Of a stretch of DNA of 64,000 bases, positions 1 to 64,000 are shown one piece after another. A program made the translations under genes and the position numbers. Source of the DNA: Macrostomum lignano (lineage: Eukaryota); contig NIVC01001126.1 of NCBI GenBank assembly GCA_002269645.1, positions 186,001 through 250,000 on the forward strand, written 5' to 3'. The notes beneath the pieces are model-generated. The model saw only the letters and a list, made by a program, of their open reading frames with translations. It was not told where the DNA came from and did not search any database. Within the stretch, counting starts at the first letter, position 1; every line of letters starts with the position of its first letter.

Positions 1-246
1 ACAGGGATAATTAGGGACTGAGACAGGGATAATTAGGGACTGAGACAGGGATAATTAGGGACTGAGACAGGGATAATTAGGGACTGAGACAGGGATAATT
101 AGGGACTGAGACAGGGATAATTAGGGACTGAGACAGGGATAATTAGGGACTGAGACAGGGATAATTAGGGACTGAGACAGGGATAATTAGGGACTGAGAC
201 AGGGATAATTAGGGACTGAGACAGGGATAATTAGGGACTGAGACAG
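1..246. repeat. 22-bp tandem array (acagggataattagggactgag)n, cut by window start
   Basis: About 11 near-perfect copies read directly. Confidence 0.95.
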
Positions 247-267
247 GAAAAATGCAGAGACCATAAA

Positions 268-1713
268 AGTACACAGACCAGAGCAGTACACAGACCAGAG
301 CAGTACACAGACCAGAACAGTACACAGATCAAAAACAGTACACAGATCAAAAACAGTACACAGATCATAGCAGCACACAGACCAAAACAGTACACAGATC
401 AAAACAGTACACAGATCAAAACAGTACACAGACCAGAACAGTACACAGATCATAGCAGCACACAGACCAAAACAGTACACAGATCAAAACAGTACACAGA
501 TCAAAAACAGTACACAGATCATAGCAGCACACAGACCAAAACAGTACACAGATCAAAACAGTACACAGATCAAAACAGTACACAGACCAGAACAGTACAC
601 AGATCATAGCAGCACACAGACCAAAACAGTACACAGATCAAAACAGTACACAGATCAAAAACAGTACACAGATCATAGCAGCACACAGACCAAAACAGTA
701 CACAGATCAAAACAGTACACAGATCAAAACAGTACACAGACCAGAACAGTACACAGATCAAAAACAGTACACAGAGCAGAGCAGTACACAGACCAAAACA
801 GTACACAGATCAAAACAGTACACAGACTAGAACAGTACACAGATCAAAAACAGTACACAGAGCAGAGCAGTACACAGACCAAAACAGTACACAGATCAAA
901 ACAGTACACAGACCAGAACAGTACACAGACCAGAAGAGTACACAGAGCAGAACAGTACACAGATAAAAACAGTACACAGAGCAGAACAGTACACATCAAA
1001 ACAGTACACTGAGCAGAACAGTACACAGACCAGAGCAGTACACAGACCAGAGCAGTACACATATCAAAACAGTACACATATCAAAACAGTACACAGAGCA
1101 GAACAGTACACAGAGCAGAGGAGTACACAGAGCAGAACAGTACACTGACCAGAGCAGTACACAGATAAAAGCAGCACACAGAGCAGAGCAGTACACAGAC
1201 CAGAGCAGTACACAGACCAGAGCAGTACACAGAGCAGAACAGTACACAGAGCAGAACAGTACACAGAGCAGAACAGTACACAGAGCAGAACAGTACACAG
1301 AGCAGAACAGTACACTGACCAGAGCAGTACACAGATAAAAGCAGCACACAGAGCAGAGCAGTACACAGAGCAGAGCAGTACACAGACCAGAGCAGTACAC
1401 AGAGCAGAGCAGTACACAGAGCAGAGCAGTACACAGACCAGAGCAGTACACAGAGCAGAGCAGTACACAGAGCAGAGCAGTACACAGACCAGAGCAGTAC
1501 ACAGAGCAGAGCAGTACACAGACCAGAGCAGTACACAGAGCAGAGCAGTACACAGAGCAGAGCAGTACACAGACCAGAGCAGTACACAGACCAGAACAGT
1601 ACACAGAGCAGAACAGTACACAGAGCAGAACAGTACACAGAGTATAACAGTACACAGACCAGAGCAGTACACAGAGCAAAACAGTTCACAGAGCAGAACG
1701 GTACACAGACCAG
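268..1713. repeat. ~17-bp minisatellite (cagtacacagaccagaa / cagtacacagagcagag variants)
   Basis: Continuous array. It explains the Cys/Leu/Val-rich minus-strand ORFs from 187 to 1908. Confidence 0.95.
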
Positions 1714-2132
1714 AACGGTTAGGCTAAGACAAAGTAAGCTGTAAAAGAGTAGCAGAGGGAGACAACAGTTATATAGAATTGTAGAGAGAGATGCCAGAGG
1801 TTGAGAAGAATAGGAACGAATTAAAACACACACACACACACACACATATCTAGCTCGTATCGGCCATCGAAGGCGCCTAGAAAGGCAATGGAGGTGCCAA
1901 AAGCCCAAGCCTTAAGCTATATATACCTGCCTAATTAGTTTTCGTATGTTGGAGTAGGTTTTCTCATGCACAGCGGCATTGTGATGCTCATTTTTGGGGT
2001 CGCTAACCCCCTAGCCAAAGAGTTGAACAATATAAAATTTCAAAGCCCAGAGTCCAATTTGAGCTATAAAACTGTTTGACAGAAATAAACTGCTGCAGCA
2101 TCTGGTTTTAAAACTTAGAGAAAATTTTGCAG

Positions 2133-3522
2133 TTCTTTAACGCAATCACTTTGAGAATGCAGCAACGCGAACGGAGTGGCACTTTGTTCAGCTACTTTAA
2201 TAGCAATGATGGGTGAGTGAGAATTCTGTGCTCTGGATGGTTGCTAACGTGTGTTGTGGATGTTGACTCATTTTTGGCGCTATATTGACTCTTTCTAGTA
2301 GCTGCTGACTCATTTTAGGCGCTATGCGGACTCTTTCTAGTGGCTACTGACTCATCTTTGGCGCTATACTGACTCTCTAGTAGCTGCTGACTCATCTTTG
2401 GCGCTATACTGACTCTCTAGTAGCTGCTGACTCATCTTTGGCGCTATACTGACTCTCTAGTAGCTGCTGACTCATTTTAGGCTTTATGCTGACTCTTTCT
2501 AGTGGCTGCTGACTCATTTTTGGCGCTATGCTGACTCTTTCTAGTGGCTGCGGACTCATTTTTGGCGCTATACTGACTCTTTCTAGCGGCTGCTGACTCA
2601 TTTTTGGCGCTATTCTGACTCTTTCTAGTGGCTGCTGACTCATTTTAGGCTTTATGCTGACTCTTTCTAGTGGCTACTGACTCATCTTTGGCGCTATACT
2701 GACTCTCTAGTAGCTGCTGACTCATCTTTGGCGCTATACTGACTCTCTAGTAGCTGCTGACTCATTTTAGGCTTTATGCTGACTCTTTCTAGTGGCTGCT
2801 GACTCATTTTTGGCGCTATGCTGACTCTTTCTAGTGGCTGCGGACTCATTTTTGGCGCTATACTGACTCTTTCTAGCGGCTGCTGACTCATTTTTGGCGC
2901 TATTCTGACTCTTTCTAGTGGCTGCTGACTCATTTTAGGCTTTATGCTGACTCTTTCTAGTGGCTACTGACTCATCTTTGGCGCTATACTGACTCTCTAG
3001 TAGCTGCTGACTCATCTTTGGCGCTATACTGACTCTCTAGTAGCTGCTGACTCATTTTTGGCGCTATGCTGACTCTTTCTAGTGGCTGCTGACTCATTTT
3101 TGGCGCTATACTGACTCTTTCTAGTGGCTGCTGACTCATTTTTGGCGCTATACTGACTCTTTCTAATGGCTGCTGACTCATTTTTGGCGCTATACTGACT
3201 CTTTCTAGTAGCTGCCGACTCATTTTCGATGCTTTTAACTCATTCTCCGTCACGGGTACTGACTCACGCAGACTCACGTACGCTCGTAGCATCTTATACA
3301 TGCAGTTGTCTAGCTACTCTAGTACGAGTGAAGCCAGATCTACCAGCAGCCAAGGCATTTTTACTCAAAACTGGCAAGAAAAAGTACTCTAGTACACCGA
3401 GCGGAAGAGATGGAAAAATTGCTAAGCTTGCCCTGTCCCTGACCAAACAGTTGCTATGGCGACCGCGAGAGTTGTTGCAGCTTCTCTTTTGCTATGGGAA
3501 AATTATTCTATCCCACACATAA
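2133..3522 (+). CDS. Possible 3' exons of an unidentified gene (2133-2212 and 3306-3522)
   Basis: ttttgcag|FFNAITLRMQQRERSGTLFSYFNSND(GG)|gtgagt joins in phase 2 to atgcag|(T)CLATLVRVKPDLPAAKAFLLKTG...SHT*. The intron between them is filled by a ~41-bp array. No family recognised. Confidence 0.3.
2255..3228. repeat. ~40-42-bp minisatellite (gctgactcatttttggcgctatactgactctttctagtg) with a 290-bp higher-order duplication
   Basis: ORFs 2404-2643 and 2694-2933 are identical and 290 bp apart. Confidence 0.9.
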
Positions 3523-3597
3523 CACGACCGTTCCTTCCCATCCAAGTTCATGAAGGTGTCAGTCCAAGGCCTTCAAAAACTATTGGCTTATCTTGCC

Positions 3598-5518
3598 CCC
3601 TGACTCCAGTTTTAGTACAAGTGATGACTCTTAGTTTTGGTGCCAGTGACTGTTTAGAGTTTCGGCGCCAGTGACTCTTTAGTTTCGGCGCCAGGGATTC
3701 TTTAGTTTTGGTGCCAGTGACTCTTTAGTTTTGGTGCCAGTGACTCTTTAGTTTCGGCGCCAGGGATTCTTTAGTTTTGGTGCCAGTGACTCTTAGTTTT
3801 GGTGCCAGTGACTGTTTAGAGTTTCGGCGCCAGTGATTCTTTAGTTTTGGTGCCCGTGACTCTTTAGTTTTGGCGCAAGTGACTCTTTAGAGTTTTGGTG
3901 CCAGTGACTCTTTAGAGTTTTGGTGCCAGTGACTGTTTAGAGTTTCGGCGCCAATGATTCTTTAGTTTTGGTGCCAGTGACTCTTTAGAGTTTTGGTGCC
4001 AGTGACTCTAGAGTTTTGGTGCCCGTGACTCTTTAGAGTTTTGGTGCCAGTGACCCTTTAGTTTTGGTGCCAATGACCCTTTAGTTTTGGTGCCAGTTAC
4101 TCTTTAGTTTCGGCGCCAGTGACTCTTTAGTTTGGCGCCAGTGATTCTTTAGTTTTGGTGCCAATAACCCTTTAGTTTTGGTGCCAGTGACTCTTTAGTT
4201 TTGGTGCCAGTGACTCTTTAGTTTGACGCCAGTGACCCTTTAGTTTTGGTGCCAATGACCCTTTAGTTTTGGTGCCAATGACCCTTTAGTTTTGGCGCCA
4301 GTGATTCTTTAGTTTTGGTGCCAATGACCCTTTAGTTTTGGTGCCAGTGACTCTTTAGTTTTGGTGCCAGTGACTCTTTAGTTTGGCGCCAGTGACCCTT
4401 TAGTTTTGGTGTAAATGACCCTTTAGTTTTGGTGCCACTGACTCTTTAGTTTTGGTGCCAGTGACTCTTTAGTTTCGGCGCCAGTGATTCTTTAGTTTTG
4501 GCGCCAGTGACTCTTTAGTTTTGGTGCCAGTGACTCTTTAGAGTTTTGGTGCCAGTGACTCTTTAGTTTTGATGCCAGTGATTCTTTAGTTTTGGCGCCA
4601 GTGACTCTTCAGTTTTGATGCCAGTGACTCTTTAGTTTTGGTGCCAGTGACTCTTTAGTTTTGGTGCCAATGACCCTTTAGTTTTGGTGCCAGTTACTCT
4701 TTAGTTTCGGCGCCAGTGACTCTTTAGTTTTGGTGCCAATGACCCTTTAGTTTTGGTGCCAATGACCCTTTAGTTTTGGCGCCAGTGACTCTTTAGTTTC
4801 GGCGCCAGTGACTCTTTAGTTTGGCGCCAGTGATTCTTTAGTTTTGGTGCCAATGACCCTTTAGTTTTGGCGCCAGTGACTCTTTAGTTTCGGCGCCAGT
4901 GACTCTTTAGTTTGGCGCCAGTGATTCTTTAGTTTTGGTGCCAATGACCCTTTAGTTTTGGTGCCAGTGACTCTTTAGTTTTGGTGCCAGTGACTCTTTA
5001 GTTTGGCGCCAGTGACCCTTTAGTTTTGGTGTAAATGACCCTTTAGTTTTGGTGCCACTGACTCTTTAGTTTTGGTGCCAGTGACTCTTTAGTTTCGGCG
5101 CCAGTGATTCTTTAGTTTTGGCGCCAGTGACTCTTTAGTTTTGGTGCCAGTGACTCTTTAGAGTTTTGGTGCCAGTGACTCTTTAGTTTTGATGCCAGTG
5201 ATTCTTTAGTTTTGGCGCCAGTGACTCTTCAGTTTTGATGCCAGTGACTCTTTAGTTTTGGTGCCAGTGACTCTTTAGTTTTGGTGCCAGTGACTCTTTA
5301 GAGTTTTGGTGCCAGTGACTCTTTAGTTTTGATGCCAGTGATTCTTTAGTTTTGGCGCCAGTGACTCTTCAGTTTTGATGCCAGTGACTCTTTAGAGTTT
5401 TGGTGCCAGTGACTCTTTAGAGTTTTGGTGCCAGTGACTCTTTAGTTTTGATGCCAGTGATTCTTTAGTTTTGGCGCCAGTGACTCTTCAGTTTTGATGC
5501 CAGTGACTCTTTAGTTTT
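3598..5518. repeat. ~23-bp minisatellite (tttagttttggtgccagtgactc)n
   Basis: Continuous 1.9-kb array with 22-25-bp variants. Confidence 0.95.
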
Positions 5519-6087
5519 GCCTCCCTGCAAAACTTGATGGTATGAATATACCTTGCATTGAATTCATAACATAACCTGCATCCATCCTCAACTCATCTGA
5601 ATCGTCTTAACATTGATTAGCTTAGCTACTGCAGTGCTGTACTCTGCCCAAACAGCAGCAGCAGCAGCAGGCTGAGAACACTTCCCAAAGCTGCAGGTGT
5701 AAGTCAGGGAGAGCACAGTCAGAAAAGAAAGGGAATGAGGGGAAGAGAAAGAGAGAGTAGGAGGGGAGAGACGGTGACATGAAAGCTTAGAAATTTCCTT
5801 CCCTCTCCTACCGGAATCCCCCAGCAGGCAGTTGCGAACAAATTGGAAGAAGCTTCCGTTTTGCTGCAGTGGCTAAGCTGGTTATAGAGAGGCAAAAACG
5901 GTCTGGATCTATCTGCTTTTTCTGCAGCCAATAGCTCTGGCAGAATCCTAGCTCTCGTCATTCTTTGGCTGCCACAGTTCTCAACTTCCATTTTTTACCT
6001 TCTTTTCCAATCCCAAGCGACCAGAAGCAGAAACAGAAGCAGCAGCACGCCAAAGCCGCTAAGCCCTACCGACGACCAGAAGCAGCA

Positions 6088-7332
6088 ATGGAAGCCAGCA
6101 ACGCCAGAGCGGGAACTGGTCATCAAGATGGCAAAGACGCTGTAAACCAGGACAAGATTTGGAGACAGTTTCTTGAGAATGAGCAACGGCTTGACAAGCA
6201 GTGGTAAGTTGTGCGTGACCATGGTGATCTGTCAGTCAGCTTGTCTTTCCATCTGTTAATCAGGCTGTCTTTCTACCTGTCAATCAGCCTGTCTTCTAAC
6301 CTATCAATCAGACTGTCTTCCTACCTGTCAATCAGCCTGTCTTCTAACCTGTTAATCAGCCTGTCTTCTAACCTGTTAATCAGCCTGTCTTCCTACCTGT
6401 CAATCAGCCTGTCTTCCTACTGGTCAATCAGGTTGTCTTCCTACCTGTTAATCAGGCTGTCTTCCTACCTGTCAATCAGCCTGTCTTCTAACCTGTTAAT
6501 CAGCCGGTCTTCCTACCCGTCAATCAGGCTCTTTTAATACCTGTAAATCCTGTCTTTCCACGTGTTAACCAGCCTGTCTTCCTACCTGTTAATCAGCCTG
6601 TCAATCAGCATGTCTTCTAACCTGTTAATCAGCCGGTCTTCCTACCTGCCAATCAGGCTGTCTTAATACCTGTCAGTCAGATTGTCAATTCCTACCTGTT
6701 AATCAGCCGGTCTTTTTACCTGTCAATCAGGCTGTCTTAATACCTGTAAATCCTGTCTTCCCACGTGTTAATCAGCCTGTCTTCTAACCTGTTAATCAGC
6801 TTGTCTTCCTACCTGTCAATCAGCCTGTCTTCCTACTCGTCAACTCGTCAAAACAGCCTGTCTTTCTACCTGTCAATCAGGCTGTTTTTTGCACCTGTCA
6901 ATCAGCCATACTATCTGTCAATCAGCTTGTCAGAATCTGAATCAGAATCTGAATGTAATCATTAATTTAGCTACATTTTTAATTTCACACGCACGCAGGG
7001 AGCAGAACTGGGGCTTCATCTGCGAGTTTGATCCAAAGGTAACCACTCTAAGCTACTCAAAAAACTATATTGCAATTTTCTAAAGTTCATTCTGTACATG
7101 TACTTCAATACAAAATCATCCTCCGATTGCTCTGCTTCAGGGCAATACCAAGACTAAGAAAGTTCTCCCGGAAGAAGCATCTGTTTATTCCGAGAAGGTG
7201 CCGAACACGGACGCTGGTAACTATGGCAACCGATTGGCAACGGAGGCTGGACAGCGAGTGGCGCAGATGCAGGCCAAATTTGAGACGCAGAATCGCAGAT
7301 CAAAGCCGGACAAGGATATCATTTGTTACTGA
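6088..7332 (+). CDS. C2orf50: C2orf50/CIMIP5-like ciliary microtubule inner protein, 3 exons (6088-6203, 6999-7038, 7141-7332), ~115 aa
   Basis: The GT/AG junctions are phase-consistent. The product contains DAVNQDKIWRQFLENEQRLDKQWEQNWGFICEFDPKGN...VPNT..G.RL, which follows the family pattern QD.IWR...E.....W.QNW.F...DP.GN as I recall it. Confidence 0.8.
6228..6925. repeat. Degenerate ~24-bp minisatellite (ctgtcttcctacctgtcaatcagc) in intron 1 of the C2orf50-like gene
   Basis: Read directly. Confidence 0.9.
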
Positions 7333-7587
7333 GCACAGGATAAACGGACTAATTATTTGTTTAACTAACCCAGCGTGCAGATAAATTATTATTCTACTTC
7401 GTATGAGCGTATTTTGAAAATTCATAAAATAGATAAAACTTGAAGCGATATGCGATCTTTTGCAAAAACGATGAACGCAATTCAATACAATTAAATAAAA
7501 ACAAACTTCAAATCTTAAATGTTCCTTCTTTTAACGACCAATTATGCCATCTTTCAGCAATTTTACTAAACCGGGCAAACAAAGAAA

Positions 7588-9035
7588 AGGCCTATTGAAC
7601 AGGTAAAAGGGTCTATTGAACAGGTGAAAGAGCCTATTGAACAGGTGAAAGAGCCTATTGAACGGGTGAAAGAGCCTATTGAACAGGTGAAAGAGCCTAT
7701 TGAACAGGTGAAAGAGCCTATTGAACAGGTGAAAGAGCCTATTGAACAGGTGAAAGAGCCTTTTGAACAGGTGAAAGAGCCTATTGAACAGGTGAAAGAG
7801 CCTATTGAACAGGTGAAAGGGCCTATTGAACAGGTAAAAAGGCCTATTGAACAGGTAAAAAGGCCTATTGAACAGGTGAAAGGGCCTATTGAACAGGTAA
7901 AAGGGCCTATTGAACAGGTGAAAGAGCCTATTGAACAGGTGAAAGGGCCTATTAAACAGATGAAAGAGCCTATTGAACAGGTGAAAGAGCCTATTGAACA
8001 GGTGAAAGAGCCTATTGAACAGGTGAAAGAGCATATTGAACAGATAAAACGGTCTATTGAACAAGTGAAAGGGTCTACTGAACAGGTGAAAGAGCATATT
8101 GAACAGGTGAAAGAGCCTATTGAACAGGTGAAAGAGCCTATTGAACAGGTGAAAGAGCCTATTGAACAGGTGAAAGAGCCTATTGAACAGGTGAAAGGGT
8201 CTATTGAACAGGTGAAAGAGCCTATTGAACAGGTGAAAGAGCCTATTGAACAGGTGAAAGAGCCTATTGAACAGGTGAAAGAGCCTATTGAACAGGTGAA
8301 AGGGCCTATTGAACAGGTGAAAGAGCCTATTGAACGGGTGAAAGAGCCTATTGAACAGGTGAAAGAGCCTATTGAACAGGTGAAAGAGCCTATTGAACAG
8401 GTGAAAGGGCCTATTGAACAGGTAAAAAGGCCTATTGAACAGGTAAAAAGGCCTATTGAACAGGTGAAAGGGCCTATTGAACAGGTAAAAGGGCCTATTG
8501 AACAGGTGAAAGAGCCTATTGAACAGGTGAAAGGGCCTATTAAACAGATGAAAGAGCCTATTGAACAGGTGAAAGAGCCTATTGAACAGGTGAAAGAGCC
8601 TATTGAACAGGTGAAAGAGCATATTGAACAGATAAAACGGTCTATTGAACAAGTGAAAGGGTCTACTGAACAGGTGAAAGAGCATATTGAACAGGTGAAA
8701 GAGCCTATTGAACAGGTGAAAGAGCCTATTGAACAGGTGAAAGAGCCTATTGAACAGGTGAAAGAGCCTATTGAACAGGTGAAAGAGCCTATTGAACAGG
8801 TGAAAGAGCATATTGAACAGATAAAACGGTCTATTGAACAAGTGAAAGGGTCTACTGAACAGGTGAAAGAGCATATTGAACAGGTGAAGAGGGTCTATTC
8901 AACAGGTGAAATGGCCTATTGAACGGGTGAAAGAGCCTATTGAACAGGTAAAAGGTTCTATTGAACAGGTGAAAGGCTTATTAAACAGGTAAAAGGTTCT
9001 ATTGAACAGGTGAAAGGGTCTATTTAACAGGTGAA
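7588..9035. repeat. 21-bp minisatellite (gagcctattgaacaggtgaaa)n with a 588-bp internal duplication
   Basis: The variant attaaacagatg recurs at 7951 and 8539 (28 units apart). The array produces the KEPIEQV and LFNRLFH ORFs. Confidence 0.95.
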
Positions 9036-10245
9036 AGTTTATTAGAACCATAAGAAAGAAATTAAATACCTTGTAAAATAAATCATAACGCAGTACAAAG
9101 ACAGTAGCATGTGTTGTTTGTTCTTTTTTCTTTCTCATTCGTGATAGCTTTTTACTAAGTATAGTTTCTGCTTAATATTTTATTCAAATTTTATTGCTGA
9201 GCCAAGCGAGAAAGCAAAACACAATACAATTTGAAAAACAAACAAAAATAACGCAGAGAAAAAACATTAAAAACAGGGAGCAAACAACAAAGATTTTAAG
9301 TGATGGGATTAGGATAAAAAAGGGAATTAACTGGTAGAACTGGTTTCTGAAAACAACGGATATAAAAGTTTGTTTTATATTTTATTGCATTCATTTGAAT
9401 TATTAATAATTAGAAAGTTGAAATTGCCAAATATTTATTGCATCAGTGACCAAACAAGAGCGCTGCATTTAAAGCTATTAAGAAACTAATTAAAATTTAC
9501 TTAATTATATAGGAAGAAAAGGTTGGAAACAGCTTGATTTGCTGTGAACTGTGAATAGCGATTCACGACAGACACACAGTCTCTGCTCTTTAACACTGCT
9601 CTGCCAGTCTTATCACAGGCGAATTACGAAATTATTTATCATATATATAAACATAAAACTGATTTATTTACCATATGCGCTTCATGCTACTTAAAACAAA
9701 TTAACGGCGACAGTAGGAAAAATAGAAAATTTAATTATTAGATAAATTTAAATATTTTCATTAATACATTTTATGCCTACTTCGGTACATAGAAGACAGG
9801 AAGAAAAGGACAAGATTTCGGCGGCCCATATTTATATTTTGACGTCCTAATCTATTTCCAGTAGTAACTTAAGCTTAAGTTAAAATAAGTTAAGCAATAA
9901 TCATTTATTCAGTAGCACAGTGAAACAAATTAGCTTTAGAAATTAGTTTAACTATTAATTTACAAATGTAACAAGTTCTAAACCCAGTCACATATTCCAC
10001 TATTGGTAATAACCACAGATACTGCAGTAACTAGATATGTCGTTCGCAATTAAAATTGTTAAAAAGCAGAGCCACTACTCATTATTCAGTAGTTTGTCTG
10101 AGCAGTGCCACTCGAATTTTATGTGGCAGCTAAAATTTCCTTTTCTTCCTCGGGGTTTACTAACTCCGGACCAAATGGGGTTAAGAATGAACCACAAGCA
10201 GTTAACTCGATGTTACAACAAGTAAACGCAAGGGGGACAAAACAA

Positions 10246-10463
10246 GGGGCAGGCCTAATCTGGCTCAGCCAATGAGAGAGCAGTAAGGAGAGAGGTCAAA
10301 GTCAGAAGGACGAAACTCAGTTTAGGGGGCAGGCCTAATCTGGCTCAGCCAATGAGAGAGCAGTAAGGAGAGAGGTCAAAGTCAGACGAACGAAACTCAG
10401 CCTAGGGGTGGGGGCAATTCAGATCAGCCAATGAGAGAGCAGTAAGGAGAGAGGTCAAAGTCA
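10246..10463. repeat. Three ~80-bp tandem units, each with CCAAT and AGGTCAAAGTCA
   Basis: cagccaatgagagagcagtaaggagagaggtcaaagtca is present three times. Confidence 0.85.
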
Positions 10464-11165
10464 CACACAAGAGGGCAAGAGGAAAGCAAAAACTAGTTTA
10501 TCGGCCTGGCTGCAGGCTGGGGCGCCACCCCTTTTCTCTTGCTCGCCACGCACACGCGCTGGATTTGGCTCTCTCTTTTTAAATAATTTCGAGTCTGAGG
10601 CAGTCTGGAGTCGGTAAAACAAGGAAGATGCAAACTTAGTGGACCGTGTTTGTAGAGAACCAGAAGCAATTATTTCAGCTTGAAATACGTAAATATCTTG
10701 TAAAATTTCATAACTTTTTTCTTTACTTATTACTAAAGACAAAAAACGCAGATTCTGCTACTGAAAAAGGGTAGGTGAGTGCATTTTTTGCGAGTGACAT
10801 ATCTACTGATTCTAACATCTGTCGTAATACTCGTAACTAGCAAACTACAGTTTTTTTACAATACGGCACTAGCGCCATTATAAATTATCGTTCAAAGCAG
10901 TTTATGCTCAATAATTTAGAGTTGAGTGCTCATCATACTTGTTACTAAACACTAAACAGCAAGCAATGAAATCAAGTTTTGCAGTCTCGCAAAGCTGAAG
11001 AAAACAAAATATAGCATTTATTAGAACATTTATTAAACACATTTGCGCCAGAAAAAACCGTGCAGACACTGACGTTCAAAATTGTTGCGCTTGACTTTTT
11101 GCTTGAATATAGAAGAAGCCGATCAGCAACAGGTGAATTTATTCTGATGAAGGTCGGATTGCACT

Positions 11166-19548
<8,383 letters not shown>

Positions 19549-21506
19549 AGTTGGTTGAGAGCCAAGTTTAGTTAGCTTTCACGGTTGGTAACAAAGATTG
19601 AGAAGTATAAATGACCTTTTATGAAGAAAAAATTGCGTATTTTTCAGCAATAAAAATAGTTTATTAAGAAATTTAATTTAATTAATTAAAATGCTAAGCT
19701 ATAAACACACATTAAATTATGTCTAAATTTTATCTACTCACTTTAGTTAGTTTAAACTCATTATGAAAATAAAAATATAGGGACAAGTATTGAGTAGTCC
19801 CTAATAGGATAACTATTTATGAGGTATTTATTTTAGTTACTATGTAAATAACACTGGCAATATTTATATGGACCATGCAAATGATGCTTGTCTTACTTTA
19901 AACCAAAAAATGGCCATGGTCTGTGCACTACCCCTAAGTTGTTTTTGCACTGTGGACTAGTGATAGACCAAATATGGGTTTTTGCAAGTTTCCAAAACCA
20001 AATCCAACTGTACAAAAAATTTTTGAATCTGAATCTGTATATTTGAATATGTTTCCAAATGTAAGCAAAAAGTAAAAGGTAAATGACTAGAGTAACTATG
20101 ACACTTTTAAGGAACAAATTATTAGCAAACTCCTATCCTGGCTGATGAAATCCAATTTCCAGCTTGTAGTGCACATTTTTCTGATGGGTACAACAGTATT
20201 GTCTTAGCATTTATTTGCTTGCAGTTGTACCATTGGTGTTAAGAAAAGATGTGCAGCTTGAAAGCTATTGCTTACAAGTAGTATATAGTTTGCAAAGTAA
20301 AGAAATTAACAATTGATTAACAAGTTCTAAGCCAATTATCCTAGTCTTGACTTCTTTATATTTTTATAGTTCTCTACAATCGTAAGTCTTAATTATTTAA
20401 ATTTATTTCTTTTTAAACTGGTAAAACTAAGTAGACATGCTTATTTAATTAGCTTAGACTACTTGTAGAAAATCAGACAACTTTTGCAGCTTTGAAAACT
20501 TTAAATATTGTTTAAAACTAGATAAATTTTTATTTCACTTTTATAGGCCTAAAAGCAAAAATGCTAATTTTGCTATTGAAAAAAGTAGAGAAATGCATTT
20601 TTTTGCAAGTGAGATTTCTAGTTATTCTAATATCTATGGGTGCACTTGAACCAATGAGCAATCTTTGGCTCTTTTAGATGGGCTAGGTCTTATTAGCTAA
20701 GCTTGTCAATTGTAAGCCCCCAAATTATCTCTAGCCTCTATATCTAAATTTGTTGTCATTAGGTTATTATACACATTTGCATTGGTTAATTAATATTCAA
20801 AAGGGAATTGTTAGCCTAAATCTAAGATATTAGTGATTTGGGATAGGCCTATATTAGTAATATAGAGGCCTAGCTTATATAAATAAGTTTATAATGAGTA
20901 AAAAAGGTATATTTTAAGTTTTGTTCTAATAATACATTCAACTAGGGGCTATGGCAAGATGAAATTTCAAATTGCTTCCATATAACCCACCTGCTTTGCC
21001 TTGCACTAAACTAGTTTATTATATAGAATCACAAGACAATAAATAATGAATAGTTCTCTGATTCTTCTTTGATACAAATTAGCCTATTAGGCCTATAAAT
21101 ATAAATCTGAGGGAATTAGGCTAGGGATAGACTGATTGTCTCTAGATGCAACCTTTATGCTTAGTTACCAAAGTCAATCTATATGGCAGAGTAATAGACT
21201 AGGTCCAAGAACCTATATAACTTTTGCCAACACATTTTCAGACACATCCTTTAACACTTTTTTATAACACTTAAAATGTCATGTGTTTCTATAAGTATAG
21301 GAAAAAGTATCAATACTGTTGGTAGATAGTGTTAGGGCTATATATCAATCTATATACTGTATAAGTACAACTAGGCCTATATGATATAATGGGATTGCAA
21401 GTTTCATAATTGCAAGTTGTAATTATATTTTGCTAGACCTTATTGATCTGTTGCTATATGTATATAATGTACATGTGGGATAGTTTTTTCTTATAATATA
21501 AATCAG

Positions 21507-22340
21507 TGGGTTGACGTGGGTCGACGCCAACCGGAGAGACGGCTCAGCGTGCTTGGCTATGCCAATGACCTTGCCCTGCTGTCCTCGACCGTCGAGGGCG
21601 CCCAACGACAGCTGGATAGGCTGGTTGCTGTTTTGGCGAGCGTCGGCCTGGTGGTCAACATGCAGGCTTGGTGGTCAACACGCAGAAGACCATCGTGCTA
21701 TGTGTGCCGGATGACACCAAGGCTGCAATCTTCTGCCAAGGTGCTGACGGACAGGTGAGTGAGCTTCCAAGATGTCAGCAGTTTGTCTACCTTGGCGGTC
21801 TGGTTCCCGATGTCCGCGAGGATCTGCGGCGTCGCCGAGGACTTGCCTGGGCTGCCTTTTGTTCTATAAGGTCAGTCCTGCAGTCTGAGGCCCTACCGGA
21901 CTGCCAGAGGGCGGCACTGTTCCAGGCAGTGATCGAGACCGTCCTGTTATACAATGCAGAGACCTGGATGCTGACAGACTCACTCGAGGCTAAGTCGACG
22001 CAGCACACGCTGGCCTGCTGCGTGCCGCTTTCAAGATTGGCAACAAGCGAGTCACCAACACGGCGCTCTATCATTGCGCCGGCCTGGCCTGTCCTAGCAA
22101 TCTGCTGCACCGTCGGCAACTCCAATTGGCAGGCCATGTCATCTGCACTGAGGCCTAGGGCCTATTGTCCAGAGCCAGTGCAGGAAGTGCTGCTACTTAC
22201 GTTGCAGGCACCCTACCAGTGGGGACAGGCAAGGACAAGGACTCGGCGCTATGTTGACTGTCTGCTGGCTGATGCTGGCGCTCTGGACTCTGCCAGTGGT
22301 GCAGCCTTTGTTTGCGCCCAAGCTTCAAAGCATGCCATCT
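21507..22340 (+). mobile_element. 5'-truncated, decayed non-LTR retrotransposon (RTE-like) RT C-terminus
   Basis: LGYANDLALL (YADD variant), GLVVNTQKT, FVYLGG, AWAAF, VLLYNAETW. A short duplication near 21651-21686 shifts the frame. Confidence 0.85.
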
Positions 22341-23276
22341 GATGCTGCTTTTGCGAACTGACAGCATAGCCTACTCTGTTGTTGTTTGTTATAAATCAGT
22401 GAATCTTAAAAGATCCCTTCATCATGGGAGAAGAACTGTTTTCCAAATCACAAACTTACATGTAGGCCTAATGGTTCAATTTACTGTAGGCTAGGCCTAT
22501 ATTTATATTTATATGAATAAACATTAATTTGAATGAATCTGTTATATACATAATAGGCCTAATTTTTATTTTGTAGGCCTATTAATTTGACTGCAATAAA
22601 TTTAACATTGAACATGACTTTCATTGTTTCATGTAGGGGGGGGGGCTACAATTCATATTGTATGTAGTCAAAGTGTTGGAAGATATGGGCCCCTGTCTGA
22701 AAATGTGTCAGCAAAAGTTATACAAGTGGTCTAAGATGAGCTTGTGCTTGCCTACTAGGAGAAACAAGTTTATTTACAATATGTCTATCAATTTAGACCT
22801 GCTAGGCCCTATTCTATAAAAACCCTAGGTAGGCCTATCTTGCTCCTTGCACAAATTCTAGCCACCCTAAATGCTATGCTATACCATGATATTGCATATT
22901 TTAGCAAGGTTCAATGATGGACAAGGTGCCAGAAGCCTTTGCAGATAGGCTAGGCCTAGGCTAACCTGTCATTTTGGTAGTTGTGAGCTTGTTGTTCCGT
23001 GATGAGCAACTTCTCTGTTCACATTTAAGGCTTTGTATTGCTAGGCCATCAGAGAGACCACTTTGAAACTCAGAAACTGCTTGAATTTGTTGAATATTAT
23101 AAATATAAGAGCCAAAGGTCCATTTTATTATTGGATTCAACCCACTTCGGCGAAGGAATTTTTGGCGAAAGTCAATAACGGCGAAAAAGACTATATATAT
23201 ATATAGAATAATATGTATATATAGATAATATATATATACATAGAAAATATCTGTGCTGCTGAAGACGACGAAGAGA

Positions 23277-26200
23277 GGGTGATTCTCATCGAGAGGTTTC
23301 GGAGGTTTTGAGGTTTTTCAGAGGTTTCATTTCGAACAAATTTTTTTGCACAAAAAATTTAATACTGTACAAAAATTAAAATCTTACTAAAATTTGCTAA
23401 TGAATACAAATTTTCTTTAGAAAATAGCTCGGAGGTTTCGGATTCTTTTTAATTTTGCTTCTGATAGGCACGCGCGGAAATTATTTAACTTAGACAACTA
23501 TTTTCATGCTTTGAAAGTGGTTTTTTAAAACACTACGCAACACAACACACTGGTAATGTCATCGTTGCCATTGGCATTTACATTCAAGGTGCATAAATAA
23601 AATAAAAATATTCGACTTGAAGGCGCTGCTTGAAATATACTGAAAACATATAGACAGCTAGCTGTTTCATCCGTTTCCCGTTTTTTACTTTTGAGTGCTG
23701 CATACCATTTTGCATTCGAATTATGTTATGACATTGATGTGATGTTATGTTATGTTATTACATACTGCCTCACAGAAGTAAATAGCAGAATTATTGTTGT
23801 CTCAATGTTTTTTTATAAATATTTGAGGGCCTGGAATTACAAGTATGCATTTTACTTTTAACTACTTAAAGCAGAGCATTTTTCTTTTAACTACTTAAAG
23901 CAGAGCATTTTACTTTTAATCATAAAATTAATTTCAATTACTAAATGCTATTAGCTTTTCTCTCATAAATAACACTAGTTGCACAACTGTTACTGCTGAC
24001 AAAAGCTCTAACACGTTAGAGTCAGTTCTTATGCAAACAAAATGCTTGCAGTAAGACTTTGTACATGTATTGCACTACCCTTGTTTGATGCTAAAAATCT
24101 ATGTTGAGCAATAAACTAGATAGCTGATACCAATATATTTACTAGAGTTAAAACTAAAAAGTCATTGGACACATTTTTGACATTGTTTATTTTAAAATAA
24201 TATAATTTCTTCAACATAAATGTATTGGCATCTTTAAAGATTGCAAGAATAAATGTATAGGAAAATCATTATGTTTCTTGACTTTTGAAATTGATTGTTT
24301 ATGAAAAGTTATAGATGAAAGTAATCAATACCTTTTATTTCAACATGCCTTATTTCAGCTGCCAATACCATGCCTGAACTACCGCTTGCGTGGTCTCCTG
24401 CCTGCATTTTGAGCCTGTACAGGCCAACAATGCTTCATGTTTGTCTAATCTAATAACAGGCATTATGGCATTCCATGTCCTATACCCACTTATGTTGCGA
24501 CTCAGTGCAACGTAGCTCGCCACCCTTAGAGCTTTGGCAGGCTGGGTTGCTTTTGTGGTGGCAATTGGTTTGGTTGTCAGCATACAGAATATGGCTGTGC
24601 TCTAGCTACTAACCAGATGACATAAACCGACAGCCTAGGGGCTAATCTACTGCACACTGCCTTCGAGATGAGTGACTGAAGTTCTTCAACTGCTTGCTGG
24701 CTGACGGGATACAGCCTTCGTTTTTGCAGGCATCATCTTTCATATGCGCATTAACTCCCAAAGTTAAGAACTTCACTTTCATCTGAGTAAATAAAAAGAC
24801 AAGACTTATATTCTCTCATGTACATATCTGAAATGTGAACTTTTAAACTGTTTTTATTTGACTCTCAAAGAATATTTTTATATAGTGTATTTAGGCAATG
24901 TAACAGCAATGTATGGATAAATATACATACTGATAGAGAAAATACAAAACGTTCCTTCTTTGTTTTTGAAACGCATTCTTGCAATGTTCGATGTTTTAAA
25001 AAAAGGCCTAAAAAATAAGGCAAGACCAATTGGAAACTACTGTGAAGCTCATTTGCTTGGATCAAGCTTGCGCATTTGACGCATGCTGGCTGACATTGGA
25101 TTATCTATCAGACTTGGAGTCTCGCCACACTAAACCCTTGAAAAAACATTAGCCAGCCTTTTGAGATGCAGCATAGCATTCCAGGTTCAATGGCATGTCT
25201 ATGAAGATTGCATCCTACATCGTCAAGACCACCGACGTGATTGAGAGCTCAATATTGTAGGGTGAGGAACATGGGCGATGCTTCTCAGTGTGCGGTTTCC
25301 GCTACGGCCAGCAAAGTGCAATCGGGCAGTCGCATTATGTCAGTTGTAGTGAGTTCCATTTGGATCAGTAACACTCGGCTGCTGCTGCTGAACAAAAATG
25401 ATAGGTGTGAGTTCCCTTGGCACAATTCCCTCAGGGCAATCAGGTGGGCTGCAAATTCCTCTCCAAGATTGGCACCAGCATGCCTGACATTGCTTTTCAT
25501 GGCCTCCAATTGAGACTATCGAACCAGTTGATGCTGGAAGCCCAAAAATGCGACAATGGGACTCGAGTGATGCAATGATGAGCAACAACGCTGAAGTCGA
25601 GCCGTGCCAAAAGCATATCGCGCCAACCGCGACTTCTAGAAACATATCATCTTGTGCAATGGTATTTTAGTAGGCCATTGCTTTGCACAAATTCCCATAG
25701 TTTGATGGGTTCTGGAAAGATGGCATGATTGAGAAATACAATGTTAGTCTTACATTTTAGTATATGGGTGTAGTGTAAGTACTTAAAATCATAAGAAAAT
25801 CTAAAGATTTAGAGCCTTCTCCCCAACATGGTTGGCACCATGCATTTCATTGGCATGATAACTACTGTGGATGATAAGAGAATATATTTGTTTAATATTA
25901 CAACAAATAACTTATAAAGTAAATTAAAAATTGAATAAAAATGTGATAACTAGATATACATAAGTACAAGCTACTATTTACTTTGAATATTTGCATAAAA
26001 AGAAAGCTAGTTACTAAAAGCAAGTTACAAATGTATAAGAGTAATAGAAATTGTACTAGATTATATCAACTTAAATTATAACTGAATATAAAGCTATTAT
26101 TAAATTATATTTAAAATTAAAAATGTAAAAATTTCAGATCATTAGAGCTTTCAATTTTATAGGTAGAGGTAAAGCAGTAAAAAAAATTGCCATTTTTTAA

Positions 26201-29200
26201 GCTTTGTGAAGAGAATTATTCACTAGTATTAAAGGCTTAGGTAATAAATTTTTATCCTATGTGCATTGTGTGTTAGGATTTAGGATGATGATGTAAAAAT
26301 AGTAAATAATATAAAATAGAAAAATAAATTTTTTAGTATAATGGATGTAAAATAAAAAAAGAATATCAAATAGGTGAAATATAATAAATATATTTTACAT
26401 TATAGATCCCTAGTAAAATACTTAGGGCCTTTAGTTAGTTAGACTAACAATCTATATTAAATAGCGACTGATACTGACTTGATGAAAAATACTGATTTGG
26501 TCTTGTTAGTCTTAATTTAGTTAGTCTGGCTTAAAATTGATAGCTTTCTTAAGACCAAGTCAAAAACAATATGAAATTCGTATTGGTAAATAGTGTCTGT
26601 TTTTAATTACATGGACAGGTCTAGTAGAAATTAGGATAGTTACGAATATGCATTTAAAGGGAACAACACATACTTGTGACTATTCGCAACTTTGCGCTTA
26701 TGAAATGAAAAGGAAGCAATGAAAATGGCATGGCATAAAATGTGTCAGTTGGGTCGTTCTCAAATTCTGGGAGGAGCGAAAATTTTAACAATTTTCGGAA
26801 CATTTACTATTGTTACTGCCGTATTGAAAATAATAGGACACTTTCATCTGTGAATAAAGATAATTTTTGGGTTGAAATTTATGTTGCAAAAGTGTTTTAA
26901 GTTGTCTTGCGGTATTAGGCGATATTAGGTGATGAAAAAATTCAAATTCAATCACTTCACCGATGTCCTAATTTTTGACACTATGATGTCTGTAGCTAAA
27001 AAAAGTTGTTGTTGAGTTGAAAACTTGCTATATTACATTTAAAATGAAAGCTTATATAAATTTAATTTAAGATTTTTTTAAAGCTTAATAAACTGCACTA
27101 TAAATGATTTTATAGACGCTTAACTGTACGCCTAGCATTTCCGGTGGGATAGCCTCTTTGCGTCTCACAAAATGTATTTTTCAGCTGACGTCTAGAATAT
27201 GCGCTTAAAATGATACATTTTGATGCAGATAATTAGAAAAACATGTCTTAATATCTTTTTGTAAAAGATTGTTATGAAATAGAGCACTATTGTTGATAAA
27301 AATAATTAAAAGCAACCATGCATCGCAATAAACTCCTACTTTGAAGCACAAAATAAATATCCTGTAACCACACTAGCATTCTCCATGGAGCACCTTTTGA
27401 GCTGAAATTTTACACAGATATCCAGTAAAGTAAACTGAGCAAATGATTTTTTTTGTTTTTGAAAATACTTCAATTTGGCTATGTATCAGTTAGTTCATTG
27501 GACATATTTATTATATTTTTATTAGAATCCTTGTAACCAAGCTACAGAGAAACATGTGCAAAACTGGACCTTGAAATTTGACCTGAATGATCAGCAAATG
27601 TGTATCTTGAAATGATTTTTTTTATTTTCATCAAGTCATTCTATGCTAATTTTTTCTGAAGGGAAAGATACCATGTATTTAGAGTCAATAGGGGAAGCAT
27701 TTAGACTTATTCAATAGTCATTAAAATTGCAACTATATTATTATAATATAGTAATAATATTATACATGTATTATATAGTAATATTAACTTCTAAGATGCC
27801 CTTATAAATTTAAGTAAAGACAACAGGCCTTAATTAATTAATCAGCATTTTGAAGAAACTGACCTTATACAGATGGGCCCCAAGCTAAGAAATGAATGTA
27901 GAGCTTATTTCGTGTAAGGTATAAAAATCAATTTATTATAATATTAAATACTCCTAATAAATTGGTTAAATTAGTTATTTACCTTGAATTAATTTAATTT
28001 AATAATTAAATATATAAATTTGTTTCACTTCTTACTGCATTTAAATAGAGTACCTCTCTACTATACTATAGAAGTATAGTAAAAGTATATGGTAAAAAAG
28101 TATAGTAAAAAATTTTCTTTGGTTTAATCCCAGCTTGCCTCAGTTTTTTAGTCTTAATACGAGCTAGATAGTAAGTGTTGATTAATTTGCTCCATCACCT
28201 TTTGCCACGGAAACAGCACATGTCGGACATGCAACACTCTTCCTGATCCCTGGATTCAAGATGACTGCTTCTGCTTCTTCAATGCTTGAAAACTGAGCTC
28301 ATGGAGCTTTAGGTTATGCTGTCAGAGTGCTGCTGCCGGTGCTGTGTGTGTATGTGTGTGTCTTCTGCGGGTAGGTTCCCTGTCCCTCAGTTTAGCCACT
28401 GTTGTAGGCTAACTGGAGGAATTGCCGTTGTCGGTGCTGCAGGTGGCACTGCATGGTAGTATTGACGCTGTCAGTGACGCTGGCAAAGGCTTGGACGAAG
28501 CTAGGTGCCGTCATTGTCAGGAGGACATGCGTGTGCTGCTTAGACCAGTGCGCACATTCGACTGGACTCGTATCTGGTGCAGTCTGGTGTATTCACTGAG
28601 ATTGTGTGGATCTGCCTCCTCGCATCACCTCAACCAGGCTCAATTTCTTTTGTAGAATTTTCGTGCGCTGCTTAACTGCATCTTGTGCCTGCTGAGTGAT
28701 GCCAAGAATTGTGCCACACAATAATTTGGCCCATAAACTACTCGTATATTATACATATGTATGCACAGCACACACACACGCAGTTCATTCACATTAAACG
28801 TACTAGTTAATGGAATTCTCATCTCATGAGCTCCAGTCTATGGACAAACCTGAAATTACTAGAATATCTAGACAGATCTAAACTTCTTTGAGCAGCGCGC
28901 TGCGCTGCGAGAAAATACATGTAGATTCCTTAGCGCAACTAATTAATAGTGTAGTACAGTCTACAGCCTGAAGTAGCCTGTGTAAGATGCGGAGGGATGA
29001 TTTTTGCATAGGAAGCCACTACGGTAAGGTTGATGGAACTATGGGGAGGTGAGAGATTCAAAGCGAGGGACGGAAGCCATGCATAGTTCGATCATAAGTT
29101 TGATTATTGCATGAGTCTGGGGATGCATTAACGAGAGGCAGACGAGAGCATAGAAATAAAGCGGGCTAAATATATTAATACACAAAATTACATGTACTAG

Positions 29201-30784
29201 CTAGTAATTTCAGAATGGTCAGCGACTCCTCCGATTTGTATCCGCGACCGCGTGCCCACAAATCCCCCGGCAGACCCTGTCGCAGTTGGTGGTTGTGCAC
29301 AGAATACAATGTTAATTTTCGAGCTTCTCTGCAAAAAATGCGTGATGCACTCAAGATGCGTGCTATAGTCTACTTCTTTGATTGATGGCTGGGTTTTGCC
29401 TTTTCGCTTGTGATCATCAAAAGCTTGGGCGTCATTGCTACGGTGTTTCAGTGTGCGCATTATGTCTGGTTATCATATTATGTGCATGTGCAGTGTCTTT
29501 TACCTACATTTTTGTTTGTCTCTGTTTCCTGCATGCCTTTCGCATTTTTACACCTCGCACATCCTCATTTTTCTCAATTAACAAGTGAAATCTTTTCTTA
29601 AATACTAATTGCTATTTTAGTTAAGCTAGTAGGTTTTTGGTAATTAAATAATTCAATTTTGTCTATTTTCCAAAAAGTTTCAAAAAGTGAATTAATTAAA
29701 ATAAATTTGAATTATTTTAAGTTAATTGGAGTAAAATGTCTAATAAGTAACTATGATTTTTTATTTTAAGTACATGTAGCTTTGGTATAAGTATTAATGT
29801 AATGAGTACTTAAAGTAAAATCAAGCAAGTTATAGTTTTCAGAAATTATGCTACAAATAATCAAATATATACTAGTATCTGAATTCCTTTATTAAGGAAC
29901 ATGCAGTCGATATTAAATCCACAATGTGCTTTTTGGTGTTCAAGGATAGTTCCCTGACTTTTTCTATTATTAGTTAGATTTTATTATATTTAATGTAAAA
30001 ATGAACAATTCTATTCAAGGTAAAAATGAACATTCTTTATTTGTCGAATCATCTTGCCTTTGAAAAGATACATAGTGAAAACTTGATTTTTAATTCAACC
30101 TTTCAAGACTTATTTAGACTTCTCAATTCAGTGATTAGTTAAACTGATCGAAGTTCTTTCGAGTGCATGCTATAATAATTTCGCACTTTTTCGCACACGA
30201 TAATTTTAAATGTCTGGGATTTAGAGCAGAGTAACAAAATGCTGTGCTCAAAAACATTTCCTTTGTCAATTTCTTGTTCTTTTATTTTTGCAAAAGAAAT
30301 TTAACTGCATATTTAAAATAAAAATGGAAGAAAATTTTATTTTCTCTTTAATATTTTTGTCGTTTATTTTCCGCAACAAAGAATAACAAATAGCCTTGAT
30401 TTCTTCTCAATTTCAAGTTTTCTTGTGGTTTTAGTAGCAGCTTCTTACAGAAATTGTCAAAAGAATTTTTTTTTGTACGATTATTGGTCGATGTATAAAC
30501 TTTTTTTGCAATAACAAAAAGTTGTGACCTAGCTTTGAGAACGACCCAGTTGACTACCACGCATAAAAACAGTTAAATAATTTCCGCGCGTGCCTATCAG
30601 AAGCAAAATTAAAAAGAATCCGAAACCTCCGAGCTATTTTCTAAAGAAAATTTGTATTCATTAGTAAATTTCAGTAAGATTTTAATTTTTGTGCAGTATT
30701 AAAGTTTTTGTGCAAAAATATTTGTTCGAAATGAAACCTCTCAAAAACCTCAAAACCTCCGAAACCTCTCGATGAGAATCACCC
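23277..30784 (-). mobile_element. Mutator-like (MULE) DNA transposon, 7508 bp, decayed interior
   Basis: 214-bp TIRs at 23277-23490 and 30571-30784 start GGGTGATTCTC. The 9-bp TSD acgaagaga lies at 23268-23276 and 30785-30793. Only weak, interrupted coding remnants are present inside (minus strand). Confidence 0.85.
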
Positions 30785-30985
30785 ACGAAGAGAGTTTAAA
30801 TGGCGAGTTTAAGGCTTTTAACAAATTAAAAAACAAACTGCATGACCAAAAAACAAACAGTAAAAATGAACGAATTTAGCAAATTAAATTGATAAATAAA
30901 AAAGTCGCTTGCGCTAAAAAGTTAAAGTAAAATTAAATTCGTTCATTGTAATTATATATACGTTGGTGCATTCACTTCTATACTG

Positions 30986-31549
30986 CAGCAACAGTCAAAA
31001 GTTCCACCCTCCAAATTGCGAAAACTTCACACTCACAATTCAACCCTCAAGTTACGCAACTATAAAGCCGCCGCGAGGAAGGGAAAGTTGATTGAATATC
31101 AATACTCGTAGTAAACGTCAGTCGCACAAATCATAAATTTTTTATGCATTATATTCAGTCGCACTCAGCCCAAGGATGAGGGGCGCAGAAAGTCCTGGGG
31201 AAGCTGCTCCGAAGCGTTTTCAATGGCATGATGCAGAGCTCTCCGCAAAATTCATGGTGGATTCTATTTTCGAATGTTGCGTTTTAGGAAGTCCCCAGAC
31301 ATGCTCGATGGAATTCATGTCTGGGGACCGGGAAGGCCATGCAGCGCAGAGTGCGCAGCTGTAGCTGTTCTTTCGGTTGACTGACAGCTGGCTTGGTGTG
31401 GCGGCGCGTTGTCGCCTCCTGGACCATTAAGCAGACCCAAGCCACCCCCAAGCGGCAATAATTAGCTTTGCGCGTGCCGTATGTTGCGTCACTCGCGACA
31501 AGTGAAAAAATCATCTCGCTTAGTGGGGTGGAACTTTTGACTGTTGCTG
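30986..31549. mobile_element. Small non-autonomous TIR element (MITE-like), ~565 bp
   Basis: A perfect 24-bp inverted repeat, cagcaacagtcaaaagttccaccc (30986-31009) / gggtggaacttttgactgttgctg (31526-31549). No convincing ORF. Exact ends and TSD are uncertain. Confidence 0.6.
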
Positions 31550-32150
31550 AGTATAATTCAAAAAGCTCTCAGTTTGCTATGCTTGCGCTGGAATCGTCGC
31601 AAACTGTCCTTGTGCAATCAGCTGAGCCGTCTGGGGCTCTGCTAGTGACGGCACCTAGCTGATTGAGCGCCTAAGGGCCAACAGTAGTAAAAAGTTCCAC
31701 CTGTACAAATCACGCGTAGTTAGAGAGAAAACCGTTTTCTGGATATATTGCTGATGTAAAACTACTGTTCGATATTTTCAATGCTGCCATCCACCCCATC
31801 CGGTTACAGTTGATGGCATATGTTGACAAGCGATCTTCTCACACAGGTATACGCTGCATGTACTGTAAATCTCTAGGGTGTATTCATGCAGTTGCAAAGT
31901 GCAGAGTTCTACATGTATTATACTCTCGTACACATTAGTAAAGCAAGTTTTTATGAGCAAAGAGTGATTTAAAGCTCATTCGAACTTTGGCCTCATTTGA
32001 TGACGGTGTGAACGACGAGCCTTTGGTGCTGTTGCGAAAGTGTTTGATTAATTTGTGTTCAATCAAATACTTGAATTCGCCGATTATTTGTGGAGCCACC
32101 CCTAATCCTTCGATTGTACTTTGTACAAGTATATGTACCAGCGTGCATTC

Positions 32151-32455
<305 letters not shown>

Positions 32456-32469
32456 ACTGACTTGACCAT

Positions 32470-34745
32470 AGCTTTAAATTTATTTGTCCTGTTTTATCCA
32501 GTGATCTCAATCTGGCCGAGTGGCACACGGAGTTTTGCAAGCTGGATCTCCCGCCCGGTCGGTTGGTTTTTATCCTTGATGGAATTTCTAGCGGCTTTCG
32601 TATCACTAATCGTCGGATGCGTGGCGACGAGCTGGTTGAGGTGGCAAACTACCATGTACTCCTCGGTTTCTATGCACCAAGAGTGGGTCGCGCCTCAGAT
32701 TGCTAATGAGCTTCGTCTCGGTCCTTTTCGTCTCTACGCTGCTGGTGACAAACCTCGCATTGTCAGCGTCCCTGGTGCGTTGCCGAAGTCCAACGGTGGT
32801 GTTCGCTTAATCCATGACTGCAGCCGGCCGCAAGGGAAGTCTGTCAATTCCGCTAACGAGAGCGAGCAGAGACTGTGTTTCACCTGTGTCCGGAACTTCG
32901 CCAAGAGGCTTAAGAAGAATTACTTTATGTGCAAAATCGATCTCAGCGAAGCTTATTGCTCATGCGGGATCCATCCTGACGACTAGTTTACCGGTTTGAA
33001 GTTTCGGTTAGGTGGTGTTGCTCGCGACACCTACATGGTGGACACGCGCCTGCCATTTGGTGCGGCTGCTTCCGTCAGAGAGGTCATCTCAGCAAGGCGG
33101 TCAGGTTGATGATGGTGCAACGCGGCTTCGTCAATACCGAGGCCTATCTGGACGATTTTGCGTTTTGCGGCTCGTAAGACGAGTGCGAAGCCTTCTTCAA
33201 TGTGTTGACATCGCTGATGGCCAAGCTGGGGTTCACTGTGAACTGGGCGAAGTGTCAGCGGCCTTCGAAGATGATGACGTTCCTCGGTGTGGAGCTCGAC
33301 ACCGTCAAGGGCCTGAAGCGGCTTTCAAACGAAAAAGTGGAGAAGCTTTTAGAGCAGCTGGACGAGGCTGCTGCCAAGGATCGCATCAGCAAGCAAGGTT
33401 TACAGCAGATCATCGGCAGGCTGGTGTGGGCTTCGCTGGTGATCGAATGTGGTCGGCCCTTCTATCAGTACCTAAGTACGCGCTCTAACAGCTTGACCGT
33501 TGGTCAGCAAGATGAGGTGGATGCGGCCCTGCGTAGCCAGCTGCGCTGGTGGAAGTCTGCTCTGTCAGCCCAGAGGTGGAAGACTTTCTGGTTCAATGGC
33601 GATTTCGATACTGCGATTGAGTCGGACGCCTGCCTGGTGGGCGGTGCAGCCGTGTTGCGGTTGTCGGGTGGCGTGAGTGACTGGGCACTACGTTACTGGG
33701 ACCTCGACGCGAATGCTTTTTTTGGGACCTGCCAATCAATTACAAGGAGGCCGTTGCGCCTCTAATGGCTTTGCTGTCGTGGCGGGACCGCCTGCGCAAC
33801 TGTCGGCTGTGCATCTACTGCGATAATATGCCTTCTGGTGATAATGCTGTTGCAGACGGTGGGGCTGCTTTGCATTCGTCAGAACATTCAGCTGTGTGCT
33901 TACCACGTGCCAGGGCCGTTTCAAATTTTTGCTGACGCCGCTTCTCGGCTGCATGAGGGCAGTCAGTTGTTTAATTTTTTTGCTGCGCTATCACGGTTCT
34001 CTGATGCGTCCCCCTCAGCCGCAGAGCCCGTGAACTACTCGGTTCCTCCTACGCGGCCCGCTCGAAAAGCGCCATCAGCTCACACGTGCGGTCCTGGCGC
34101 GCGTACTGGTCAGCCAAGGGACTCGACCCTGCCGGGTGCACTGTGTCCGCGCTGCTAAACTACCTGGCTGGCATCACGGGCACGCGTCTGCGAGCCTACA
34201 GTAGCATTCGTGGTCACGTCAGCTCGCTTTCAACTGTGGTTTCGGCAGAACGGCGCACAGGATCTGAAAAAGCACACCAGCATCTGCTGTGGGGCTGCAT
34301 GCGAGCGCTGGGGCTTCAGGTTAACCAGAAGCTACTGATGTCTCCGTCTGTGCTGCAAAATCTGTGGTCTATGGTTGACGAGGGCGACAATCGGCAACTG
34401 GCCTGCTGGGCGGCCACCATCACGGCCTGGTGGGGAATGCTGCGAAAATCGTCACTCCTTCGGTCCCAACCTCAGTTGGGTAGTGGGATGAGGGTGCAAG
34501 ATCTGGCATCTCATCGTGCGGCCTCATCTTGAGCTTGGATTTTGGCAAGACTATCCAGTTCCGGGATCGGGTGCACCGTGTCCTGCTGCCGAAGTTCCGC
34601 GCCTGCCCCGCGCTCTGCCCGGTGGAGGCGATTCGCCGACACCTGTGCGTCAACAAGCCGCCCTTCTTCCGCCCTTAGTGCTCATTTTTGACGGTGGTCT
34701 TCCCGCTGGTTTGTTTTTTTTCCCTGTGCCTAACTGCTGGTATTA
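32470..34745 (+). mobile_element. Decayed Ngaro/DIRS-type tyrosine-recombinase retrotransposon (RT-RNase H-YR)
   Basis: RT: FILDGISSGFRI, LPKSNGGVRLIHDCS, KIDLSEAY, DTRLPFG, YLDDF. RH: FLGVELDT, IESDACLVGG, LYCDN. YR: AWWGMLRKSSL, GKTIQF, LCPVEA. There are several frameshifts and stops, and the YR C-terminal catalytic part is not seen. Confidence 0.85.
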
Positions 34746-35170
34746 GTCCTGTTGTGTTTGGCTTTGGAGGCCCTTTTCGTTTCTGTGACAAATGCCAGCC
34801 TTTGTAGCTGGAAGCACTAAATGCTTGATCGAGCGATTGCTGAACTGTGTTTGCCGTCTTAATCAGACTTACTGCTAATGCGTCTGTGTTTTTCAACGGC
34901 AAATATATTGTAACAAAAAAATCATACGGGAGTTCATGTATGCAGCCATGCAGAGTATATATTTGATATTTGAGGGAATGGCCAGTTTCCCAGCAGTCAG
35001 GTTTAGCCAAATTGACATAATTAAAATTGGCTGAAAATCATTTACAGCTGCTCTATAGTTTGCTTTTGCCAGTTAAGTTGATATTTTGTTACCAGGCAAT
35101 GTGGATCATTTTAGTGATGGCTCTGGGGATTCGGTGTCCATGCAGCTCGAGCTTACAACAGTTTCATATT

Positions 35171-35923
35171 TCAGTTGAATGGCGACACGCACTCGCACAG
35201 CCCCGATGTTATCTCGGCATTGGCCTCATAGATATCAACCAGCATTTTCGCCCCTGGATAGCGGGCCACAACATTCTCCTTGTCACCTGGATCAGTGGGC
35301 TCTTCTTCCGCCCACAGGCTGCCGTTTAGGGTGATGTTGCAGCCGACCCAGTGCCAGCCTCCGTCGGGCTCAGCGCTCCCAGCAGGCTGCAAACCTCCGA
35401 GAAAGAAGGCCTTTCCTGAGCTGCGCAAATCGTAAATCTCGTCCACGTGGCTCATCTCGGTGGCGTCTTCCACGTCGGCCATGATCACCAGGCCGCTCTC
35501 CGACTCGCACTTCTGTCTGCTCTCCGACCAGTTTCCGGTGTTGTTGTACAGCTTGTACTTCACTCCGCACAGGTCGTCTCCGTAGCCAGACGGACACAGC
35601 GCGCCCGCCTCGAGTCCCGGCTGCTGCTTCACAAACACCCGGCCTCTCCTGGAGCAGCCGCAGTCCCTCACCGACTTGCTGCACTTGTCGAACACGAACA
35701 GCTGGCACGGACCGTCAGCCAGGCTGAACGCCTGACAGCGCCGGTTGCGGCTGCACAGGGCGGCACAGAAATACTTTGTCCCTGAGCCACCTGGAGTCTC
35801 AATGAAGTCGCTCCTGATGCACAGGTAGCCGGTGATCAGGTTGTAGGCGTCCTGCATCGCAGCTGGAGCTTGCAGAGCCAGCAGGACCAGGGCGACTTTC
35901 GCTTGGAGTCCGAGCGTCTTCAT
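35171..35923 (-). CDS. Secreted PAN/apple-like + C-type lectin domain protein, single exon, 250 aa
   Basis: Hydrophobic N-terminus (ALVLLALQAPA). PAN-like CAALCSRNRRCQAFS...CQL. CTLD hallmarks: CPSGY, W.ES...C, FLGG, W.W, LW...EP, C.C. Confidence 0.85.
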   Translation of the reverse strand: MKTLGLQAKVALVLLALQAPAAMQDAYNLITGYLCIRSDFIETPGGSGTKYFCAALCSRNRRCQAFSLADGPCQLFVFDKCSKSVRDCGCSRRGRVFVKQQPGLEAGALCPSGYGDDLCGVKYKLYNNTGNWSESRQKCESESGLVIMADVEDATEMSHVDEIYDLRSSGKAFFLGGLQPAGSAEPDGGWHWVGCNITLNGSLWAEEEPTDPGDKENVVARYPGAKMLVDIYEANAEITSGLCECVSPFN

Positions 35924-36386
35924 GGCTCACTGGGCGCCAGAGAGATTCAGATGAGCTCAGCTGAGTTGCACTGACGTGTTCGAGAGATAGCGGATACAGA
36001 TAGCGGATAGAGATAGCGGAATTGAGGCCAGTGCTGCATCAGGGATGCTTTTATGCTGTGTTGGCCCGCTGGCTGCGTGAGCTGTCATTGGTTGGGACAC
36101 AGCATACTGGAGCAGAGTTTTGGTTTTATTGTTGATTCTGAAGGCACAGACACTATAACACCAGTTTTGATGTAGCCTATAGCTAACTCGGTAATTTCTT
36201 AAGTGCTCCAGTTGAGCAGCTCTCACTATCACTTTTTATTTATTGTGGCCTTAGAACGAGGCACCGCTCATTCAAGTTGTACTGTAATGCTAGTGGCGGT
36301 CATGCCATAGATAAAAGTCTATATCAAATTAATACATCTAACACTCCTTCCCGATAGTTTCTGCAACTGTCAGAGTTCACTCCAGT

Positions 36387-37180
36387 TCACGCGCAATCCG
36401 GGCTTCCTAAAGTTGAGTAGTTCAATCTGTCGGGTGCCTTCCGCGTGCGCTGGCAGCGATGACCTCTTTCAGGTTGTCCAGGCTCTTCCGTCGGGTTACT
36501 TGTGTTCTGGTCAGCAACACCTTGCTGTGACCTCTCCTGAGGCTCGCTAGTTTCAACGGGAATCCTTGGTTTTGTCTGCTCCAGATGATATCGGCTGTGT
36601 TTTCCGTCTTCCAATTGTACGCCCACAATTTTCTTACCTTCTCTAGCAACGATTTCACCGGGCTTCCATTTCTCGGTTTCGTTCCTGTAGGTCTTTACCC
36701 ACACCGGTTCTTTGGCCAAGGTCAACGTTGCCGTCCGAAGCAGATGTCCTCGCATTAACTCTGCAGGTGCCCTTCCTGTCGTGGAGTGACGGGAGTTCCT
36801 GTACTGTAGAAGAAAGCGGTCGACACTGGTTTGTAGATCGTCTTCGCCTCCTGATGCCGCCACATGGTTCTTCAGGTCTCTCACAAACCTTTCGGCAAGG
36901 CCGTTTGATCGTGGGTGGTACGGAGGCGTGAGCACGTGTCTGCATCCGTTTCCTTTGAGCCAGCCCTCCATCTCCACTGAAGTGAATTGTGGACCATTGT
37001 CAGTAACCAATGTTGCGGGAACACCTTCTTGCGAGAACGTTCTTCGGAAACGTCGGATAGTCTCTGCCGATGTGGTTGACTGCGTAACATGTACTTCTGC
37101 CCATTTGCTGTAGGCATCGACTATTACGAGCAGGTACTTGTTGCCCTTAAACGGTCCAGCGTAGTCTGCGTGCACACTTT
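36387..37180 (-). pseudogene. Out-of-frame integrase catalytic core (VHADYAGP, VDAYSKW, TDNGPQF, SNGLAER)
   Basis: It lies in a different frame from the pol ORF. The junction reads AAG T GTG CAC GCA GAC TAC at about 37176. Confidence 0.85.
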
Positions 37181-40100
37181 TCGCTTTCCTCTGGCCAAGA
37201 TGCCCATTGGATTGATGCTCCATGGTCTTTATTTGTCTGGCAAGCGACGCATTGCTTGGTATGCCTAGTGACATCAGCGTCTATTCCTGGCCACCATACG
37301 CATTGTCTGGCGACGGATTTCATCTTGTCCGCGCCTATGTGGCCGTCGTGCAATAGTGGAAGAACTCTTTGTCGCTCCTCCTGCGGGATCAGCAGGCGTA
37401 TTCCTCTGTAAAGAAGACCGTTCTCGATCACCAGTTCGTCACGAGTTCGAGCGTATGTTGGTAGCTCCTTGATTCCTTGGGCTGTCCAGCCATGCTTGAC
37501 GAGCGCAAACAGCCGTCGCATCTCCTGATCAAGCATTGAAGTGCGCCTAAGCCGCTGCTTGTCAACTGGTATATCGAGTAGACTGTCCTGAATCGAGTTG
37601 ACGTCGAATTGCTCGCTCTCCGCGGCACTATTATTCAATCGAGATAGGGCATCGGCGACAGGGATCTCCTCGGAACGCTTACACTCGATGACGTAATCAT
37701 ACTCCATGAGTGTGATCGCCCATCGCTGTAGCCTAGCAGCAGCAACCGTAGACAAGGCCTTTCCAGGGTTGAACAAAAATTTCAGTGGGTGATGGTCCGT
37801 CCTGAGCACGAACTTGCGTCCTAGCAGATATTTGTGGAGGCGTTTCACCGCCCAGACTATGGCTAGCGCCTCTCTTTCGATCTGTGCATAATTTCTCTCA
37901 GCCTGTGTCAACGTCTTGGAGATAAATAGAACAGGACCGGACGACTGCTCCAACACGGCTCCCAGTCCCACCGGTGATGCATCGGTCGTAAGTATAATAT
38001 TGTCAGCTGGATCGAATGACTTTAGAAGTCCGGCGTTGAGCAATCTTTCCTTGATTGTGTTAAAGGCCTTCTGTTCTTGCCTTCCCCAGGTCCATCGCAC
38101 ACCTGACCTGGTTAGATTGGTCAATGACTCTTTCAACGTAGCCAAGTTAGGAATGCATCGTCCATAGAAATCGACCATTCCCAAGAACGCCTGTAGTTGT
38201 TTGAGGTCGCTTGGCTCTTTTAATCCGGCAATGGCTTCCACTTTCTCCTTTAGAGGGCGAATTCCATCAGCACTGATCTCGTAGCCCAAAAATCGTATTG
38301 ACGACTTGTTTAGTACAGACTTGTCAGCATTTATGCGAAGTCCATTGTTTTCCAGGATCTTCATTACAGTGTTGAGCCTTTTGTCATGATCAGTCTGACC
38401 TTGGCCCCAGATGAGGATATCGTCCTGGTAGGATATCACGCCGTCGAGGTTTAGCAGGAGTTTATCCATATGTGACTGGAAGATAGCGGGTGCTTGTTTT
38501 ACCCCAAAAGCCAGTGCGGTTGGACGAAACAGGCCAAAGGGTGTGCTCCAAGTTTGCATCTGACTTGTCTCGGCGTCGACTGATACCTGCAAGTATGCGT
38601 TTGTGAGATCTAGCGTGGAGAATTTCCGGGCTCGACCCAATCTGGACATCACTTCATCAATTGATGGCGTCGTCGACACCATGTCTTCCAAGACTGGGTT
38701 CAGTGTTATCTTATAGTCGCCACAAATCCTGATACTACCAGATTGCTTTCTGACACAGACTATAGGCGTGGCCCATTCGCTTGATTGCACTTTCTCTAAC
38801 TGTCCTTCAGATTCCATTCTTCGTAGCTCGTTCTTTACGTCTTCTTGAATACCATAGGGAATCGGTCTTGGCTTGCAGAAAACTGGTTTTGCGCCTGGCC
38901 TGATCGATAGTGACACCTTCACGGTGTCGACTGGAGACATGCGACTTGATTGCCGTTCTTCAGTAGTGTCAGCATTACCACCTTGGGTTATGGCGACATA
39001 AAGCTCCGGCTCCAGCTCTGCAATCCAGTCCAAACCATATATGGGCTCCACATCTCTGTGGTCAACGACAAACAATGGCAGGTTTGCTACTGCGCCGCCA
39101 CGCTCTACTCTGACAGTAACTTCTCCTAAAACACGCACCGGATCTCCTTGGTATGCTGTAAATCGTCGGGCTGTCGGTCTTAAATTGGATTTCAACGGAA
39201 GGCCTTGATACACCTTTAGCGATACAAATGATGAGACGGATCCCGTGTCCATAATCATATGAAGATTGGCCCCATTAACCAGCAGAAGCCTTGTTATCCT
39301 GCGCCTGCTGGGCTCCTCACAGCTGCCATTTACGGCGAAGATGCTGTCCTGTGCTCCTACAGGTCCTGAAGAATCTTTCTGCGGTTCGATCGCTCTCACA
39401 TTGACAGTCTGTCTTGACCCTTGAGCAGGTCTTGATGGATTAGACTTACACACAGCTTTCAGGTGGCCAGTCTTTCCGCAATTCAGGCAGGTCTTAGAAC
39501 GGTGCTGGCAGACGTCCTTGCGGTGTCCATCCTTGCCACAGCAGAAACATTTTGTTTGGTCGCGATGGCTTTGTTGATTCCACTTGCCGTACCCGGTTGG
39601 CTGCCACGCTTTGCGATCGTTCTGTCGAGTCTCTGGCAAACGCGGTCGATCCGTCCTCTTGACCGATAAGATTTCGCTGCTGCTCATCTGTTTTTCGCCT
39701 CGCGCTACGGCTTCGCATGCGCTTGCCACGGACGTCACCCTCTCCCAGGTGAGGTCTGCGAGTTTTTCAGTTAGCAGTTTCCTCACAATGTCTTTGTTAG
39801 ACAGACCAAACACAAACTGGACGCGCAACCTGTCGTTTAGGTCCGTGAATTCACAGTTGTCCGCGGCTTGTCGAAGTCTCCTAGCATAGGCCGACGTGTC
39901 TTCTCCGCTTTCCTGCTTCATGTGGTGGAAAGCGTATCTATAGGCCAGTCCCGACTTCGATGCTTTCGTTTCGTTTGTTAGTAGCGTCTTCAGCTGATCG
40001 AAGGTCTTTTCCTCTGGTTTTGCTGGCAGTACAGCGTCAGCCAGAAGGTTGAACGCCTTCTTCCCCAGTTGTGCTATAAACGCGTACTTCAGCACGTCGT

Positions 40101-40203
40101 CGTTCCACTTGTTAACTTTGGCTATAGCCTCGAATCGCTGTAGCCATCTGCTGACCTCGGCAGGCACGTCTGTCTCCAGGGGTTCGATTGGAATCGTCGC
40201 CAT
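37147..40203 (-). CDS. Gag-Pol: two CCHC knuckles, protease (DTGS), RT (YQDD), RNase H (TDAS), integrase HHCC
   Basis: Single ORF from the ATG at 40203. It leaves frame just before the integrase core. Confidence 0.92.
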   Translation of the reverse strand: MATIPIEPLETDVPAEVSRWLQRFEAIAKVNKWNDDVLKYAFIAQLGKKAFNLLADAVLPAKPEEKTFDQLKTLLTNETKASKSGLAYRYAFHHMKQESGEDTSAYARRLRQAADNCEFTDLNDRLRVQFVFGLSNKDIVRKLLTEKLADLTWERVTSVASACEAVARGEKQMSSSEILSVKRTDRPRLPETRQNDRKAWQPTGYGKWNQQSHRDQTKCFCCGKDGHRKDVCQHRSKTCLNCGKTGHLKAVCKSNPSRPAQGSRQTVNVRAIEPQKDSSGPVGAQDSIFAVNGSCEEPSRRRITRLLLVNGANLHMIMDTGSVSSFVSLKVYQGLPLKSNLRPTARRFTAYQGDPVRVLGEVTVRVERGGAVANLPLFVVDHRDVEPIYGLDWIAELEPELYVAITQGGNADTTEERQSSRMSPVDTVKVSLSIRPGAKPVFCKPRPIPYGIQEDVKNELRRMESEGQLEKVQSSEWATPIVCVRKQSGSIRICGDYKITLNPVLEDMVSTTPSIDEVMSRLGRARKFSTLDLTNAYLQVSVDAETSQMQTWSTPFGLFRPTALAFGVKQAPAIFQSHMDKLLLNLDGVISYQDDILIWGQGQTDHDKRLNTVMKILENNGLRINADKSVLNKSSIRFLGYEISADGIRPLKEKVEAIAGLKEPSDLKQLQAFLGMVDFYGRCIPNLATLKESLTNLTRSGVRWTWGRQEQKAFNTIKERLLNAGLLKSFDPADNIILTTDASPVGLGAVLEQSSGPVLFISKTLTQAERNYAQIEREALAIVWAVKRLHKYLLGRKFVLRTDHHPLKFLFNPGKALSTVAAARLQRWAITLMEYDYVIECKRSEEIPVADALSRLNNSAAESEQFDVNSIQDSLLDIPVDKQRLRRTSMLDQEMRRLFALVKHGWTAQGIKELPTYARTRDELVIENGLLYRGIRLLIPQEERQRVLPLLHDGHIGADKMKSVARQCVWWPGIDADVTRHTKQCVACQTNKDHGASIQWASWPEESEKCARRLRWTV

Positions 40204-40812
40204 CCTCGTCACCAGTGTTGATTCTGAAGGCACAGACACTATAACACCAGTTTTGATGTAGCCTATAGCTAACTCGGTAATTTCTTAAGTGCTCCAGTTG
40301 AGCAGCTCTCACTATCACTTTTTATTTATTGTGGCCTTAGAACGAGGCACCGCTCATTCAAGTTGTACTGTAATGCTAGTGGCGGTCATGCCATAGATAA
40401 AAGTCTATATCAAATTAATACATCTAACATTTATTGTATTTAAATTTGAGGAGGCGACATCCGAATGGTGAGCTTCTATCTCTGTGTAGAAAGCGAGAAA
40501 GCGAGATGGGGGCTCGTGATTGGCCAGGGCCGTCCTGAGCCCTCACTCTTCCTCAGTTAAGCCTTAACCGTTGGGCTAGGACCTCTTCAATGGACCCCAT
40601 CACAGCAATTGTTCAACAAAGCTATTAAACAATAGCTCATATTTAAAAAGTGCGTGGTACGCTCGTACTTACCTCCTACAATCAGAAGCGTGTTAAAAGT
40701 TTCCACTTTGAAACCTGGTCAGGTCAACTTTTCTCAGACCTCAGCCAGAAATTACGCAATTCACACCACGTCTTGAGCTTGTCATCTGAACCGTGGGTGA
40801 TGCAAATTGGTT

Positions 40813-42590
40813 TGAGACACCTGGTCACTGCACCAGTGCAAGACACCTGGTCACTGCACCAGTGCAAGACACCTGGTCACTGCACCAGTGCAAGACACCT
40901 GGTCACTGCACCAGTACAATACACCTGGTCACTGCACCAGTGCAAGACACCTGGTCACTGCACCAGTGGAAGACACCTGGTCACTGCACCAGTGCAAGAC
41001 ACCTGGTCACTGCACCAGTACAAGACACCTGGTCACTACACCAGTGCAAGACACCTGGTCACTGCACCAGTGCAAGACACCTGGTCACTGCACAAGAGCA
41101 AGACACCTGGTCACTGCACCAGTACAAGACACCTGGTCACTGCACCAGTACAATACACCTGGTCACTGCACCAGTACAAGACACCTGGTCACTGCACCAG
41201 TGCAAAACACCTGGTCACTGCACCAGTGCAAGACACCTGGTCACTGCACCAGTGCAAGACACCTGGTCACTACACAAGAGCAAGACACCTGGTCACTGCA
41301 CCAGTGCAAGACACCTGGTCACTGCACCAGTGGAAGACACCTGGTCACTGCACCAGTGCAAGACACCTGGTCACTGCACCAGTACAAGACACCTGGTCAC
41401 TACACCAGTGCAAGACACCTGGTCACTGCACCAGTGCAAGACACCTGGTCACTGCACCAAAGCAAGACACCTGGTCACTGCACCAGTACAATACACCTGG
41501 TCACTGCACCAGTACAAGACACCTGGTCACTGCACCAGTGCAAAACACCTGGTCACTGCACCAGTGCAAGACACCTGGTCACTGCACCAGTGCAAGACAC
41601 CTGGTCACTGCACCAAAGCAAGACACCTGGTCACTGCACCAAAGCAAGACACCTGGTCACTGCACCAGTACAATACACCTGGTCACTGCACCAGTACAAG
41701 ACACCTGGTCACTGCACCAGTGCAAGACACCTGGTCACTGCACCAGTGCAAGACACCTGGTCACTGCACCAAAGCAAGACACCTGGTCACTGCACCAAAG
41801 CAAGACACCTGGTCACTGCACCAGTGCAAGACACCTGGTCACTGCACCAAAGCAAGACACCTGGTCACTGCACCAAAGCAAGACACCTGGTCACTGCACC
41901 AAAGCAAGACACCTGGTCACTGCACCAAAGCAAGACACCTGGTCACTGCACCAAAGCAAGACACCTGGTCACTGCACCAAAGCAAGACACCTAGTCACTG
42001 CACCAAAGCAAGACACCTAGTCACTGCACCAAAGCAAAACACCTGGTCACTGCACCAAAGCAAAACACCTGGTCACTGCACCAAAGCAAGACACCTGGTC
42101 ACTGCACCAAAGCAAGACACCTGGTCACTGCACCAAAGCAAGACACCTGGTCACTGCACCAAAGCAAGACACCTGGTCACTGCACCAAAGCAAGACACCT
42201 GGTCACTGCACCAAAGCAAGACACCTGGTCACTGCGCCAAAGCAAGACACCTGGTCACTGCACCAGAGCAAGACACCTGGTCACTGCACCAAAGCAAGAC
42301 ACCTGGTCACTGCGCCAAAGCAAGACACCTGGTCACTGCGCCAAAGCAAGACACCTGGTCACTGCACCAAAGCAAGACACCTGGTCACTGCGCCAAAGCA
42401 AGACACCTGGTCACTGCGCCAAAGCAAGACACCTGGTCACTGCGCCAAAGCAAGACACCTAGTCACTGCACCAGAGCAAGACACCTGGTCACTGCACCAA
42501 AGCAAGACACCTGGTCACTGCGCCAAAGCAAGACACCTGGTCACTGCACCAAAGCAAGACACCTGGTCACTGCACCAAAGCAAGACACCT
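40813..42590. repeat. 26-bp minisatellite (gacacctggtcactgcaccagtgcaa)n grading into an ...accaaagcaa variant
   Basis: About 68 units. Source of three spurious ORFs. Confidence 0.95.
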
Positions 42591-43144
42591 GTTCAATGCA
42601 CCAAAGCAAAACGCCTAAGCAACAATCTGAAAATCACTGCAAGTTTAAACCACAATGTCAAAGTTTTTCTCATTCCAGAGATGAACTTTTGGATTAATTT
42701 TTATTCGGATTTTCTGACGGTTTTCTATAGCTCACGTATATCTTAGTTTGTTTAACTGGATTGTTTCCAAGAAATTCTACACATATTTGAACATGCGATT
42801 TGTAAGCTTTTCTCTGTAGCCTTGAACGCAGAATCAGCCTGCATACAACATTGTTTTTATCCAGCCCCACGCATAGTCAGTATATAACAATATATATGTT
42901 TGTAAATTAATTAATAGTCGTTAATAGTTCATTAAAGTAATGGTAATAGTTTATAGTAAGTTTATATTTAATAGACTAGCAAGAAAACGGGTTAACCAAT
43001 TGTTACGGGCTAATGTCTGGGTTTGTCTACTGATAAGTAGAAAGTATAGAGTATGGCGTGACAAGCTTGGTTAGCGGGCAAAGAAATTCCGTCATGCGAC
43101 AGGGCAGAACGTAAGTAAAGGTTCTGTTGGGAGCACGAGACTTT

Positions 43145-43710
43145 CTCGCAGGAGGGTTTCCTGCAGGAGGGTTTACCACAGGAGAGTTTACCACAGGAGG
43201 GTTTCCCCGCAGGAAGGATTCCCACAGGAATTTTTCCCGCAGGGGATTCCCACAGGAAAGATTCTCGCAGGAGAGATTCCCGTAGGAGGGATTCCCGCAG
43301 GAGGGATTCCAGCAGGAGGTTTTACTACAGGAGGGTTTCCCCGCAGGAGAGATTCCCGCAGGAGGGATTCCCGTAGGAGAGATTCCCGCAGGAGGGATTC
43401 CCATAGGAGGTTTTACTACAAGATGGTTTCGCGCAAGAGAAATTCCCACCGAAGGGTTTCCCGCAGGAAGGATTCCTGCAGGAGTGATTCTCGCAGTAGA
43501 GATTCTCGCAGGAGGGATTCCCGCAGGAGGGTTTCCCGCAAGAGGAATTCCCATAGGAGGGATTCCAGCAGGAGGGTTTACCACAGGAGGGTTTCCCACA
43601 GGAAGGATTCCCACAGGAGGGTTTACCGCAGGAAGGATTCCCACAGGAGGGTTTCCCGCAGGAGTGTTTCCCGCAAGAGGAATTCCCATAGGAGGGATTC
43701 CCACAGGAAC
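43145..43710. repeat. Degenerate 15-bp minisatellite (attcccgcaggaggg)n
   Basis: Read directly; it lies downstream of the channel gene. Confidence 0.9.
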
Positions 43711-43880
43711 CATTTTTTGTTTCTTTGCTACGCTCGACTTTCGCATCGATGCTTTGCATTTATCAGAATAAATATCTTAGTAAATGTGACTATTACAAAT
43801 ACAAGCAAAATTGCAAATGAGTAGATCAATAATAATACATGTATTAAAATCAATATTTTTTTCTGGTCATGCAGTCACCA

Positions 43881-46800
43881 CTAGGCTGATGCCGTAAAAT
43901 CGTTTAACTCTTGCTGCTGAGCGCTCGTCTGCTCCGCTCTCCTATCAAACTGCTGCATCTGTCTCACCCGCAGCCGGTGATGAAGCGCCACTAGGAGGCT
44001 GGACAGCAGTTCAATGAGCTCGCACACGGTCAGAACTGAGACTCCGGACCACAGACCCAAGGCTCCTGCGATTGTATTGTTATATAAGAAACATGTTAGG
44101 CCACTCATTTAAAGTTTCTTGTCAAATACACTTCAGTCTACTTTCTATTGGGCATATATAATGCACACGGATTTTTAATTCTATTGAATGCGTCAAAAAA
44201 TGATGCTGTTATGCCAGGTTTATCGCTTGTCGCTCCGCCTAATGGCTCTTCAGTGGCTGGCGCGATATACAACGAGTGCAGAGACTGCGGGTGAAGCTTC
44301 ATTCCGCATCACTTTGAAATGACATTAAAACTCTTGTGTCTTTCTTTAGTAAAGGCAGAAGGGTTGCTGTGTGCACCCTGGCGCACTTTAAGCGACATAG
44401 GCACACAACCGGCGAGAGGCATTGCTGCCCATTCCGCCGACTCCCCTGAGCAGGCACACAAGCGCGCGGATACGTACGCAGTCACACACTCACACAGGAG
44501 TGTACAGCGGCCCTAACTATATTTATCGTTAGGCCCTCAAGGGGTTGGCCCTCAAGGCCGTTAATTGCACGAGCAGAGCCAGCCGAGATTCCAATTCAGC
44601 CTCATATTAATGTCAAGGACTACTCAAGTAGAAGGACTGGAAACTAAGATTCTTAGAAAAAGTTACGGAGGCTGGTTTTCGCCGAAAAATGCACTACGGA
44701 GATAGGAAGTTTTCACTTTTTTCATATCAAAATTGTTATTGCTTTCGATAGGAGGCAGACCCAGTGTTCATCTTTTGATATGTTCTGTTTTTCTTATTGC
44801 TCTATCGATATTCATAATTCTTTTTGTTTAGAAAATTAGCATTTTATGTTAATTTTTCATTCTACATGGCACAGCTCGGCTCTTTGGTTTTATGAATCTA
44901 TTCTATCGATCTCTGTTACACATATTGTTACACAGTCAGCTGAGAATGATAAAATACATTCATAAAACAATGAGCCGGGCCCGGGCCGCTGGTACATCAG
45001 AGGGCCCCCTGCCCTCGTATTCAGCCAGAGCTGCATTTTGCAAAAGTCTCCGTTGATCCTTGACCGACTCACCGCCCAAGTCAGCCATGAGGTTGGTGGC
45101 TGTATAAGCCGGCTCCTCCGTGATCTCATCTCCGAACTCATCGGAGGCTGACACTGTCAGTTTCAACAGCCGATTCTCCAGCTTCTCCAACAGATCCGTC
45201 AGGTGAGTCACCTGGTCATCTGTTCGCTCTACATCGCTAAGATGAGAGAACCGCTTGGCCCTCAGGTAGACATAGTAGATGCTGGCGATGCCCCTGGACA
45301 TCATGTAGTTGTTGGGGAAGGCCCAGTCCTGCAGGTGGCTCACCAGAAACTCCATCGCAGTCTCCGGCCGCAGCTTCGGCCAGGGCGAGGTGGCCAGCCG
45401 GATTTTGTAGCCGCGAACTTCGCACGGAGGCGGGCAGAATCTCCGGGCCTCGAGCTCGTAAGAGTACAGCTGGCGCAGCTGCCTGGAGTGGCACTGCTCC
45501 GTCTGATGCACCTGCTGCGGCTCCGAGGTGTTGAAGCAGCCGGGGTGGCCCGCCAGGTCCGCGGGGATCGGCAGGAAGGAGGGCAGGCAGCCACAGTTGG
45601 CGAAGAAGCGGCGCACTTTGAAGGCGTTGAGGCAGTCCTCCTGCCGGGCTGCCGGGAACTGCAGCGACTGGGAGACCGGGCCTCTGCGGGGGGACATGGG
45701 GAGTGCTGGGATCTGTGCTGGGATCTGTGCTGGGATCTGTGCTGGGATCTGTGCTGGGATCTGTGCTGGGATCTGTGCTGGGATCTGTGCTGGGATCTGT
45801 GCTGGGATCTGTGCTGGGATCTGTGCTGGTATCTGTGCTGGTATCTGTGCTGGGATCTGTGCTGGGATCTGTGCTGGTATCTGTGCTGGGATCTGTGCTG
45901 GGATCTGTGCTGGGATCTGTGCTGGGATCTGTGCTGGGATCTGTGCTGGGATCTGTGCTGGGATCTGTGCTGGGATCTGTGCTGGTATCTGTGCTGGTAT
46001 CTGTGCTGGGATCTGTGCTGGGATCTGTGCTGGGATCTGTGCTGGGATCTGTGCTGGGATCTGTGCTGGGATCTGGGGCACAGGGATCTGGGGCACAGGG
46101 ATCTGGGGCACAGGGATCTGGGGCACAGGGATCTGGGGCACAGGGATCTGGGGCACAGGGATCTGGGGCACAGGGATCTGGGGCACAGGGATCTGGGGCA
46201 CAGGGATCTGGGGCACAGGGATCTGGGGCACAGGGATCTGGGGCACAGGGATCTAGGACCTGCACTCCCAGCAACCAGCGAGTGACCACCCAAATCCGGA
46301 CTGCACCTTGAGCTGCTCAACTTCTCCAGGACTCGTTTCAGTTCCGCAATCTTGGCTGTCCAATTGGTCGCTGAGAACATTCGGCTGAGGTCGAGGCTCT
46401 CGCTGCAGTGTATGAGGTTGCATTTATTGGTACCTTTAACTCGAATTAGCAATTGATGACTTGGTAACTTAGTAGCTGAGCTACCCACATTCATCGCTGC
46501 ACCACTCTCATCTTTGTCACTCTCATCCTTGTCACTCTCATCTTTGTCACTCTCATCCTTGTCACTCTCATCCTTGTCACTCTCATCTTTGTCCCTCTCA
46601 TCCTTGTCACTCTCATCTTTGTCGCTCTCATCCTTGTCGCTCTCATCCTTGTCACTCTCATCCTTGTCACTCTCATCTTTGTCCCTCTCATCCTTGTCAC
46701 TCTCATCTTTGTCGCTCTCATCCTTGTCACTCTCATCTTTGTCGCTCTCATCCTTGTCACTCTCATCCTTGTCACTCTCATCTTTGTCACTCGCCCTGTC

Positions 46801-49800
46801 ACTCGCCCTGTCACTCGTTTCTTGCTTATTCAATGTATCACTCCGGATCGTCACTCTCATACTGACAGTCCATCAAAAATCAGCCTCACTTAAGCTGCAC
46901 CCAGGTGTTATTCCAATTCGGCAACAAATAGGTGATCGGCCTCGTTTCGCTGACGCACTCTCGATGTGGCGGTTTTGAGTAGCGAGTAGTCTTGCTGTAG
47001 CGGAGCCGCAGGTCCGTGTGCTGGCCGGGGCTGAGGTTAATGATGTCCGATGGCCAGGGGTACTCAGAACGGGGCACCACCAGCACCTTCGTGGGTGGTT
47101 GTTTTTTTGAGGGGCTGGCTTATATGAAGTAATTAGTGGAGCTATTTAGACGCAACTTTATAACAAGATTTACGAATTCATTTTACTAGTCACTCCATCG
47201 TCACTCTACTAGTCACTCCACCATCACTCTACTAGTCACTCCACCATCACTCTACTAGTCACTCCACCATCACTCTACTAGTCACTCCACCATCACTCTA
47301 CTAGTCACTCCACCATCACTCTACTAGTCACTCCACCATCACTCTACTAGTCACTCCACCATCACTCTACTAGTCACTCCACCATCACACATGCACACAG
47401 CCCCATGCCTCTAAAAATAAAAGGTCACTCCATCGTCACTATGCTAGTCACTCCAGCGTCAAAATTTACTATTCACTTCACGGTCACTCTCCTATAAGTC
47501 ACTCGCGCATTCTTACGCGCATGGCGCTGCTGTCGCTGTCAAAGTCGCCTGAGCCCGGTCGCAGGATGCGCGCCAGCTTGCTGGCGTTGTCGAAGCGCCT
47601 GCCGACGGAGTCGGTGGCGTCGGTGAAGAAGCCGACACTCAGGCGGGCCTCGGCAGGTCGCAGCAGCCGCCACGGATCCTCGGAGGCCACCGGGCGGAAG
47701 CGGTGGCACAGGCCGAGCCGCGGGTGCAGCAGCGTCTGGAAGTCGGCGGCAGAGCAGCGGCGGCCGGCGAATCGGCAGCCCGAGAGGCCGGCGGCCACGT
47801 CGCTGCCGAACTGCCGCCACAGAAGGCCGCGGCCGGCGCCGGCCGATACGGACTCGGACACCGCGGTCACGGCGCGGTCTGCGGTACGGCGGAGGCTTTG
47901 GGGTGTCAGTGGATGCATTGGGGTGTCAGTGGATGCATTGGGGTGTCAGTGAATGCATTAGGGTGTCAGTGGATGCATTGGGGTGTCAGTGGATGCATTG
48001 GAGTGTCAGTGAATGCATTGGGGTGTCAGTGGATGCATTGGAGTGTCAGTGAATGCATTGGGGTGTCAGTGGATGCATTGGGGTGTCAGTGGATGTATTC
48101 GGGTGTCAGCGAAGGCGTGAAGATGTCTGTAGATGATTTATGAGCAAAGCGACTACATTAAGCCTCTCTGGCAAGCTCCTGGATGCAAAATTAACGTTGA
48201 ATAGCAGTCTGTTGCCAGGGACTCACAGCATGGCTTGACGCTGCAAATTCTGAATTGAGCATATCCCCGCCGATTGGACTTCGAGAAGCAGGAAGGCACG
48301 GCTGAGGCTGATAGAAGACTGCGGCGGCTGTTTTTAAGCAAATACGTCAATTTTAACTACTAGTAGTAGAAATAGTAACATTTTTGTTAATTTTTTTTCC
48401 AAAAGATTTTCCTTACAAATAAGTTCCATTCTTCCATAGATAATCCACCATGACTTTGGCTTGACGGCAATGGTTGTGGTTCACCTTCAGCTCGAGATCC
48501 GGGGTTTCAACGTGAACTCGAATGACGTCTGCGAAATTCACGTTTGTAAAGTTTGTTTAGTTTCAAGCATGTCGAAAAGATTTCTAGTAGACAAATTGAT
48601 CAGGTCAAATTCAAGGATATCATTCAATCTAACTGGGATTTTCGGCCTTCAAAGTCGGCTCCAGCTGGTCCCAAGCGATGCAGTCGCGTCCCAAGTTGTC
48701 GGCGCTCTGACTTCCGGTGTACCGACCGGAGTGGCTCCTGTCTGGCTGGCTGCCGCGACTTGACGAAGGAACGCAGTCATAGTTAGGTGACATTGCTGCG
48801 GATTTAGTTGCCAGGGTAGCGAAAGAAGTTTTTCAAGGTGAATCACCAAGCTTAAAATGGAATCGAGGCAATTGCAGCGGCCCTGACTTTCTCTCATAGG
48901 TGAGAATGCACGAGCCAAAATGTGCCCTAGTGGTATCATGTGCCAAAGCCTACGCTCGATTCGGAATACTGGCTTATAACTACCGAAGTTATATTATTAG
49001 ACGACTTTTTCTATCAACACTTACAAACTCATTTCACCAGTCACTCCACCGTCACTCTACTAGTCACTCAACCGTCACTCTACTAGTCACTCCCAGTCAC
49101 TTTGCTAGTCACTCCACAGTCTCTCTACTAGTTCACTCTACTAGTCACTCAACCGTCACTCTACTGGTCACCTCCAGTCACTTTGCTAGTCACTCCACAG
49201 TCACTCTACTAGTCACTCCACCGTCACTCTACTAGTCTCTCGAGCGTCATTTTACGGTAGCCGCAGCCCAGTGGTCTGGCGCGGCGCTCTGGTGTGCCAG
49301 CGGCCCAGGCTCGATTCCCAGTGCAGTCACATTAATTTGGGGCTAAATTGGAATATCGGCTTGGCTCTGCTCGTGCAATTAACGGCCTTGAGGGCCAACC
49401 CCCAAGACGCAGTGAAGTGTACATGCCTAACGATAAATAAAGTTAGGACCGCTGTACACTTCTGCGTGAGTGTGTGCCTGTGCGTATGACTGCGTACGTA
49501 TCCGCGCGCTTGTGTGCCTGCTCAGGGGAAGTCGGCGGAATGGGCAGTAATGCCTCTCGCCGGTTGTGTGACAATGTCGCTCAAAGTGCGCCAGGGTGCA
49601 CACAACCCCTGGAGGAACGAAATTAAGACAATAATGTGCTTATCGTGCTACTCACGACAGTAAGGCACGTTGCAGTAAGCCGCTGAAAGCTGACCAAGTT
49701 CATCATGGTAGAAGCAGTACGGCCCGTCGTTGAAACTGGAAATCGAACTCCGGAACGCCAAGATTAGCGGCTTTGGTGCTGAAATCAGTGTTAATAACGA

Positions 49801-52800
49801 TTGAGCAGCTCACCTGAATGTCTAACCCTAACATGAAAATGAAAATGAAAATGAAAAAAGAAACTTTCACTCCACAACTATATAAAATAGAACAGAGTCA
49901 CATGCGGTAACCTTCACTGCCCCAGATCAAATGCAATCATTTATTTTCTGTGAAAAAAAGATTTTCTCTTATCTCCGCAGTGTATTTTTTCCCGGAAATC
50001 GGCCGCTTAAAAATTAAACGATTTTTTAGTTCTACCAGGTACGTCCTGTGATACTACAGTGGTCGTTGATCCTGTGATACTACAGTGGTCCTTGAACCTG
50101 TGATACTACAGAGGTCCTTTTGATCCTGTGATACTACAGTGGTCCTTGAACCTGTGATACTACAGTTGTGCTTTTGATCCTGTGATACTACAGTGGTCCT
50201 TGAACCTGTGATACTACAGTGGTCCTTGAACCTGTGATACTACAGTGGTCCTTGATCCTGTGATACTACAGTGGTTCTTGAACCTGTGATACTACAGTGG
50301 TCCTTGAACCTGTGATACTACAGTGGTCCTTTTGATCCTGTGATACTACAGTGGTCCTTTTGATCCTGTGATACTACAGTGGTCCTTGAACCTGTGATAC
50401 TACAGTGGTCCTTGATCCTGTGATACTACAGTGGTTCTTGAACCTGTGATACTACAGTGGTCCTTGAACCTGTGATACTACAGTGGTCCTTTTGATCCTG
50501 TGATACTACAGTGGTCCTTCAACCTGTGATACTACAGTGGTCCTTGAAACTACAATGGTCCTTGAATCACGTGCGTGGTGTGAACCGCGTCACTTGGGGC
50601 TAAGATTTACCTTGGAACATAAGCAAGAGTTTCATTTTATCCATGTGGCCTGGTGGTGAATTGCTTGAATTGCAAAGCACTCACCTTCATGCCTCATTTG
50701 ATAGACGCTTAAGTAGCCTCCAACTCCGCCGCACTTTTGCTTATAACCGAAAGGACAAGTTGAGTCGCAATGCTCGTCTCCTTGAGGACGGTTCCACAGA
50801 AATTTCCTGGTGCAATGGCAACCCCTCGGGCTCAGTCCGATGTAGCTGAAGTTGCTATTGAAGCAGCACTGGGCGCAGTTGCTGGTCGACCAGCGCATGG
50901 CGTAATCAATTCTGTCCGCATTGGGTGTCTCACCTGGCTTATAGATTCGTTCGTACATTGAGCCGCATATGGAGAATGCGGAGCCCACCGTGTCATTGTG
51001 GAAACAGCCCCTGTACCTGTGGAATGGATCTGGAAAGATTTGTATAGATTTTACTTTTCTACTCATTATGGTCACTAGAGAGTCACCACCAGTCACCACA
51101 CTGAAGGCTCTCACAAGCTGCCACCAGTCACCACACTGAAGGCTCTCACAAGCTGCCACCAGTCACCACACTGAAGGCTCTCACAAGCTGCCACCACACT
51201 GAAGGCTCTCACAAGCTGCCACCACACTGAAGGCTCTCACTCGCTGCCACCACACTGAAGGCTCTCACTCGCTGCCACCACACTGAAGGCTCTCACAAGC
51301 TGCCACCTTCCGCAGGTCAGTCAGCGGCAGTCCTCGCGGCTGTCGGCACCTTCTGTCGTTCTCCGAGAAATTCATCGCTAGGATGCGGTCAGTGATGGAG
51401 CGCCCAGCCTCCCCCAGCGCCCTGGCAGCGCGGTTCCAGCTGATGCACTGCCGGTGCGTGACGTAGGGCCGGAAGCGGCTCAGGTTCAGGGGCTGCGTGG
51501 GTTCCAGAGGCTCAAATAGGATGCCATCTGAGTACACAGGGACTGCGGACTGGTTGCCTGAGTACTCCTCCCCTGAGTGAGTCGTGCGGCAGAGGCTCGG
51601 GTCCGCTGAAACGGTTTGGGGTCAGCTGGGGTCAGCAGGTGATGAGTCCCTACAGCAGACACTAACCAGTAGCACACAGACACTCACCGGTAGCACAGAG
51701 ACACTCACCGGTAGCACAGAGACACTCACCGGTAGCACGCAGACACTCACCGGTAGCACAAAGACACTCACTGGTAGCATGTAGACACTCACCGGTAGCA
51801 CACAGACACTCACTGGTAGCATGCAGACACTCACCGGTAGCATGCAGACACTCACCGGTAGCACACAGACACTCACCGGTAGCACACAGACACTCACCGG
51901 TAGCACGCAGACACTCACCGGTAGCACAGAGACACTCACCGGTAGCACACAGACACTCACTGGTAGCACACAGACACTCACCGGTAGCATGCAGACACTC
52001 ACCGGTAGCACGTAGACACTCACTGGTAGCACACAGACACTCACTGGTAGCACACAGACACTCAACGGTAGCACACAGACACTCACCGGTAGCACACAGA
52101 CACTCACCGGTAGCACGCAGACACTCACCGGTAGCACACAGACACTCACCGGTAGCACGCAGACACTCACCGGTAGCACACAGACACTCACCGGTAGCAC
52201 GCAGACACTCACCGGTAGCACACAGACACTCACCGGTAGCACAAAGACACTCACCGGTAGCACACAGACACTCACCGGTAGCACAGAGACACTCACCGGT
52301 AGCACAGAGACGCAAATTTAATTCAACTGCAAGCCATGTTCACACAGTTTTCTATTGGTTGCAATGTGAAGCAGCTTTCTTGCTTGCACAAAATAAAAAA
52401 CTGAAAGCAAAAAAGCGATTTCAACAAGATCTTAACTTGATGCTTATCAAAAAATTAATTTGAATCGTCGAATTTCTATTTTGATTCAAATTGGATAGGC
52501 CTGTGAAGATTGCAGGGTATAAATTGATAGAATCAATTAAAAAACTGTTTGATTTCTCGTATAGCATGGCAGACTGACTTCAGAAACTACTAAAAAGCCC
52601 TAAACATGAAGTAGCGAAGTAGCTGTTTAAAATAAAGTGCTGAAAAAAGGAAAAGGAATGCAGTATTTTCTAAACAATAGAAGTGATAAATAAGGACAGA
52701 GCGAAAACGTGATAAAACACAAGATATTCATAATATCAATAGTTTTTATAGATTTTGTAAGCTTTCAAGATGAACCAGTATTTAGTTTAAAGAAATCAAA

Positions 52801-55800
52801 TTTTAACTTTTGCCCAAATACAAAATCTAAAAAAACCGTAAAAATAACTTTAAAACACACTAGTTTGGTATGAGCTCAAAAAGATTTGATTTAATTGACA
52901 CTTGAATTTTAATTTCAAACTTAACAACTGCGTACTTTTTATTCACGTAATTTGTGTCTTTTTATTAAATACACCCCTGCCCCAATTGGGCCAGATGTGC
53001 AACCGACAGCTCAGCCGCAGCTATTGCGCGGCGCATCTGAAGGCTGCGTACGGCTGTTCAGTCCAAGGACTGGGGGGGGGGGTCTCCACACACACCCTCA
53101 ATTACCCCAGCTAATGCTGGCACCCTTTTACAGCTGGGTGAACTGAAGCAATGCAGAGTCTTGCTCAAGGACACAAATTGTTCCGAGTGGGTCGAGAATC
53201 GAACCCCCGACCTTTCAGTCGTGAGTCTGAAGCTCTAACCACTAGGCAAAACCCAATTAGTAAGCTAAATTTATTCATAGTACATCAATTAACTGTAATA
53301 ACTGTATAATATTTACCGTAACTAAATTAAAGGTCATATTGTTCCATTTCAGACTAAGAACTCCGACTCTCGCTCTTCACAGTCTTAATATATAATATTG
53401 TAGCTTACATGCTACATGAGGTTATTCAAATAAGCAGAATTCTGATTGACGATAGAACATTGCCAGCGTACCTCCAACGAATATAGGGATTGTAATAATA
53501 GTAGGCACCTCCGGTGGGAAGACAACTCTGACAGTTATTAAACCACCATCCGCCATTGCCATAGTTGGAGACACACGATCCAGGGCTCTGATCGTTGTCC
53601 ATAGTGGCAAACTTCATGCCTTTGTGAAAGTTCAGCGAGTCGCCGGTTGCGTTGGAGCTGGCTGTCAGCTGTGAAAGGAACGTCATGGTGTTGCTCGTGC
53701 TGGCATCGCCAACTGAGAATCCGGAGTATTCGTCAACGTAGGAAACGCCTGTAGTGGACACGGTCTCCACTCTCAGCTTTCTGGGAGTGCTGCCGGTCAG
53801 TTCGTTGATCTTTCTTAGACCTGAAATAAATTCGGCATTCCAGATAGAACAACTACCAGAGCGGTGTGCGAGGATCTATGATCTCTTTCTACCGAGCCCT
53901 GTCACAACAGAACGAACTGGAGTGCTTTATTCATAGGCGAGTTCCGTAGCCCAGTGGTATGGCGCGGCGCTCTGGTGTGCCAGCGGCCCCTCAGGCTTGA
54001 TTCCAAGTGCAGTCAATTTAATTTTGGGGCTAAATTGAAATCTCGGCTTGGCTCTGCTCGTCCAATTAACGGCCTTGAGAGCCAACCCCTAAGGTTAGGA
54101 CCGCTGTACACTCCTGTGTGAGTGTGTGCCTGTGCGTATGACTGCGTACGTATCCTCGCGCTTGTGTGCCTGCTCAGGGGAGTCGGCGGAATGGGCAGTG
54201 ATGCCTCTCGCCGTTCGTGTGACAATGTCGCCTAAAGTGCGCCATAGCTCGTAGGCTCAACCCTTGACAATCTGTCTGATCAACAGAGCCCAGTCTCACC
54301 GAGCCAAACGTCCACTCCGTCTCCAAATCCGTCTTCGTACTCAATCCAGGTCCGGGCGAAGCTCATAGTTAATTGCGAACGACTCAGCATAACGTAGTAC
54401 CCCGGAGTCGGACTGGGCGCTGTAGTAGGATTAGTTGTTGTTAATTCCTCTAAAAATCAGTGCCACTAAGCTAGCAATCCCAGGCATTTTTTTACCTTTC
54501 ACCCTTCGTTAGACGATGCTGCGCGGAGCGGCAGCTGAGAAGTCGGCGTTGTTCGCGACGGAGAACAGGCACACCTGAGCCTCCTCCAGGTAGGCGGTGG
54601 CGGCGCACACGGCCAGACCAGCGGCCGAGCACTGCACAGTGCAGTGCATGTCGCTGCTGCCACGAGCCGATGTTATCAGAGCTGTTGAATTCAGCGACTC
54701 CACCAGGTCAGTCGAGTACTCTGTGGTGTTGCGGCCATGCACTCGGGATTGACAATTGTGACCTGGTACTCCTTGTTCAAAACGAAAAAAATGAGATTCG
54801 TTTAAATTGGCTTACCTGCATCGTCGAGACCGCTGGCTGCTGCGGCGCGAATCGCAGCGCAGATGAACAGTAGAATGGCGCGGTACATTTGTCGGAAGGT
54901 TCAAGTGAGTGAGTTGAGCTTAATTTTCTTTAGACAGGGAGCGCGCCTCCCGAATGAGCGCCTCTATTTATGCCCAACTGATAAACAGCCCCCCCCCGAA
55001 AGCGTGGGAGCCGCCTTCCGACTTGAGTACCTCCATCTCTTGGCAACGTGTGTCGGAAATACACACACACAAACACACACACACACACACACAGTCCCCC
55101 TTCCCTCCATTACTCAAGATTGGCGGTTGTTCCCAGCAACTCTGCTGCGTATTGTCTAAAAACTTTTACCCGTAACCACTGGCAGATTAGGGATGCTGAG
55201 CTGAGTTGTTGACAAGATGGATGTTGTTTCTTCTTCCTACTTTCTCTGATGCATCTTATGATGAAGCCTCAACTTAAACTGCTTACTTTGGGGCAAAGCC
55301 TCCGCTTGAGCATAGACCTCACTGAATTGACTTTACAGAGAAGCCCACAGCAAAAAGCTGCAGAAGTCAGGGAAAAACTGCTCTTGCTAATTGATTTTTA
55401 CCAGGCCTCAGCGCTTACCCTCTCCGCTCTCATCTTTTCGGAGATGAGTTTCTTTAGTTAAGTTTTTTTTCAACTTTTGTATGCTCCGCCTCTCTACATA
55501 GAGGGCTGCCTATGGATTTTTCTTGGAATGAGACAGAATCCTTGGTCTAATCGATGACCGAAGGGATAGAAAGGATTACTCATCAGCAGAGGCTCTATGG
55601 CCCAAGTGCATTTTTTAGGATTTTCACTCATTTGTTTTTATAGTTCGTACCAGGGGTAAATGACTGCAATCCCGTCCGCTGAGAATGTCTATGGTAAAAA
55701 CTGCCATGGTTCAATGCTTTCAGTTGGTTTCACAGCCCGCCGAGAAAGTCTATGGTAGAAACTGGCATGGATCAATCTTTCAGTTGGCTTCACGGTACGC

Positions 55801-56682
55801 CGAGAATGTCTATGGTAAAACCTGGCATGGATCAATGCTTTCAGTTCGTTTCACGGTCCGCCGAGAAAGTCTATGGTAGAAACTGGCATGGATCAATCTT
55901 TCAGTTGGCTTCACGGTACGCCGAGAATGTCTATGGTAAAACCTGGCATGGATCAATGCTTTCAGTTGGTCTCACAGCCCGCCAAGCCGGCTCACAGACT
56001 CTCACTGTGACTCACAGGCACTCACGGTGACACACAAAGACACTCAATGTGACTCACAGACTCTCACTGTGACACACATAGACACTCACTGTGACACACA
56101 CAGGCACTCACAGTAACACTCACCAGTCCCAGTGAACTGCAGCGACTCAACCAGCTCATCCTCAGCCGCCATCACAGCCTCCGACAGAGCCTGTGCTGCA
56201 TCGCTGAAGTGGCCGCTGGATTGATGAGGCGGGAAGCTGCTGGAGTCTGAGATGTCAAACTTGAGCAGCGCCTCAATCAGCGAGTTCTTGTACGGCTTGA
56301 ACCCCGGCCGCTTGTAGGAATGTGAGCTCAGCTCCGTACCGCTCTCCACCTGCCTGCTCAGCCTGCTCATGGTCACGTGATCAGCTGGGCACAGGTAAAT
56401 ATCGGGGAACTGAAATTGCAGATTAGCGGTGACTCCGGTTGTCAAGGGAACGCTGAGATAATGAGCTGCCAGGCAGTACATGTGGTAGGCGAATCCGCAG
56501 TACGTGAGCAGAAGGAAGCTGAGCCACATCATCCTGCCGCAGCGGCTGCTCTGCGACCCCAGGCGGCCCAGGCCGTGAGCAGTCGTGTAGTTGGTGAAGT
56601 GCAGCAGTGACTGCCGCAGTTTTGCGCCATCAGCTGCTGGCGGCGAGCTTTCGGCTCGACAACTTCTGGGGTCTGTCGACAT
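43881..56682 (-). CDS. DEG/ENaC (degenerin/FaNaC-like) sodium channel subunit
   Basis: Core exons: 56682-56124, 47878-47517, 47086-46890, [46402-46307], 45683-45073, 44065-43881, all phase-consistent. Motifs: [11 protein letters not shown]1, [17 protein letters not shown]....[14 protein letters not shown]....LSPG, thumb Cys (DC...CGC...C...C...CPPPC), [30 protein letters not shown] (TM2, GxS filter). Confidence 0.93.
44361..44612 (-). mobile_element. SINE family A, copy 3, inverted and lacking the tRNA head
   Basis: Reverse complement of the body of copy 1 (ggcgcactttaagcgaca...gcagagccagccgagattcc). Confidence 0.7.
45705..46255. repeat. Compound intronic array: 12-bp (ggatctgtgctg)n then 15-bp (atctggggcacaggg)n
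   Basis: Read directly. Confidence 0.95.
46503..46810. repeat. 15-bp intronic array (ctctcatccttgtca)n
   Basis: Read directly. Confidence 0.95.
47185..47390. repeat. 23-bp intronic array (catcactctactagtcactccac)n
   Basis: Read directly; a related array lies at 49040-49240. Confidence 0.9.
47895..48110. repeat. 20-bp intronic array (gggtgtcagtggatgcattg)n
   Basis: Read directly. Confidence 0.9.
48227..51605 (-). CDS. Six exons encoding kringle(N)-WSC-kringle(C)-kringle 2 (384 aa), probably part of the DEG/ENaC mRNA
   Basis: 51605-51297 ([20 protein letters not shown]); 51029-50685 (WSC: YRGCF, CAQCC, YIGL, CHC, CDSTC, CGG, LSVY); 49778-49656 (GPYCFY, YCNVPYC); 48795-48634, 48528-48417 and 48327-48227 ([32 protein letters not shown]). 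The block opens with a phase-1 acceptor and closes with a phase-1 donor. Confidence 0.8.
49040..49240. repeat. Decayed 23-bp array of the same family as 47185-47390
   Basis: ctctactagtcactccaccgtca units. Confidence 0.8.
49261..49605 (+). mobile_element. tRNA-derived SINE, family A, copy 1
   Basis: A-box-like GCCCAGTGG and B-box-like GGCTCGATTCC. Closely similar to 53944-54244. Confidence 0.7.
50050..50550. repeat. 26-29-bp intronic array (cctgtgatactacagtggtccttgaa)n
   Basis: Read directly. Confidence 0.9.
51085..51300. repeat. 28-35-bp intronic array (ccaccagtcaccacactgaaggctctcacaagctg)n
   Basis: Read directly. Its first unit on the minus strand supplies the splice donor of the kringle-N exon. 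Confidence 0.85.
51665..52310. repeat. 21-bp intronic array (gcacacagacactcaccggta)n
   Basis: Read directly. Confidence 0.95.
52975..53248 (-). mobile_element. tRNA-head SINE, family B, with a CORE-like domain
   Basis: The minus strand reads GCCTAGTGGTTAGAGC...GGTTCGATTCTCGACCC, then TGTGTCCTTGAGCAAG...CACCCAGCTGTAAA. Confidence 0.65.
53426..54888 (-). pseudogene. Nested signal peptide-PAN-fibrinogen C-terminal (FReD) gene with one in-frame TAA (54509-54511)
   Basis: Exons 54888-54816 ([19 protein letters not shown]), 54762-54496 (CTVQC...CAATAY...C.L), 54419-54300 ([17 protein letters not shown]) and 53820-53426 ([32 protein letters not shown]) are phase-consistent. It could be a pseudogene, a null allele or a base error. 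Confidence 0.8.
53944..54244 (+). mobile_element. tRNA-derived SINE, family A, copy 2 (in intron 3 of the FReD gene)
   Basis: Collinear with copy 1 over ~300 bp. Confidence 0.7.
55670..55985. repeat. Five ~59-60-bp tandem units (cgccgagaatgtctatggtaaaacctggcatggatcaat...)
   Basis: Two alternating variants form a ~119-bp dimer. Confidence 0.85.
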
Positions 56683-57199
56683 TGGGATTGCAGATCAGAG
56701 CGAACTCAGTTTTCCCCAGAATAATGCATATTTATGTACCCCGAATTCTCATGTGACTTCGACTCCAACCCGAAAACTCGATCAGATCGCTCAGACAAGT
56801 TCGATTGAACTGTAGGCGAAATCGCAGTCAAATTCGCTGCTCCGGGTAAGGCAATTTTGTGTTTTGCCAATGCCACTCGATCGGGCTGTCATCGCAGAGT
56901 CACACGTCCGTCTGTCGCGTGGATTTCCGTTCTAAGCGATTATGCCAGACTTGGGATGCTGCATTCGGCCGATGGCAACTGGCTATTATTTCTGACTGAT
57001 TGATGCAGCAACTGGTCACAGTGAACAGTTGGATACGAGTGCCACACATGAAAGATCAGATAGAAATGAAAAGCCATGAAAATGTTTCGTATTAAAAGTG
57101 CCAATATTGTTCTGCTAAATGATAGATACGAGCGTATAGCAACTTGTTGCTCCTGATTGCGCTGCAATATGGTGTAGTTCATCGTTTTTGAAGGTTCCC

Positions 57200-60100
57200 T
57201 ACTGACGTTGCAGGTGTCTTACTGATGTTGCAGGTGTCTTACTGATGTTGCAGGTGTCTTACTGATGTTGCAGGTGTCTTACTGACGTAGCAGGTGTCTT
57301 ACTGATTTTGCATGCGTCTTACTGATGTTGCATTGTCTTACGTACTGACGTTGCAGGTGTCTTACTGATGTTGCAGGTGTCTTACTGATGTTGCATTGTC
57401 TTACGTACTGACGTTGCAGGTGTCTTACTGATGTTGCAGGTGTCTTACTGATGTTGCAGGTGTCTTACTGATGTTGCATTGTCTTACGTACTGACGTTGC
57501 AGGTGTCTTACTGATGCTGCAGGTGTCTTACTGATGTTGCAGGTGTCTTACGAACTGATGTTGCAGGTGTCTTACGTACTGATGTTGCAGGTGTTTTACT
57601 GATGTTGCAGGTGTCTTACTGATGTTGCAGGTGTCTTACTGATGTTGCATTGTCTTACGTACTGATGTTGCATGTGTCTTACGTACTGATGTTGCAGGTG
57701 TCTTACGTACTGACGTTGCAGGTGTCTTACTGATGTTGCAGGTGTCTTACTGATGTTGCATTGTCTTACGTACTGACGTTGCAGGTGTCTTACTGATGCT
57801 GCAGGTGTCTTACTGATGTTGCAGGTGTCTTACGAACTGATGTTGCAGGTGTCTTACGTACTGATGTTGCAGGTGTCTTACTGATGTTGCAGGTGTCTTA
57901 TTGATGTTGCAGGTGTCTTACTGATGTTGCATGTATCTTACGTACTGATGTTGCAGGTGTTTTACTGACGTTGCAGGTGTCTTACTGATGTTGCAGGTGT
58001 CTTACTGATGTTGCAGGTGTCTTACTGATGTTGCAGGTGTCTTATGTACTGATGTTGCAGGTGTCTTACTGATGTTGCAGGTGTCTTACTGATGTTGCAT
58101 TGTCTTACGTACTGATGTTGCAGGTGTCTTACGTACTGATGTTGCAGGTGTCTTACTGATGTTGCAGGTGTCTTATGTACTGATGTTGCATGTGTCTTAC
58201 TGATGCTGCAAGTGTTTTACTGATGTTGCCGGTGTCTTACTGATGCTGCAGGTGTCTTACTGATGTTGCAGGTGTCTTACTGATGTTGCAGGTGTCTTAC
58301 TGATGTTGCAGGTGTCTTACTGATGTTGCAGGTGTCTTACTGATGTTGCAGGTGTCTTATGTACTGATGTTGCAGGTGTCTTACTGATGCTGCAGGTGTC
58401 TTACTGATGTTGCAGGTGTCTTACGAACTGATGTTGCAGGTGTCTTACGTACTGATGTTGCAGGTGTTTTACTGATGTTGCAGGTGTCTTACTGATGTTG
58501 CAGGTGTCTTACTGATGTTGCATTGTCTTACGTACTGATGTTGCATGTGTCTTACGTACTGATGTTGCAGGTGTCTTACGTACTGACGTTGCAGGTGTCT
58601 TACTGATGCTGCAGGTGTCTTACTGATGTTGCAGGTGTCTTACGAACTGATGTTGCAGGTGTCTTACGTACTGATGTTGCAGGTGTCTTACTGATGTTGC
58701 AGGTGTCTTACTGATGTTGCAGGTGTCTTACTGATGTTGCATGTATCTTACGTACTGATGTTGCAGGTGTTTTACTGACGTTGCAGGTGTCTTACTGATG
58801 TTGCAGGTGTCTTACTGATGTTGCAGGTGTCTTACTGATGTTGCAGGTGTCTTATGTACTGATGTTGCAGGTGTCTTACTGATGTTGCAGGTGTCTTACT
58901 GATGTTGCATTGTCTTACGTACTGATGTTGCAGGTGTCTTACGTACTGATGTTGCAGGTGTCTTACTGATGTTGCAGGTGTCTTATGTACTGATGTTGCA
59001 TGTGTCTTACTGATGCTGCAAGTGTCTTACTGATGTTGCCGGTGTCTTACTGATGCTGCAGGTGTCTTACTGATGTTGCAGGTGTCTTACTGATGTTGCA
59101 GATGTCTTACTGATGTTGCAGGTGTCTTACTGATGTTGCAGGTGTCTTATGTACTGATGTTGCAGGTGTCTTACTGATGTTGCAGGTGTCTTACTGATGT
59201 TGCATTGTCTTACGTACTGATGTTGCAGGTGTCTTACGTACTGATGTTGCAGGTGTCTTACTGATGTTGCAGGTGTCTTATGTACTGATGTTGCATGTGT
59301 CTTACTGATGCTGCAGGTGTCTTACTGATGTTGCAGGTGTCTTACTGATGTTGCAGGTGTCTTACTGATGTTGCAGGTGTCTTACGTACTGATGTTGCAG
59401 GTGTCTTACTGATGTTGCAGGTGTCTTACTGATGCTGCAGGTGTCTTACTGATGTTGCAGGTGTCTTACTGATGTTGCAGGTGTCTTACGTACTGATGTT
59501 GCAGGTGTCTTACTGATGCTGCAGGTGTCTTACTGATGTTGCATGTGTCTTACGTACTGACGTTGCAGGTGTCTTACTGATGTTGCAGGTGTCTTACTGA
59601 TGTTGCATGTCTTACTGATGTTGCAGGTGTCTTACTGACGTGCAGGTGTCTTACTGATGTTGCATGTCTTACTGATGTTGCATGTCTTACGTACTGATGT
59701 TGCAGGTGTCTTACGTACTGTTGCAGGTGTCTTACTGATGTTGCATGTCTTACTGATGTTGCAGGTGTCTTACTGATGTTGCAGGTGTCTTACTGATGTT
59801 GCAGGTGTCTTACTGATGTTGCAGGTGTCTTACGTACTGATGTTGCAGGTGTCTTACTGATGTTGCAGGTGTCTTACTGATGTTGCATTGTCTTACGTAC
59901 TGACGTTGCAGGTGTCTTACTGATGCTGCAGGTGTCTTACTGATGTTGCAGGTGTCTTACTGATGTTGCATGTGTCTTACTGATGTTGCATGTGTCTTAC
60001 GTACTGACGTTGCAGGTGTCTTACTGATGTTGCAGGTGTCTTACTGATGTTGCATTGTCTTACGTACTGACGTTGCAGGTGTCTTACTGATGCTGCAGGT

Positions 60101-63100
60101 GTCTTACTGATGTTGCAGGTGTCTTACGAACTGATGTTGCAGGTGTTTTACTGATGTTGCAGGTGTCTTACGAACTGATGTTGCAGGTGTCTTACTGATG
60201 TTGCATTGTCTTACGTACTGATGTTGCATGTGTCTTACGTACTGACGTTGCAGGTGTCTTACTGATGTTGCAGGTGTCTTACTGATGTTGCATTGTCTTA
60301 CGTACTGACGTTGCAGGTGTCTTACTGATGTTGCAGGTGTCTTACTGATGTTGCATTGTCTTACGTACTGACGTTGCAGGTGTCTTACTGATGCTGCAGG
60401 TGTCTTACTGATGTTGCAGGTGTCTTACGAACTGATGTTGCAGGTGTCTTACGTACTGATGTTGCAGGTGTTTTACTGATGTTGCAGGTGTCTTACTGAT
60501 GTTGCAGGTGTCTTACTGATGTTGCATTGTCTTACGTACTGACGTTGCAGGTGTCTTACTGATGTTGCAGGTGTCTTACTGATGTTGCATTGTCTTACGT
60601 ACTGACGTTGCAGGTGTCTTACGTACTGATGCTGCAGGTGTCTTACGTACTGATGTTGCAGGTGTCTTACGTACTGATGCTGCAGGTGTCTTACTGATGT
60701 TGCAGGTGTCTTACTGATGTTGCATGTGTCTTACTGATGTTGCATGTGTCTTACGTACTGACGTTGCAGGTGTCTTACTGATGTTGCAGGTGTCTTACTG
60801 ATGTTGCATTGTCTTACGTACTGACGTTGCAGGTGTCTTACTGATGCTGCAGGTGTCTTACTGATGTTGCAGGTGTCTTACGAACTGATGTTGCAGGTGT
60901 CTTACGTACTGATGTTGCAGGTGTTTTACTGATGTTGCAGGTGTCTTACTGATGTTGCAGGTGTCTTACGAACTGATGTTGCAGGTGTCTTACTGATGTT
61001 GCATGTATCTTACGTACTGATGTTGCAGGTGTTTTACTGATGCTGCAGGTGTCTTACTGATGTTGCAGGTGTCTTACTGATGTTGCAGGTGTCTTACTGA
61101 TGTTGCAGGTGTCTTACTGATGTTGCATGTGTCTTACGTACTGACGTTGCAGGTGTCTTACTGATGTTGCAGGTGTCTTACTGATGTTGCAGGTGTCTTA
61201 CGTATGGTGCAGGTGTCTTACTGATGTTGCAGGTGTCTTACTGATGCTGCAGGTGTCTTACGTACTGATGTTGCAGGTGTCTTACTGATGTTGCAGGTGT
61301 CTTACTGATGTTGCAGGTGTCTTACTGATGTTGCAGGTGTCTTACTGATGTTGCAGGTGTCTTACTGATGTTGCATTGTCTTACGTACTGATGTTGCAGG
61401 TGTCTTACTGATGCTGCAGGTGTCTTACTGATGTTGCAGGTGTCTTACTGATGTTGCAGGTGTCTTACTGATGTTGTGTCTTACTGATGTTGCAGGTGTC
61501 TTACTGATGTTGCATGTCTTACTACTGATGTTGCAGTGTCTTACTGATGCTGCAGGTGTCTTACTGATGTTGCAGGTGTCTTACTGATGTTGCCGGTGTC
61601 TTACTGATGTTGCAGGTGTCTTACTGATGTTGCATTGTCTTACGTACTGACGTTGCAAGTGTCTTACTGATGTTGCAGGTGTCTTACTGATGCTGCAGGT
61701 GTCTTACGTACTGGTGTTGCAGGTGTCTTACTGATGCTGCAGTGTCTTACTGATGTTGCAGGTGTCTTACTGATGTGCAGGTGTCTTACGTATGTGTTGC
61801 AGGTGTCTTACTGATGTTGCAGGTGTCTTACTGATGCTGCAAGTGTCTTACTGATGCTGCAGGTGTCTGATGTTGCAGGTGTCTTACGTACTGATGTTGC
61901 AGGTGTCTTACTGATGCTGCAGTGTCTTACTGATGTTGCAGGTGTCTTACTGATGTTGCAGGTGTCTTACGTACTGTGTTGCAGGTGTCTTACTGATGTT
62001 GCATGTCTTACTGACGTACTGATGTTGCAGTGTCTTACTGATGCTGCAGGTGTCTTACTGATGTTGCAGGTGTCTTACGTACTGATGTTGCAGGTGTCTT
62101 ACTGATGCTGCAGGTGTCTTACTGATGTTGCAGGTGTCTTACTGATGCTGCAGGTGTCTTACGACTGTGTTGCAGGTGTCTTACTGATGTTGCAGGTGTC
62201 TTACTGATGTTGCAGGTGTCTTACTGATGTTGCAGGTGTCTTACTGATGTTGCATGTCTTACGTACTGATGTTGCAGGTGTCTTACTGATGCTGCAGGTG
62301 TCTTACTGATGTTGCAGGTGTCTTACTGATGTTGCAGGTGTCTTACTGATGTTGCAGGTGTCTTACTGATGTTGCAGGTGTCTTACGTACTGATGTTGCA
62401 GGTGTCTTACTGATGTTGCAGGTGTCTTACTGATGCTGCAGGTGTCGTACTGATGTGCAGGTGTCTTACGTACTGATGTTGCAGGTGTCTTACTGATGTT
62501 GCAGGTGTCTTACTGATGTTGCAGGTGTCTTACTGATGTTGCAGGTGTCTTACTGATGTTGCAGGTGTCTTACGTACTGATGTTGCAGGTGTCTTTACTG
62601 ATGTTGCAGGTGTCTTACTGATGTTGCAGGTGTCTTACTGATGTTGCAGGTGTCTTACTGATGTTGCATGTCTTACGTACTGATGTTGCAGGTGTCTTAC
62701 TGATGTTGCAGGTGTCTTACTGATGTTGCAGGTGTCTTACTGATGCTGCAGGTGTCTTACTGATGTTGCAGGTGTCTTACTGATGTTGCAGGTGTCTTAC
62801 GACTGCTTGCAGGTGTCTTACTGATGTTGCAGGTGTCTTACTGATGTTGCAGGTGTCTTACTGATGTTGCAGGTGTCTTACTGATGTTGCAGGTGTCTTA
62901 CTGATGTTGCGGTGTCTTACGTACTGATGTTGCAGGTGTCTTACTGATGTTGCAGGTGTCTTACTGATGTTGCAGGTGTCTTACTGATGTTGCATGTGTC
63001 TTACGTACTGACGTTGCAGGTGTCTTACTGATGTTGCAGGTGTCTTACTGATGTTGCAGGTGTCTTACTGATGCTGCAGGTGTCTTACGTACTGGTGTTG

Positions 63101-64000
63101 CAGGTGACTTACTGATGTTGCAGGTGTCTTACTGATGCTGCAAGTGTCTTACTGATGTTGCAGGTGTCTTACTGATGTTGCATTGTCTTACGTACTGATG
63201 TTGCAGGTGTCTTACTGATGCTGCAGGTGTCTTACTGATGTTGCAGGTGTCTTACTGATGTTGCAGGTGTCTTACTGATGTTGCCGGTGTCTTACTGATG
63301 TTGCAGGTGTCTTACTGATGTTGCATTGTCTTACGTACTGATGTTGCAGGTGTCTTACTGATGCTGCAGGTGTCTTACTGATGTTGCAGGTGTCTTACTG
63401 ATGTTGCCGGTGTTGCAGGTGTCTGATGTACTGACGTTGCAAGTGTCTTACTGATGTTGCAGGTGTCTTACTGATGCTGCAGGTGTCTTACGTACTGGTG
63501 TTGCAGGTGTCTTACTGATGTTGCAGGTGTCTTACTGATGCTGCAGGTGTCTTACTGATGTTGCCGGTGTCTTACTGATGTTGCAGGTGTCTTACTGATG
63601 TTGCATTGTCTTACTGAAGTGTGCTGCAGGTGTCTTACTGATGTTGCAGGTGTCTTACGTACTGGTGTTGCAGGTGTCTTACTGATGCTGCAAGTGTCTT
63701 ACTGATGTTGCAGGTGTCTTACTGATGCTGCAGGTGTCTTACGTACTGGTGTTGCAGGTGTCTTACTGATGTTGCAGGTGTCTTACTGATGCTGCAAGTG
63801 TCTTATTGATGCTGCAGGTGTTTTACTGATGTTGCATTGTCTTACGTACTGATGTTGCAGGTGTCTTACTGATGCTGCAGGTGTCTTACTGATGTTGCAG
63901 GTGTCTTACGTACTGATGTTGCAGGTGTCTTACTGATGTTGCAGGTGTCTTACTGATGTTGCATTGTCTTACGTACTGATGTTGCAGGTGTCTTACGTAC
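57200..64000. repeat. Satellite array, 20-bp unit (tgatgttgcaggtgtcttac) with 24-bp +gtac variants, running off the window end
   Basis: At least 6.8 kb. An 810-bp higher-order repeat is shown by variants at 57931/58741 and 58201/59011. Confidence 0.97.

Follow-up and report, generated by a model that had tools for sequence, protein, structure and literature searches.

The window analysed is a stretch of 64,000 nucleotides of the Macrostomum lignano genome (contig NIVC01001126.1, positions 186,001 to 250,000). The region from 56682 to 43881 on its minus strand is very likely a single 12-exon DEG/ENaC gene, with exons 2–7 (K1–K6 in Table 1) coding for the channel itself. All 12 exons have canonical splice sites and an open frame, and computed splicing of the complete set gave a product of 1053 aa with no stop. 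This product matched the Pfam ASC family (1.4e-45), and its HG, FPxxxxC and GxS channel motifs are intact. Computed splicing of E1 directly to E2, skipping the six intervening exons, also left the frame open and gave 669 aa. A TATA-like sequence, cataaatat, lies ∼50 bp upstream of the E1 ATG.

Table 1. Exons of the channel gene and the gene nested within its E1>K1 intron (window positions)
Feature	Position	Strand	Description
Channel exon 1 (E1)	56124..56682	-	ATG, HG motif YTTAHGLGR, TM1, FPDIYLCP strand, proximal finger; phase-1 end
Fibrinogen-related (FReD) gene	53426..54888	-	Four exons, intact, 290 aa; within E1>K1 intron, outside the channel product
K1	51297..51605	-	N-terminal part of kringle-like unit 1 (Cys1-Cys3); phase 1-1, 309 nt
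K2	50685..51029	-	10-Cys exon for the WSC domain, lying within kringle-like unit 1; phase 1-1, 345 nt
K3	49656..49778	-	C-terminal part of kringle-like unit 1 (GPYCFY...YCNVPYC, Cys4-Cys6); phase 1-1, 123 nt
K4	48634..48795	-	Start of kringle-like unit 2 (DC...RYTGSQS...CIAW); phase 1-1, 162 nt
K5	48417..48528	-	Middle of kringle-like unit 2 (ETPD...NHCRQA); phase 1-2, 112 nt
K6	48227..48327	-	End of kringle-like unit 2 (PSCF...RICSVKPC); phase 2-1, 101 nt; donor TGC T|gtgagt
Channel exon 2 (E2)	47517..47878	-	Distal finger, GCRFAGRRC motif onward; phase 1-0
Channel exon 3 (E3)	46890..47086	-	Phase 0-2
Channel exon 4 (E4)	46307..46402	-	96 nt, same length in all mapped paralogues; phase 2-2
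Channel exon 5 (E5)	45073..45683	-	Cys-rich thumb, palm, pre-TM2; phase 2-1
Channel exon 6 (E6)	43881..44065	-	TM2 with G-V-S filter motif, C-terminus, TAG stop

A preliminary description of this DNA had proposed that channel exon 1 ends and exon 2 begins in phase 1 and that six same-strand exons between them (51605-48227) chain in frame. Both points were borne out. The E1 donor (ACT G|gtgagt at 56124) and the E2 acceptor (cag|AC CGC at 47878) are both in phase 1, and AG acceptors and GT donors flank six of the six K exons, which sum to 1152 nt and leave the 1053-aa frame open. The phase match is less striking than was first implied, since shuffled extracellular modules are typically encoded by exons flanked by phase 1 on both sides. 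The K1 donor, T|gtgaga at 51297, lies within the first unit of a 28-bp minisatellite, which corrects the first reading. The K6>E2 intron is 348 bp long and contains a 20-bp minisatellite of 10.6 copies at 47898-48109, in agreement with the next acceptor having been placed ∼350 bp downstream across a minisatellite, and reading past the K6 donor runs, as described, into a stop at ∼48153. Minisatellites adjoin the donor in nearly every intron.

The E1>K1 intron extends over 4.5 kb in the window and holds the FReD gene (Pfam Fibrinogen_C, 1.7e-24), with a TATA-like ataaatag near 54970 and AATAAA near 53270. Its signal-peptide exon (54888-54816, minus strand) ends in phase 1 at a |gtaag donor. The earlier statement that the K exons have no start or signal-peptide exon of their own thus stood only in part: a same-strand signal-peptide exon does lie upstream, though it belongs to the nested gene.

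The K exons encode a module of 384 residues with 22 cysteines. It had been described as a kringle-WSC-kringle module, and two kringle-like units and a WSC domain are present, but the order is different: the WSC exon K2 separates the Cys1-3 part of the first unit (K1) from its Cys4-6 part (K3), and K4-K6 form the second unit. The third and fourth cysteines of canonical kringles are disulfide-linked, which would suit the insertion of a domain between them. For the window's own module, Pfam returned no kringle at E ≤ 0.1, and the WSC match stayed below the cut-off, K2 scoring 21.6 bits against 39-41 bits in paralogues; the WSC domain is over the cut-off in the paralogues P0001 and P0153. A profile of kringle-2 (K4-K6) searched against the PDB returned kringle structures only, the best being tPA kringle 2 (E 5.9e-5), and kringle-1 with the WSC domain removed aligned to the kringle-2 profile with 80% probability (hhalign, E 1.3e-5). 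Several family members are labelled ‘Kringle domain-containing’ in UniProt. The units are very divergent, and the kringle assignment, sub-threshold in Pfam, is a weak one. When the module was modelled with AlphaFold, the top Foldseek match was the WSC domain of yeast Wsc1 (7pz2); the model is of low confidence (pLDDT 57), so the nested-domain geometry is tentative.

Chance does not account for the window architecture: a database protein of 1052 aa, the RNA-derived BOX15_Mlig007204g1 (P0001), matches the spliced product from end to end (37% identity, 701 bits, E = 0). This end-to-end alignment also upholds the proposal of a channel of ∼1,050 aa. The two modules are 41% identical with 22 of 22 cysteines invariant, while identity is 40% for E1 against P0001 exon 1, 47% for K1 and 64% for K3, whose length is the same in all mapped paralogues. 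The GenBank annotation of M. lignano is built from RNA only (StringTie, Trinity/BLAT and TransDecoder; PMC5730564). Models that run without a break from E1 across the module to the remainder of the channel are Mlig007204g1, Mlig026586g1 (1091 aa), Mlig006398g1 (1033 aa), Mlig034226g1 and Mlig013355g1 (accessions PAA47210.1/PAA85180.1 for Mlig026586g1/Mlig034226g1 and PAA86857.1/PAA79168.1 for Mlig006398g1/Mlig013355g1), whilst Mlig029271g1 and Mlig002193g1 include a portion of the module before continuing into the channel. Among the proteins compared, the RNA-based models spanning channel, module and channel are, besides P0001, P0153, P0006, P0157, P0007 and P0171; the K6>E2 junction is present in P0001, P0002, P0153 and P0157. 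None of the RNA-based family models that cover the module region lacks the module.

Two paralogous loci, L001 (P0001) and L003 (P0157), were mapped exon by exon, and all 12 exon phases, including those of K5, are identical to the window's; L001 has one additional intron within exon 1. At both loci the E1>K1 and K6>E2 introns measure just 335-520 bp, too short to accommodate a promoter or first exon of the module's own, and the FReD gene is absent from them. The P0001 model skips a 6.7-kb transposon, recognizable by terminal inverted repeats and a TGTACA target duplication, at non-GT/AG ends, so the model derives from the mRNA of a transposon-free allele. For a third locus, L002, tblastn and six-frame reading gave an unchanged exon order, and a fourth, inverted copy has a K6-like exon upstream. 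The window's gene belongs to a subfamily with this architecture that numbers at least six to eight paralogues in M. lignano and, where mapped, has common exon phases. In the named paralogues, a channel N-terminus is followed by kringle-1 with its nested WSC, kringle-2 and the rest of the channel, with invariant cysteines and in transcript-derived models; exon order and phases are as in the window for the mapped models Mlig007204g1, Mlig006398g1 and Mlig013355g1. The window's protein, at 30-41% identity to these relatives, is a distinct paralogue, and they differ from it in having short module-flanking introns without a nested FReD gene. Their annotation goes no further than hypothetical or ‘WSC domain-containing’ protein. 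A dN/dS estimate on a near-identical duplicate pair involved too few substitutions to show constraint.

If the K exons were instead a separate nested gene for a secreted kringle/WSC protein, their agreement in phase with the channel would be fortuitous. Such a gene could start at the FReD signal-peptide exon, or at an unrecognised 5′ exon or spliced-leader site, and end by read-through after K6. The FReD signal-peptide exon does splice in frame to K1, giving an open signal-peptide and module product that ends 25 codons past K6; phase 1-1 exons being common for extracellular modules, a match with a phase-1 host intron is expected about one time in three; spliced-leader trans-splicing is widespread in M. 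lignano; and donor-like CCG|GTGAGT units occur in a 21-bp minisatellite that precedes K1. At L001 and L003, however, just 341-520 bp separate channel exon 1 from the module exons, an interval that contains neither a FReD gene nor a signal-peptide exon, and the RNA-derived models give E1>K1...K6>E2 as a single ORF. The arrangement and phases persist across 60% protein divergence, and exhaustive searches returned no stand-alone module protein among their matches, making a separate gene very improbable. That the open exons are chance ORF fragments and splice-like sites in a repeat-rich intron is scarcely credible: the region is indeed rich in minisatellites with donor-like units, but homologues of all the K exons recur in independent loci with order and phase preserved, which refutes this reading, and the module alignment with its invariant cysteines argues likewise.

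A less remote alternative, still unlikely, is that the family does have this architecture but that the window copy is silent, decaying or mainly yields other products. These could be the 669-aa short form, since joining E1 to E2 keeps the frame, or transcripts cut short at the FReD gene. Among the database matches there was no transcript-derived model of this exact locus, only the ab initio UniProt models P0003 and P0039, which fuse the FReD gene to E1, whereas several paralogues have an RNA-based GenBank model. The E1>K1 intron has grown to hold a complete same-strand gene, whose own polyadenylation signal could truncate the host transcript, and the K1 donor, in one of the many donor-adjoining minisatellites, is itself repeated ∼7 times. 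The missing model is weak evidence, because the annotation pipeline discarded repeat-overlapping and low-expression transcripts (PMC5730564). The intact reading frame, splice sites, channel motifs and all 22 family-invariant cysteines also speak against this reading, as does the presence of the module in every RNA-based family model that covers its region. The homologues strongly support inclusion of the six K exons in the channel mRNA, with the Cys-rich module predicted to lie in the finger.

The module falls between FPDIYLCP and GCRFAGRRC, and the finger position claimed for it was reproduced by alignment to FaNaC1, in which residues 22-103 correspond to 4-86 and residues 219-353 to 171-303, which places it in the alpha1-alpha3 finger region. 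We propose that the 384 residues form an insertion in this ‘finger’, which occupies the upper outer corner of the extracellular domain, and that they comprise two kringle-like units of high divergence, with the WSC domain interrupting the first one between Cys3 and Cys4. Most likely, the module arose by the shuffling of phase 1-1 exons into a phase-1 intron and was then passed on through paralogue expansion. On each subunit of the trimer, a disulfide-rich binding module of ∼43 kDa would be displayed where, in FaNaC, ENaC and ASIC, ligand binding is coupled to gating. Given the affinity of WSC domains for carbohydrate and of kringles for proteins, the module probably anchors the channel to a partner, a glycan or a protein, that would be either matrix or a macromolecular ligand. 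Partner binding, or a mechanical pull on the module, might then modulate or gate the pore via the finger-thumb pathway.

The closest solved structures by sequence are those of FaNaC (PDB 7yvb, 8on7; E 1e-14 to 2e-13), likewise a trimeric DEG/ENaC in which the alpha1-alpha3 finger is the ligand pocket and drives gating. Its pocket is built by alpha1-alpha3a (V87-F144), the segment that carries the insert in the window's channel. FaNaC differs in binding a tetrapeptide in a small short-helix pocket without inserted domains, and its finger residues cannot be aligned with those of the window's channel. MEC-4-type nematode degenerins (MEC-4/MEC-10) also carry additional Cys-rich segments outside the cell, and gating via matrix links has been proposed for them; their inserts are neither kringle nor WSC. 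The idea of an extracellular tether is cited in PMC11026163.

The best-known metazoan pairing of kringle and WSC is in the Dickkopf receptors Kremen1/2, which were the top sequence match of the whole-module profile in the PDB. That match is weak (E 0.6), too weak on sequence grounds for a claim of descent, and Kremen has kringle, WSC and CUB in tandem, whereas the flatworm module has its WSC nested in a kringle, no CUB and a second kringle. Yeast Wsc1, a single-pass fungal cell-wall mechanosensor, shares the WSC domain but is no channel. Large adhesive-domain inserts at the equivalent position, between the FPxVTVCN strand and the CxYxxxxC motif of ASC, occur in deuterostome DEG/ENaCs, two of three with kringles: Branchiostoma XP_078661500.1 (two F5/8C and a kringle, encoded with the C-terminal channel part in one 3850-nt exon), Ptychodera flava XP_070544098.1 (four LDLa, five PAN and five kringle) and Saccoglossus XP_077865926.1 (eight LDLa). 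These predicted, as yet uncharacterised proteins have ASIC-like cores, much larger inserts, canonical kringles with strong Pfam scores and other partner domains, with no WSC, and are evidently independent acquisitions. The kringle-WSC channel architecture, although in databases, is apparently undescribed, whilst domain inserts in the DEG/ENaC finger, of kringle, LDLa or PAN type, were already known from unrelated amphioxus and hemichordate proteins.

The exons of the channel gene and of the block lying within it were rebuilt base by base. All are on the minus strand: six (E1-E6) encode the DEG/ENaC channel, and a further six (K1-K6), situated between E1 and E2, encode the module. E1 ends in phase 1 (ACT G/gtgagt) and E2 begins in phase 1 (cag/AC CGC), and joining the two by conceptual splicing gives an intact short form of 669 aa. 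Each of K1-K6 is bounded by an AG acceptor and a GT donor, the phases being 1-1, 1-1, 1-1, 1-1, 1-2 and 2-1; together they add 1152 nt, and the resulting 12-exon product is an open frame of 1053 aa. The exon numbers and phases in the preliminary description were all reproduced in this reconstruction, to which can be added that the K1 donor (GCT T/gtgaga) is part of a minisatellite, falling in its first unit. The phase match between block and channel is real, but it is less striking than was implied there, since phase 1 at both ends is what the exons of shuffled extracellular modules usually have. The main weight for the union of channel and module lies in the paralogues, above the coincidence of phases.

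A homologue search with the channel returned Macrostomum lignano proteins only. One of these, the RNA-derived model BOX15_Mlig007204g1 (P0001, 1052 aa), has both a Pfam WSC and a Pfam ASC match; the 1053-aa window product aligns with it end to end (701 bits, 37% identity), and the two modules are 41% identical with 22 invariant cysteines. An exhaustive phmmer search with P0001 against 1.84 billion representative proteins gave further members with the channel-module-channel order (P0005, P0006, P0007, P0009, P0010, P0016, P0017 and P0018), in whose clusters are the GenBank models Mlig026586g1 (1091 aa), Mlig034226g1, Mlig006398g1 (1033 aa), Mlig013355g1 and Mlig002193g1. The source of every hit at E <= 1e-30 was checked, and 16 of the 17 were from M. 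lignano, the other being an unrelated multi-WSC protein of Diplonema. A word-seeded search with module queries came back empty despite a verbatim P0001 segment in one of them, and was given no biological weight.

The paralogue models were then mapped exactly onto the DNA of their loci. The window agrees with three of these (L001, L003 and L004) in the phases of K1-K6 and in their placement between E1 and E2; the invariance of the 22 cysteines is against P0001. Mlig006398g1 (L003) has 12 GT-AG exons in the order and phases of the window, with E1>K1 and K6>E2 introns of 520 bp each. Mlig007204g1 (L001) has the window's structure plus one extra intron within E1, and its E1b>K1 and K6>E2 introns are 341 bp and 335 bp. 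At Mlig029271 (L002), E1, K1-K6 and E2 onward follow one another as in the window, and the RNA model begins inside K6 and crosses into E2. The L002 contig also carries, ~4 kb past the 3' end of Mlig029271, a further DEG/ENaC copy from this subfamily, inverted and tail-to-tail, indicating local duplication of these genes; this fourth copy is preceded by a K6-like exon (..GHCSIPLC). L003 and L004 are a near-identical duplicate pair with just 6 substitutions in the module, too few for dN/dS to be informative.

The GenBank annotation of M. lignano was built from RNA only, using StringTie on RNA-seq, BLAT-mapped Trinity transcripts, TACO and TransDecoder, with gene ends fixed by trans-splice and poly(A) reads (PMC5730564). 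Both the E1>K1 and the K6>E2 joins are present in the RNA-derived models of the paralogues. At L001, a 6.7-kb DNA transposon, with terminal inverted repeats of ~57 bp and a target-site duplication of TGTACA, sits within K5 of Mlig007204; P0001 jumps this element exactly, with non-GT/AG ends. Such a precise skip confirms that the model was derived from a transcript mapped back to the genome, the transposon being either absent from the expressed allele or removed from the RNA.

The K exons could instead belong to a separate secreted gene, or form no more than a chance chain of open reading frames. For the former, the K exons should have a 5' exon and poly(A) of their own and never join the channel, the outcome that the preliminary description had named as fatal to its reading; the RNA-derived models of the paralogues, continuous with the channel, contradict this for the family. 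Moreover, the introns flanking the block in L001 and L003 are so short that neither a separate promoter nor a signal-peptide exon would fit into them, and the separate gene was therefore rejected. In the window, the supposed absence of any signal-peptide exon is not strictly true. The E1>K1 intron (4.5 kb) houses a complete same-strand fibrinogen-related (FReD) gene of four exons, encoding 290 aa with a signal peptide (Pfam Fibrinogen_C, 1.7e-24) and accompanied by a TATA-like box and an AATAAA. The signal-peptide exon of this gene has a phase-1 end, and a splice from it to K1 would keep the frame. In L001 and L003 the FReD gene is missing from the corresponding short introns, which marks it as a secondary insertion. 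E1 is fused to FReD in two ab initio UniProt models, P0003 and P0039, the N-terminal part of P0003 being window E1 followed by fibrinogen-like exons; these fusions are probably artefacts. P0039 differs at a few residues, from which it follows that the locus has a second, near-identical copy. The chance chain was rejected because the K exons recur in the same order and phases at the paralogous loci. For the window gene, we consider it likely that K1-K6 are part of the channel, the RNA evidence coming from the paralogues rather than from the window locus.

The gene is rich in repeats. Across window positions 43143-57487, nearly every channel-gene intron has a minisatellite with a 12-28-bp unit, mostly beginning at or <= ~130 nt from the 5' splice site; in the K3>K4 intron it begins ~400 nt downstream. 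For both E1 and K1 the donor is itself part of the first repeat unit, and the K1 donor context GCAGCTT/GTGAGAG is repeated ~7 times. Just upstream of K1, a 21-bp x 31 minisatellite, itself immediately preceded by a CCAAT-like box, contains a consensus donor (CCG/GTGAGT) in every unit and could be the mark of a former or cryptic exon end. A dispersed repeat of ~350 bp, possibly SINE- or MITE-like, is present in three copies (85-94% identical), all of them intronic, whether in the channel gene or in the nested FReD gene; no tRNA was found in the window by ARAGORN. Downstream of the channel 3' end is the coding region of a Ty3/gypsy-type LTR-retrotransposon, in which a 1030-aa ORF has protease, RT, RNase H and integrase zinc-binding domains and an adjoining 295-aa ORF has the integrase core; the splitting of the integrase over two ORFs suggests a frameshift. 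Three further stretches are marked by long tandem arrays and by strongly skewed base composition (GC skew ~0.27 and AT skew ~-0.43 between 58 and 64 kb; an AT skew of 0.58 over the first 2 kb).

Coordinates of features in the window and at the loci compared with it
Sequence	Feature	Position	Strand
Window	FReD gene, E1>K1 intron	53426-54888	-
Window	TATA-like box of FReD	~54970
Window	AATAAA of FReD	~53270
Window	Intron minisatellite (example)	55993-56119
Window	Intron minisatellite (example)	51094-51307
Window	Intron minisatellite (example)	47898-48109
Window	Intron minisatellite (example)	47184-47388
Window	Intron minisatellite (example)	46503-46792
Window	Intron minisatellite (example)	45703-46254
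Window	21-bp minisatellite upstream of K1	51656-52311
Window	CCAAT-like box	~52350
Window	~350-bp dispersed repeat	49250-49620
Window	~350-bp dispersed repeat, inverted	44368-44613
Window	~350-bp dispersed repeat	53944-54244
Window	LTR-retrotransposon coding region	35171-40239	-
Window	Long tandem array	40650-42700	+
Window	Long tandem array	57200-64000
Window	Long tandem array	1-2000
L001	DNA transposon inside K5	13065-19788
L002	Inverted DEG/ENaC copy	17708-22060	-
L006 (Branchiostoma CM033058.1)	Exon with insert and channel half	2878-6727

The module is read as a WSC domain and two kringle-like units. Against Pfam WSC (PF01822), K2 of the window scored 21.6 bits (E 2.6e-4), below the gathering cut-off of 27.8 bits, whereas the homologous exon scored 39.1 bits in P0001 and 41.4 bits in P0153, another RNA-derived paralogue model, both above it. 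The WSC segment also drew many multi-WSC proteins in the exhaustive search. An AlphaFold2 model of the P0001 module, made from a five-sequence alignment, had a pLDDT of 57 (30-65 in the kringle regions, where it is no reliable guide to the 1-6, 2-4, 3-5 disulfide pattern, the fold or the lysine-binding pocket of kringles), and the top Foldseek match of this low-confidence model was the WSC domain of yeast Wsc1 (7pz2; E 0.02, probability 0.98, target TM-score 0.54). The remaining matches, to fragments of RNA polymerase beta, were noise, and only the WSC match is meaningful.

Pfam Kringle (PF00051, gathering score 34.3 bits) gave no match in the window module at E <= 0.1, and in the paralogues gave sub-threshold scores of 15.6-24.2 bits over the first ~30 positions of the second unit. 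This unit (K4-K6) has, in a six-sequence profile, the invariant columns C, Y.G, C..W, N.CR, P.C and C....C, and the landmarks of the kringle framework (Y-x-G, C-x-x-W, N-x-C-R, P-x-C and C-x-I-x-x-C) are present in it. Its profile matched 78 PDB chains at E < 10, and the best 60 of the 78 were all kringle proteins, headed by tPA kringle 2 (5.9e-5) and followed by HGF, plasminogen, ROR1/2, prothrombin, apo(a), uPA and neurotrypsin. The first unit is divided between two exons, K1 supplying Cys1-3 (CRTT..GEEYSG, CISW, RCRQP) and K3 supplying Cys4-6 (GPYCFY...YCNVPYC). With the WSC segment removed, it aligned with the second unit at an hhalign probability of 80% (E 1.3e-5), and the only PDB matches to its six-sequence profile were the neurotrypsin and plasminogen kringles, at E ~1. 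A three-sequence profile had placed artificial alphaRep/HEAT repeats on top; these were spurious, summing weak matches to the helical stretch AARALGEAG...ILAM, and with six sequences they disappeared, leaving the kringles alone. A MAFFT alignment of the window exon fragments to P0001 mis-placed kringle-2 fragments on kringle-1 and so hinted at an internal repeat.

The kringle assignment is one of sequence homology, with the two units at the outer, divergent margin of the family, and the layout reads as kringle-1 (N part), WSC, kringle-1 (C part), kringle-2, the kringle folds and the nesting geometry both being predicted. Of the kringle-WSC-kringle module originally proposed, the WSC domain and the two kringle-like units are kept as assignments, but the arrangement is not tandem, the WSC exon being nested inside kringle-1. 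This is an unusual domain-insertion topology. From textbook topology, a disulfide would join the third and fourth cysteines of a canonical kringle, and such a bridge would hold the two ends of the inserted domain together.

The identity of the channel itself is clear, and as a DEG/ENaC it would be expected to form a trimeric, amiloride-sensitive Na+-selective channel. Pfam ASC (PF00858, cut-off 23.6 bits) matched the short form at 156.6 bits (E 1.4e-45), covering both extracellular halves, and the PDB matches were FaNaC, ASIC, ENaC, BASIC and PPK. The translation has two TM helices, an HG motif (YTTAHGLGR), [19 protein letters not shown], the FPxxxxC strand that follows TM1 (FPDIYLCP), and [20 protein letters not shown] (G-V-S), the last agreeing with the G/S-x-S filter of TM2; beside the HG motif, TM1 and TM2, the short-form protein also carries [17 protein letters not shown]. 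The nearest solved structures by sequence are the FMRFamide-gated channels 7yvb and 8on7. In alignment with FaNaC1, channel residues 22-103 correspond to residues 4-86, and 219-353 to 171-303. The E1/E2 junction follows residue 186 and therefore falls within the alpha1-alpha3 finger, so that the placement of the module in the finger, as first described, is sound. The peptide pocket of FaNaC1 consists of alpha1-alpha3a (V87-F144), and this outer corner is the most divergent part of the superfamily, is important to gating throughout it, and has been proposed as a site of matrix tethering (PMC11026163). The likeness of the window channel to FaNaC is one of overall sequence similarity, the pocket residues being unalignable even among FaNaCs.

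In the long form, each subunit of the trimer would carry a ~43-kDa disulfide-rich module on the gating-relevant corner. Since WSC domains are carbohydrate binders and kringles are protein binders, the module would most likely serve to dock to a glycan or protein partner, which could be the matrix, acting as a tether, or a macromolecular ligand; such docking would then act on the pore by way of the finger-thumb route, modulating or gating it. That the kringle(WSC)-kringle insert is a working sensor arm, with glycans or proteins of the matrix, or a macromolecular ligand, as its partner, and passing force or binding to the finger, is a tentative proposal that we regard as rather unlikely. The gating stimuli of DEG/ENaC channels are protons, peptides, proteases, bile acids and force, and the finger, the most variable element of these channels, is also the driver of gating. 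If the proposal holds, the flatworm channels would be tethered mechanoreceptors or glycan- or protein-gated channels, and shuffled adhesive domains, gained independently in flatworms, amphioxus and hemichordates, would have docked repeatedly at the DEG/ENaC finger, which would amount to a general and overlooked route to gating diversity in the superfamily. The transfer of force to mechanosensitive DEG/ENaCs via a supposed matrix tether is a long-standing question. Transgenesis and RNAi are established in M. lignano, and a subfamily with adhesion and carbohydrate-binding modules in the finger would be a natural, genetically tractable test case for the tether.

A full-text search with partial journal coverage found no paper describing a DEG/ENaC with kringle or WSC domains, and the architecture is already public as uncharacterised proteins (e.g. 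the A0A267-series 'WSC domain-containing protein'). It defines a real, lineage-restricted subfamily with an unusual nested insert, interesting to channel biologists but not categorically new. The Kremen ectodomain is a tandem kringle-WSC-CUB on a single-pass protein, whereas in the window protein the WSC is nested and the carrier is a two-TM channel; there was no CUB match, Kremen1 matched the module in the PDB only at E 0.6, and the window protein is not a Kremen family member. Parallels come from unrelated DEG/ENaC predictions with inserts in the same region: two F5/8C domains and a kringle in Branchiostoma (XP_078661500.1), four LDLa, five PAN and five kringle domains in Ptychodera (XP_070544098.1), and eight LDLa in Saccoglossus (XP_077865926.1), the Saccoglossus model mapping exon by exon as far as residue 117, since it does not match that assembly exactly. 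In Branchiostoma, the coding sequence for the two F5/8C domains, for a canonical kringle and for the entire C-terminal half of an ASIC-like channel forms a single 3850-nt exon. The insert and the channel half thus lie in one exon and are no gene-model artefact, and Branchiostoma is an independent case of adhesive domains within a DEG/ENaC finger. Exon shuffling into a finger intron, for which no description as a general route was found in the searchable literature, is suggested as such an evolutionary route by these parallel inserts in amphioxus and hemichordates.

Follow-up and report, generated by a model that had tools for sequence, protein, structure and literature searches.

A WSC exon between the halves of a divergent kringle-like module, within an intron of a DEG/ENaC channel gene of Macrostomum lignano

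In the 64,000-nucleotide stretch of Macrostomum lignano DNA analysed here (GCA_002269645.1 NIVC01001126.1:186001-250000, hereafter the window), an exon encoding a WSC module is found between two exons which carry the halves of a divergent kringle-like module, K1, and a second kringle-like module, K2, follows (Table 1). Together these form a block of six exons, located in the first intron (phase 1) of a gene for a DEG/ENaC channel. The reading we favour, to which we would give a roughly even chance, is that the WSC module is nested in K1, that exon shuffling produced this arrangement and that the six exons are cassette exons of the channel.

Table 1. Exons and other features of the locus, with positions in the window
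Feature	Position	Strand	Remarks
Channel exon 1 (start codon, HG motif, TM1, part of finger)	56124..56682	minus	ASC positions 1-165, E = 5e-13
Nested signal-peptide-PAN-like-fibrinogen (FReD) gene, probable pseudogene	53426..54888	minus	channel intron 1
K1_N exon, N-terminal half of kringle-like K1	51605-51297	minus	309 nt, phase 1-1
28-nt minisatellite	51094..51307	no strand	fills most of the 267-nt K1_N-WSC intron
WSC exon, complete WSC module	51029-50685	minus	345 nt, phase 1-1, strong splice sites
K1_C exon, C-terminal half of K1 (GPYCFY...YCNVPYC; Cys4-6)	49778-49656	minus	123 nt, phase 1-1
K2a exon, start of K2 (Cys1; canonical Y-x-G to Cys2 spacing)	48634..48795	minus	phase 1-1
K2b exon, middle of K2 (Cys3)	48417..48528	minus	phase 1 to 2, donor TT/GTAAGG
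K2c exon, end of K2 (Cys4-6)	48227..48327	minus	phase 2 to 1, consensus donor TGCT/GTGAGT
Channel exon 2 (conserved C-x-F-x-G-x2-C motif)	47517..47878	minus	acceptor CCGCAG/AC, phase 1
Channel exon 3	46890..47086	minus	spliced channel model
Channel exon 4 (Cys-rich region, CPPPCE motif)	45073..45683	minus	ASC positions 296-436
Channel exon 5 (TM2, C-terminus, stop codon)	43881..44065	minus	spliced channel model

The three exons of the interrupted module are intact: each is open on the minus strand, bordered by AG/GT and of phase 1-1, with 3, 10 and 3 cysteines in K1_N, the WSC exon and K1_C respectively, and on coordinates, phases and cysteine counts the initial annotation was right. Their splice sites are TTTCAG/CG and CTT/GTGAGA (K1_N acceptor and donor), TTTCCAG/AT and GAAG/GTGAGT (WSC exon), and ATTTCAG/CA and TGTC/GTGAGT (K1_C). 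The stop-to-stop runs of 118, 176 and 53 codons exceed chance ORF length, and the same three exons have a GC3 of 0.77, 0.63 and 0.62 in their predicted frame, with adjacent introns at 0.42-0.53 GC and the same-strand channel exons likewise raised in GC3 in their frame. When K1_N and K1_C are joined, with or without the WSC exon between them, one open frame results either way, as had been claimed for skipping of that exon, and such skipping may act as a splicing switch. Cysteine numbers are even throughout (exactly six in each of K1 and K2, ten in the WSC module), which speaks for the favoured reading.

The five channel exons, when joined, match the Pfam ASC profile (PF00858) uninterrupted over positions 1-455 of 455 (162 bits, E = 3e-47); the best PDB match is FaNaC (E = 3e-16), with ASIC and ENaC also matched, and the closest solved structures are the FMRFamide-gated Na+ channels 7yvb and 8on7. 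Judged by these matches, the host is a complete five-exon DEG/ENaC (ASC) gene with two predicted transmembrane segments. Channel exon 1 ends in a phase-1 donor (ACTG/GTGAGT), the block exons run 1-1, 1-1, 1-1, 1-1, 1-2 and 2-1 in phase, all open and with AG/GT borders, and channel exon 1, the block and channel exons 2-5 together give a single ORF of 1021 codons, of which a version lacking the WSC exon likewise stays open. A search for a signal-peptide first exon between 53426 and 51606 found none, and the 349 nt which separate the K2c donor from channel exon 2 downstream contain no in-frame terminal exon and neither AATAAA nor ATTAAA. As both borders of the block are phase 1 and neither a first nor a last exon belonging to it was found, the reading of its exons as candidate cassette exons, which would belong to the channel mRNA, is favoured. 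Their inclusion by splicing would extend the variable extracellular finger of the channel by a kringle(WSC)-kringle module. The junction of channel exons 1 and 2 lies within the finger region, which fails to align to solved DEG/ENaC channels; this region is a site of family-specific insertions in DEG/ENaC channels. The K2 module, the location of the block in channel intron 1 beside a nested pseudogene and its lack of end exons were absent from the initial annotation.

There is the possibility, somewhat unlikely in our judgement, that the block is an unexpressed relic, a fragment of another mosaic gene which was copied into or left in the channel intron, is still open because this happened recently and is spliced into no mRNA. 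The absence of first and last exons would be expected of such a fragment, no protein relatives of the block were found in word-indexed protein searches or metagenome scans, and the donor of K2a is weak (A/GTTAGA); the last two points also count against the favoured reading, as does the completeness of the channel without the block. Moreover, the same intron holds a nested unit with exons at 54888-54816, 54771-54496, 54449-54300 and 53820-53426, encoding a signal peptide, a PAN-like domain and a FReD, in which an in-frame TAA (54511-54509) precedes the phase-1 donor of the PAN exon by four codons and the FReD is truncated, with no core segment of ~20-25 aa. This unit is probably a pseudogene and, since it looks dead, the intron tolerates non-functional exons. 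However, the six block exons run for 384 codons with no stop and no frameshift, and all splice sites and all cysteines, in even numbers, have been kept along with the raised GC3; had the block been drifting, a departure this strong from canonical kringles would rather be expected together with decay.

The identity of the middle exon is firm, and the evidence from profile and database searches points to a genuine WSC module. Its translation, which begins YRGCFHND, matches Pfam PF01822 over profile positions 24-82 (23.6 bits, E = 5.9e-5, under the gathering score of 27.8 bits), the N-terminal third of the module contains an insertion, and its ten cysteines, when read by eye against the Kremen1 disulfide list (PMC5014086), comprise the eight canonical positions and two extra. 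A search of 1.84e9 protein representatives gave eight matches at E <= 1e-3, the best of which has E = 2.3e-9 and 31% identity. Each of the eight proteins has 1-6 WSC repeats according to Pfam (E down to 4e-102). None of them was found to carry a kringle or an ASC domain, which counts against the favoured reading, and Kremen1 chains in the PDB gave no detectable sequence match to the exon.

With regard to how the WSC exon came to lie where it does, the exon, K1_N, K1_C and K2 as a whole (48795-48227) are all of class 1-1, and the host intron is phase 1 at both ends. Class 1-1 modules occupy their own exon in a phase-1 intron, and their gain or loss keeps the frame (PMC3927616; PMC8001218). Both internal junctions of K1 are phase 1, and the WSC module interrupts it at the 17th codon after Cys3. 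In K2, of which K2a is paralogous to K1_N (48% over 29 aa, E = 5e-5), that codon is likewise split by an intron, with no WSC exon inside. This plain intron fits the insertion of the WSC exon into a pre-existing intra-kringle intron, as had been proposed initially. However, the matching intron of K2 is phase 2 and that of K1 phase 1; a 1-1 exon could therefore not enter the former unchanged, and this difference counts against the favoured reading. Exon shuffling seems the most likely origin, in which the WSC exon would have landed in, or shifted locally into, such an intron and so come to interrupt the long Cys3-Cys4 loop of K1.

The same layout could instead have started from a Kremen-like tandem (K_N, K_C, WSC) or a K-WSC-K arrangement and come about through local duplication and exon loss, in which case K1_N and K1_C may derive from different ancestral kringles. 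A kringle with WSC immediately after it is known from Kremen (PMC5014086), each phase 1-1 exon can be lost or duplicated with the frame intact, and a second kringle-like module adjoins. We consider this origin unlikely, as tblastn over the 64-kb window found no remnant of a K_C, K_N or second WSC exon that had been lost, the K1_N-WSC intron is short and nearly all minisatellite, and more events are needed than for a single insertion.

Parallels to an insertion by shuffling exist in other families. The internally inserted FN2 modules of MMP2 are likewise 1-1 modules in a phase-1 intron within the coding region of another domain; however, the recipient in MMP2 is a large catalytic domain, whereas here it is a small, disulfide-knotted and itself mobile module. 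Vertebrate kringle genes such as LPA and plasminogen carry each kringle on two exons, and K1 similarly has an intra-domain intron. The kringle exons of LPA KIV-2 measure 160 and 182 bp (PMC4378929), and a first exon of 160 nt implies an internal intron phase which differs from the phase-1 borders, such that a 1-1 exon could not insert there. The intron position, at the 17th codon after Cys3, is common to K1 and K2.

That the block is an independent gene for a secreted protein, nested in the channel intron with its own promoter and either unrecognised signal-peptide and terminal exons or a share in the exon at 54888-54816, we regard as quite unlikely. That exon encodes a good signal peptide upstream of the block and has a phase-1 donor (CAG/GTAAGC), there is already one same-strand nested unit in the intron, and kringle and WSC domains are typical of secreted proteins and of type I membrane proteins such as Kremen (PMC5014086). 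The signal-peptide exon, however, has PAN and FReD exons of its own, which run to a stop at 53426, before the block, and the stretch between K2c and channel exon 2 offers neither a terminal exon in frame nor a polyadenylation motif of the two kinds sought.

The kringle assignment of the halves should be considered with more caution than that of the WSC exon, and a quite unlikely alternative is that the flanking exons are lineage-specific cysteine-rich linkers with a chance resemblance to kringles, the apparent nesting being an artefact of pattern matching. Joined, the K1 halves match Pfam Kringle (PF00051) at 12.2 bits (E = 0.24), over profile positions 59-79 and the C-terminal 23 residues only; trimmed K1 gave no Pfam match, and no kringle among PDB chains was matched by the halves with phmmer. 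Spliced K2 reaches 18.0 bits (E = 0.0036, profile positions 8-53, of which K2a covers 8-31), and both modules remain far under the gathering score of 34.3 bits; such sub-threshold scores also count against the favoured reading. Loop lengths are far from those of a canonical ~80-residue kringle, with 10-11 residues between Cys3 and Cys4 in eight human kringles vs 29 in K2 and 37 in K1, the latter rising to 152 when the WSC module is included; the Cys1-Cys2 distance is 46 residues in K1 and 30 in K2. Skipping of the WSC exon, which had been envisaged as restoring a contiguous kringle, would thus not give a canonical one. K1_N (RQCISWN...RRCRQPRG...KVAA) carries the motifs C-x4-G-E-x-Y-x-G and N-x2-C-R-Q-P-x-G, and its three cysteines are Cys1, a displaced Cys2 and Cys3. 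The initial annotation had counted these correctly, and its assignment of CISW to Cys2 calls for a qualification: in alignment with K2 and the kringle profile the canonical Cys2 column of K1 is Gly, and as Cys2/Trp of K2 aligns to another segment of K1, CISW falls in an extra stretch of ~25 residues, which holds the nearest cysteine.

Against a chance resemblance stand the results obtained with an HMM of eight human kringles and 2000 composition-preserving shuffles per query. No shuffle reached the score of K1_C (13.4 bits) or of K2 (18.1 bits), and one in 2000 that of whole K1; K1_N was marginal by itself (4.2 bits, reached by 17/2000), a further point against the favoured reading. With hhalign, K1_C aligned to the kringle profile at P = 6.6e-4, K2 to the profile of the eight human kringles at P = 6.4e-4 over columns 7-79 with Cys2-6 all in register, and a combined K1 and K2 profile to the kringle profile at P = 6e-5 over 76 columns. 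The similarity to kringles is therefore above chance by shuffles and by hhalign (P 6e-5 to 7e-4), but the two halves reach no kringle threshold, and the initial annotation had put the case for a kringle more strongly than these scores allow. The paralogy with K2a bears further on K1_N, and K2 strengthens an otherwise weak assignment of K1. The kringle identity of the halves is thus weakly supported, and we describe K1 as a very divergent kringle-like module.

It is very improbable that local misassembly placed the WSC exon between the halves, as, although minisatellites fill both flanking introns (51094-51307 and, on the K1_C side, 50045-50548) and two SINE-like copies with ~93-96% identity surround the region at a distance of 4.65 kb from each other, the junction sequences are ordinary, the three exons are mutually compatible in splice sites and phases, and the SINE-like copies bracket a segment larger than the WSC exon alone. 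The 28-nt unit of the minisatellite at 51094-51307 contains the last 11 nt of K1_N and its donor, which is therefore repeated ~7 times.

Kremen1 and Kremen2 similarly have kringle and WSC together in a single extracellular unit, and the two domains of Kremen1 are tightly packed together (PMC5014086). As the initial annotation had it, kringle and WSC stand in tandem in Kremen and kringle disulfides pair 1-6, 2-4 and 3-5 (PMC5014086). The order in Kremen is KR, WSC, CUB and TM, whereas in the present locus Cys3 and Cys4 are separated by the WSC exon, no CUB match was found in the minus-strand ORFs of at least 35 codons scanned from 43000 to 57500, and the kringle is far more divergent. A Kremen-like receptor was rejected on the nested order, the absence of a CUB match and the absence of a PDB Kremen match for the WSC exon. 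Under the favoured reading, the exons would be spliced as drawn in Table 1 and the kringle fold would close around the WSC module.

In comparison with other DEG/ENaC channels with enlarged fingers, the host gene is a complete family member and the candidate insertion point lies in the variable finger. Neither the literature search nor the eight WSC relatives yielded a DEG/ENaC member that has kringle or WSC modules. The search likewise found no paper with a kringle and a DEG/ENaC channel in one protein, which counts against the favoured reading, and we found no report of a module inserted inside a kringle. Tentatively, and at odds which we would place well short of even, a DEG/ENaC subunit may be predicted in which the finger carries a kringle-like module, with WSC nested in its Cys3-Cys4 loop, and then a second kringle-like module. 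If true, and as far as we have found, this subunit would be the first in its channel family to incorporate shuffled class 1-1 modules and would show the first case of a domain nested within a kringle. Omission of the WSC exon, or of the entire block, keeps the frame and could then provide a possible isoform switch.

Reading of the minus strand between 49400 and 51900, with every frame of the three proposed exons translated, confirmed the arrangement described in the initial annotation, in which a WSC exon lies between the third and fourth cysteines of a kringle-like module, K1, encoded by the flanking exons K1_N and K1_C. Each of the three exons has two leading codon-completing bases and one trailing base, and all are thus phase 1-1. 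Stop-to-stop open runs cover 118, 176 and 53 codons for K1_N, WSC and K1_C, respectively, and their GC3 values, taken in the frame predicted, are 0.77, 0.63 and 0.62, with the flanking introns at 0.42-0.53 GC; this GC3 bias matches that of the undoubted channel exons nearby. The three exons and the three of a second kringle-like module, K2, are together referred to as the block. Minisatellites adjoin almost all splice sites of the genes discussed here; one of them (51094-51307) has a 28-nt unit that spans the last 11 nt of K1_N and its GTGAGA donor, which is therefore repeated approximately seven times, and several other units carry GTGAGTG-like donor motifs.

Positions of the exons, repeats and other features discussed (a slash marks a splice junction)
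Feature	Position	Strand	Details
K1_N exon	51605-51297	-	309 nt; acceptor TTTCAG/CG, donor CTT/GTGAGA; peptide includes RQCISWN; 3 Cys
WSC exon	51029-50685	-	345 nt; acceptor TTTCCAG/AT, donor GAAG/GTGAGT; 10 Cys
K1_C exon	49778-49656	-	123 nt; acceptor ATTTCAG/CA, donor TGTC/GTGAGT; 3 Cys
K2a exon	48795-48634	-	phase 1-1
K2b exon	48528-48417	-	phase 1-2
K2c exon	48327-48227	-	phase 2-1; consensus donor TGCT/GTGAGT
Channel exon 1	56682-56124	-	
Channel exon 2	47878-47517	-	
Channel exon 3	47086-46890	-	
Channel exon 4	45683-45073	-	
Channel exon 5	44065-43881	-	
Nested unit, signal-peptide exon	54888-54816	-	convincing signal peptide; donor CAG/GTAAGC
Nested unit, PAN-like exon	54771-54496	-	in-frame TAA 54511-54509, four codons before phase-1 donor
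Nested unit, fibrinogen-related (FReD) exon A	54449-54300	-	
Nested unit, FReD exon B	53820-53426	-	ends in TGA
Minisatellite	51094-51307		
Minisatellite	55993-56119		
Minisatellite	47898-48109		
Minisatellite	45703-46254		
Minisatellite	51656-52311		
SINE-like copy	49336-49604		
SINE-like copy	54023-54244		direct
SINE-like copy	44368-44492		inverted
Ty3/gypsy-type retroelement	36387-40239	-	1030-codon ORF
Single-exon ORF	35171-35923	-	250 codons
HEAT-repeat ORF fragments	14053-19548	-	Pfam HEAT, HEAT_2
Minisatellite array	40650-42700	+	
Minisatellite array	7531-8922	both	

The middle exon is a WSC domain. Its match to Pfam WSC (E = 5.9e-5, 23.6 bits) just misses the curated threshold of 27.8; an insertion in the N-terminal third confines it to profile positions 24-82. 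An exhaustive phmmer search against 1.84 billion representative proteins returned just eight matches at E <= 1e-3 (best E = 2.3e-9, 31% identity), every one a WSC-repeat protein (Pfam WSC E-values as low as 4e-102), and none of which carries a kringle or ASC domain. Read against the Kremen1 disulfide list (PMC5014086), the exon contains the eight canonical WSC cysteines and one extra pair; phmmer against PDB sequences found no Kremen match, and AlphaFold2 of the exon alone, with single-sequence input, gave a pLDDT of 44.9, too low for use.

The identity of the flanking exons is less clear-cut than the kringle originally proposed. With the K1 halves joined without the WSC exon, Pfam Kringle matched only the C-terminal 23 residues, at 12.2 bits (E = 0.24) against a gathering score of 34.3, and phmmer against all PDB chains found no kringle. 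The case for a kringle-like character improves with K2, which was absent from the initial annotation and came to light when the window was searched by tblastn with the K1_N peptide, giving a similar segment at 48736-48653; K1_N and K2a are paralogous, with 48% of 29 aligned residues identical (E = 5e-5). K2 lies directly 3' of K1 in three short exons and is the nearer of the two to canonical kringles. It has six cysteines, with one stretch of canonical spacing, and once spliced it scores 18 bits (E = 0.0036) against Pfam Kringle. Against a profile of eight human kringles, whose sequences were entered by hand and then aligned, hhalign placed K2 over columns 7-79 with Cys2-6 in register (P = 6.4e-4) and K1 alone just at its C-terminus (P = 6.6e-4), whilst a K1+K2 pair profile aligned over 76 columns (P = 6e-5, probability 65%). 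When an HMM built from these eight kringles was run on each sequence and on 2000 composition-preserving shuffles of it, the scores of K2 (18.1 bits) and K1_C (13.4 bits) were matched by no shuffle, that of K1 (10.5 bits) by one and that of K1_N (4.2 bits) by 17. Cys3 and Cys4 are separated by 37 residues in K1, with the WSC exon left out, and by 29 in K2, as against 10-11 in the eight aligned human kringles. The cysteine of the K1 motif CISW, previously taken as Cys2, is present, but the Cys2/Trp column of K2 aligns with Gly/Phe in K1, so that CISW falls within an extra stretch of ~25 residues. K1 and K2 are thus divergent modules rather than canonical kringles, acceptable only under the label "kringle-like".

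Counting from Cys3, it is codon 17 of K1 that is split (…KVAA/), and in K2 an ordinary 89-nt intron also splits codon 17 (…NGTY/); the WSC exon thus occupies an intron position common to both paralogues, as predicted if it was inserted into a pre-existing intra-kringle intron. The exon shuffling first suggested for this locus is a reasonable inference, to which the plain K2 intron at the matching codon adds strength. The phases do not match, the two K1 junctions being phase 1 and the K2 intron phase 2, so that the sites of splicing have shifted by a single base or else the two positions differ slightly. Human LPA kringles are likewise split by an internal intron, each being encoded by a 160-bp and a 182-bp exon (PMC4378929), but as kringle module borders are phase 1 (PMC3927616) this intron would be of another phase, unlike the K1 junctions. 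Beyond K2, tblastn found no further copies of the block exons in the window.

The block lies within a complete DEG/ENaC (ASC) channel gene on the same strand and does not appear to form a free-standing gene. This gene was found by Pfam scans of minus-strand ORFs and splice-site inspection, and its five exons, when joined (43881-56682), encode a 637-aa protein with a single uninterrupted, full-length ASC match (profile positions 1-455, 162 bits, E = 3e-47); among solved structures, FMRFamide-gated Na+ channels are closest to it (E = 3e-16). The first intron spans 8.2 kb with both ends in phase 1 (ACTG/GTGAGT … CCGCAG/AC) and contains, in order, a signal-peptide-PAN-FReD unit, K1_N, WSC, K1_C, K2a, K2b and K2c. 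The exon 1/2 junction falls in the finger region, where the channel aligns to no solved structure, and precedes the conserved C-x-F-x-G-x2-C motif by ~32 residues. The nested unit (53426-54888) is probably a pseudogene, given the in-frame TAA of its PAN exon and the loss of a FReD core segment of ~20-25 aa; downstream of it, AATAAA/ATTAAA signals occur at positions 53275 and 52966. Read-through from exon 1 via PAN, FReD and the block to exon 2 is ruled out by this TAA and by the TGA ending FReD exon B.

Channel exon 1, the block and exons 2-5 form a single 1021-codon ORF, which stays open without the WSC exon; the earlier proposal that skipping keeps the frame is thus borne out, and a splicing switch may be entertained as a frame-compatible idea. 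No credible signal-peptide first exon was found between the FReD stop and K1_N, and the 349 nt from the K2c donor to channel exon 2 gave neither a poly(A) signal nor a terminal exon in frame; a search for the block's own first or terminal exon gave only minisatellite artefacts and one weak candidate at 53036-52973 (donor GTATTT). The open ORF, the lack of ends of its own and the finger-region junction mildly favour the block as cassette exons of the channel gene. Four points keep this preference mild: the phase match alone has a prior of roughly one in three, the channel lacks nothing when the block is omitted, intron 1 already hosts one apparently dead gene, and no report of a kringle and the DEG/ENaC family in one protein was found in the literature searched. 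The spliced K1-WSC-K1 peptide, channel exon 4 and the 1021-aa model had no match at E <= 1e-3 in word-indexed protein searches, and neither did two metagenome scans yield a homologue. We put the presence of the nested kringle(WSC) architecture in an mRNA at around an even chance, and regard it as rather doubtful that such an mRNA is the channel's; that the block is instead an unexpressed relic seems about equally doubtful. A local misassembly that put the WSC exon inside K1 is highly improbable, as the junction sequences are ordinary and two SINE-like copies bracket a segment larger than the WSC exon.

This SINE-like repeat (~270 bp) is interspersed in three copies of roughly 90-96% identity, two direct (49336-49604 and 54023-54244) and one inverted, two of which begin within ~50 nt downstream of the K1_C and FReD exon A donors. 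Capture of the exons by a transposable element was considered and rejected, since these two copies are independent insertions of an ordinary kind, neither of which reaches into an exon; ARAGORN found no tRNA genes in the region. Elsewhere, the Ty3/gypsy-type ORF encodes gag, protease, RT, RNase H and the integrase zinc-binding domain, and its frame is interrupted before the integrase core, which lies in a separate 295-codon ORF. The single-exon ORF is rich in cysteines and starts with a hydrophobic leader, as a secreted protein would, and gave nothing against Pfam at E <= 1e-3. The HEAT-repeat fragments, with long minisatellites between them, are probably exons of a HEAT-repeat protein gene, whilst the ORFs of 430-630 codons in the two very long minisatellite arrays, open in several frames, are mechanical and not genes.

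The kringle is a textbook case of a mobile module that is autonomous and disulfide-knotted. Another module inside one would, if true, mean that small knotted folds can also be recipients in exon shuffling, and the adjoining paralogue K2 would stand as the "before" state of the insertion. A DEG/ENaC channel with a kringle(WSC)-kringle module is a possibility that every frame and splice-site check permits, and if the block is spliced into the channel, the family would gain an ectodomain module of ligand-binding style in a region relevant to gating. If the block is unexpressed, the locus would still be a snapshot of the raw material of shuffling, with exons of class 1-1 lying in an intron of phase 1.
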